Origin: Caecitellus pseudoparvulus
Taxonomy: Eukaryota > Protista > Bigyra: Bicosoecida
Assembly: GCA_965644315.1 (NCBI GenBank)
Contig: CBFFRQ010000211.1
Location: 1 to 55,611 of the forward strand
Length of the DNA: 55,611 nt
Direction of reading: 5' to 3'
In this document: positions 1 through 55,611 of the stretch, in pieces
Layout: every line of letters starts with the position of its first letter
How positions within the stretch are numbered: the first letter of the stretch is position 1
Program-made: the position numbers and the translations under genes
Notes under the pieces: generated by a model
Database searches by the model: none
What the model saw: the letters and a program-made list of their open reading frames with translations, nothing else
Told to the model about the DNA's origin: nothing

Positions 1-592
1 TAACCCTAACCCTAACCCTAACCCTAACCCTAACCCTAACCCTAACCCTAACCCTAACCCTAACCCTAACCCTAACCCTAACCCTAACCCTAACCCTAAC
101 CCTAACCCTAACCCTAACCCTAAACCTAACCCTAACCCTAACCCTAACCCTAACCCTAACCCTAACCCTAACCCTAACCCTAACCCTAACCCTAACCCTA
201 ACCCTAACCCTAACCCTAACCCTAACCCTAACCCTAACCCTAACCCTAACCCTAACCCTAACCCTAACCCTAACCCTAACCCTAACCCTAACCCTAACCC
301 TAACCCTAACCCTAACCCTAACCCTAACCCTAACCCTAACCCTAACCCTAACCCTAACCCTAACCCTAACCCTAACCCTAACCCTAACCCTAACCCTAAC
401 CCTAACCCTAACCCTAACCCTAACCCTAACCCTAACCCTAACCCTAACCCTAACCCTAACCCTAACCCTAACCCTAACCCTAACCCTAACCCTAACCCTA
501 ACCCTAACCCTAACCCTAACCCTAACCCTAACCCTAACCCTAACCCTAACCCTAACCCTAACCCTAACCCTAACCCTAACCCTAACCCTAAC
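1..592. repeat. Telomere, (TAACCC)n = (TTAGGG)n on the minus strand, about 98 repeats
   Basis: Perfect hexamer array from base 1 with one variant (TAAACC at 121-126); C-rich strand 5' as expected for a left chromosome end; ends ...CCCTAAC directly into TTTCCAAA. Confidence 0.99.
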
Positions 593-839
593 TTTCCAAA
601 TGTCAAGCTAATCACAAGTTGTGAAGTGCTAACATTGCCTAATCCAGGCGCTCGTGCACCCTAAGTGTGGTGCTGCGCAGCGCTTGTGCGTTGGCAGTGC
701 AGCGCGCGGGTGAGCAGCTGTGCGATTTCCGCACGCCACGCTCCCGCCGCAGTGCTAAGTGCGGCTCCGGCTGGACGCTGCACCACTGCTTGCCCGAAAC
801 CATTGCTTCATCATCGCGCGCACCAATCCAGGGCACCAG

Positions 840-2849
840 CATCCATGCCAGCCAAGTCCCTGCGTTTTCATGGACAAGTGCCTGGAGAAAAAAGGTCAGG
901 GTGGCACACAACAGGTGCTGACTGACATGTCACGCTGAGGGGCAGTGCCCACCTTTCCAGCTGGTGGTGGGAGACGGACTGGGACACGGCCAAGGATGGA
1001 TCGATGCCGTCCGCAAGGGTTTACCCTCAGAGTGAGCGAGGCCGAGTTTCCGGAGCTGTTCCTGGGGACAGGCGCGCTAATTCCATGCTTGGAACAACTG
1101 CACCAGGCAGACCATTCTCCTTGTCACGCTGCCGAGGACGGTGAAGGCCTCACACAGCCCCAGCGTTGCTGCTGTGCGGGAGAAGAATTCTCACCATCAT
1201 GCTGAATGGGGCCTGGTGGGAAGGCAGGCATTCAAATACGTGGCAGGTTCATTGCCGCCAGAGTGCGCGAGGGTCAGCGTGACTGCCCTCTCCTTTCCAG
1301 AAAGAAGGTTGCCTAAAGATCTCTGAGGGCAGCAACCAACATTGCCTGTGAGATGGGATGTGGCCCAAGATCTTGAAGCTTGTTCATGCCCATGTCGTCC
1401 ACTGATTTACTCCCACTGCCAAGTGGCCCAAAGCCTGCTGTGATGACTGCCTCTCTCAGAAGATATTCTCTGTCAGATATTGCTGCGACACTGCCAGCTT
1501 CTTGCTGGTGCGTCCAAGTACAAAGCAGACATGGTGGGCATGCAGCCAATGGCAGCTCTGTATTTACACACACAAGAGCATTTCCGCCTCACAGCCTTCC
1601 GAGTCGCACCACAGTCACCAAGCCAATGCCTTTCCTAGCAGACCCTTCCAACAGAGCCTGGGCACCCACTGCAGGGAGGACTGCCAGCCCAGGCAGACCT
1701 CCTCGTCCAGCAGCTGCAGGCCACAGCAGCGGGGCAGCCACCCTGCAGTCTGCACCAAACCATACGGGCGCTGCTGTACTGCTTAACAGGTGCCGCTGCA
1801 CGGCTTGACAGGCAACCTTGATTCTGTCCTCCCTCTCAGCAACCCCTTGCCTCATGCACGTTGCCCTGGGAATAGTTTAACTAATTGATTAATGGGTTCC
1901 AACTGCTTTTGGTTAATGTAATATAGGAGAAATAAAATTTTCCAATGGATGAGGACCTTGAACTTTCTTTCACGCAGCTAACTTCATCTAAGCTATGTAG
2001 GATGATCCTTCTGCCAAGAGAGCAGTGCACAGTCACCCTCCCTAAGGCACACACTAGACTTGGAGGGTCTCATGTTAGCCCTGTGAAGTTAGAACCTTTC
2101 CAGTGCTGACTACCTGAGGCAGCATGTTTGACTTCTTCAATTGCTCCTGGTACTGACATGCAGTTTGATGATGGGCACTTCACTAGCCTGTCCACTGCCC
2201 TGATTTTCATCCTTATTAATGCATCAATGAGGCCTACCGGGAACCGAAAGGCAACACACTGTGGCTCAGACACTCTGCCTGTTGATGTCAAGGCAGAGAA
2301 AGAGATGACTCCGAGGCAAAAGTCTTTGCCGGGGGTGTACTTTGGCTTGCTCTCATTTACACACTTGAGGTGTCTCCCATTCTTCAGCTCACGGTCGTCA
2401 ACGCTGAGAAGTCCACACTTGTACTGTGGAACCCTGACGAACCCTTCACGAGCACCACTGATTCAACTGAGCCGCTGCCTGAACACACTCGACCGATGGG
2501 GCATTGTCTGTGTGGCCTGCCCCATCCTCCCCCGCTGAGTGGCAAGCCGATTCCCTTCAAAGACAGAGTGCGGCTGGCCATGCTGTCCCTCAGGTCTGAC
2601 TTTCCCCACTCCTGCCTGTGGAAGGAGGGATTTGCAGGGGGACTGTCTACCCAAAGACTCTCATCACTGGCAAGAGCACACGGGTGTGTTCTCCTGGTGG
2701 TATCACCACGCGCCAACAAGCAGCTGCCGATGAGAGAGCCAAGACGGGTGCCGACCCCATACTGTCACCCATCCCAACATCTGTACAAGTCGCCGACCAG
2801 ATCAGTAGCGATGCACCCCATACCCCTGTCGGCCGCGGAAGACACATGA
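840..2849 (+). pseudogene. Disrupted ORF1 of unit 1 (start approximate)
   Basis: Frameshifted fragments align with intact ORF1 of unit 3: AATNIACEMG~EATEIACQSG (same 741-nt offset from unit start), LVLWNPD identical, PFKDRVRLAMLSLRSDFP~PFRDRLRGALQSLRDDFP, GTVYPKTLITGKSTRV~GTVHPQTLIAGKGTRV, TRQQAA identical. Confidence 0.88.
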
Positions 2850-5800
2850 CACGCTCTGCACTTGCTGTTGGGAATGCACGGCTCTTGCGCCGTGTGTCCA
2901 CGATGTCAGCTGCCCTGTGTCCAGTCTGTGTGCAGTGCGTTGTCCATGTTGGCACTCTGTGTCACAGAGCTCGGGGGGCACGGCCTGCTCGACACGGAAG
3001 TCATGGGCCTTGGAATGCTCTGCCCAAGCCTCACCTCAGATCGGCCCGTCGGGCGGAGTGAGGCCGCCTCGTTGCTTGATCGAGCATTCCAATGGCCTCA
3101 GTGATCCCACCGGACGTTGATATCATGCAGACGAAGCCATTTGATCCCGTGTCCAAGAACCCATCACACATGTGTGCACCAACTGGCACTTCTACAGCGA
3201 AAGGAAGGCACGTTGATCCGGATGATGAAGCTCTGCACTCACAAGAGGTTTATGGCAGCTTGAGTCTGTTGTTCAACAGCTCCGCTCACCCACATGATTG
3301 TCATCATGGGTGACTTGAACACTCATCCAGGTGACGAAGGGTGGCACGTGGGGAGCAGATCACTGGGAGAACTGGACCGGCATTCTCAGAGCCCACTGAA
3401 GACATCCTTGCAGATGCAGCTCCTCTGCGAGCAAGGGCTCAGAATGATCCCAGCCGGACTTGTGGCCTGCCAACGCACAGGGTAAGGGTCGGGCTCTGGA
3501 CCACATCCCGATGACTGAGATAACTCATGTATGTTGAGCAGACCACTGCACATCACAACAACGTTCTCCAGTGGACGAAAAAGAGTGCCGCCTGACCAGT
3601 CCCCAGTGACCATCATCTTGTTGCAGCAGAAGTCCGAGTGAAGCCTGCCAAGCGAGTGTGGACATCATCCAAGAGCCCCCATGCACAGGCGGTGCCACCC
3701 CGGTGGACCTCAGCGACGAGCGAACAAGGGGCGCAGCTGACAGCCCGAGGATCCCTCAGCTCGCGGGCCACCGCGCTCCAGACAGGCAGCGCTGCCCCGA
3801 GCCTATCCTTTCTCAACGGTGCCATCTGCCGCGGCTACGACGACATCTGCAGCCAAGACCCCACGTGACCTCTTGCCCCAGCTGAAGATGGACATCAAGG
3901 CGGCCAGCGGGCTCAAGAAGTCCATGATTGCACGGTGGCCCAAGCTGGTGGAAGACCATTGCCAAGCTGCACCGAAGCTTCACCGCCACCGGTCGGCATC
4001 CTCAGCCAGGACCACGCCCGTGCCATCCGAGAGGGAATCTCCATGGCCACCAGCGAGTGCCACACGCCACGCTTCAATGCCGCAAGGATGCAATGCGGAA
4101 GTGCACGAGGCTTGTGAAGAAGCGACATGCCATTTCCGTCCAGGATCCGAGCACGCTTGAGGGAACTCGCTGTCACGGACTCTTCACTGCCCACCAACAC
4201 ATCAAGCGCCTGTCAGGTCGAGGTCGTCGAGCCCGTCGAGCTCCCATCAGGGTCCGTGAAGTCCATGCAGGGAGTGCTCATCTCCTCCCCTGATCTGGTG
4301 AAGGAGGAGGTTGCCAAGCAGATGTCTGGCATCCTGAAATAACAAGCTTCAGGCCAACATCGCTGAAGCATGGGCTGGCAAGGTTCCTTCCTCAGCTTCC
4401 AAGAGTCCTTCACCCTGCCAGTGACATGGCTTCCCTCCAAGAAGCAAGTCAAAGTCCTCATGGGATCACTCAGCTTGCATCGACACCCAGGCTCTGGCAA
4501 GTTCCAATCAGAGCACATCAAGTATGCTGGGCCAGGCTTCCAAGACATCTACTCCAAGCCAAGTCATCCAAGTGCTGTAACACGGCACCTGCCCGCCAGA
4601 CTACCATGCAGGTACTGGGTCATCATCCCTAAGAAGACGAGGCAAGGCGGCCTCGCACATACCGCTTGACAGTGCCGCCCCCTCCTGCGTAGCTCTTCTC
4701 TCAGTGGCCGCTGCATGCCTGAGTCCTGGATGCAAACATGGGTGTCGAAGGAGCAGGCTGGCTTCACTCGACACCGCAACACGCATGAGCACATCTTGGC
4801 TCTCCAAGAGGTGATCAAGGGCCACCTGCGACAGTCAACAGCGCCAGTGCAAGTCCTGGTACTCGTGGACTCGGGAGCATTCGACTCTGTGAGCCACGCA
4901 GCCATCACAGAGATCCTTGAGGCTGCCTCCTCCCTGCGCCACTCCTGGCCGTCAATATGAGTACATGTCCAAGGCGACGGTCTCCATCAACACGCGCCAT
5001 GGTCTTTGTCGCCCCCTTCCTGTCAGCAATGGTGTCCCCCAAGGAGGAGCTCTGTCCCCCTCCTCTTCAAGGTTGCGGATAGATGTGCTGTCGCAAGCCC
5101 ACGATGCTCCTCCGCTACCCAGGAGTGGGCATCCCAACACCAGCAGGCCATGTCACCCACACCCTGTATGCAGACGACCCGGCCTGCATCGCAACGTCTG
5201 CCACGGCCTTGCACCGGAATCTTCGTAGAGGTGAAGGCCATCGCTGCCCGGGTTGGCCTTGCCATCAACCCGTCGAAGTCCGGGGTCATATCCTTGCCAA
5301 CTCCGTGCGAGGCAGCTGACACCAGTCAGTGAAAGGAAGAAGTTGGTGGGGAGGCTCGGCTGCCCTCAAAGCGGGCAGCATGCTGAAGGTTGGCACCAAG
5401 TCCATCCAACGGGTGGCCGAGTACACCTACTTGGGTGTGCTGATGTCCGAACATCCTGCCAAGACCCGTGCACTTACCCTGCAACAAGCTGGGCTTGCTT
5501 GCATCCAGCCGGGTTCACTGCGGGCGCGCTGCTCAGTGCCACCTGCTCACGTGGCAGCGGCACCTGCTGGGTATGCCACCGTCACGTCAGCCGCCGATCA
5601 CATGCTGTCCACCCAAGCCAACAGTTCCCTGCTTCCGCTGCGCGATGTTGACCGCGGCGTCGCCCTCGCCTTGGACAGGACTCAAGTCGGCCTGCAGAGT
5701 GCACTCATGCGCCCCCACAGCTACGCCAAGCTGGCTCTGTGCGGAGTCCTGCCTGCCCACATCCGCTCCACGCAACTGCGGACTGGATGTTTGTCAAGGC

Positions 5801-6975
5801 TCTCCGGGATGCCGTACTCGGACACCCCTGCCTGAGTTCTGTCCTTGACCATCCTGCAGGCCTTGACCTTGGCGCTCGCTTCGATGTCGACGACCTTCAT
5901 CGTCGACACCATTGCTGATGGAGGTCGACTCCGGGCTGCCAGTGTCCTGCTCCGTGGGCACTGCATGCCCTCTTGACCTCTGGCTCATGGGCTGCATGCC
6001 AGACCTTGCACAGCTTCGGCTTGCATGTGCACCTGGCTCTGAGCATACACAGCCTTGCCCAAGTCCTTGCCGGACTTAAGACCACCCCGGGCCTCCACAG
6101 GTCTGCGGTGCTGGGGTGGCTGCCAGCGAGACGCTGTCCATGGCCGAACCCCTGGCCTCGCCGGCAGACACCCCCCGGGCCCTGCGTCGCCAAGTCCTCG
6201 CGTCGTATCTTCATGTAGCCCAGGCAGCGAGTGCAGCTGCCCACTACACCACCGACAGCCGAATCCCCCAAGTGCAGAAGCCCAGGTCAAAATGTTCCTG
6301 GGCCTGGTGCAGCACTTCGTGTGGCTACATCCACTGCCACACGGGGTGAACCCCCTCTCTGGGTCTGTCCTGATGACAGGCCCACAGAGTGATGGTCCAT
6401 CACTTCCAGACCTTACAGCTTCTTCATGGGGGGACAGTGCCACTCTGTACGAGTGCTGTCCGATTTGCGGACTCAACACCGATGCACAGCCGCACGTGCA
6501 CATCCTGCTGCACTGCACCCACCACGAACCTCACCATGGCACGCCAACACACGATGACCAAGAGTTCAGAGAACTGGCCAACAGGTCAGCTGTGCCCGAG
6601 TCCGCGGCGGGCCAAGTGGGGCAGTGCCCGCCCATCCCCCCAAGATCTGCTTACTGCGCTCCTCCTTCGCTCCCCGGACCCAGAGCCGCGAAGCCTGCGG
6701 GACCTCGAGGTCCTCCACAGGCTCCTGCTCTGCGGGCAGGGCTCACCGGTGGGGCTGCCGACGAAGAGCAGCTTTGTTCTATGAAAGAGGCGGCTGTCCT
6801 CTCCCACCCCCACCTCGTCCACCGTGCTGGTCCTTGCCCGTGTCCGTGCCCCGCAGCTGTATGGCAAGACATCCTGCGCAGCGCGGTTGAGTTCACAGCA
6901 AAGGTGGCGGGTCACAGTCACTTACATGTTGCGTATGACCGATGCCCACCACCTTGCTGTCCAGAGGCATGCTGA
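2846..6975 (+). pseudogene. Disrupted ORF2 of unit 1: APE-type endonuclease + non-LTR reverse transcriptase + CCHC finger (end approximate)
   Basis: APE motifs LAVGNAR, LCVTE, IMGDLN (GDLN 3309-3320), SDH (3605-3613); RT motifs IIPKK, EQAGF (~4751), AFDSVSH, GVPQGGALSP, LYADD (5164-5178), INPSKS, YTYLGV; CPICG...HILLHC (~6454-6516); many stops and frameshifts. Confidence 0.93.
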
Positions 6976-7860
6976 GTACCTGTGGTGGGCAGTACATGGG
7001 CGCGGGGCGCCGCTGCCTGGCCGCACGCAGCCAGTGGCCGCGGCCACGCGGCACACGCGCAGGCCCTGCACTCGCCGCAGGGCACGCACCTTTTCCTGCC
7101 AAGGCTACGCGCCGTCCACGGAGGTAAAGGTCCAGAGGACGCTGCAGCACTTCATGGGGCCTCAGCCAGCCCATGCAGACACTGATGGTGAGGGGGAAGG
7201 GCCCGATGGCTCCTGTGAAGAGAGCGAGGAGTGGGGGCGGAACGCAGGCGCGGGCGGGGGAGGGAACAGCCACGCTTGTGGCCGCGTCTACCCTCCACGA
7301 GTGTCCTGACGTGATGAACCTGTGTGAAGGTGGTGATAACCACGGTAGCCCGAAGCAGATGCCCAAGCACCTTACCTTTTACTTACCACATAGCCTGCGA
7401 GTAGCAGGAGTGAGCGAGCAGGCCTTCGGCCGCGGCGTGCAGCCGCAGTGCTGCACGGCCGCGGCCCGGATGGCGGCTGACGACAGCGCAAGCTCACCAC
7501 CACGAAACCAGGGCGTGACGGGGTTGAAGAAGAAGGTCCTTTTCCTTTCTGTATCCCCCTTGATGCGCGCGATGCGCTCTGTGGCGTGGCGCGTGTGTGC
7601 GCACGGGTGCTGGTGTGCGCGATCGAATTCCGCACCACGCACCCGGCCGAGTTCCCGCGCAGAGGCGGAGCACACACCTCATGAAGGGCGCAGAGAGGCC
7701 CATGAGGGCCACAGAGGAGGTGGGTGAGGAATTTGGATTATGATCTGTTGTCAAGACTGCGCGGATGCCTGGGTGTGCTCTGGTGTGCCCCAGGTGTCTG
7801 GCGCTGGCGGAGCAAGGGATGCAGAAGTGGCGGAGGAGGGCCAAGATGATGAATTGGAGC

Positions 7861-7940
7861 GGGCAGGACCTGCCCTAGCAAGCGGCGGCAGATATTACGG
7901 GCGCAAGCCTGTGCTCGTTGCGAATCCGCGCCAAGCGGTG
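7861..7940 (+). other. Predicted conserved 3'-UTR RNA stem-loop of unit 1
   Basis: Nested stems GCG/CGC, GCGGC/GTTGC, ACGGGC-GCAA-GCCTGT; compensatory changes relative to units 2/3. Confidence 0.6.
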
Positions 7941-8049
7941 CAGCCGCTGTGGCGTCCTACATGTGCAGAGAGTGCATTGTGGGGCGCCCGTGTGACGCTC
8001 AAGCTGTACGGTGCCAAGCTGTGCACGAGGTGTAATGCATTGTGAGTTG

Positions 8050-10976
8050 CTAACTTTCCAAATGTCAAGCTAATCACAAGTTGTGAAGTGCTAACATTGC
8101 CTAATCCAGGCGCTCGTGCACCCAAGTGTGGTGTTGCACAGTGCTTGCTGGTTGGGTGGTGCGCACCGGGGCGGGGTAGTGCGAATTCCGCACACCATCG
8201 CACCGTGGCTCCCAGTTTGCGCCCTCGGTCGGGGCATGCACCTGGGATCGACATCAAAAGCATCATTGACAAGCATCATGAACGCCCAAGTGGATCAAGT
8301 CCTGGGGGTCCTCTTCGTGGAGGGGTGCCTGAAGCGCAAGCAAGTGCTCGGCCCCAGAACAGGTGTCTTCACTGACATGCCACGTCGGGGTGCCGCACGC
8401 ACCTTCGAGCTTGGAGGACCCCTGCCCAAGACTGATCATGATAGTTCATCTTCGGCACGGGACATGTGGCTCGAGGTCTATGGGGAAGCCGCCGAACGGC
8501 TGATCCCAGGGCTGAGTGCGGAATTCGGCAACGCCAATGCGGCCCTGCGCCAGGGACCCACCGGATCGCCAACCATCCTCGTCACGCTCGGAAGTGAGGG
8601 TGATTCACCAACAGTGGCACGTCAACTTCGCATTCTTGCTGCTCAAGAGGACGACTTCGCCATTCGAGTCGGCCAAGGTGGGTTCGTCGCCGTGGCCTAC
8701 ACCAACACCAAGCAGTTCGCATCGGCGAAGGCGAAAGTGAAGGTGAAGGCCCACCCCACCGCCATCCAAGTGGCCCACCAAGTGACCAAGGAAGCAACCG
8801 AAATCGCCTGCCAGTCAGGTGATGTTGCCAAGGTCATGTGCCTCGTTAGGTCCCACTTCGACCATGGCCCCGTGCCAGCCCAAGCCGTCCGTCCCAGTGT
8901 CAGACAATCCGTCCCCTCCGAGGGTGATGCACCTGTCGACACCAAGACACCATCGACCTGGACTGACACTCAGCTCGACAAGGCACCGAAGAAGAAGAAG
9001 ACCCGTCGAGGCAAGCGAGGAAAGGGCAAGTCAGCCGGACGATCCCTCACCTTCGAGGACGTCTTCATCAAGAACGTCCGGCCACCTGCACCTCGACCAA
9101 CCTCACCACCTGCCACCCAAGGCTCACCCAAAGATACCGTCACCACCCCTGTGGTGCATGCCATGTTGCCTTCATCAAGGGTGCAGCGGGGCGTCGACCG
9201 CAAGTGGCCGTCCCCCACCCCGTCGGGCGAGGCAAGCCCCGAGGTGCACCGGTATCGGCCGTCTGCAGCAGCAGCATGGGAGGTGATCACAAGGGTGGTG
9301 CCTCTTCATGACAGTGTGCGGACACCCGAGCACCTGGCCGAGTACCCCATCAAGCCTGGCCCTCTGGCCGACCTGCTGTCATCGACCCACGTGTACTCTA
9401 ACGTGGGGGGCGGGCCTGTGTCCAGGCCTGTCTCGAGACGGCAGCAGGGGAGAGGGTCTTCGAGGCTGGGGACCTCCTCCTACTCCAGCATGCAGCCACC
9501 ATCAACGCTGCCCAGCTTGCCTTCAAGCACATGGTCAGGCAGCTGGAGGGGGTGGTCAGTGACTCGTCCAGCTCGGACATCATGGACGTCGGCCAGAAGC
9601 CACCCTCCCCCTTCCGCTCAGACGGGCAACGGGTGGCCGTCTTCCGCAACATGCTGCACCAGCACTCGCCGGATGACACCTTCCTGGCCCCAGGTACACC
9701 ACCAGTCCTGCTTCCCGGCCTGCACCTGCTCATCGACCGCATCAACCAAGGGTACCGTGCCCCAGCCGGGCATGATGACCTTGGCCAGGCCGGCGTCGAC
9801 CCCAGCCAGGTTGATGAAGAGGGTGACCAAGAGGGGCACCTCGACGGAGTGCTGTATGCCTTCGCACTTCGAGAGGTGTGGACCGACAACACGGCCCATC
9901 TGCAGCTCATCCTCGTCGACCATGATCGAGGCAAGCTGGTGCTGTGGAACCCCGACATCCCTGACCTCCATGACGAGCTGCCCCTGCACAAGTGCATGAC
10001 CCGGCTGGCAGCCGAAGGCATCAACGTCTTGTACCGGATCTGGACCACACCCGAGGCGGGCAGTCCAGCACCCTTCCGGGACAGGCTTCGAGGGGCACTC
10101 CAGTCTCTCCGAGATGACTTCCCCCCCCTGCCTCACAAGGCCACCGACGGCACCGTGCACCCCCAGACCCTCATCGCTGGCAAGGGCACAAGGGTGGCCA
10201 TGCCTCATGGGCGGATGACCCGACAGCAGGCCGCCACCCTGGAGGCTGAGGTCAAGGACCCCCTCAAGCGGCTGGTGCCTGAAGACGGCGAGGGTCGCCT
10301 GCCCAAGGTCAAGGATGTGCCCCACATCTCGATCGGGCAGATGGGTGGACGCCTGATGTAAGTCACCTGTGGGGGCATACTCCCTGTGCCACACATGACT
10401 GAAGCTTTGTGTCGCGACCGACGCACATAGCTGACATCGGACATTGGAAAGTCCAACCCAACCTCACCATCACCAACCCAACATCGATACCAACACATCA
10501 GGACTCGGCTCAGTGGAAGGGGAAGGCACTTGCAGCAAGATCTGTGAGGCCGCCCCCAAACCTGAGCCGAAGGGACAGCCGGGCTGGGTCGTGTGCTTGC
10601 ATCTCAGCAACACCCAGTCCGTGTCGAGTCCATATCCTCCAGCCCACACCGCCACCCAAGCCAAGCAAGTCGGGTCTCCACCCCTGGACATCGGACCGAG
10701 ACGGACGAGACTGGACTGGACGGACAAGACAAGAGTGGACCGAGACCTGGACCTACACCTCAAGACCATCCCACCGGGGCGGGCGCTGAAGCGCCAAGAC
10801 AGACGGCGACTTATACAACGGACACGAGTCTGTGCTAGTCGCAAAGCCGTGCAAGCGGTGCCGTCGTGGTGTCTGTGTCACTGCATTCTGTTGTGGCGCA
10901 GGTGGCACCACATGTCCAAGCCCAAGCTGTACCATGATGTAGCCTGCATGGAGGCAATCTGCAATGCATTGAGTAG
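8050..10976 (+). mobile_element. ORF1-only non-autonomous telomeric retroelement (unit 2, 2927 bp)
   Basis: Direct tandem repeat of 10977-13904; shares 5' leader, ORF1 homology and 3' end with unit 1; no RT or APE motifs seen. Confidence 0.92.
8278..10361 (+). pseudogene. ORF1 of unit 2 with a single -1 frameshift
   Basis: G6 at 9405-9410 versus G7 at 12332-12338 in unit 3 splits the ORF (track ORFs 8116..9999 and 9531..10361); could be a homopolymer sequencing error. Confidence 0.75.
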
Positions 10977-13904
10977 CTAACTTTCCAAATGTCAAGCTAA
11001 TCACAAGTTGTGAAGTGCTAACATTGCCTAATCCAGGCGCTCGTGCACCCAAGTGTGGTGTTGCACAGTGCTTGCTGGTTGGGTGGTGCGCACCGGGGCG
11101 GGGTAGTGCGAATTCCGCACACCATCGCACCGTGGCTCCCAGTTTGCGCCCTCGGTCGGGGCATGCACCTGGGATCGACATCAAAAGCATCATTGACAAG
11201 CATCATGAACGCCCAAGTGGATCAAGTCCTGGGGGTCCTCTTCGTGGAGGGGTGCCTGAAGCGCAAGCAAGTGCTCGGCCCCAGAACAGGTGTCTTCACT
11301 GACATGCCACGTCGGGGTGCCGCACGCACCTTCGAGCTTGGAGGACCCCTGCCCAAGACTGATCATGATAGTTCATCTTCGGCACGGGACATGTGGCTCG
11401 AGGTCTATGGGGAAGCCGCCGAACGGCTGATCCCAGGGCTGAGTGCGGAATTCGGCAACGCCAATGCGGCCCTGCGCCAGGGACCCACCGGATCGCCAAC
11501 CATCCTCGTCACGCTCGGAAGTGAGGGTGATTCACCAACAGTGGCACGTCAACTTCGCATTCTTGCTGCTCAAGAGGACGACTTCGCCATTCGAGTCGGC
11601 CAAGGTGGGTTCGTCGCCGTGGCCTACACCAACACCAAGCAGTTCGCATCGGCGAAGGCGAAAGTGAAGGTGAAGGCCCACCCCACCGCCATCCAAGTGG
11701 CCCACCAAGTGACCAAGGAAGCAACCGAAATCGCCTGCCAGTCAGGTGATGTTGCCAAGGTCATGTGCCTCGTTAGGTCCCACTTCGACCATGGCCCCGT
11801 GCCAGCCCAAGCCGTCCGTCCCAGTGTCAGACAATCCGTCCCCTCCGAGGGTGATGCACCTGTCGACACCAAGACACCATCGACCTGGACTGACACTCAG
11901 CTCGACAAGGCACCGAAGAAGAAGAAGACCCGTCGAGGCAAGCGAGGAAAGGGCAAGTCAGCCGGACGATCCCTCACCTTCGAGGACGTCTTCATCAAGA
12001 ACGTCCGGCCACCTGCACCTCGACCAACCTCACCACCTGCCACCCAAGGCTCACCCAAAGATACCGTCACCACCCCTGTGGTGCATGCCATGTTGCCTTC
12101 ATCAAGGGTGCAGCGGGGCGTCGACCGCAAGTGGCCGTCCCCCACCCCGTCGGGCGAGGCAAGCCCCGAGGTGCACCGGTATCGGCCGTCTGCAGCAGCA
12201 GCATGGGAGGTGATCACAAGGGTGGTGCCTCTTCATGACAGTGTGCGGACACCCGAGCACCTGGCCGAGTACCCCATCAAGCCTGGCCCTCTGGCCGACC
12301 TGCTGTCATCGACCCACGTGTACTCTAACGTGGGGGGGCGGGCCTGTGTCCAGGCCTGTCTCGAGACGGCAGCAGGGGAGAGGGTCTTCGAGGCTGGGGA
12401 CCTCCTCCTACTCCAGCATGCAGCCACCATCAACGCTGCCCAGCTTGCCTTCAAGCACATGGTCAGGCAGCTGGAGGGGGTGGTCAGTGACTCGTCCAGC
12501 TCGGACATCATGGACGTCGGCCAGAAGCCACCCTCCCCCTTCCGCTCAGACGGGCAACGGGTGGCCGTCTTCCGCAACATGCTGCACCAGCACTCGCCGG
12601 ATGACACCTTCCTGGCCCCAGGTACACCACCAGTCCTGCTTCCCGGCCTGCACCTGCTCATCGACCGCATCAACCAAGGGTACCGTGCCCCAGCCGGGCA
12701 TGATGACCTTGGCCAGGCCGGCGTCGACCCCAGCCAGGTTGATGAAGAGGGTGACCAAGAGGGGCACCTCGACGGAGTGCTGTATGCCTTCGCACTTCGA
12801 GAGGTGTGGACCGACAACACGGCCCATCTGCAGCTCATCCTCGTCGACCATGATCGAGGCAAGCTGGTGCTGTGGAACCCCGACATCCCTGACCTCCATG
12901 ACGAGCTGCCCCTGCACAAGTGCATGACCCGGCTGGCAGCCGAAGGCATCAACGTCTTGTACCGGATCTGGACCACACCCGAGGCGGGCAGTCCAGCACC
13001 CTTCCGGGACAGGCTTCGAGGGGCACTCCAGTCTCTCCGAGATGACTTCCCCCCCCTGCCTCACAAGGCCACCGACGGCACCGTGCACCCCCAGACCCTC
13101 ATCGCTGGCAAGGGCACAAGGGTGGCCATGCCTCATGGGCGGATGACCCGACAGCAGGCCGCCACCCTGGAGGCTGAGGTCAAGGACCCCCTCAAGCGGC
13201 TGGTGCCTGAAGACGGCGAGGGTCGCCTGCCCAAGGTCAAGGATGTGCCCCACATCTCGATCGGGCAGATGGGTGGACGCCTGATGTAAGTCACCTGTGG
13301 GGGCATACTCCCTGTGCCACACATGACTGAAGCTTTGTGTCGCGACCGACGCACATAGCTGACATCGGACATTGGAAAGTCCAACCCAACCTCACCATCA
13401 CCAACCCAACATCGATACCAACACATCAGGACTCGGCTCAGTGGAAGGGGAAGGCACTTGCAGCAAGATCTGTGAGGCCGCCCCCAAACCTGAGCCGAAG
13501 GGACAGCCGGGCTGGGTCGTGTGCTTGCATCTCAGCAACACCCAGTCCGTGTCGAGTCCATATCCTCCAGCCCACACCGCCACCCAAGCCAAGCAAGTCG
13601 GGTCTCCACCCCTGGACATCGGACCGAGACGGACGAGACTGGACTGGACGGACAAGACAAGAGTGGACCGAGACCTGGACCTACACCTCAAGACCATCCC
13701 ACCGGGGCGGGCGCTGAAGCGCCAAGACAGACGGCGACTTATACAACGGACACGAGTCTGTGCTAGTCGCAAAGCCGTGCAAGCGGTGCCGTCGTGGTGT
13801 CTGTGTCACTGCATTCTGTTGTGGCGCAGGTGGCACCACATGTCCAAGCCCAAGCTGTACCATGATGTAGCCTGCATGGAGGCAATCTGCAATGCATTGA
13901 GTAG
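10977..13904 (+). mobile_element. ORF1-only non-autonomous telomeric retroelement (unit 3, 2928 bp)
   Basis: Tandem copy of unit 2; 3' end ...AATGCATTGAGTAG joined to the telomeric scar. Confidence 0.92.
11205..13289 (+). CDS. Intact ORF1 protein of the telomeric retroelement (694 aa from ATG 11205; alternative ATG 11163)
   Basis: Long open frame; basic NLS-like PKKKKTRRGKRGKG; Pro-rich linker; occupies the position upstream of APE-RT in unit 1; no gag CCHC knuckle visible. Confidence 0.85.
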   Translation: MNAQVDQVLGVLFVEGCLKRKQVLGPRTGVFTDMPRRGAARTFELGGPLPKTDHDSSSSARDMWLEVYGEAAERLIPGLSAEFGNANAALRQGPTGSPTILVTLGSEGDSPTVARQLRILAAQEDDFAIRVGQGGFVAVAYTNTKQFASAKAKVKVKAHPTAIQVAHQVTKEATEIACQSGDVAKVMCLVRSHFDHGPVPAQAVRPSVRQSVPSEGDAPVDTKTPSTWTDTQLDKAPKKKKTRRGKRGKGKSAGRSLTFEDVFIKNVRPPAPRPTSPPATQGSPKDTVTTPVVHAMLPSSRVQRGVDRKWPSPTPSGEASPEVHRYRPSAAAAWEVITRVVPLHDSVRTPEHLAEYPIKPGPLADLLSSTHVYSNVGGRACVQACLETAAGERVFEAGDLLLLQHAATINAAQLAFKHMVRQLEGVVSDSSSSDIMDVGQKPPSPFRSDGQRVAVFRNMLHQHSPDDTFLAPGTPPVLLPGLHLLIDRINQGYRAPAGHDDLGQAGVDPSQVDEEGDQEGHLDGVLYAFALREVWTDNTAHLQLILVDHDRGKLVLWNPDIPDLHDELPLHKCMTRLAAEGINVLYRIWTTPEAGSPAPFRDRLRGALQSLRDDFPPLPHKATDGTVHPQTLIAGKGTRVAMPHGRMTRQQAATLEAEVKDPLKRLVPEDGEGRLPKVKDVPHISIGQMGGRLM

Positions 13905-13917
13905 CTAACCCCTAACC
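13905..13917. repeat. Interstitial telomeric scar CTAACCCCTAACC
   Basis: Two imperfect CCCTAA units, same polarity as the terminal telomere, exactly at the proximal end of the array. Confidence 0.85.
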
Positions 13918-14133
13918 TCATTTATGGATTTATTGTCCCCCTCGAGCCACAGCAAGCAGCTCTGGAAACTCAGCAGTCTCAGTACGCCCACCCTGACCTC
14001 ATCCACCCACAATGCGCCAAGCAGCCATCTGTGTTCAAAGTGCATTGCCTTCACACAGCCCACCAGGTGCACAAGGGTCAGCCGATCCGCACACCAGCTT
14101 CCCACCGCAGCCGCTGAGCAAACTTGACACAAC

Positions 14134-17100
14134 TCAGTCTTTGGGCTGCAGGTTCTTGATGGCGTCGGCGATGCGCTGCTTGAGCGCAGTGGCCTTTTCC
14201 CTGAGCTGTTTTGCCACTTGAGAAGGGTCTGTTCCTGCCGCCAGGCCCAGGCCGCCGGCCAGGGGCATGGCGGAGTTGACCACTGCGCCAAAGGTGCTGC
14301 CGCCCGACATGGCCTGCACGCCCAGCAGGATGAAGACGAGCATGATGACGAGCAAGACCACAAGCACCATGAGGCTGTACAACAAGACGTCCCACGAGAG
14401 GCCCATGGCTGAGAGGGCTGCTTCGGTGATTTCCCGCAGCAGGATGTGGATGCCCGCCTTGAACTCCTGGCGGTCCAGCACGTTGTCCGACTCGATGACG
14501 TCCAGAGACGCGAAGATGCGCTTGGCCCGCTCGTTGGTCAGGGGCAGTGACGCATTGGCAGTGAAGTCCACGAACTCGTCGAAGGAGATGCCGCCGCCGT
14601 CAGTGTCAAAGGCGTCGTACAGCAGGTCGATGGCTTGGTCGGACAGGCGCCCGTTGACGAGGGGCAGGGAGGCGAACTTGTTGGCGAGCTTGGTCTTGGT
14701 GCCCGCCACGACGCTGTCCATGGCCGCCTTGGCCTTGTCCTTGGCAGCGTCCAGGGCCACCTTGGCCGCTGCAGTTGCCGCTGCAGTGGCGGCAGAGGCA
14801 GCTGCGCCGGGAGATGAGGTGTCTACTCCAGCCCGCTGCAGCTGCTCCACGAGGCCAGTGATGATGTTGATAATGGTCTCCAGGCGGTCCTTGTTGAAGC
14901 CGCCGAACTGCAGGGCCAGCTTGCGCACGCCGGAGATGTCTCTGCGCGACAAGGACAGGATGGCGTCCACGATGGCCAGGGCGCCGTGCTGCTCCACCGG
15001 CACCACACTCTCCAGCAGCTGCATGATGTGCTCTTGCCGCTTCCCCAGCTCCTCCGCCACCGCCTTGCTCACTGCCAGCGCCTTCTTGGCAGAGCTGCCG
15101 CTGGTGGAGCCCGCTGCAGACACGGCTGCCGCAGCCGCCGCGCCACTCTGCCCTGCCGTTTGTGCGCGGGACGCGACAGAGGCAGCTGAGCCAATGACGG
15201 ACTCAGCCTGTGACGCAGCGACATTGGAGACGTCTTCCAGGGCACGCAGGCGGGCCTGCATGAGCGCGATGAAGTGCTGGATGACGCCGAGGGCGGCCAC
15301 GAGCTTGGGCTCGTTCTGCACCAGCGCCTGCACGAAGACGGGGATGGTGGTGAGGAGCTCACCAGGGTTGCCGCGCAGGAGGATGCCGCCCAGCGTAACG
15401 GCCAGGAACTTGGGGTCGCGCAGGCGCTTGGCGAAGATCTCGTCGCCACTGCCCTGTGACAGGAAGTCCGTCACCATGCCCAGGGATGCGAGGGCCCCCT
15501 GTGCCTGGGAAATGCCGCCTGAGATGGCCCCTGCCGCGCTGCCCACAGCTCCCAGAGCGGAGTCCCGCGCACCCATGATGTCCGCACTGAGCAGGGAGGA
15601 TAAGTTGGCGCCGCCCACCATGCTGCTGGCGGCGTCCTGCGCCTGACCTGCCGCTGCACTAGCAGACGCACTCAGCGCAGCCAGAGGCGCTGCCACAGAC
15701 GTCGCAATGCCATGTGAGACTTGTGACGCTGCGAACTTGACCACCGCCATTGAGGCCTGTGCAGCCTGCGACACCTGCCCCTTGCGGGACCGGGCCGCCT
15801 TGCCTGACGTGTCGCGCTGCAGGACTGCCTGCACCTTGTCCACTGGCCCCAGCAGGCCCATGGCAGACTCGATGGAGGACGGTGACACGCTCTGCAGCAG
15901 CTTCACCTCTTCGAAGCTGGTCAGACCGGGAGGCAGCTCTTGGCCTCCATGGGACACCTCCCGGACGCGCTGCACGATGGCCTCGGCGGCCGGCTTGGGC
16001 AGGCGTCGCAGCAGGAGGCGGATGAGGGAGTTCCGGATGCTTTCGTTGTGCAGCAGAGTGAGCTGCACGGTGTTTTGTGTCAGCATGACGCGGGGAATGC
16101 CAAGGATGCGGCAGAGGCCCGTCGCGACGTCGCCCTGCATGAGGGAGAAGAAGCCGATGAGGACGCGGTCCACCTCCGGCAGGACAAAGGCCGGGTTGGC
16201 GCCCCACACAGCCCTGGACAGCAAGCGCACAGAAGCGCCCTTCACGCCAAAGTACTTCTCCATCGTGCGGTTGGACATGCCCCGCAGGGACTGCAGTGGG
16301 TGCAAGCCCACCCCCACACTCCAACGCTGTGCCGCCTGCAGCACAGGCAGCACTTGGTCCAGCAACCAAGGCCTGCGGGTGGTCTCTTCGTCCCCGCGGT
16401 CGCCGGAAGATGCCGCCACAGCTGCAAGGGCAGGGCCGGCAGCCCGCGCCACGGGAAGAATGCGCAGCAATCCCTCAGCAGGCGGCAAACGCCCTGTCAC
16501 GAACTTCAGGATGGTGCTGAGCACGCGGGCCGTGGCACGCACAGGCTTGGCCTCACTGCCGACGTCGTCGTCCTCCTCCCTGCAGAAGGGGATGTTGCTG
16601 AAGCGGGCAGACTCCACACGCGTCAGCAGCTTCAGAGCCCTGTCCAGGTCAATGCAGGCGCTGTCACGCGTCAAGTCCAGGCCCGCCTCGGCGGAAGCAC
16701 GTGCAAGGTCGTCGCGGACAGCCAGAGACTTAACGGCTGCCGCGGCATCGTGGGAGGACAGCGTGCGCATTTCATCTTCGTCGATCATCAGCTGCACCGT
16801 CGCAGAGCTGCTGCGCGCATCGCCCACCAGGCGGTGGAACTGGTTCATGTGTTCCTCCTGCTTCTTGGCGAACTTGTCGCTCATCTCCGCCTCCACGAAC
16901 TCGTCCAGGCGGTCTCGCTGCGAGTACAGGTCAGACACGAACGCCATCTGCATGCGCATGGCATCGTGCACGGGCAAGTTGGCGCCGTTCACTGCCTCCA
17001 CCATGTCCAGGCGCAGCTCTTCAGCCACGGCCTGGGACGTGAGCAACTCCCCGATGGGGCGGTAACCTGCCATGGCCCGCGCATTCATGTGCTTCATCTG

Positions 17101-20100
17101 GGCGCGGTGCACGTGGAAGCGGCAGTGAAACTTGCCTCGCATGACGCTGATGGAAAAGGCGGGGTAGATGGGCATGCCTTGCAGGTCCAGGTTCTTGAAA
17201 GCGACGCCCATGGGTGCGTCGAAGTTCCCGTTCAGACCGAAGGTCATGGTGCGCTTGTCGTAGTCCACGGCGCAGCTGATGATGTCGCCGTTCTCCCACT
17301 CACTGCCGAAGGAGCCGTCATCCCCGCCATTCCACTTCTTCCGGCGCTGGCCGTCCCAGGCCCACGAGTTGGGGTCGTCGCCAACGCCATTGTTGCGCTT
17401 GGTCGTGAAGGCGTTGTTCACCCAGCCCACCTGCAGGTACCGGTCTCGCCCAGAGAACATCTGCAGCTCGTAGTAGTACCTGCCTGACGTCACCGCTGCG
17501 CCTGGAATGGCCACAGTGGGGAACGAGGACGCTTTGCTGGTGTTCAGGGAGTACCGCACGCGGCCACTGCTGTCCCCCATGAACAGCCCATCGATGCCGA
17601 GGATCTGGTACTTCCGCCTGCGAGACACCATGGGCAGGGGGCGCGTTGGCCCACCAGCGTTGAACTCGGGCGCATACTTGCTCTGCAGCACCTTGTGGCT
17701 CTCGCTGCCTGCATACCGCAGCGCGTCGTCGCTGTCGTCCATGACTGCAAAGTCAAAGTAGTCCTCCGCCTCTGCCACCTGGTCGCCGCCCTTGGGCGAC
17801 ATAGCTGAGCCGCGTCGGGGGCTTCCCTTGGAATCCGGTGAGCCGAAGCCCTTCTTCTTGCTCTGCCCTGCCAGCACCCGCACAGTGCTCATCTTCAGCA
17901 TGGCGTCCTCCTTGTGTTCATCCAGGTCATCATTGTCCTCACCAGGGTTGCCGCTGGAGGAGAGGCGGCCGGGAGAGCCGTCCTGGGCTGGCTTGGCTTG
18001 CCCACTGCCATGTTTCTGCTTCTCTTCCGCTTCAAATCCGCCTGGGCTGTCTGCCCGACCCGAGGCAGGGGTTGGCAGAGGAGGTGGTGCCTTGGACTCG
18101 CCAGCGCCGTCCTGCGGTACAGACGATGAAGACTCGTGCAGGCCACTCGCACCTGAGCCCGTCAGCTGTGCAGAATGCTCCGCACGGGCCTCCAAAGCTG
18201 AGGATCGATGCCTGGCGCCCACTCCGCTCAAGTCCACCTTGGACACTTGCGTGGAGGGATCCTCCGCGTGGCTTGCTTCGGACAAGCAGATGAAGTTGTT
18301 GTGCATGTCCAGAGTCATCAGCTTGATCTTGCGATCGGCGCCAGTGGTGATGAAGAGGGAGTCAATGGCAGCGGACAGCCTGTCCACCCGCAGTGTCGGC
18401 ATGGAGGAGCTGATCCACGGCCCCATCTTGTGCTGGAAGTCCTTGCTCATGGGCACGATCTGCGTGATGCTGCCCTCGTGTTGGGGTGCCATCTCAGCCA
18501 CCACCCGCCAGTCCATCCACGATGACTCCGTGACATGAGCAGAGCGAGGCGCGCCGACCACAGCCAGCAGTCGCCCATGTGACGTGCCCACCAAGATGAC
18601 GTCATTGGGGGTAGGCATGCTGGGGTGCGGCGCATCAACCACGATGGCCTCCTCCTCCTCACCCATGGACGCTTGCTTCTCTGTGGCAGCAGCCACGTAG
18701 TCCAACCACACCTGCCGCTGTACTTTGCCGTCATCGTCGGTGGCCTCCCACTTCACCGCCAGGGGGTTCGCGATGGACGAGACCTGCGTAATTCGCTCCC
18801 CTGTAGACAGCTCGATGACCTCGGCGGCAAAGCGGTGCAAGCAGGCGCTTGCTCCGTGACATTGCTGAAGTAGATGCCGCCGGCACTCGTCACCGTCGCA
18901 AACCACGACAGAGCTCCCCAAGCCTTCTGATTGGCAGGGACATGGTCAATGAGGGGCAGTTGGCTCTTGTACTTCAACTGCAGCCCCGTCACTGGCGCTG
19001 CGGCAAACTCGCGGGACGCGTCTGTGTCTGGACCCAGCCTGTTCCGCACCTCTCGCGTGGCCCCGACAAAGGCAGAGGGGAAGGCGAAGCAGTACGACAC
19101 GATGCCAACGGGGTTGCCGTCATCGGGAATGGGGCCGTGCAGCAGCAGGCGCGCCTGTCGCTCCTTCTCTAGGGTCGCCTCGTCCCCGTCTTCCAACAGC
19201 ACATGCCCGTTGCCGCAATGGAAGACGTAGATATCCCGCCCAGCAGTGAGCAAGTACTTCGTATCGTAGCCGCCGGTGTCTGGATCCCTTAGAGGCCAGT
19301 GCGCTGTGAAGTTGTTCAAGCGCCCTGGAAGCAACTTGGCGGTGATGTGCTTGGCTGACTTCAGCCACTTCGTTGTGGCGCCCAGCGGCTCGGCATCCAG
19401 CTGGGTCAGTCGCCAGGGCACAATAGGCTTCGACGCAGTCTGCACGAACAGGGCTGGCTCCTCCTCCTCAGTGGGGAACCGCTTCGTGCCTTGGACGAGC
19501 GTTCGAGCATCCATGAAGCACTTGCCGTCCTCCCCCGTCAATGGAGTGTCCAGCTTCTCCAGCCTGACGGGAACGGGCTCGTACCCTTCGCCAGGCGGCA
19601 CGCTCATCTCCCGCAAGAATGCTGGCGGGTCGCTCTCGCCTGAGTCTGCGACGCCCGCGGCCGAATCGTGCACTTCCACAGCGGCGAAGTCGCCCTCCAC
19701 ACGGTCGTTGGAGATGCCCCACACGCAGACACCGACCTTGTCAATGCCCACCAGAGCCACTGACCGCGCACCAGAAGTCTCTCGCTCACCACGGCACAAA
19801 GACTCGACTGCTTCGCCCTCCGTCTGCACGCCTTGGCCAAGCTCTTGGATGTACTGCAGGCTGGCGTTCACCTGCCGCACACACACAGAGCCTCGGGAGT
19901 CACCTGTCACGAGACGCAAGCAGGCATGCCCCTCATCTGATGACGAGTTCCGGATGAAGGCGGCGGCGATGATGCCTTCAAGAGTGGCCACTGACGATGT
20001 CGGGTGTGGCGCAATAAGGTGTGGCACGATGCTGCCACCGCAGCGCTCATCGTCAGCCCTTGATGTTGCAACGCCACGCATATCGAACATGGTCGTGTTG

Positions 20101-20579
20101 AAGTCAATGGCTTCACATAAAGTCCGCAGGGGTTCTGGCACATCAACTTCCTCCACAGGCACATGCTTGAAATCCCAACGCCAACACCTCTCGAAGGGCA
20201 CTCCTTCATCCGTGGCAGAAAGCAAGGCAGACAAGGTATCCCACACAAGTACACATCCTGACATCAGCAGGTAGCGATGAGGACATGCTCCCCTGCCTTC
20301 AACTTGGTCACTATGCCGCCAGCGGCACCTCTGCAGGCCTTCCCCACTGCAGCCACGAACTCCCACACGCAGCAGCGGCATCAAGGAGGATTTATAGCCT
20401 TCACGTCTCGCACAAAGCGGTGCATCCATAGTGTGTATCCACCAGCTCCAGCGGCCGCCCCAACTTGCGCCAGCTTCTCCAGAATTGACGCCGGCAGGCA
20501 TGGCAAACACAACCGATTTCCGCAGCACGGTTTGCCGCACTGCGCAGCCCTCTGGCGGCTTGCCATTGAGTGGTGGCAC
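14134..20579 (-). CDS. Large membrane-anchored protein: putative beta-propeller N-terminus, SPRY domain, helical region, EF-hand pair, C-terminal TM helices; one frame break near 18840 (5' end uncertain)
   Basis: Overlapping ORFs 18753..20579 and 14134..18921; SPRY motifs GRYYYE, LQVGW, GVGDDPNSWAWDG, WENGDIISCAVD, IYPAFS; EF-like DAFDTDGGGISFDEF and DVIESDNVLDRQEF; hydrophobic LLYSLMVLVVLLVIMLVFILLGV; WD-like ILVGTSHGRL, FITTGADRKIK. Confidence 0.8.
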
Positions 20580-20960
20580 GAAGGAGACTTCCTAGGCAAT
20601 ATGAACATAGAAAGTTCCAGTCTTGGTCATCCAAACCTCATGTTCCTGTCCTTCTCACTGCCAAGCTGGCATCGTTAGCTGAAACATCACAACCGCAGCG
20701 TTTGCCGCTGCAAGGCGTTGCTTTAGAAGGCGCAGGACCCCATGAATGGAAATTCTTTCTTGCGCCCATTGGCACCTCGCAACTTTTCGTTGTTTCATGA
20801 CTATATTGTTCCACGAGCTCCATGGCTCGTATCCGGTTTGCCCCGCAACGCGTGCCAAGCCTGGCAAGGTGCTTGGTGGTGAACACGATGAAAGCGTTAA
20901 AATCCTTCGTCGGATTCATGTCTGACGCAAGAGGGCTCTTGCCGAAAGGTTTGTGCCACG

Positions 20961-23900
20961 TCAGTCACTTAATTCACTGGGTTCAACTGGTTTACTGGCA
21001 TCACTTGACATGCTGTCGTCGATAATTGGCAACTCCGTGGGTTTCTCAGCTGATGGCAAAGGTGCAGGTATACAGTCGCCGCCCATCATCGCATGCACCA
21101 GCGGGGAGTCAAGGAAGTTTGCACATTGCTCCAGATATGTCTTGTTTGCATCAATGTTGGTCCTGGTGACGTACAGCATGTGCACCCTCCACTCTGGCTT
21201 GCTAACTCCCTCAACAGGCTCTGCTGTCACTCTCAGCTTCTTGTACTTGCCACCACCACTGGCTTGCTGGCCGCCGGCTTCTTCAGCAGCCCCACCTGCG
21301 CCACTGCCGGACAACTGCTCTGCCCTTATCCGCACATCTGCGTCAATGAGTTGCAGCCAGGAGTTCACAACAGACATGCGCCCGTTTGAGCCCTGTGTAC
21401 CCTCCGCGTCAGAAGCGGGTGCGTTCTTGCTGCCAACTGTGTGCGACATCTTCAGGCTTCCGTCCTCGAGAAGCTCGTGGCGTGACTCCTCTGAGAGCAC
21501 CACTTGTGCAATGTCGCGCAAGCCAGGGGGCACACCTGCAGGAGTGGTCTTCCCTTTCGCGCGGGCGTACAGGTTGGAGGATGTCACTTCCACAAGCACT
21601 GCGTGTTTCACTCCCTCTTTGTCATGATACACCAGCAAAGCGTCCACACCAGGGCTGTTGTCCCATGTCTGGATCACCCAGGACTCGCCTGGCCCTACGT
21701 TGCGCAAGGATGCCACATCATCTGCACGCACCACGGAGCTCTCGAGCATGAGCAGGTTTGGTGGCGCGCCGAGGCTAAAATCCACATCTGTTTCACCTTT
21801 GGACAGCTTGAGCTGCGTTTCCAAACGTCTGACGTGGTACAGTGACGAAGGCGACATCACCTCCATCAGTTCCCGGGTGCTCTGGTTGGTGGGGTACTCA
21901 AACAGCTGCTGTACCTCCTCGTGAACAAACTTCTGGCCCACCCCAAGTGCACGGTGTCCACACGCACCAAGCGCCATGAGCGCTACAACATCACGCTCCA
22001 AGGTGCCTTGATCTGACGGGTAAAGCCCAACCAGGTTCGACAGGTCCCGGCGATCGGGGTCCCCATTGTCTCGGGATGTCAGCACCCACAGCAGGGCGTG
22101 CCTGGCGCTCACGGACGTGAACAGCGCGTTGCCAGCAACAGCTGTGCTTCTCACATTGTTGCGGTACACCATGGAAGCGTTGACCAGTGTGGACAGTTGC
22201 CCCCCCACATGCACTCCCCATGTGGCTGCTGTGATGGTTGGCCACGTGAGCTTCTCCGTTGACACGCCAGTTTCGAGATACTGCCGAAGAACGCGGTTCA
22301 CTAACACTTCTACAACTTCGTTGTAGGCACGAAACAGTGCTTCTTTGTGTCCCATGTGCTTCAGATAGTGCAAGTAGCGCCCGATGGCGCGCGGGATACA
22401 GCCAAGGTACATCAGCGCTTCCTCAAGCTCACGGTCCGTTGGAATTGATGGTGCACCGTCCACCCCAGCGCCTGGCAGTGACAGCTCTGCATCTGCACCA
22501 CTGCGCAGCACAGCCGCCATGATCTTGATTGTGGTTGGCCCCAACTCGTAGAAAACGCGCCACGATTGATCCTTGAGTGTAATTTCCAGGCTGGAGTCAG
22601 GAGAGCTCGCCAGCACTCGCATCGTGCCTTCACTCTGATGTCGGCCCTTCCAATTGCACCAGGCTTCGAGGTTCTCTTTCATGAAACTCTTTTTTCCTTC
22701 GCGCACATTCCGGGACAAATCATTCACTTCGTCCACCACTACAAGACGAAAGCTATTCCCAGGCCCCTCGCCTGCGACGCCAAACAAATCCTCAAGTGCT
22801 TCCAACACTGCCTCTGGAAGTGGCTTGGAAGCACGAAGCAGCGGCAACATGCGTTCATGCAGCACATCGCCACTCAGAGCGTCCCCTGCGCTCGTGCTTA
22901 GTCCCCGCAGCATCGTGTTCCTCTCGTGCCCAAGAAATGCACCGCCATCTCGTACATACAACACGTCAGCCCCAGTGCCCACAGCCGCGATGCTGACCAG
23001 CGCCGCCAGTGTAGTGCTCTTGCCACACCCATGCACACCTGTCAGCATGTACCCTGGGCCCTTTGTCCTCAACGCTTCTGCGCAGTTTGCGAAGAAGGCA
23101 ATCCGCTCTGGCGTCCACACGATACTCAGCGTGCGCAATGGCTGCCTAGGAAGCTGCGCCATCGTGCCATCCAGACGCGGACGAACGGCAGGCAGGTGAA
23201 CGAGGCCTGGTGCGTTCGTCCGAAATGTCAGTGGCAGCAACGAGGGCGCTGCCTCGTCGTCTGCCGCCACGCAGATGCCATACTCTTGCTGAAAGTCTTT
23301 TGGTTCGACAGCTTCGTTGTTCACGGGTTGTAGGAGCCTCGTTGCAAAAGCCACAACCTCTCCGTTCTTGTCAATCACAGGATTCAATCCAGTGATGTCC
23401 ATGGCGTGCTGCGATGCGTCTTCGCTTCCTGCTGCACCACCTGCATCGCCCGTTCGTCCCACGTGCTCCCTCTGCAGTTCAGCCTTGGCTTTCTCAAACC
23501 ATTCCAACACTCCTTTCTCGCCATTCCGCATTGCCTCCCCCAGACCAAGCTTCCAACCCAGCATATGCCGCACCGCCTGACGGTGGCCAGCGTCTGGCAT
23601 GTACTCTTGCCCAGCTGCACTGTCAAGCAGCACTTCCCGCAGTGGCAGCACCGTATTCGAGACACGCGCAGAGGACAGTGCAGAAGCCCATGTGGCCTCT
23701 TCTTCGGCTCTCTTCTTGGCCGCGGCCTCCTCCTCCTCTGCTCTCTTCTTCGAGGCGGCAGCTGTGGCGTCTGCAGCAGCTACAGCACGCTTCATTTCAT
23801 TCGAAAGCAGCCCATACAATAGCCGCTGATTACTTTGTGTTTTCACATTGAACATGCCTTCGAGGGAGCTCTGGTTGATTTCCTTTGCGGGCACGAACAG

Positions 23901-24490
23901 CAGCTTCTCCATGCCCTGCACTATCTCTCGCGCTGCAACCTCCCAAGCCTGCTCATCCAAGTCCCGCAGCAAACCTCGCAGTGCAGGGCAAGCCAGTGCC
24001 AGGGCTGTTGCAGTTTCGGGGAAGGACCCCTGCGTCAAACGCAAAGAAGAGTGGGGCAGTGCTTGCGACGGATCGTTATGTGCAAGCGACACGTAGCACC
24101 TACCCGAGGCAGCTCAGGGGGCAGATACCTCACGGCCTCCTCCAATCCGAGATGACCCAGGGTTGCATGAAGACCTCCAGGCTCACGCACGGCCGGCGTT
24201 TTCATCGCCGTAAGCACAGTGTCAGGCTCAGGCAGAATCGTCGTGCTGCAGAAGCGTGCAGCTCCCACGCCCGGCCACGAGCGCCACGCCCTTGTGGAAG
24301 ACGCGTACTCTCGTCTCGGAACACTGCCCATCATGGCCTCCCAGGCCAGTTCCACAGAGGAGGTGTACTCAACACAAGCAGTGGGCATGAAAACGCTGCC
24401 AGACGAAACGCCACCACGCCAAACAATGGCGGGGGCACCTCTGAGTGCCCTGCCAGCCGTAGCTAGAGCTGAGCGAGAATTCAAGAGCAT
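20961..24490 (-). CDS. Crinkler/RHS-type P-loop NTPase + C-terminal PD-(D/E)XK nuclease-like protein (~1151 aa; exons 24490-24104, 24029-20961)
   Basis: Walker A GVHGCGKST, Walker B LVVVDE, C-terminal NSPGVDALL...VLVEVT; a 74-nt GTAGGT...TTGACGCAG intron (24103-24030) joins the two ORFs in phase 0. Confidence 0.75.
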
Positions 24491-25029
24491 GCTTGAGAAC
24501 GTATGGCAGACCAGTTGTGTTAGGTGCACCGGCGCTCGACGGGAACTTGGAGTTGGTGTTGGCTTGTGCTGACGCCTGCGCCCCAGCACTTCGCAAAACT
24601 TGCACAGCCTTGCGAAGCGCAGGGTTGAGCTTGCCTGTGTCACTTGAGGGCCATGCTAGTTCTTTGTGACACCAAGGTGGTAAGCTTGTTTCTACTGCAA
24701 CGGGGATTGTGTGCAAATGCGAAAACTGTCTCCGTGCCTGGCGCTTGTGAAACGACGACGCTTTCCGCAAGGCGCGCTGATGCCACCTCCACCCCAGCAC
24801 GCACCACACAAATCCTGGCGGTCACACTTGGCCTGAGAGACTCCCCGCCATGTCTAGGTTCTAAAAACTGCCATCAATCTCCGTTCCAGCCCCTCATCCC
24901 TTGCGTACGGCACACCCCCTGACATCTCAAGAGCACTGTGTGAGAGGGACAAGCCTGGCCGGTTGGTGGATTTCACACCCTGGGCTGGCTCATGCGACAC
25001 CAGTGACAACACAGCCCAGCAGCACCACG

Positions 25030-26382
25030 CAGCAAGGCCATAGTGGACGCCTTCAAAACACAGCACGTCGCTCACCGGGTTTGTGTCGAGGGACTTCCCA
25101 ACACCACCTTGAGTTGGCCAGCGTCGGATCTGCGAGGAATGGCGGTCTGTGCACTCATGCCCGCCAGCGAAGGCAGCGTCTCGTCACAGGCAAAGCCGTC
25201 CGAGGAGGCGACGCTGGCGTGTCCCGCCATGTTCTTGGCACGAACACTGGTGAACAAAGTGCTCCCAGGCGTCAGCGCCAGGCCTGTCGCGGCCCATGCC
25301 GTGCGCTGTGCCACGACTGTTCAGGGCATGACGTCATCCAGCCCTGCCGCGCTGCCCAGCGCAACCTCGAACGTTGCGATGCCAGAGGGGTCTGCAAAGG
25401 AGTCCCAGATCGCAGCCGCCTGACTGCAGTCGGCGGAAAAGTCCACATCGCCGCCCAGTCGAGCGCTACCGCGCACGATCCCGGCAGTGGGCCCACTTGT
25501 GACCAAGGGTGCAGGGCGCCCCACTGCTCGGAGTGCCAGGCCTGCTGCGTTGGCCGCCTTGACGCTGCAGGCCAAGAAGCGGCCTTCAGGGAGGGGGTCC
25601 CGCACCCCATCGCTCCCAGGGGTGAAGGTGGCTTGGGCCTCACCTGGTCCCAAGGACACCACACTGGACAGCGGCACGATGGAGCCGGTCCCGCCCGCCG
25701 TCACCTCCACCAGCTCCACTTCAATGCCCACCACTGGTGCCTGGGCGTCCTGCACGCCTGATCGACCCCATGTGACCTGAGCCGCATCGCTCAGCAGGGA
25801 CACTTTGCTGCCAGTGGCATCCAGGAAGTGCACGCTGCCGATGTCTGGCGGGGTGATGTCCACGACGACGGGCTTGGAGAACACTGTGCGCAGGCCAGCC
25901 TTGATGGTGCCAATCACGGACATGAAGTACTTGGTGCCAGTGACCAGGTGCAGGCCACTCCAGGAGGCAGCTGGGCTGGCGAGGGGTGCGGAATACCCCT
26001 TCACCTGCTCTCCGTAAGGCGACGTGCCCAGGGCAGGTGAGTAGGCAACATCGCCCTCTGCGTCCAGGAACGGCGCCCAGGACAGGGCTACGGCGCTGGT
26101 GAAGGGCGCATAGTGCACGCCATCCAGGAGCTGCCCGTCCGTCACTGCAGCTGTGCCGTCGAAGGTCGCCGCTGTCTCGTCTGGGGTGAAGGAGGTGTGC
26201 TCCGCGCCCAGCAGCGCTCCGTCCTCGTCATACGCGACGACTGTCCCGTTGTATTCCGTCCCAGTCAGCAGATCAAGGCCACTGGTGCTGGTCAGTGAGG
26301 CAGAGATCAGAAACGTAAGCGGGAGCGCGGCAGCTCCTAAAGTGCAGGTCCTCGAGAACCATGTTGTTGTTACACACTTCAA
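25030..26382 (-). pseudogene. Fragment of a fibronectin-III-like repeat protein
   Basis: Repeats of W..F.D..SGI..(F/Y)...LG(T/S)...L.L..G..(Y/F).SV.A.N.AG...S....D.TPP; in-frame TGA at 25321-25323 where W is expected, then a frameshift near 25075. Confidence 0.65.
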
Positions 26383-26769
26383 GCCCTCCGTGGATATCTT
26401 GCCTCATGTCCACAGGATTTTGCCGATTTAGCGTGCTGGACATAATCAAATGGAATACGTTCAATTTATCTTGCCAAATACATGCCTGGAGGCCGTGTTA
26501 CTCCCGGCAGAGAGCGCTGCACAGAGCTGGTGTGGCGTTTCGGCTTGCTTCATCACGACAATCCACGAGGCCTGCGATATCTCAACCGTTGGCTGCACCC
26601 CATTGGCTCTGAAAAGCTGAGAGGTTCACAAGATGCAGATGATTGATTAAACATTGAAATATTATGCAAGTCTCTCATACCACCCGGCTAGCCTCGGTGT
26701 CCTGACTGGCCTGTGTGTGGATGAAACCCCCTTCGTCCAGTCGCAGAGCCGGTGGCCCTGCTCCAACCC

Positions 26770-29437
26770 TCAGCGCCTTGCACGCTTGGCACTCGGCGGG
26801 CTGAGACCATGTTGCCTTGCTCGCTTCTCCCGCTGGGCAAACTGCTCTTCTTCTCCCTGCACCATGCTGGCCACTCGCTCGACCTGGCCGACAGTGTCGT
26901 GAGCAGCGGAGGCGATGCGGGACGCCGCTGTGTTGGGGCTGTACTTGGCAATCTTGGCCTCTTGCGTCTCCCTCTCCTCCCTGAGCAGTCGGCGAATGTC
27001 TTCTTCAACCTCTGGCGTGACGGATGAGGTGGCTTTGTGGTACAGGGGCAGGCCAGAGGCCTTGGCTTCCTCGAATGTGGTTGGGACAGGCGCATCCGGC
27101 CGGCTCTGCAAGGCTGCTGTCAGGACACCTCGAGCAAAGCCACCCACATCACCTGTCAGCACAGAGCAAAGCTCCAGAGTAGCCGCAACGTCTTGAGACT
27201 TGCTGTGTGTCTCATCCTGCCGGCATTCATCGCTCGCATACGTGGACAGCAACTTGGTAGCAGTGGCCTGGTTCTTCTCCAGCCAGTACAGCGTGAGGTT
27301 CATCTCGGCGACATCCAGGCGAGTGGATGTGCCTGCTGACACCATGTGCCGCATGCCTGAGTGCAGGCTCTCATTGCCCCCGGTGGTGGTGGCGCCGTGC
27401 ACCGCGTCACGCCCATCCAGCAAGCCTTGAATCCCCACATCGTTCTGCAATGACGCCTTGACCCGAGCGCGAACGGCGGGAAAGGAGGACTTGGGATCCA
27501 GGATGCCGCGTGTGATGCGGCCTTGCACGGCTGTACCTGCGCCACCCCGCAACTGAGGCGCCCACACCTGGCGAAACAGGCTTGCAGTGCGCTCCAGTGC
27601 CGCTGAGGCCTGCTTGTGAGTGCAGGGCCCAATGTGAAGCGGAAGAATGGGCACCCCGCTCGGGTGCAGCCCAGCCTGAGTTGGAGTGAAGTGATCTCCT
27701 CGGTGCCGACGGAGTAGCATGCCTGCTGCAGCGGCACAGGCAGCAGCCAGAGCGAGGGGGCGCGCTTGCGAAGCCTTGCAGCAGCCCCAACTGCACGCCC
27801 TGGGCCGTACAGAGCCCACCCATAGGCTGTGAGGAATTCTTGGACTTTTGTCTTTTGGGGATCTGACAGAGTCTTTCGTCGCAAGATGCGGCGGGCGCAG
27901 TCGATGAAGCCCTGGATGTCGGCATGCTCAGCAGAGTTCAAGGCGGCACGTTGCCGAGCAATGGCTTCCTCTGACAGGAGCAGTTTGGGAGACACTACGC
28001 CCAGTGCAGGCGTCCGGATCCATTCCACTGTGTCAAACCACAGCCTGATGAAGAGTGGGCCATCTTGGTGCATGGCTCGCTTGGGAATGGCCTTGGCCAC
28101 ACGACTGGCAAAGTGCCACGGATCCACGGCGAACCTCACCTCGCCTTTCTGCAGCAGTGGGAAGTGCCGTCGATGATTGCCTGCAGGGCGTGCTGGTGGG
28201 TTCTGAGGTTGTCCACCGTGGTGACGCTGGGGTGGGACGCCGCCGGACCGCGCTCCCGCAGGTGTCCCTTCGGCCTGCACAGCACTAAGCCCAGGACCCG
28301 GGCCAAGTTTGCCGCGCTTTCGTATCCTATGAACATTGGAGGTTGCAGGATAAAACTGTACCGGCCCACAACCGTGGCTATGCAGGGAGCAACTCGCCAC
28401 CGAGTCCTGCGTGTGGCCCGTGTGGCCCGACCTCCGCTGCCCGCACAGGCTCTCTCCTCAGAATCCTCGTTGCTATCACTGTCGCTGTCTTCTTCTCCAT
28501 CCAGCTCATCTTCAGGCGCTTCCTCGCCCAGCTCGTGCCGTGGGCTCACTGGCGCAGCTTTGGCCCTGCGCAGTGCCTGTGGGCCCGCGACGTGCACCTG
28601 GGCCGAAGATGCAAAGGTCCAGTCCACGCTGATGGTGTCAGCGAAGCGTGCTAAGGCCTGCAGGTACCCCTCCAAATGCGGCTTGACAGCGGCATGGTAG
28701 ATGTGCAGAACAGCAGCCCGCAGAGCTTTCACGCTTGTGCTGGATCGCACCCTGCCCACGACGTGCTTTCTGGCTCGGCGCCCGGCTCGGGCCAGTGCGT
28801 GCTGCACCTCAGGGCATTCACCGAGATAGGCGTGCTTTTTGAACAGCGCCTCTCTCCAGGGGTCCACTTTGTGTTCGAAGGGTCGCAGGAGGTCGTGCCA
28901 GAAGTCTGCGTGCAGGTTGGCCATGCCTTCGCGGCGGGACACGACGGAGCACACCAGCAGGCGAAAAATGTATGTGATGGGCAACGTGAAACGCATCAGA
29001 GGGCGAGGTTATACAATCAGCGACATTGGGTGCAGGGTGCGTGTGTGGGTGGCTTCGCTGGCAGGGAGAAGTTGACGCCATGCCGGGCCTGACCATGGCT
29101 AGAACTGCCGCTGTGAGGGTGGAAGTAGCTTGATGAACAGGATTTCACCCAAACTTGCTCCTATGAGAAGTGAGTCCAACGCCCTAGCGGCGATATTCCA
29201 GGCAGTGGTGTGAGGGTGCATCTTGCTCCTGGCGTTCCTTTGCAATGAAGTTGGCTTTCCTTTGGCGTGGCGAGGCAACTCGCTGCTGGAGACTTTGTCA
29301 GCACTGGCTTGGGTCACAGGCAAAGCCTGTTCATGCGTGCTTCTGGCGTATCCCTTCCCTGCATGTGCCCGTCTGCCTGCCCCTGCCACGGCTTCAGACA
29401 CGAGGCCAGACTGGACACACTCTCCGCCTTGGCACAA
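26770..29437 (-). pseudogene. Decayed Mutator-like DDE transposase
   Basis: Ordered motifs ISVDWTF, TTVDN, AVDPWHF (DxxH) and TGGNESLH spread over three frames; in-frame stops at about 29100 and 29010; no TIRs found. Confidence 0.6.
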
Positions 29438-29549
29438 CTCAAACCAAACCTTACCATGGTCGACAGAAATCCATCCTGGAAACCATCATACAAGGACATT
29501 CGCTCGCTATCGGTGTGAGCCTGCCTATCCGTGCACTGTGTCAGGAGGT

Positions 29550-29834
29550 GGTGAGCTGTTGGGCCTGACTGGGGCACGGGCAGTGGATGTTCACGCGAAG
29601 TACATGGTGACACCTGAGGCCGCCTTCCGATGGGCATGCGGAATGGGCCACATAGACATTGTGCGTGAGCTGTTGGCCCTCACTGGTCGCCGAGCCATCC
29701 CAGCTCAAGTTTGGCAAGAAGAAAAGGAGTCCATTGCCCAAGCTGCGCGTGATGCAGTGTGGTCTGGCACCAGCACTCGACTTGGCCGGCGTGCGATGCT
29801 CTTGCTGAGATCTCGCGGAGCGGGGCGAGCGTGA
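29550..29834 (+). pseudogene. 5'-truncated ankyrin-like repeat gene fragment
   Basis: ELLGLTGARAVDVHA...PEAAFRWACGMGHIDIVRELLALTG; same repeat as 45310-45700 at DNA and protein level. Confidence 0.65.
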
Positions 29835-29912
29835 TGCAGGTGTTTTCCACCAGCCACAGCGCCAGCATTGCCCAAGTCTACAACGCATCAAGCTGCAATG
29901 CATTTCGCCACC

Positions 29913-32900
29913 TCAAGCAATGATGACTTGGGCTTCGGGGACCGTGACCATGTCCGACCCAGCTTCGGCAGCTGCTCCCACTGCCACGTACGGCTCCGTC
30001 AGGGCAGCGCCGTCCAGGCAGACTTCAGAGTACACCTCCTTGAAGGGCCTGGCCAGGCGCGCGGCGTGGGCGGGGAAGAGGTCCGAGAAGATCATCTTGG
30101 TGCCCACTGCGAGCATGGTGACGTCCACGTCAGAGGCGGCGATGGGGCCCTTGCCCTCGGGCGCGGTGCCGTCTTCCTCCTCCTGCTTGGTGGTGGTCTC
30201 GATGTAGGCCTTGACGGCATCCATGACCTCCTGCACTGTGCCGGTCGCGGGGATGTTGATCACCATGCGCTCCCACTTGGTGTGGTTGTTGGGGACTGCC
30301 CGGTTGGGCATGCCCATGATGGGGTCCATGTCCAGTGTGCGGGTGAACTTGGGGGGGCCGGGCTCCGCGGCGTAGTAGGAGTTGATGGCGAGGTTGATGT
30401 AGGCGTTGCGCAGGGAGTCCACCTTGCGCTCGGCAGGGGGCAGCAGGGACATCTGGATGGTCTTGTACATCTCGATCATGACCAGGCCAGTGACGGCGCA
30501 GGTGGTGGTGGCGATGGCGGGGATGATCTTGCCGGCGATCATCTTGACCTTGTGGCGCGACGCCTCGGCAATGCGGTAGTTCCAGCCGCGCAGGTTGGCC
30601 GACGCCGTGATGAAGTCGATGTGGTGGTTGGAGTCATCGTCCTTCTCGAAGTCTGCTGCCTGCAGAGCCTTGCTGGCTGCCTCCACCTCTGCGCCGCCCA
30701 CCATGCCTGCCAGCTGCTTGGACAGGGCCTCTGCGACGACGTCATCGTCATCGCCGCCCTCCTTCGTCTCGTCGTCGTCGCCGGCCTGGATGCGCACAGA
30801 CTTGGGCTTCCACTCGGGGATGTCGCAGTCAGCCAGGGTTGCCGCCAGCTGGGCGGGGTCGGCAAAGTCGGCGGGCACGGCAACGCCCCATGCGTAGGCG
30901 AAGAGCGCGGCGGCGTGAGCGATGAAGCTCGCATGCAAGGGGTCGTCCAGGGAGAACTCCGGCACCTGGGGGCAGCGCTTGGGGCCAGACCAGAACTTGG
31001 TGCCCTCCTTGGTCACGTGCTCCGGGGGGAAGTTGTGCAGCAGCTGCTTGATCTGGGCGACGTAGTCCTTGTCAAAGGCCAGGCGGGCGCGGTGCACGCA
31101 GGCCTTCCAGTCTGCGGACTTGACTTCTGCGAGCGTGTCCACGACGCCCTGCAGCTTCTGGCGGCGCACGAAGACGTTGCCCTCCTCGGCGGTGCTGGCG
31201 AGCCACTTCTCGGGGTCGGCCGCGAAGGCGATGGCCTCCTGCACGTTCGTGGCGAAGTAGCCTTGGAAGTTGTCGCGGCTCCACTCGATGCAGTGCTCGA
31301 TCTGGTTGGGGAAGTTCTTGAGCGTGCACATGGGGATGCTGTCCTCAGGCGGGTCCTGGCTGTCAGTGTAGGATTCCGTCAGAGAGGGGAAGATGTGCTG
31401 GGAGTTGGCCTTGGTGCCGAGCGTGCCGGACTCCAGCAGGGGCAGGCCGAACCACACGCAGCGGCCGTCCACGTACCCACGCGCCTTGACGTTGTCCAGG
31501 GCGTTGGTGACGAAGTCCAGCTTGCTCCAGAAGGCGTCGTCGAAGATGTGCTCAGTGTCGGTGCCGACGGGGTCCTCCAGGGCGGTGATGTGCCCCTCCA
31601 GGTCGGGGTTCATCACCTTCACCGCGTTCACGGCAGAGGAGGACTTGGAGTGGCCGACGTCCTTCGTGCGGAAGAGGAATTGCCGGTTCAAGTTGCTGGT
31701 TTCGATGTTGTCCATGTCTGTGACGGTGATCTTGCCGCTGGGGCCGGTGCCCACGCCTGCCAGGGCGAAGTTCTTCAGGAACTCGCAGCCCAGGGCGCCG
31801 GAGCCGACGACGAAGACGTTCTGCCCGCGGATCGTCTCAGTCAGCTTGCTGCCGAAGATGACGTTGGAGAAGTGGTACCGGTCGCCACTGCCTGCAAAGT
31901 CTGCGGGGTCTTCCACCTTGGGCGCGATCTCGAACACGTCCACGTACAGGAAGCCATCCAGGGGCGTGAACTTGCCCGTGAACTTCACCACCTCCTGCGC
32001 CACCAGCCCGCCGTAGAAAGCGTCCAGTGCCGGCAGCTCCACGGCGGCCACTGCCGCCAGCTGCTTGGCGACGTCCTCCACACCCTCCGCTTCGAAGCCA
32101 GCCTTGGTGGCCCAGGCGGTTGCCAGCTCCGCCACCTCGGCGGCGTGGGCGTCGTTGCGGGGGGAGGGCAGGGCGGAGTGTTTGGCGACGAAGGTGTCCA
32201 TGCCGTTGAATGCCGCGTGCAGGGCGCGCGCACGCCCCCACTTGCTCAGGTCCATGTCCACCAGCATGCCGCCGTCTGCGTCAGGGTTGGCGACGGCGTC
32301 GGCCCAGGACTTGAACGCGTGCTGCTTGGGCACCTTGACCTGCTCCACGACGCCGTTGCCGGAGTACAGCCCGTCCAGGCCCTCGGGTGCGTCCTCCAGC
32401 ACGAAGGAGTAGGGCTTGCAGTTCTTCACCTTGCGGGGCACGCCGTCGTTGAGCGCCGTCGCGCCGTCCACCTCCCGGAAGATGACGTGGTCGCCGTCAG
32501 CCAGGCCGTGGCGCTTGGCGTCGTGCGTCTCGATCAGCACGCTGCCGTCTTCCTGCACCAGCACGCCAGCCAGGATGGCACTTCGCACCGGCTCGCCATC
32601 CGCGTCCAGCACGGCGTGAGCAGGGCCGTAGTCCACAAAGGCGCGGCCGGCAAGGCCCCGTACATCTGCTGCGATGAAGCCGATGGCAGGGCTCTGCGCG
32701 CGGCAGTAGGCATTGTACTTCTCCAGGTCAGCCGCGGGCGTGTCGGTGAACACGACGACGTTGAAGCGGCTCAGCACGGCCTCCGTCAACGGCTCGCCCA
32801 GCACCTTCACCTGCACGTAGCTGTTCAACTCGGCCAGCTGTTCGATGCAGGACTCATCTCGGGGCTTGCCCACGGACTCGGGGGTGAAGTAGTACTGCGG

Positions 32901-33424
32901 CGGGGGAGGAAAAGCCAGGGTACAGAACTCGCACGGCAAGCGGCGTTCCCTTCCAGCACGCACGTTGTAGCCCAGGTCCTCGCCTTGGACAGGTGCAGGG
33001 TCGTGGATGATGACTGAGTGTGGCCCAGCGAGAATCAAGTTCTTGGCTGTGCAGGGGGGAGCGGGGGCGCGGCACGTGCAGCTGGTGTGCCACCACGCCG
33101 ATCAGGCGCAAATGCCCTCGCCGGGAGCGGCGCCCGCCGGGACACTCACCGACTTCCACTGCGAGTCCCTTGGCTCCCACGATGAGGACGTCCATCTTGA
33201 TCAGCTTGCCCATCCTGTGCCCACACGTTCAAGGTGTGCTTGGCGTGTCAGCAGTTGGCGTGGTGGGCAGCACGGGACGTGGGAAGCACGCCCCTGCGCT
33301 GCCGCCAGCACGAGCTGGGAACGCACGTTTCCATGCCAAACACGCCAATTTGACGCGAGTACAGGTCTTGGTCGACGCCATCAGCGGCGGCGGCGCCAGT
33401 CCCGGTCGCGGCTGCTGCTGCCAT
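29913..33424 (-). CDS. UBA1: Ubiquitin-activating enzyme E1 (introns 33326-33215, 33149-33047, 32963-32895)
   Basis: LYSRQI, AKNLILAG, GSGALGCE, SNLNRQFLFR, NALDNVKAR, catalytic PMCTLKNFP, FEKDDDSNHH, IAGKIIPAIATTT; three GT-AG introns that preserve frame. Confidence 0.97.
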
Positions 33425-33665
33425 TGTGAGTGCGTAGCAACGTTCTGTGGTGCAGACGCTGGCCACGTTCAGTCGCCAGGGTCCTTCGGTTCGTCAAGCA
33501 GGCACTGCTGCGACATTGGGTGTAAGGTGAAGTTGTGGTGTGTGGATTTTTGGCCCAGCCCCGGGTTTGCTCGGCCCAGGACAGCCTCCCCCCCCGGCGC
33601 AGGCGTGTTTCTGACCCATTCCCAGAGCAATTGCGTCAGGCTTAGACACCGGCACCAGCCCACTG

Positions 33666-36233
33666 TTATCGCTGTCGCAAGGAACGTGCAGCCTGGGGTC
33701 CACTGCCTGCCACGGCGCTGTACAAACCTGGTGGCACGCCGCCCAGATCGCTGGCGGCCCGGCGTGGCATGCTCTGCGCCGAACCTGACCCACGTGGGTC
33801 TGGCGCGGCCTGTTCAGTCCACGGCACAGCCCGGGTCAAATCCTGACTCACTAGGGGCAGCACCACTCGTGACGCCACCCCTGCCCTCCGATCTCGAAGC
33901 ACGGCCGAGTGGTGGCGGGTGGGCTTGGCTCGGTGGCCGCTTCTTTGGCGGGAGGGCTGACGCGCTGGACTGCCGCTTGATGGCCGCAGACGTCCCTGGC
34001 CCGCACGCGGCGACGACGGCCGAGCTCCCCCCCGAGAGGCTGGCGGTGAGTGTGTGGAAATGGGGGTGAATGCGCGCTGCAACTTGGCCAGCGTGTGGGC
34101 GGGTGAGACACGTGGCGTGCGTTGGCGGCGGGGAGCGCTGAGCAAGCCCCTTCCTCCGCCAGAACGGGGCGGGTCGGATGTCTGTGGCGCAGCCCTTGGC
34201 GTAGCACCTCCAGCATCTTCGCCTTCCTCCTCCTCCCCCGCACTGCCCGCCTCGGCGTTGGCGGAAAATGCTGAGCGCAGCGCAAGCAGCCGAGCCTTCA
34301 GGAGCGAATCAGCGCCACCTCCCCGCAGGGCCGAGCGTGTCCCAGTGCCTGCCGTAAAAGCATCAGCTGCAGCCTCTGCGAACTGTGCGTAGGCTGTGGC
34401 CACATCGCCACCGGCCGCCACAACCCCTTGTAGTGTTGCATGTTGACCCGGCAACCGGTCATACGCCTCCGTGCCGTCTGTGCTGCTACGGGACGCCCCG
34501 CCATTCAACGCAGCAGCGAGGGCCTTGCTGTGCACTCGCCGCGTGAGGAGCGGGTCCAACTCGGCGTCCAGCGAGTCGTGGGGCGGGTACATGCGGCTGC
34601 AACCTGGCGCGACCAGCCCCTCAAACCACCGCCGCTTGGCTTCCACGGCCTGGTGCACCGTCATGCCTGCCACCAGCTCGCGCAGCGACGTAGGAGGGCC
34701 TGTCGCATCTGCCGCTCGCACTGCGTGGGCTGCCTCCTCGTCGGAGCTGCTGCTGTCGTCAGCGTCTGGCGTGCTAAGCTGACGAGCCGCCCTGCCAGCA
34801 GCTGACGCAAACACGCCAGCACTGCGCGTGGCAGAGTACAGGCGCGACTTGGACTGCTGCCGGGCTGCTGCGTCAGCCTTGCGTTTGTCGCTGGCCTTCA
34901 TGTTCACGAGGGCCAGCGCCTCGCGCACCAGGCGCCCCTTCACCGCCGTGTCCAGGCGGCTGTCGCACGCGAGTGAGGGTGAGTGGTTCACTTCAATCAG
35001 CCACGGGCGCAGCGCGTCGTCCAGCATGATGTCGCACCCCAGCACCTCAAAGCAGGCGCTGGACGTGAAGCTCTGACTGGGCTTCATCCCTGCGACCTGG
35101 GCGCCCCACCGCAGCCCTGTCGGGATGTCCACTCGGCTGCCATGCGGCCCGGCCACGGAGCGGTACACGTGCGCCAGTTTGGGCTGTGCGGCCAGCAACA
35201 TTTTTGTCAGCATGTGCCCAATACTGGCCCACACCTCCTCTGCGTTGTGACCTTGCTCGCCCAGCCACCTGCGAAACCACCGCAGGGTGCGCTTGCTGCC
35301 GCCAGCACCGCCTGCCTCGGCATCCGCCCCCACAAACCCCGCCGCGTGCTTGTTGATGGAGTAGTTGGTGAGGTGCATCGTCACATGGGACAGGTTGCCC
35401 TGACTCGGCGCCACGTACGGCGACGTGGCCAGGCGCACGAGGCCCTCCTGGAACAAGAACGCGCGCAACGGCCGCACCGACGTCACCAGCACGTACACGC
35501 GCAAATCGAACTTCAAGCCGTCGATGAGGAGGGGGCGGGAGATGTACCGCTGCACGACCTGGGGCTCGCGTGGGTCCACCCCCTCCCCTCGCTTGGTGAG
35601 GAAGATGCCCTTGCCCTGGCACCCTGCGTCTGGCTTGACGATGTACGTGCGGTGCTTGCCACGCCGCGCAGCCGCCTTTTTGAACTCCGTCCACTGCTCC
35701 GGCAGCACCCACGTCTGGGGCAGGAAGTTGTACTCTGCCTTGAACAGTCGCCCCATCACTCCCAGCGTGCGTGCCAGCCAAGCCTGCCGTGTGCGCAGCG
35801 TAGCACAGCTAAGTGTAAAATGCGCAGCAGCAGCAGAAGTGCGAGGCGGTTCAAACGCACCTTGCGGGCGAGAATGTGCATGCCTGGAAAGTGATTCAGC
35901 TTCTGGTGCCGCTTCAACCGCATGGCGCGCTCAGCCGACACTGACGTGTCCATCCACATCAAGTTCCAGGCCTGTGGAGGTGGCGTGGGGCGGTGTTGGC
36001 GTGGCGTGAAACGTGGTCAAACGGCACCGCTCGCAGCTGCCCCGCACCGTGCTGTCAGGGTCCTTGTCCACCACCCAGCCCCGCTCCCGCACAGCATGCT
36101 CTACAATGGCATACTTGCAGTTCGCAAGGTTCACCACCACCGTGCGAGGGCGCTTGCGCTTCGGCCGCGAAGTCGCGCCGCTTGCCTCGGACTTTGAGGC
36201 CCGAGGGCTGAGAGCGGCACTCCGCCGAGGCAT
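33666..36233 (-). CDS. TTLL6: Tubulin polyglutamylase, TTLL6/13-like (introns 36047-35972, 35860-35784)
   Basis: LNHFPGM..LARK, YIVKPDAGCQGKGIFL, KFDLRVYVLV, HLTNYSINK, CFEVLGCDIMLD..PWLIEVNHSPS; introns restore frame; 3' end of the low-complexity tail less certain. Confidence 0.9.
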
Positions 36234-36693
36234 GGCGCCTGGGCGGGTGTGCGGTGCCCCCAGAATGTGCTTCAGGGTCTTCTACAGGCAGGCATCACAC
36301 GTGGCAGGCGCCAGCGCACAGCCTCTCTAAGGACGCGCCGGGCGCGCCCCACTCAGTCGCCCCGGGAAACGCAAGTGAAACGGAAGGGAATTCGCTCGCC
36401 CGCAGAACTGCAGTCTTCAGGTGGTGCAACTGCAGGATTGGTGGATCAGACAGTCTATGTAGGTTTTATTCACGTGTTTTTGTTTTTGGTCAGCGCGAGC
36501 GCGGTTTGGAGCATCCCGACATCCTAGGCCAGACACGACCAACGCACTCTCCCGCGGTGCATTGCTGCGAAGAAGCTCCCAATTCGAACAGACTCAATCA
36601 ACAGCCCTTTACATACCCGAACCCTGAGGTCCCCTTCCTTCACCCCATTTCGTTCCTTTTTTTTCCGCACAAGGCACAAGCAATTTCCGCTGC

Positions 36694-37079
36694 ATGCAGC
36701 GCAAGGCTCTGCCGGGAGGGGGTCCCCGGTCTGCCTGGCATGATGCGGTGCTGCCGTACTTGAAACGAAGCTTGCTTCCTGGAGTCGTCTTTGGCGGCGC
36801 TGTCATGCTCGCTGTCTACTACCGCAGCGACATGGACTGGCTGCGCTGGCGGCAAGATGCCGCAGCCGTGCAACGAGTGGTGCGACGCCATGCACTTGAC
36901 GCCTATACACCACTGCCCCTACACTGCCCTGTTCCCTCCCTGCCCAGACTGCCGCCACGGGGCCGCTCTCGGCATCGGCACGAGCTGCGCTGCAGGGCCA
37001 GTACCACGTGCCAGCGGACGCCTACCCAACAACGCTGCCAGACGAGGAACAAGGCAACGCGTCACAGTCCAGCACGTGA
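36694..37079 (+). CDS. Small hypothetical single-TM protein (~89 aa; putative intron 36880-36995)
   Basis: ATG after a pyrimidine tract; hydrophobic LLPGVVFGGAVMLAVYY; GTGCGA...TGCAG intron gives a phase-0 join and stop at 37079. Confidence 0.45.
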
Positions 37080-37547
37080 CCTCTCAACGTTCACCTGCTG
37101 CTTTCGTTTGCAAGAGGCCCTCCCAGTGCCGTGCCGTGCTTCTGTCGCATGGCCACTCAAACCGCCGGCAAACTGCAGCGCTGCATCTCCGCTGCATTCG
37201 ATCACGCCCCTCGGGGGCATTCAGAGGAACATCCAGGGAATTGCATGTGAAGCACCCCTGAAGGCCGTACAAAGAACGGGGACCTCCAAACGGTGTGCTG
37301 TGTGATCGACTGCAGAGCTCTTCTCTCATCGTGATTGGGCTTCGCAGTGGGAGGGGGGGCGCAATGCGCCAGGTCCAACCAGAAACACCCTGACTGCAAT
37401 TCAGAACGCCCAGCTAGCATATCACGGGCTGCCCTTCTCGCCCTCGCTGCCTGCTGCCTGCCTTGCCCTGGCCTTGCAGCGGAATTTGAAGGCGGCCAGT
37501 CTCCGCCCACACAGCAAGCGCCCTGCACGCCCGCGCCACTGTGCGGC

Positions 37548-38966
37548 ATGGCCAGTGCCAGCGTCTCGAGCTCCACGTGGAGTACCATCTCAAGCCAGCA
37601 GGAGGATGATGCCGGCAGCCAGGCCTCAGTGGACAGCATCGAGATGAGCCTGGGAGCAATGGACGCATTCCTGCGGATGCTGGCAGCAGAGACGGGCGGG
37701 CCTGAGCGCCCCACCACTGCCCCTGCAAAGGCCTCCCCGGGAAACTTGACCTCTGCTTCAAATCTCCGAGCGCCGCCCAAGCCCCTTCGCCAGCAGTTGG
37801 CTGGGCCCCACGAACCAGGGCACGACAAGGTGCCGCCCACCCCTACCGAGCTGCCCGTGACCACGCCGGCACATGGCCCCACACACCAGCCAGTGAGCGC
37901 GGGCGACCCTGGCCCCAGCACCATCAGCCCAGCAGTGTTCAACGACGATGCTGGCGCCTTGTCGCGCGGCAAGGCGCGTGCTTCTCGGCTCACAGCGCCG
38001 CGCCAAGAGCTGCTCTTCACCTCCCCCGCCAAGCCCGCGCCCACCTCCGCACAGCACTACTACATCCAGCCTGGGCGGGGCGACATCGTGCTGGAAATCA
38101 CCCATGGTGACGACGGCTCCCCCTCCCTGTCCGTGGTGCCTGCCGAGGAGGCGCCCCCCTCGTCTCCTGCGACGCGCTCGCCCGCCCTTCCCGACCGCGA
38201 GGAGGACAGTCTCCAGGGACACATGCAGGCTGCACAGCGTGCCCTGGACGACGTGCAGGCGGCCGAAGTGGACTTGGAGACGCACCTGCAGAGCATGCGT
38301 GATATGCTAGCTGAGGCTGCCGAGGAGGCGCCTGCACTGGACTGGACGTCACCCGCCCGCTCCGAACGGCCCGCCCCCCCTCCCCACGACGAAAGCCACG
38401 ACAGCTCCACCTTGGACTCTACTACCAGTAGTCCTGCACCCCACGCCGCGCCCGCCCCCCAGCCCGCCCGTGACGCCAGCGAATGGGATGGACAGGTGGC
38501 CCAGGCGAGACTGAGCCAGCTGGATGCACGCACACACTCACTGGCGCACCGGCTGCAGAGCATCGCCGCTGGCTTCGGCGTGGCCCCCGCGCCGCCCGCA
38601 GCAGGGGCAAACCTCCCCCCCCTCTCCCCCCAAGAGACACTGCTGCGCTCCCTGCGAGCCAAGTGCATGGCAGAGGCAGCTGCTCACCGGTCGGCCCAGG
38701 TGGCCCATGCCGAGCGACGGCGGCGCCTGCTGGCACAGTGCGCAGTGGAGCAGGCCCACGTGGCCTTGCACGCCGCCAATGGCCAGGTGGACGTCTTCGC
38801 TCAGTCTGCTGCCAGGAGCCTGGTGCAAGCAGCGGTACAGGCGCGGACCAGGCGCACAGCCCGCAGAGGGCCGCGGACCCGCTCCCGCCGCCGCAAACGC
38901 CCACAGCGCCAGACGGCCAAGCACACCAGCAGTGCAGCCCAGGCCCGGCGGCCGTGGGTGAATTGA
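37548..38966 (+). CDS. Hypothetical Pro/Ser/Ala-rich protein with coiled-coil segments
   Basis: Open frame of about 470 aa from ATG 37548 with codon style like neighbouring genes; no recognisable domain. Confidence 0.6.
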   Translation: MASASVSSSTWSTISSQQEDDAGSQASVDSIEMSLGAMDAFLRMLAAETGGPERPTTAPAKASPGNLTSASNLRAPPKPLRQQLAGPHEPGHDKVPPTPTELPVTTPAHGPTHQPVSAGDPGPSTISPAVFNDDAGALSRGKARASRLTAPRQELLFTSPAKPAPTSAQHYYIQPGRGDIVLEITHGDDGSPSLSVVPAEEAPPSSPATRSPALPDREEDSLQGHMQAAQRALDDVQAAEVDLETHLQSMRDMLAEAAEEAPALDWTSPARSERPAPPPHDESHDSSTLDSTTSSPAPHAAPAPQPARDASEWDGQVAQARLSQLDARTHSLAHRLQSIAAGFGVAPAPPAAGANLPPLSPQETLLRSLRAKCMAEAAAHRSAQVAHAERRRRLLAQCAVEQAHVALHAANGQVDVFAQSAARSLVQAAVQARTRRTARRGPRTRSRRRKRPQRQTAKHTSSAAQARRPWVN

Positions 38967-39107
38967 CTCAGGCACAGCACGTGCATTCGAAACAGCCCCG
39001 GCCCACGCTGGTCGTGCAGCATGCGCCGGGGCCCGGGCGGAACGCATTACAGAAGAACATTTATGCGAGTATGGGAGGCGGCGGTGGTGGCTGCTTCGGC
39101 ACTGGCC

Positions 39108-41478
39108 TCACCAGAAAGCCAGCAGCAGCCCCAGGCTAGCGACAATGGCCACCCCGTGCGCCACCTGCCACGCCATGGCCTCAGAGGCTTTCGCGGCGGC
39201 GACGGTGTCCACGGCCCCAAAGGGGGGCGGCTGCTGCTGGCCCTCGAAGGAGACATCCGCTGCCTCCGCACCCCCTCCCACCAGAGCAGCATCCTCTGCC
39301 TCCTCAGCAGAGGGCGAGCTAGCCATGCCCTGGCTGCTGGCAGCGGCGGAGCCCGCCCCCTCCAGCTCCAAATCCAGCACCACATCCTCCTCATCCTCCT
39401 CATCTAGACCCCGTGCAGCCACAGCAGCATACGTGGCGCCGCCTCCTCCGGCCCAGGCACCCCCTGGCGCCGCCCGGGTGGACGCTGAGGATGCAGCGAC
39501 GCCCCCGCGACCGCCCGCAGACAGCGCTCGGCGTGTGTCTGCAGCTGACAGCTCCTCGGCCAACGCCTCGTCCAGGTGCCCTTGCCAGGCCTGTGGCGCA
39601 CGCCATGCCATGAAGCGCAGTGTCGGCAGGGCCAGGCCCTTGGGCGGCGCGGCACTGGAGGCACATGCGGCGACAGCCGCAGCCAGGGCAGTCATCAGCA
39701 CCTGCACGGTGCTCTGCACAGCCAAGTAGGTGAAGACAGAGGACACGCCAAAGGTCCACTGCCAGCCGTTCAGGGCGTCCAGGTGCCCCGCTGTCGGGGC
39801 AGAGGCCGCCTGTGCCAGGATAGGCGCCACGACAGGCACGGTAACGAGGCGGCACAGGGCGATGAGGTGCGCCACAACCACGCCGGTCGCGGCGCCAGCC
39901 GACGTAAGGGTGGGCATCAGCATGCCAGACACGGCCGCCACGACGAGGGGGGTGCCGAATGTGAAGGCGCTGTCAAAGACAGTGGTCAGTTGGGGGGCGC
40001 TGCCGCCAGCAGGCGTCACCTGCCCTAGCCACGCCAGGCTCAGCAGGCCGAGAGGCAGAATGACGGCAGCCCACACCAGGCGGTTGCGGGCCGTGAGGAT
40101 GGGGCCCTTGGTCAGGCCTTCACCGCCATCGCCACCGCCAGTCTGCCCTGCAATGTGCGCCTGCAGCGGAAAGGTGGCAGGCATGCACGGCACCAGCACC
40201 TGCCGCAGCAACAGCTGCCCTGCGCCACGCAGCGTGACGGCCACCCGCACGACGAGGGCTGCCAGGAGGCTGGCAGTGAGCAGGCCGCGGAAGCCCGAGG
40301 GCAGCACCAGCATGCTCATGGCTGCAGTGGTGGCCTGCTGGAAGGAGCAGGGGCGCCCCGCCTCGCCACAGCCCAGCGTGCGCCCCAGACGCAGACGCGC
40401 CACGGTGCCGGCAAAGGCCGTGAAGACAAAGAGGAGGGGGGCGCCGCACGCGACAAGCGTGGCAGTGCGTGCTGGGCTGCTGCGGGCTGCGGCCACTGCC
40501 TGGGCTGTGGCGGGGTTGCCCACCAGCAGCCACAGCAATGCAAGCGGCACGCCGAAGAGCAGGGCGGGCCAGGAGACGTCCACGGCCCAGGGGCGAGCGG
40601 CCACTGCCGCGTGTGAGGCAGGGGGCTGGCCGATGTCCAGGAACGTCGTGTCCATGCCCAGCTTCACGGCGTGCTGGGAGGTTTGCATGGTGAACTCGAG
40701 GGACGTCGCGCCACCTGCCATGGACAGGGCCAGACTGCCCAGCAGAGTGCCAGCGATGAGCAGGCCACTGGCCAGGACCAGGGCCAGGTTGGCAAGTGTG
40801 ACTTGGGTCGGGGACAGCATGGCCAGGAGGGTGCCCAGGCACACCAGCAGGCTGACGCTGCTGGCTGGCGTCCAGTTCATAGCGGGGGTCAGCCACGTCG
40901 CCCCAGACACCAACAGCGCCATGGTGCCGATGAGCAGCACCAGCACAGACACCCCCGTCGCGTACATGGCAAAGAGCGGGTCGAAGCGGATGCTCAGGTA
41001 GCCTGGCACGTCGGCAGCGCCCACTCGACGCAGGGTGGGCCACACCACCCACGCCACGCCGGCCAGCACCAGCGGCAGGAGCAGGTACGGTGCAGCTGCG
41101 GAAACGCCGACGGACGTCGCATACTGCACGATGCTTGAGGGGCCAGCTTGCCTGTTGCGAGGGCGGGTGTGGCCGGGTGAGCGTGACAGGAGGGTGATGC
41201 GCGGAGCGGCACAGCACGCACCAATCCACCCCGACGAGCAGCAGCATGCAGGCGACTGCCGGCGAGGACAGCGGCCAGTGCGCCTCAAAGGGGGCCTTCC
41301 CCGCCCACAGAATGCCACGCCTGGCAGTCCACTCCCTGCGCAGGGCGTAGCCTGCTGCTGCCACGGCCAGCAGGCTGAAGATGACCACTACAGCCACGTC
41401 GCCCTGCGACAGCTGCAGCACCGCCGCCAGCCGCCCAGAGGGCGTGCTAATGGGGGTCGCGGGCGGAGAGCCAGACAT
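39108..41478 (-). CDS. Divergent sodium:solute symporter (SSS/SLC5) family transporter (intron 41221-41152)
   Basis: Many TM helices; DVPGYLSIRF, LPSGFRGLLTASLLAA, WPALLFG as in SLC5; 70-nt GTGCGT...CAG intron joins the two ORFs in frame. Confidence 0.75.
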
Positions 41479-41713
41479 CCTAGTGTGGGCTATGGAGGGT
41501 TGGAGCTGCGCCGGGCAGGCCGCTGAGGGCCGCTGCTGTGGTGCTCAGCAGCTGATTCAGCTGAGCTCACGGGGCTCGACGCTCGGCAACGCTGGGACAG
41601 CGCCGTGTGCAAATTCAAAGCGCAAAGTGCATGTACGCAAGTTGGGAGAAGTACTGTGGTGAACGGAGTGCACCAAGCTGCAGCCTCCGTCTGGCACCCC
41701 CCCTCCCTGCGCC

Positions 41714-42882
41714 ATGGCGCTCGCACGTGCAGGGGCCCGAAGTCTGAACGTTTCGCTGGTGTTTCGCGGCAGCATGCGAGGCATGTCCGTGGCCGCCAGC
41801 CCCTTCCTGAAAGAGCTGTTGGAACCAGTCTCTGAGATGCGTGCAGACAATGTGCTGAAGCAGTATGGCCTTGCAGAGCGGCGGTCTGCACGGTCCTTCC
41901 TCCGCAAGCACCAGGTGCTGGAGCAGTCAGACGGGCAGGCAGCGCCCTCCCGCGTCCTCACTGCCGCCACAAAGGTGAACCCAGCAAACCTGACAGGTGC
42001 GGCACCCATGCATTGTGGCCTCTGCCTGTGCGCGCTCGCAACTTCCCCCCCTCCATGCTCTGCGCAGTGGACGGCGAGCCGCTGCCCTTCACACAGCCCC
42101 TGCACCTCGCCATGTACAAGCCAGCCGGAGTCAGCTGCACCCACGCAGAAGACGAGGGGCCCACAGTGTTCGACATGCTGCCTGGCATGTTCCAGCTGCG
42201 CAAGCCGCGCCTGCAGTGCGTCGGGCGCCTGGACCGTGCCACGACCGGGCTGCTGCTGTTCACGCAGAGTGGCCAGCTGAACCACCGCATCACAGCGCCC
42301 AGCAAGGGCGTGCCCAAGGTGTATAAAGTGCGCACAGCAGCGCCGCTGTGTGCGTCTGGACGGGAAGCGGCCGCTTTCGCGTCAGGCGCCCTCACGTTAG
42401 AGGATGGCTCGGTGTGCAGGCCGGCCACTCTCACCCCGCACCCCGCCGACCCACACTGGTGCCAGGTGACTCTGCACCAGGGCATGTACCACCAAGTGCG
42501 TCGCATGTTCGCTGCGGTGGGGCATGCCGTCGTGGCGCTGCACCGCTCCGCCGTCGGACCCCTGTCCCTGGAGGGCATGGGGCTCCTGCCTGGCGACTGG
42601 CGCCCACTGCAGCACAGCGAGCTGGCGGCCCTGGCTCGGGCCACAGACAGCAGTCCAGCCCTGCCCCCCACCACAGCTCGGCGCCTGTCCATCGCTGAAG
42701 CAGCGGCGGGCGTGCTGGCCAGCGACGGCCGCCCAGACTTGGGCCTAGTCCAGGATGCAGGGGACTTCCAGACCTCTGCCTCGGCGCTCTTCTCCGCCTC
42801 CACTGCTGCTCAGCGGGCGGAGAAGGCGGCGCAGGTGCAGCGTGGGGCTCAGCGGGAGGTGACGTCGCAGACTGAGCGGTGA
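41714..42882 (+). CDS. RsuA-family pseudouridine synthase with probable organelle-targeting N-terminus (intron 41997-42067)
   Basis: MYKPAGV, VGRLDRATTGLLLFT, KVYKV, LHQGMYHQVRRMFAAVGH.V..LHR..VG; S4-like MRADNVL; intron restores frame. Confidence 0.92.
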
Positions 42883-43490
42883 GTGGGAGCATGTTTCCAG
42901 TGTGCTCGCCGGCCCCGCTCTCACCCGCAAACTGTGTTCAGTCATGGCCAGCGGGTACGTGCCATGAGAAGAGGACATTTGCATCGACGCAATCGCGGGT
43001 TGGACCTCCACACAGTGTTGGGGGTTGGCCTCGCCAACTCTCCTTGGATTGTCTGCGGCACGGAACGCGGCGCCAGCCTGAGCATGCCGAGCAGACACAC
43101 CCACACTGCAACAATACCTGGCTCTTACCAGGCTGGGATTCTCAGGGGTGCCCAGGAAGTTCTTTCCACACTTTTTGTTGAGATGCCTGACATCAGATCG
43201 AGCGGATTCGCACACAATTGACATGCCTGACACCAAAATGCACCTCAACTATGTCCCACACACACCTGTGATATCAATGCACATCCGCACATCATCGTGT
43301 CTGGCGCCTTGTCTCCACTCCTGGCCGCCACAGGTGAGCGTGCACTGGTGCAAGTGCGGAAGTTGCACCCTCACACGTCAAGTGCGACAGCGCCACCCTG
43401 ATACCCAGCACACCTTCCCACTGCTTCCACCCCGCAGGCGCTAGCTACATAGCACTGCCGCTCTTTATCAGACCCCCGCCATCCATCGTC

Positions 43491-45725
43491 ATGGTGCGTG
43501 GGCTTGGGCATCGCGCCCTGCTCTCGCCAGCACTTGCGCCAGAGCGTGTCGACCACACACCACAGCACACAGCGCCCTGCTCCTCTTCAACACCACAGGC
43601 AGCAGCCACAGGACAAGCTATGGAGGGCACTGCAGCACCCACTGCAAGCATCGACGGCACCCAGGCTGAGGCGCTGGCGGCATGCTTGGCCAAGATGAAG
43701 TGCTTGCCGGGCAGTGTCATGGATCACGGCCCAGCTCTGCGAGGACTGGCAGCCATTGGGCGTGGCGAAGTGCCTGCTACAGGCGATGCCCCATCGGCTA
43801 TGAGCCTGGTCGAGCTGGAGGCTGCACTGCGTGGAGCGGGGAGTGCGCTGTTGGAGCAAGCTGGGCTGTTGGCGGGGCAGCGTGAGCGAGGTGGTGTGTG
43901 TGCTGCGCTGCAGTACCTGTCGTTCCGGTGCTTCTGTGCGGTGGATGTGCTGCATCAGGCAGCATCTGGTGTGAGTACTGATGCAGTGCCGGAGGGTGAC
44001 GCACTGTGGGGCGCCATCATGGGTGCTTGGAGCAGTGTGCGGAGCGGTGTGAATGTGGAGGGTGCGCTGGCTGACCTGACGCGATGGTGGCAAGGCTTCG
44101 AGGTGGCGGATGTGGCTGTGGCTGGTGAGGGTGGCCCACTCACACATGATGCCGGTGGCGACGCGGCGGTAGATGCGGCTCTGGCTGGCATGCGACAGCA
44201 GGCTGGTTGGCTGCGAGGCGAGGCGGCAGGCGAGCTGGCGAGTGAGAGTGCTGCGAAGCACTTGGAGAGTGCAGTGAGTGCAGTGGAGGAGCTGCATGGG
44301 CTGTTGGGGTGTGCACCGGTCATGAGTGGTCGGAGGGTGAAGCCTGTGCGTGGCTTGGACTTGTCGGGCGGCTTGGAGTGCCTGAACGGCAAGGATGTGA
44401 GTTTGTACAGTGGACGGGTTGAGATCGTGGATGAGGATATTAGTGGAGCTGGGGATGTGGAGCAGTGGGCAGCAAGTGCGAAGGCGGGTGCGACAGCGCT
44501 TGCAACTAGTGTTGGCGCCGTGAAGCGTGTCGAAGTGGCTCGCATCGCCCATGGCCTGCCGCGCATGGCGCAGACTCCACACAAAGCAGCACTGACGCAA
44601 AGTTTTCCTGGAAGTCGAGCAGATGAGCCGATTGGGGTGAGGAGCAGTGTCATGGTGCAGGTGCAGTGTGAGGCGGGGTGGCCGTTGAGGATGTTCCTGG
44701 AGGATGAAGCGTGGGGTGATGTTGGGATGGAGGTGAAGCAGCGTGTGGCTGCGAGAGTGCTGGGTGTGTGTGCTGTGGCGGAGGCGTGTGGGGTGAGTCT
44801 GGATGGTGTGGGTGTGGGGAGTTTTGTGGTGGTTGGCGTGGGGAGTGGCAGTGTGGGTGATCTGGTGGGCGCACTGGATAGGGGTGGGGGTGAGGTGGTG
44901 TTGAGTGCATGTGGCGGTGTGTGGGGCGCATCTCACACTGGTGGTGGAAGCTCTGATGTGAAGGGTGGTGGCTTGTTGGGTGTGCTGCGTGAGGTGCTTG
45001 GTGAGGGAGGTGATGCGTTGGGTGGCGGCTCGGGCGCTGTGTCGAGCTTCGTGGGCAGTGGTGAAGGCGATGAGCTTGGACTGACGAAAGCATTGGAGGT
45101 GTTGGCGCGAGGAGGGAGTGGTTGCTGCATGGGTGCGTATGCGATGGCGTGTGAAGGAAATGGGGGTGGAGCGGGGCGTCTGTCAGGTGTGGAGGGTGAA
45201 GTGCGGAGTGTGCTTGCTCGAGATCAGGCAGCTGCAGCGGCAGGTCAGGCAACCAGCGCCGAAGCTGAAGTTGCATCAGCTGGACAGTCGGAGCCAGCGA
45301 CTGAGCAAGCGAGATTCAGTGAGGAGAATACGACTGAGTTTGTGGAAGCGTGTAAGCAAGGCAAACTTGCGAGGGTGCGTGAGCTGCTTTCGTTGACGGG
45401 GGATGGGGCGGTGGATGTGCATGTGGAAGGGACAGTTGAGGTCTCGCCTGGGGTTTGCAGACAGGGCCCTGAGGCTGCCTTCCGTGGTGCATGCTACAAT
45501 GGCCACACGGACATTGTGCGTGAGCTGCTGAGCCTGACTGGGGCGCGACAAGTGGATGTGCATGCAGCGGACTGGAATGGACCTGAGGCCGCCTTCCGAT
45601 ACGCATGCTGGAATGGAAAGACAGACGTCGTGCGTGAGCTGTTGGGCCTCACTGGGCATCGCAGGATCGCAGACAGCGTGCGACAGCGAGCTGACAAGTT
45701 TGAGACCCTGACGGATTTGATTTGA
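43491..45725 (+). CDS. Hypothetical protein with degenerate kinase-like region and C-terminal ankyrin-like repeats (5' exon structure uncertain)
   Basis: 744-aa open frame; three VRELL(S/G)LTG repeats, two followed by VDVH...PEAAFR.AC.NG; kinase-shaped segment PLRMFL...VAARVLGVCAVAEACGVSLDGVGVGSFVVV lacking catalytic residues. Confidence 0.65.
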   Translation: MVRGLGHRALLSPALAPERVDHTPQHTAPCSSSTPQAAATGQAMEGTAAPTASIDGTQAEALAACLAKMKCLPGSVMDHGPALRGLAAIGRGEVPATGDAPSAMSLVELEAALRGAGSALLEQAGLLAGQRERGGVCAALQYLSFRCFCAVDVLHQAASGVSTDAVPEGDALWGAIMGAWSSVRSGVNVEGALADLTRWWQGFEVADVAVAGEGGPLTHDAGGDAAVDAALAGMRQQAGWLRGEAAGELASESAAKHLESAVSAVEELHGLLGCAPVMSGRRVKPVRGLDLSGGLECLNGKDVSLYSGRVEIVDEDISGAGDVEQWAASAKAGATALATSVGAVKRVEVARIAHGLPRMAQTPHKAALTQSFPGSRADEPIGVRSSVMVQVQCEAGWPLRMFLEDEAWGDVGMEVKQRVAARVLGVCAVAEACGVSLDGVGVGSFVVVGVGSGSVGDLVGALDRGGGEVVLSACGGVWGASHTGGGSSDVKGGGLLGVLREVLGEGGDALGGGSGAVSSFVGSGEGDELGLTKALEVLARGGSGCCMGAYAMACEGNGGGAGRLSGVEGEVRSVLARDQAAAAAGQATSAEAEVASAGQSEPATEQARFSEENTTEFVEACKQGKLARVRELLSLTGDGAVDVHVEGTVEVSPGVCRQGPEAAFRGACYNGHTDIVRELLSLTGARQVDVHAADWNGPEAAFRYACWNGKTDVVRELLGLTGHRRIADSVRQRADKFETLTDLI

Positions 45726-45920
45726 TCCTGGCTTTCTGAACAGTCCAATGCACCATGCGACAAACTTGGCACCCACCTTTGGCCAGCACACCCGCCCCAC
45801 TTTCAAGCACCACACCACTTCCCACCTCACACGACACACCAGCACACCTCACCACCACCCCTTCATCCCCCGCTCCCACACCTGCAAAACATCCCCCTCC
45901 ACACCCCACACCAAAGCCTC

Positions 45921-47533
45921 TCACTCCCTCGCACGCTTTCGGCCCTTTCCACCACCCCCTCGCAGCACCTTCAGCTTGTCCATGCGCATCGCCACGTGGC
46001 GCTTCTTCGCCTGCGCCTTCCGACTGCGACGTGCTGCAGCTGCTGCCGGGTTCACCACCGCCTCCTGCGCCACCTGCCTCGTCCGCCGCTCCTTCGCCGC
46101 CGCCCTCGCTCGCCGCTCGCCGTTGTACGCCATCAGGAACACATCTGCGCCCATGGCACCCTGCACCGCCTCCATGACCTCACACGCCAAGGCCCCTGCC
46201 TCTGCTGCAGCGGCCGCCTGCTGGCCTTGCTCTGACCAGGATGGCGCGTCGGCCAGGCGGGGGTCGCTGGTCACGCGGTCTGCCGCCTGCACAGTGCGCA
46301 ACACTGCCCGTGCCACCGGCACAACGTAGCGCTGCAGGTCCGCCTGCGGCACCTGCCCAGCCATGATCCCGAACACGTTCAGCGCCGCTTTAGCTGCCGG
46401 CCCGCCCTTGTGCACTGCCGTGTTGCTGAGGCGCTGCAGCAGCCAGAACAGCGGGTCCCGCGTACCACTATCGTCGTGGGCGGTGTTTGTGGAGGGCGGG
46501 CTGTCACACTGCACCGCCTTGCCGCCCACCACCTCCACGCCACCCACGAGCAGGGTGGACTTGCCGGCCAAGCGAGCCGTGCGCTCGGCGAGGTGGGGCG
46601 GGATGGTGTTGCGGGAGCTGGGCGGCGTCGTGGCGTACAGCCCCGCCACTGTGAACAGCAACACCGGCGCCAGAGCCGTGTCATGCTTCCTGCTCAGCGT
46701 CCCGTCCGCCAGCTGCACACAGGTTGCCCGGGCCACGCCGAACAGGCGCTCATCGCCAGCTGGTCACGCCGCCACGCCAGGCGGTGGGGGGCAACCCCCA
46801 CGCTCGCCACTGCCACGGTGTTCAAGACGGCGCCCAGCCACCTGGCTGCTGCCGCCCGCACCCACGCGTGGAGGAACACCATGATGTCGGTCAGGGCATC
46901 CAGAGATGTCCACAGTGCACTGTGCAGCGTGGCAGCATTGGTGGTGGCATCGGACTCGTGCGCCTTCCCTGCCTTGCGCCGCCGCTTCGTGCCGCTGGCA
47001 GGCGCACTACCACTGCCACTGCCACCGGCCCCGACCGCTGCCTCGCTCAGCACACGGGGATGTACCCCCCACAGGCGCTGCAGGAGGGTGCAGGCGTAGT
47101 ACGCCGTGTCCCACGGCAGGGCTGCGGCAGCCTTGCGGGCCTGTGCCTGAGTCGCACGCCGCGCAGCCACGGCAGGCGTCACCACTCGCCTCCACCTGTC
47201 CACATCCCCGTCACCACTGGCATCACTGTCGTGGCCCTCCAGCTCCCCGCCGCCACCCGCCACTCCACTCGGCACGGCACGTGCAGTGTCAGGCGCACTC
47301 GTCTGTCCCGGCCCACTCACCACGCCCAGCAACGCCAGACTGCGCCCCCCTGCCGCGGCGGCATCATCCACGTCGCCTCCATCACCATCACCATCATCCG
47401 CCGCTGCGGCGTCCTCCTCCAAGTGCTGGGCGTGACGCATGGCTGTCGAGGCAGCGTCACTCGCCTGCACCTCCTGCATGCCCTCACGTAGAGGCGCCAG
47501 GGCTGGCCCCTCACCTCCCCCCTCATGGGTCAT
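45921..47533 (-). pseudogene. UTP20: C-terminal fragment of UTP20 (SSU processome component), frameshifted
   Basis: FLHAWVRAAAARWLG and LACEVMEAVQGAMGADVFLMAYN...QEAVVNPAAAAARRSRK match the UTP20 C-terminus as I recall it; two frames joined near 46740-46800; only about 530 codons. Confidence 0.65.
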
Positions 47534-47975
47534 GTGTCGTGTAATCTATGAAACATGGTGGGCGCGTTGTGGAAGACCATCTCCACCCTGGAATACCTTC
47601 CGAGGTTTACCTGATCCGGGCAGCAAGACCCAGTATAACAGATTTTACCCTCAAATCGCTAGGGGTGGACCGAGAGATGTCGCGTGTTGAGGCCCTTGAG
47701 GGGCGGCAAGAACTGGCTGAAGGTCTGTGTCCTTCGCATTGGTTGTCCGGGTCGATGAGGCCAGTTCCTGGCCAGCGCCCGCTGTCCAGTTGAATGGGCC
47801 AAACACCCCCCCCTTCAGCCAGCTACCAAGATCGAGCGGAGTCGGACACATTTGAGACCCCTGGCACCAATTCACACCGCCATTTTTGTGCTTCCGCACA
47901 CCCTGCTGCACGGATTGGGCCCTCGTCAGCTTCAGTGGCCAGGCACGGAGTGCGGAAATCAGTTGCTCTCGCAGC

Positions 47976-48557
47976 ATGGCTTTGGCACGCGCCGTCAGCG
48001 CCGTCAAGGCGACAGCAGTGAAGTTCAGCGGCTGGTATGATGCAAAGCTCACCCAGCACCCCATCGCCACCAAGGCTGTCACGTCGGCTGCTCTGTACAT
48101 CGTCGGGGACAGCATGGCGCAGGTGTTGGCTGGGGGCAGCTTTGACTGGGCTCGGCTGGCACGGGGCGCAGTGTGGGGCGGCCTCTTTGGCGTCATGGCA
48201 CACGGCTGGTACGGGGCGCTGGAGAAGATCGTCCTGGCAGATGGCCGTGTGGGTGCCGCCCTGCGCGTGGCGTGGGACCAGCTGACGTGGACGCCCATTG
48301 TCAACATCGCCTTCTTCGTGGTGGGCGCTGCCCTGCGCACAGGCAGCCCGGCAGAGGGCATGGCCGAGGCCCGGGACAAGCTGTGGCCGACGCTGAAGGT
48401 GAACTGGATTGTCTGGCCCGTGCTGCAGGCCGTCAACTTCACCATGGTGCCTCTGCCCTACCGTGTGCTGTACATCAACATCGCATCAGTCTTCTGGGCA
48501 GCGTACCTGTCCACCGTGCTGAACACGCCCAAAGTTGAGCCTGGTGCTCAGCGCTGA
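47976..48557 (+). CDS. Mpv17/PMP22 family membrane protein
   Basis: HPIATKAVTSAAL..GDSMAQ, FDWARL, HGWY, DQLTWTP, NWIVWPVLQAVNFTMVP..RVLYIN..FWAAYLS. Confidence 0.95.
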   Translation: MALARAVSAVKATAVKFSGWYDAKLTQHPIATKAVTSAALYIVGDSMAQVLAGGSFDWARLARGAVWGGLFGVMAHGWYGALEKIVLADGRVGAALRVAWDQLTWTPIVNIAFFVVGAALRTGSPAEGMAEARDKLWPTLKVNWIVWPVLQAVNFTMVPLPYRVLYINIASVFWAAYLSTVLNTPKVEPGAQR

Positions 48558-48582
48558 GCCCTTTCTCGCCAGTTGGATGCTG

Positions 48583-50454
48583 TCACGTTGTCTTGCCCTG
48601 CGCCAGTCGCTGCTGCAATGCAAGCAGGTGTTTGTACATGGCGCCGGTGCTGTGGTCCAGGAACATGCGGCCGGACCACACCACCCGACCAAAGTACTCG
48701 TGGTGCGCGGCAGACCCCGCATCCAGCCCCGCATCATCCACCACTGCTTGCCCCGCCACGCTCCACCCTTGCCCTGCAGCAGGCAGCACGCGAAGCAGCC
48801 GGATGTCGCTCAGCTCCCCGCTCCACGCCTGCACTTCGCTTGGCGGGATGGGGGCCTTGTGCTGCCCAGGGTCGCAGCTACCGCGCAAGGCCTTGGCGAC
48901 ACTGTCGTGTACGAGGTGTGTGTGGGCTTGCTCTGCGCCAGGGGTTGCCGTCTCATCTGGCACAGGCAGGACCTCCTCGCTCTGCACCCAGTGCGTGGCG
49001 GTGTCAGCAGCGGCGCACTGCAACGGCTGGAAGGCATCGTGGATACTGACGCCGATGTCATACTGCAGGGGCGGAGCGCTGGCATCTGAAGTCCTCCAGC
49101 TGCTCGGCAAGTCCTTGTATGCGTACTGGAGGTGGAAAAGGGACCCTGGCAGGTAGTACTGCATGCCGGAAAACGGGTGTCGGTGCATGTCGATGGGCTT
49201 GGCCAGCTGCCGGAACAACGCCTCACGGGAGGATTCGCCCACAACTGCCTTGTGCACTCGCACACACGCCACGAACAGCGGCCAGTACACGGCAGCGACA
49301 GCTTTCCAGCTCGCTGCCATGGTCGTGGCTGCACCTCGCAGCAGCGCCGCACGCAAGGGTGGCGCATGAGCAGCCCAGTGCCGCCACAGGTCGGCCAGCT
49401 CGTCCCCCCACACAAAGCCGGCCATTTCCTGGTGCACGACGAGCATGGACGCGATGTGGAATCGCGGCGTCAGGTCATCCTGGTGCACCAAGCTGTGTAT
49501 CCACCCCTCACAGCTGCGCGCGAGCGCCAGGGACATGCAGGCAGCTGGGGCAAAGCCGTACACGGAAGTGCGGTGCAGCACGCCACGCCCCGCCGTCACG
49601 CCAGTGTGTGCTCGCAGCAGGAGAGCCGCCAGACTGGCCACCCCTGCCCCCATGCTGTGACCTGTCAGCACCAGGCGGTACGTTGGGAACGCGTCGGCAG
49701 CTGCGAGCAGCGTGCCGCCCACTTCGTCCACCAGGGCCCGCGCAGCCAGAGCCATGCCGTGATGCGCTAGCCCTGAGAGAAAAGGGGCCGGCGCAGCCAT
49801 GCCGTTGATCAGCGCGTCCTCTGCGGACCAGCTGCCCCGCACAGTCAGCACGATGGTTTTGTGAGCGTGGTCCACTGTCAACATGTACGCAGCGGTGGGA
49901 ACGTCTGCACTGGCGCTCCAGTTCGCAGCCAGCAAGTCCTCGGGTGGTATGCCCAGCTGCTGCAGAGCCATCGACACTGTGGGGGCGTAGCTGGCGTGGG
50001 CATACAGGTCCCACGTCGCCATCTCAGCGACCAATGCCGTGTCTGCGACCGGCTCCAGCACCGGCTCAGTGGCCCGAAGGCGGCCGGGAGACACAGCCCC
50101 CCGCCCAATGCACACTTGTGTACGCCACAGCACCGCTGCCACCACGTGCGAAATGTCCAGAGCCAGGTGCAGCTCCTCGATTTGCCGGAAGACGTTGTCG
50201 GCCAGCAGCTCGTACCGACGCGGCAACTTGGCCATGGTGCCTGGCATCCACGACTTGGCCACCTCCCACACGCGCCGTGGCAAGCTCCAGTTGCTGCGTG
50301 GTGGGAAACGCGTCTTTGTCCCGGCAAAGTGCGCCGTTCGACGAGGGCCGCGGCTGCCAAGGCATCGCGGCCCATGCGGAATTTGGGCAGGCCCACGAAG
50401 CGCCCGGATCGCTGCGCGCCCACAGCGGGCCAAAGGCACCACGCGCACAGCCAT
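48583..50454 (-). CDS. Class 3 lipase (DAG-lipase-like); start uncertain (ATG 50454 or 50248)
   Basis: IVLTVRGSWS, AHHGM, LVLTGHSMGAGVA (GxSxG), YGFAP, DDLTPR. Confidence 0.9.
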   Translation of the reverse strand: MAVRVVPLARCGRAAIRALRGPAQIPHGPRCLGSRGPRRTAHFAGTKTRFPPRSNWSLPRRVWEVAKSWMPGTMAKLPRRYELLADNVFRQIEELHLALDISHVVAAVLWRTQVCIGRGAVSPGRLRATEPVLEPVADTALVAEMATWDLYAHASYAPTVSMALQQLGIPPEDLLAANWSASADVPTAAYMLTVDHAHKTIVLTVRGSWSAEDALINGMAAPAPFLSGLAHHGMALAARALVDEVGGTLLAAADAFPTYRLVLTGHSMGAGVASLAALLLRAHTGVTAGRGVLHRTSVYGFAPAACMSLALARSCEGWIHSLVHQDDLTPRFHIASMLVVHQEMAGFVWGDELADLWRHWAAHAPPLRAALLRGAATTMAASWKAVAAVYWPLFVACVRVHKAVVGESSREALFRQLAKPIDMHRHPFSGMQYYLPGSLFHLQYAYKDLPSSWRTSDASAPPLQYDIGVSIHDAFQPLQCAAADTATHWVQSEEVLPVPDETATPGAEQAHTHLVHDSVAKALRGSCDPGQHKAPIPPSEVQAWSGELSDIRLLRVLPAAGQGWSVAGQAVVDDAGLDAGSAAHHEYFGRVVWSGRMFLDHSTGAMYKHLLALQQRLAQGKTT

Positions 50455-50955
50455 TCTGCCTGCGTATCCAGACGACTTGCCGTGAGGCACCCCTCAGTGC
50501 TTCATGCAACAGCCACTTCGTCCTACGCCGCAATGGCGAGCGCAGTGCGCTGTCTGCTGGCCTGCAGCACAGCTCCTGCTCGCTGGCAATCACGGCGAGC
50601 CTGCTGTACCGAGGGCAGTGCCTGGCGTCGGGGAAGGCACACAATGTGTAGGGGGCGGTCGGGTTCGGTGTGTGGCATGGATTGTAGCTACTTTTCGCTG
50701 CCGCTCAGTCGCCCAAGTCAACATATCCTAAGCATCACTTGACAGTTTAAGGGCTCACGGTCAATCCGGGCAAGGGGTTTCTGCGGGCGTTTCGGGATTG
50801 CCCTCCTCACCGGCACAAAGGGGCGGCTTGTACAGTGAGCAGGGCGCCACCAAAATACAAAGGAATGCCTTCATTTGCACACCATTCCAATTCATCCGGC
50901 CGCCGTATTCTTATTTTGGTCTCTTCACCTGAGCGTGCTCTGGCCCCTGATTAGC

Positions 50956-51476
50956 ATGCCAAAACGGCCCCGGAAACGCACCCGCCGTCAAGTCACAGCT
51001 ACAGGTGGCGGCGAGGAGGCACTGAAGGGCAGAACTGCAGAGGAGCTGGCAGTTGTTGAGCTTCCAGAGGTGCCTGGCCTTGCAGCGGCCGCGGAGGAGC
51101 TGTCACCATCATGCCATGAGGACGGAACGTGGGGTAAGAGTTTCAATGGCGTTGCATGAGGCCTCCGGAGCTCCAACTTCGCCACCTCACCATCGCAGCT
51201 CAACAGCTGTACGGCGCACTGACACAGAGCGCCAAGAAAGAACTTCATGAGTGGTTACTGGAGCAAGGGGCCTCGACATTGAGTGGTGTTGAATTGGCAA
51301 CCCTGTCGTCCTCAAACACAAGGCGTGTTGGGGCTGCTCGCAGGTTCACTTGCTACACTCTGGCTGCTCGCGTGCTCCTGTGTGCTGGGCGCAGGTTTCC
51401 ACTGCCACAAGAGCTTGTGACAGTCATCCAGGATGCCTTTGGCGTCAGTGGCACTGGGTTCAAGTCATCTGGGTAG
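50956..51476 (+). CDS. KolX-like accessory protein (~151 aa; intron 51134-51198)
   Basis: C-terminal RRFTCY...GRRFPLPQELVTVIQDAF...TGFK resembles the KolX / P2X7 cytoplasmic-tail motif; GTAAGA...CCTCAC...GCAG intron joins two ORFs in frame; N-terminal NLS-like PKRPRKR. Confidence 0.7.
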
Positions 51477-51491
51477 CCAGAAATGCAATAC

Positions 51492-54400
51492 TTACTTCCC
51501 AGGAGACGGCATCGCGGCAGCCTCAGCAGCCTCCTGCGCTGCAACCTCGAAGGAGTACGCGCGCAGGGGCCCCTGGGCCAGAGGCACAGTGGCAATGTCA
51601 ACTATGTCCCCGACAGGCCGGCTGTCTTCATCGTCCCCTTCCGGCTGGGGCCTCATGCCGTACAGCCGTACACGCCGCAGGCACATCGGTCCCCCCCGCT
51701 CCGTCACGTCAGGTGCCCCTTCCTCCGGGTCCACTTCCCCGTCTGCCATGTCCAGCTTACGGGCATGGAAGAGCGACTGTGTCCACCTGCCCAGCACAAA
51801 GTACTCGATCCCGTACACGGGAACGTCGAAGGCGTCCGGGGCGTACCGAACGGCGCCGTGCTGCCACCCGTACGCTGCACCCTCCTCCTGGTCAAGGAAG
51901 CCTGTGAATGCCCGAGGCTGCTGGGCGATGAACTCTCCGCCACAACCCTCATCTTCAGTCTCTTCAAAACCCGCTTCCTCTGGTTCTTCTTCTAGGGGGA
52001 CTGCAGGGTCTTGTGTGCTTTCTGGCACCACCGGGCTCTTTCGTCGACGCCGACCACGCTTCGGCCGCCCGACGCAAGACCCTTCCACAACAGTAACTCG
52101 CCCTTGCGGCATCGGCTGTCTTGGATGTGGCCCTCCTCCACCCAGCACTGCCTTGGCTGCCCCCGCCACAACTCTGCGGGTGGCTGCGTGCTTTCCTAAC
52201 ACCTGCCGCAAGCCGGCTGTGGCAGCGAGCTTCGCGGCGCGCTCGAGCTGTGCACCGGACAGCCCCTCCACCTTATACGTGTCAATGGCAGACTTTGTCA
52301 CCTTGCTGCAGGTGACGATGCGTGCCCTGTTTTGCTTGGCCTTCCTTGCACTGCTTGCTCCAGACAGGGACTGCTCCACGGCCCGTGCCTTGCGCTCGTC
52401 ATCCTCGCTGTACACCCGCTGCATGGAGCGGGGCATGCTGCAGCCCAGCTCCTTCAAGATGACCTCTCGTGAAAGTGCACAGCCCATGTGCACGTCTGCG
52501 AGTTGCTTCAAGGTGCCATCAGGCCAGCGTGTGCGGAAGGCGTTGTCCTTTGGGGTGTACCTCCGTGCGCCAGCCCCAAAGCTTTCACACGCGTTTGTGT
52601 GGAGCAGAAGAAGGACACCCAGCGAGTCCAGCCTGACTTGGCCAACATATCCGAAGTACTGATCAAAGAGGGCTGTCATGTACTGTGCAGCTGGACCATC
52701 GGGGCTGAAGATAGCCCCAGCTCGGCAATCTCCAGGTTGCTTGTTGAAGAGCAGGTGGCACTGTGAGTGGTCGCCACAGTAGTGCTGTACGGAGATCTGC
52801 ATGAGCTCCCTGGCACGATACGGAGTTCCAAGTTGCGTTGCAATTCCTACAGCCTGCAGGACGTTGCGGCGCATCTTGCTTTGCAACCACTTCCCGGCAG
52901 CCTTGGTCTTGAGTGGAGCAGCAGCCGACCTGCTTCGCTTGGTGGCGCCTCTGGCTGTGGGGGTAGTGGGCGCAGCTGCCCCTCCTTCCTCGTCACTGTC
53001 ATCATCAAAGTCCTCTGGGTGCTGTTCGTCCTCCTCAGTTGGCCCTGCTTTCGCGTCGGCAAGTGCTGCCAGGTAGCGCTTCTGCAGGAAGCCACGCTCC
53101 AGGTCGGGGATGGCCTCCCCTGCCCCCGTGACAAGAAGCAGCTTCTGCACGAGCGGCTCAGTCAAGCGGTCGGGTTGTTCAGTCTTAGCAGCTCTGTATA
53201 ATGCTGCATAGTCGCTCTGGTTGATACGTGGCATGGCCTCCATGCTGTCAGGCTGTGGCGACGTATGGGCTGCGGCAGCTGGTCGCGCAACCTTGGCTGG
53301 GCGCGCAGCTCCCCGCGCCGCCAAGGTGCCCTGCTTGATGTCCTGGATCACTTCACGGCGTGTGATAGATGGCAGGGCTGTTGTTGCTGTCGCCAGCTTG
53401 CTTGGCATCTCAGACAGGGGCTTGCAGAAGCTCTTCATGTAGTGGTTCTTGTCAGCGACATGCACCAGAGCAAACCCGTCGAAAGCCGCATGCACAGCGG
53501 CATCCAGGTCAGTGACGATGACAGGGATCGTCTCAATGCCAATGGCTTTGAGTTCCTGCACCATTATCCCTGCTATGGCGATTTCGAGGCCCTTGGCGTT
53601 TGTGGGGAGCACTTCCCCCTCCAGGTGGCCCTGAAGCCCCCACATTGTCAGCGACGCCCGAGTGACTGCCAGGAGCGGCACACTCTTCCCAGTTACAGTG
53701 GACATGACGCACAGAGTGCCTGCCCCCCATTGTGCTCGCCTGCCTGCCAATGCGTTGTAGTAACCGTCAAAAGCTAGCACGTACGGCGTGTCGAGCGCAA
53801 TGCTCAGCTTCTCCTCAGCGGTCATCGCAGTGTGGGGCTTGTTCATACCACAAGCCTCAAGCATGGCCTTGAGATCCAGCAGCAGCTCCTTGCTTGTCCT
53901 TGTTGTGACGTCCTTCAATGTTGCAGTGAACCTCTCGCTCGCGCGCTGGGCAGTGGACCGCGACATGATGCTGATGCCAGTTGAAGCTGCGGCACGGCGG
54001 TTCTGCACTGCCGAGGAGGCCCCTGCGGCCAGGCGCAAGGCATCCACCATTGCTGACGACTGACCCCTGTCCTTCATGTTGCTGCGGAATTGGGCGCCTT
54101 TTACAGGATGCCCGCAGGGAAGCACCAGGGCGACGTTGGGCGTTGCGGTGTTGCAGTGCTGCGGCGTGTGGACCATCACCACCTCCAGCGGGCCCATAGT
54201 GCCACACTTGGCGCACTTACGGCACGCAGCACCATTGCCAGCCACGAAGTTGGTCACTGCGTTCATGTCATGTGACGTGAAGCATACGTCGCCGCCCCCG
54301 GGCACGTACACGTCTGGGTGCAGCAACTTGCTGGCCGCGCCGGTCGCACCAGCGCGTTCGGGGGGCAATTCAGCACTCGCCAGGAAGGCGCAGTCAAAGG

Positions 54401-55267
54401 GAACCCTGCTTATGCGTCTACCGGCATCTCTGGTGAGATTGGTAAGGTTGGGAACAAACGGAGATCGCTTCTTGGTGACTGGCCTGCTCCGGTAGGGCGT
54501 TCCTCCCTCACCCTCTTTCAGTACGCGCTTCGCCTGCCTATCCAGAGCGGTCCGACACGCTGCGCACATCTTGAGCTTGGCAAAGTCCTTCAAGTCCACT
54601 TCCTCAAGCCTCTGCTGAACCATTTCCTTGAACTCGGTGCTCAGCTCCTTCAGCGGCACCGCTTGCGACTTCTTCAGCTTCTGGCCTGGAGCAGTATGGC
54701 TGATGACCGTGGGGTGAGCCCGCCGGGGCGCTGAAGCTGGAGCAAGGATTGGACAGACTGGACATTCATATAAGGAAAGTGTTGGGTCCTTTTCCTTGGC
54801 TGCTTCGGCTGCACGGCGCTGCGCAACAGGATAGCGGGGTGGCAGTGAGCGTGCAAACACGCACATCGTGGGTTAGGCACGCCTTCCAGCAAGGCACCGT
54901 GACATTCGGTTGAGGCAGATGGCACACCAGAAACTAGGCAAATATTATCACGGGATTGCGGGGTTAATTGGTGCGCAATCCTCAATAGCGTTGCAGGACG
55001 TACCGCTGCAAGATGTCTTCTCTGCATCTTCAGGCAGCTGCCGCAGGCTATCCAGCTTCTGCCCTCAAAACGCGGCCCCTGCCCAGAGTGTAGCCCCCAA
55101 AGCTTATCCACAGTGTCCCTGGTAAGTTTTCTGAGCTTGCTCTTAGCCCTGCATTCACAGTTACACTTCATCCCGTGTTGTGCAGCTCTGCGGTACGGGA
55201 AGTCACAACGGTCTTGCTGGCAAGCAAGGCGCCGCAACACGGCACAACGCGCAGACCCACGGTTCAT
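51492..55267 (-). CDS. Kolobok-type DDE transposase (~1237 aa; intron 54880-54819)
   Basis: LAFDGYY, AKGLE, IVTDLD, DKNH, HYCGDHSQC, HTNACESF...YTPK; several CxxC pairs N-terminally; 62-nt phase-0 intron links a Cys-rich upstream exon. Confidence 0.82.
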
Positions 55268-55611
55268 TGTATGTGCCGTCACTTGATTTACACCTCAAGC
55301 AACGGCACACTGGCACGTCATCTCTCTGAGCAGGTGTCTGTGGGCCTTGGCGTGCCCTCTTGCTCCGCCTGGCGTTACCACGTGCTATGGCCATGATTCC
55401 TAGTACACGCTTATTGTGGATTCTGACACCAAACTACATTCAGCAGCGCACCCAGACCTTTATGCATGCTACAGTGACTGAATTAAAGTGAAATCAATCT
55501 TCTGAATTGTGTTTTACTAGCCCCACAGCCCACACTGCGCTATGGGCGTGGTGGCCCTCGAAACGCCAGCAAAACGAGACCCCGCCCATATAGCATTTGA
55601 GCCCTTAACCC

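Follow-up and report, generated by a model that had tools for sequence, protein, structure and literature searches.

The window analysed here is a stretch of 55,611 nucleotides from Caecitellus pseudoparvulus (assembly GCA_965644315.1, contig CBFFRQ010000211.1, forward strand), and it begins at a chromosome end. Positions 1–592 are a terminal telomere tract, (CCCTAA)n, with 98.7 copies and 99% matches when read from the chromosome end inwards; its G-rich strand runs 5' to 3' towards position 1. Between this tract and the flank lie three head-to-tail elements (593–13904), all with the 5' end distal, with start-to-start spacings of 7462 nt and 2927 nt and an identical 74-nt leader; these elements, their parts and their junctions are all given on the plus strand. 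The outermost, e1 (593–8049), is a long APE-type LINE of family A. A single telomere-phase pentamer, CTAAC (8050–8054), joins its 3' end to the leader of e2 (8055–10976; ORF start at 8278), a short, RT-less element of family B, and another CTAAC (10977–10981) joins e2 to e3 (10982–13904), a second member of family B that is identical to at least 22 further copies. In e3, a 5' UTR (10982–11204) is followed by the B ORF (11205–13289, stop included; 694 aa from the first Met) and a 3' UTR (13290–13904), the last part of which is a conserved structured RNA module (13700–13904) that ends in the palindrome CAATGCATTG plus 5–7 nt. A 13-nt telomere-like remnant, CTAACCCCTAACC (13905–13917), stands between this innermost element and the subtelomeric flank. 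No poly(A) was found at the array junctions of the window, and no element remnants were found in 13918–55611. The three head-to-tail retroelements described in an earlier, sequence-only reading are thus confirmed as units with a common leader and one polarity. The same reading held that only these elements separate the telomere from the first host gene; no other sequence indeed lies between, but the flank inside the array is repetitive too, and belongs to a subtelomeric family with at least 20 copies at 92–96% identity.

The long element was initially described as a 7.46-kb element with ORF1, APE, RT and CCHC parts. All of the motifs can be read: the leader (593–~740), an ORF1-like remnant with a WNP motif (2427–2435), the APE motifs GDLN (3309–3320) and SDH (3605–3613), the RT motif YADD (5167–5178), a CCHC motif (6457–6516) and the 3' RNA module (~7845–8049). 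However, e1 is not intact. Its coding remnants are spread over three frames, and comparison with intact copies gives ~91% identity and more than 110 small indels, which are the main feature of its divergence. Because the copy is frame-broken, a Pfam search with its 20 stop-to-stop pieces returned one weak RVT_1 trace and otherwise nothing; the domains are clear only from intact relatives. RIP-like decay was considered and rejected, as the substitution spectrum is not dominated by C>T/G>A (C>T 124, T>C 99, G>A 52, A>G 47). Contigs of two DNA runs of the organism, and those of a marine metagenome, were compared with e1, and none has its specific letters at many sites, contigs being prone to drop rare variants. 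The telomere tract and the B copies that adjoin e1 are clean. The element is best described as a diverged, non-coding copy, reflecting either real decay or poor consensus at a contig end. That the distal-most element is the most decayed of the array contradicts a simple order in which the youngest copy is outermost, unless the errors in e1 are assembly artefacts.

The intact copy with ORF2 that e1 fails to provide was found elsewhere in the genome, in the form of single-ORF elements with APE, RT and CCHC. Family A has at least 20 copies, and the family set comprises at least nine 3'-tail variants. Intact relatives consist of one ORF of 2207–2336 aa with Exo_endo_phos and RVT_1, and many long ORFs of 2000–2300 aa are fully open. 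The autonomous protein has four parts, namely an N-terminal 'ORF1-like' part, the APE endonuclease, the reverse transcriptase and a C-terminal CCHC motif; APE lies upstream of RT, and the CCHC motif is all that the C-terminal region carries. RVT_1 is matched in intact copies with E values of 1e-28 to 1e-32, and among solved structures the RT is closest to R2 (R2Bm) and L1 ORF2p. Exo_endo_phos exceeds the Pfam cut-off in three families. The families are only 50–60% identical, yet the APE motifs WNV.G, TEP, Y.PN, GDLN.H, LDH and SDH do not vary among them. The catalytic motifs of APE are as conserved as RT. Every long ORF, and e1 too, has the motif CPxC..H.H....C. Neither by sequence nor by profile did APE match the solved TRAS1, R1Bm or L1 endonucleases, the only match in the PDB being ExoIII (E 0.015–0.34). 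Word-indexed searches with the APE-RT region (one sequence and a five-family profile) returned one close relative, a metagenomic protein with 51–60% identity; the few other matches have 21–32% identity, and the only names given at source are 'hypothetical protein'. Clusters with both APE and RT were confirmed in the Atlas, which does not give their taxa. With RT, APE and CCHC, 5'-truncated copies and no LTRs, the elements are APE-type non-LTR (LINE) retrotransposons.

The 2.93-kb units had been taken for 'half elements' that keep ORF1, the leader and the 3' end and lack ORF2. They are indeed RT-less and retain the N-terminal protein, a conserved 5' leader of ~100–150 nt and a structured 3' RNA module of ~200 nt, but they are not half copies of e1. 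If they had arisen recently from the neighbouring 7.46-kb element by internal deletion, or by duplication on the spot, the identical 74-nt leader and the like order of parts would be readily explained, yet the similarity of B and e1 DNA is confined to the first ~150 nt (86%) and, beyond that, to the diverged ~200-nt 3' module. The B protein ends just ahead of the first APE motif of the long ORFs and is 40–42% identical over ~700 aa to their N-terminal ~720 aa; in no sampled long family does the identity exceed the range of 40–45%, and the best B-like DNA in any autonomous element of the genome reaches 74% over the first 360 nt. Further, B is not a local feature: the genome holds at least 47 full-length copies that are ~100% identical, and an independent marine metagenome contig carries a copy with 97% identity. 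An origin by deletion or local duplication is accordingly very improbable. As DNA is shared only at the 5' leader and the 3' module and the proteins are ~41% identical, the sequence comparison indicates that B is a separate family, neither a deletion of the long element nor derived from it. Judged by depth in read contigs, B exceeds A ~6–10 times. The sole difference between e2 and e3 is a homopolymer, G6 in e2 (9405–9410) and G7 in e3; since the accurate DNA run has G7 alone, the apparent frameshift in e2 is probably an assembly error.

The protein encoded by B, and by the N-terminal part of the long ORFs, had been noted as an ORF1 that was not recognised, and neither Pfam, word search nor profile search placed it in a family. 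There is no Pfam match and no zinc knuckle in the N-terminal part, the word search for homologues found only the 97%-identical metagenomic copy, and a profile search run exhaustively over 1.84 billion representatives added nothing but a 48-aa fragment (E 1.4e-4). In the coordinates of e3, the protein comprises an RRM-like N-domain (modelled, 11322–11789), a disordered basic linker (11790–12212) and a papain-like C-domain (modelled, 12213–13139; pLDDT 73, pTM 0.75). In structural comparison, 49 of the 50 best chains for the C-domain are papain-like peptidases, led by PcJOS (Z 8.0) and the ataxin-3 Josephin domain (Z 7.5), scores that fall in the tool's grey zone; Foldseek gave E 5e-3, and the Atlas matches are C2, C39 and C58 peptidases. 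Three residues, C381 (12345–12347), H541 (12825–12827) and N558 (12876–12878), are invariant in eight sequences at 40–45% identity; in the model, the Cys sits where a helix begins, the His where a strand begins and the Asn where a strand ends. This is the Cys/His/Asn arrangement expected of a papain-like (clan CA) cysteine peptidase, and the three are putative catalytic residues. The models suggest that the protein consists of an RRM-like domain and a papain-like (Josephin-like) domain; an RRM of the L1-ORF1p kind may be joined in it to a deubiquitinase-like fold.

The ~200-nt 3' module is common to B and all autonomous families. It shows strong covariation: of its 49 pairs, 20 have compensatory changes, and 93% of cells are paired as against 29–47% with slid partners; none of 500 shuffles reached the observed values. 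A structured RNA in the 5' leader was not supported: 47 pairs were predicted but just two show covariation, the covariation term comes out positive, and the conservation is one of primary sequence. Rfam holds no family for the leader or the 3' module.

Across the genome, practically every element lies at a contig end and has its 5' end distal. Leaders number 68 on 48 contigs. Of these leaders, 56 are on the plus strand, at most 12.2 kb from a contig start, and the other 12 are on the minus strand, where the terminal position was judged by the telomere repeats distal to them; 33 leaders (27 plus, 6 minus) are directly preceded by at least three telomere repeats. All 146 3' ends adjoin CTAACC in a uniform orientation, and a control with the reversed pattern gave zero. 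The one clearly internal match is a ~140-nt relic. Confinement of the copies to chromosome ends with a single polarity, which the earlier reading proposed to test, is therefore upheld. At ten other ends, all elements of the arrays are likewise in the plus orientation; the distal copies are full length and 99–100% identical within a family, and the proximal pieces are 5'-truncated and 94–97% identical. The elements are capped by telomere repeats and also have such repeats between them. On the proximal side of 3' ends, the tracts are mostly about two repeats long (12–13 nt) and go down to 5–6 nt, element-to-element joints consist of a single CTAAC, and no poly(A) or oligo(A) was found at 3' junctions. 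Element–telomere junctions of the same type were present on independent marine metagenome contigs. A search for telomerase likewise succeeded: a TERT gene is present, with Telomerase_RBD (E=7e-21) within an open frame of 1389 aa. The proposed coexistence with telomerase repeats thus has the support of both this gene and the telomere tracts.

Such arrays could also be subtelomeric blocks that have been spread and homogenised by recombination or break-induced replication between ends, with retrotransposition ancient or rare. Identities of 99–100% within families at many ends would be expected of such blocks, as would a proximal flank that is itself a multi-copy family. However, the composition and order of the arrays vary from end to end, and junction fillers, 5'-truncation points and internal telomere-tract lengths differ individually. 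Further, many of the long ORFs are fully open, and the flank (92–96%) is far more diverged than the elements (~100%). Homogenised blocks are therefore an improbable source of the arrays, but the near-100% identity across ends could still stem in part from recombination or gene conversion rather than from recent transposition.

We favour reading 593–13904 as a polarised array of telomere-specific LINEs that are primed at G-strand ends, with B copied in trans, and put its probability at roughly 0.8. As B lacks an RT, it would have to be copied in trans by the enzymes of the autonomous elements, which presumably recognise the 3' module common to both. Judging from the DNA junctions, where every 3' end abuts CTAAC(CC...) without poly(A), the element RNA would end in CUAAC(CCUAAC). 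This end could pair with a telomeric G-strand 3' end, ...GTTAG, which would serve as primer, and cDNA synthesis would then run towards the chromosome tip and leave the element 5' end distal. Because CTAAC precedes the leader, the RNA would also begin with CUAAC, and the finished cDNA should itself end in ...GTTAG and be extendable by telomerase or by the next element. Such re-extension would explain the in-phase telomere tracts distal to full-length elements, the single-CTAAC joints between elements and the short remnants of ~12–13 nt proximal to most 3' ends. One RNA library yielded four small contigs on this stretch, possibly DNA-derived.

The primer may come from an APE nick in duplex TTAGGG repeats or from a natural or eroded chromosome end. 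The sequences slightly favour the nick, given that the APE catalytic motifs are as conserved as RT. HeT-A/TART and endonuclease-deficient Penelope-like elements are models for the other route, in which addition would occur purely at the chromosome end: the RNA 3' end CUAACCCUAAC would anneal to the G-overhang of a short or eroded end, and APE would have no targeting role. Proximal tracts that cluster at ~12–13 nt and fall to 5–6 nt fit nearly eroded ends or RNA-templated repeats, and at some joints the tracts of 5–6 nt are probably shorter than an endonuclease target needs to be. The single CTAAC between elements, and the gradient from truncated, diverged proximal pieces to full-length, identical distal copies, point the same way. 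On the other hand, catalytic motifs that stay invariant across families 50–60% identical argue that the nuclease is used, and a decayed e1 distal to two pristine elements is more easily obtained by insertion into an internal telomere tract. Endonuclease-free addition is thus a serious possibility, though one we consider doubtful.

A further, more speculative and rather unlikely reading would make the elements a working second arm of telomere maintenance beside telomerase, and more than parasites that occupy a safe niche. Thanks to the terminal CUAAC redundancy, element RNAs could be primed by an end that is broken or critically short, and the GTTAG cDNA end could be extended at once by telomerase or the next element. 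The RT-less B would be retained because its RRM-plus-peptidase-like protein, as modelled, delivers the RNP to ends. If true, this would amount to a convergent, telomerase-compatible HeT-A system in a protist.

To our knowledge, only a few lineages are known to have retrotransposons specialised for telomeres, and work on the HeT-A-type division between an abundant Gag-only element and a rarer donor of RT has been almost confined to flies, which lost telomerase. The literature searched gave no description that matches the present combination, in keeping with the initial impression that the family had not been described.

Several known systems nevertheless share individual features with it. The Penelope-like elements Athena and Coprina also occur only at chromosome termini with the 5' end distal, and carry at the 3' end short reverse-complement telomere repeats that could anneal to G-overhangs. 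They have a PLE-type RT without an endonuclease, whereas here the RT is LINE-type and the APE joined to it is conserved. Zepp carries poly(A) and is not known to have a coding partner, and GilM and GilT are not known to be APE-type. Zepp of Chlorella and GilM/GilT of Giardia are LINE-like elements stacked at the telomeres of unicellular eukaryotes with telomerase repeats (PMC10088271). MoTeR1 and MoTeR2 of Magnaporthe and FoTeR of Fusarium are likewise non-LTR elements embedded in the telomeres of TTAGGG organisms, and the two MoTeRs also form an autonomous/non-autonomous pair. Their endonuclease is restriction-enzyme-like and lies downstream of RT, and they are kin of the CRE/SLACS clade; here, in contrast, APE lies upstream of RT, and B codes for a conserved protein. 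The MoTeR and FoTeR elements have a few TAACCC repeats after the 3' end, and a short telomere-like motif at the 5' end (PMC12857005).

TRAS and SART resemble the present elements as APE-type LINEs that sit in telomeric repeats, at a fixed repeat position and in a fixed orientation per family, coexist with telomerase-type repeats and have a 3' UTR with a role, presumed for the present elements, in recognition. In Bombyx mori they belong to the R1 clade and have a separate gag-like ORF1 with CCHC knuckles, a poly(A) tail and the repeat TTAGG. Here there is no poly(A), one fused ORF replaces ORF1 plus ORF2, the N-terminal protein has neither zinc knuckles nor detectable homologues, and APE has no sequence match to the solved TRAS1, R1Bm and L1 endonucleases. 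An abundant RT-less coding partner, the repeat TTAGGG and a protist host are further differences. For SART1, three repeats are the minimum, and insertion takes place at a defined one of them (PMC7265360). As the elements described here target TTAGGG repeats at a fixed site, they could be of interest for site-specific insertion tools.

There is also a parallel in architecture with HeT-A, TART and TAHRE, whose arrays are likewise terminal and head-to-tail, point their 5' ends outwards and have 5'-truncated inner copies; as in HeT-A, the commonest member codes only for a Gag/ORF1-type protein and should depend on a partner's RT. The Drosophila elements belong to the Jockey clade, have oligo(A) junctions and serve a host without telomerase or telomere repeats. 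Here, TERT is present, telomere repeats cap and separate the elements, oligo(A) is absent, the endonuclease is conserved and the ORF1 protein is unrelated. The evidence supports a HeT-A/TAHRE-like autonomous/non-autonomous pair that coexists with telomerase repeats, and its independent evolution is plausible. A HeT-A-type architecture is thus found in a unicellular marine eukaryote with a small genome that retains TERT. With dozens of arrayed ends, at least nine families that carry one structured 3' module and many open frames, the system is tractable, and it makes testable how elements find chromosome ends, whether they cooperate or compete with telomerase, and how a non-autonomous partner recruits a foreign RT.

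The window opens with 98.7 copies of CCCTAA (1-592) and therefore begins at a chromosome end, with the G-rich strand towards position 1. The tract is followed by three direct retroelement units on the + strand, 5' ends distal: a long element (e1, 593-8049) and two copies of a short element termed B (e2, 8055-10976; e3, 10982-13904), which bears out the head-to-tail array that the sequence-only reading had placed behind the telomere. A 74-nt leader, identical in all three units, lies at 588, 8050 and 10977, and the pentamer CTAAC stands before every unit. After e3 come CTAACCCCTAACC and then unrelated DNA; no poly(A) is present at any junction of the array, and 13918-55611 holds no further remnants of such elements. 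What had been taken for the first host gene beside the array is an ORF encoding 1595 aa with a SPRY domain (14134-18921, minus strand). Together with the stretch around it (13918-19917), it belongs to a subtelomeric family of at least 20 copies that are 92-96% identical and lie about as far from other contig ends. A tubulin-tyrosine-ligase-family ORF (33666-35759, minus strand), some 20 kb in from the chromosome end, is consistent with a flagellated eukaryote.

A genome-wide census agrees with confinement of the elements to chromosome ends in one polarity. Leader matches number 68 on 48 contigs; all 56 on the + strand lie no farther than 12.2 kb from a contig start, the other 12 are on the - strand, and three or more telomere repeats stand immediately in front of 33 leaders (six of these on the - strand). 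For the conserved 3' end with CTAACC behind it, 146 matches were obtained (118 on +, 28 on -) and the reversed control gave 0; the last 5-7 nt of the 3' ends fall into at least nine variants marking separate families. The sole clearly internal + strand match (G000:C18:153665-156685) is located at 155 kb within a contig of 1.35 Mb; this relic of ~140 nt comprises an ~80-nt 3' end, CTAACCCTAA and a 60-nt B-like 3' fragment, and may be the remnant of an old chromosome end. Arrays at ten other chromosome ends are all head-to-tail with one polarity, the outermost copies being full length and the inner pieces 5'-truncated and more diverged, with 94-97% identity. The window stretch is found in many ocean metagenomes, which confirms a marine organism. 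Of two marine metagenome contigs (independent assemblies, ENA), one has a B copy of 97% identity with telomere repeats on one side and the leader of a next element on the other; the second has an autonomous relative of 2159 aa (60% identity in the RT region) with telomere repeats on both sides. As CCCTAA repeats flank the elements in the same phase in both, with junctions as in the window, natural populations or sister species carry the system.

The long element had been described as a 7.46-kb unit encoding ORF1, APE, RT and CCHC. All these protein parts are recognisable in e1 on comparison with an intact copy, and the motifs WNP, GDLN, SDH, YADD and CCHC can be read, but they are spread across three frames; e1 contains no long open frame, and a Pfam search returned only a trace of RT. 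Intact copies do exist among the at least 20 relatives in the genome (30.6 Mb, 215 contigs), several of which are one open frame of 2207-2336 aa with Exo_endo_phos (APE) and RVT_1 domains. All long ORFs carry a C-terminal CPxC..H.H....C motif, the solved structures nearest to their RT are R2 and L1 ORF2p, and the APE catalytic motifs are invariant between families only 54-59% identical in that domain. The other examined copies of family A, to which e1 belongs, are 99-100% identical to one another, compared with ~91% overall for e1, which falls to 54-81% in its first 2 kb and carries over 110 small indels (1-5 nt). At many of these sites the letters specific to e1 never occur in read contigs, whether from the organism's own DNA (two runs) or from one marine metagenome. 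The frame break-up may thus reflect a poor consensus at the contig end, although read contigs drop rare variants.

The B copies, read previously as 2.93-kb ORF1-only half elements, do encode an ORF1-type protein without RT. However, judged by its sequence B is a family of its own and not a deletion derivative of the neighbouring e1, since the DNA it has in common with long families is limited to ~150-360 nt at the start and ~200 nt at the end, and none of the genome's autonomous elements resembles it more closely in DNA. Its 694-aa ORF, between a 223-nt 5' UTR and a 615-nt 3' UTR, matches the N-terminal portion of all long ORFs at 40-45% identity over ~700 residues and ends just ahead of the first APE motif. 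Far from being a local unit, B is the most numerous member, with at least 47 full-length copies of ~100% identity besides truncated ones, and a read-contig depth exceeding that of family A roughly 6-10-fold. An apparent frameshift in e2 lies at a G6 run (9405-9410) that is G7 in e3, the single difference between them; since G7 alone is seen in an accurate DNA run, e2 as well as e3 is probably intact. The same 634-aa truncation in several other assembly copies points to a systematic homopolymer error.

No Pfam family matched the N-terminal protein, a word-indexed search recovered only the metagenomic B copy, and a profile search across 1.84 billion representative proteins gave no homologue, in keeping with an ORF1 that was not recognised initially. 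The AlphaFold model comprises two ordered parts joined by a disordered, basic, proline-rich linker. Structural neighbours of the C-terminal part, modelled alone (pLDDT 73, pTM 0.75), are nearly all papain-like cysteine peptidases, led by Josephin-type deubiquitinases (Z 8.0 and 7.5) and followed by C39 peptidases, staphopain, calpain and UfSP, all with scores within the grey zone of the tool. Three invariant residues nevertheless lie where a papain-type triad would be expected: a Cys at a helix start, a His at a strand start and an Asn (WNP) 17 residues further. The N-terminal part aligns weakly with the human L1 ORF1p RRM and other RRMs (Z ~5). With moderate confidence, the models suggest an RNA-binding domain combined with a peptidase- or deubiquitinase-like domain.

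All families, including B, can be aligned over their last ~200 nt, which adopt one common multi-hairpin fold; this module ends in the palindrome CAATGCATTG. Compensatory double changes occur in 20 of its 49 pairs, and 93% of cells are paired, compared with 29-47% with slid partners; none of 500 shuffles matched the observed values, and no Rfam family matched. Over its first ~100 nt the leader is almost invariant across families yet shows no covariation, which argues for a primary-sequence signal, an internal promoter or end-recognition site being the obvious candidates. The leader also contains three spaced telomere-like motifs, CTAATCA, GCTAACA and CCTAATCC (593-700, 8055-8160, 10982-11090), reading TTAG-like on the cDNA strand, which could be binding sites for telomere proteins. 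Marine metatranscriptome contigs (run X19; window 7866-8021) join telomere-like repeats to 5'-truncated 3' modules, and could stem from read-through transcription of arrays or DNA carry-over.

Every 3' end continues directly into CTAAC, always at the same phase of the repeat. Most often the telomere-like tract there covers 12-13 nt up to an older truncated element or the flank, sometimes 5-6 nt and occasionally 36-418 nt, and direct element-to-element joints consist of a single CTAAC. On their distal side the 5' ends adjoin ...AAC, which in most cases keeps the phase of a long telomere tract and in some is accompanied by a few filler bases. On the simplest reading of these junctions, the RNA would end in CUAAC(CCUAAC) and be primed by a G-strand 3' end, ...GTTAG; completed cDNA would again end in GTTAG, fixing the polarity and allowing telomerase or a further element to continue. 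A TERT gene is present (G000:C77:24238-27642), its 1389-aa open frame matching Telomerase_RBD (E 7e-21) and, weakly, RVT_1. The primer may be an APE nick, which is favoured by the conserved APE and by a decayed e1 outside two pristine B copies, or the natural chromosome end, since the age gradient along arrays and the very short tracts on the proximal side favour addition to nearly eroded ends. Silkworm SART1, which is endonuclease-dependent, needs at least three repeats and inserts at a defined repeat (PMC7265360), so a fixed short proximal remnant does not speak against nicking.

The literature searched gave no published description of this element system, as the initial reading had surmised, and the system is of high interest to telomere and mobile-element researchers. 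Like TRAS/SART it is an APE-type LINE that occupies a fixed site within telomere repeats, and like HeT-A/TAHRE it forms terminal polarised arrays and has an abundant RT-less coding partner. Measured against the defining features of both, it differs in lacking poly(A), in its single fused ORF with an unrelated N-terminal protein, and in the presence of telomerase. Its junction design is common to MoTeR/FoTeR (PMC12857005) and to endonuclease-deficient Penelope-like elements, whereas the enzyme set differs from either.
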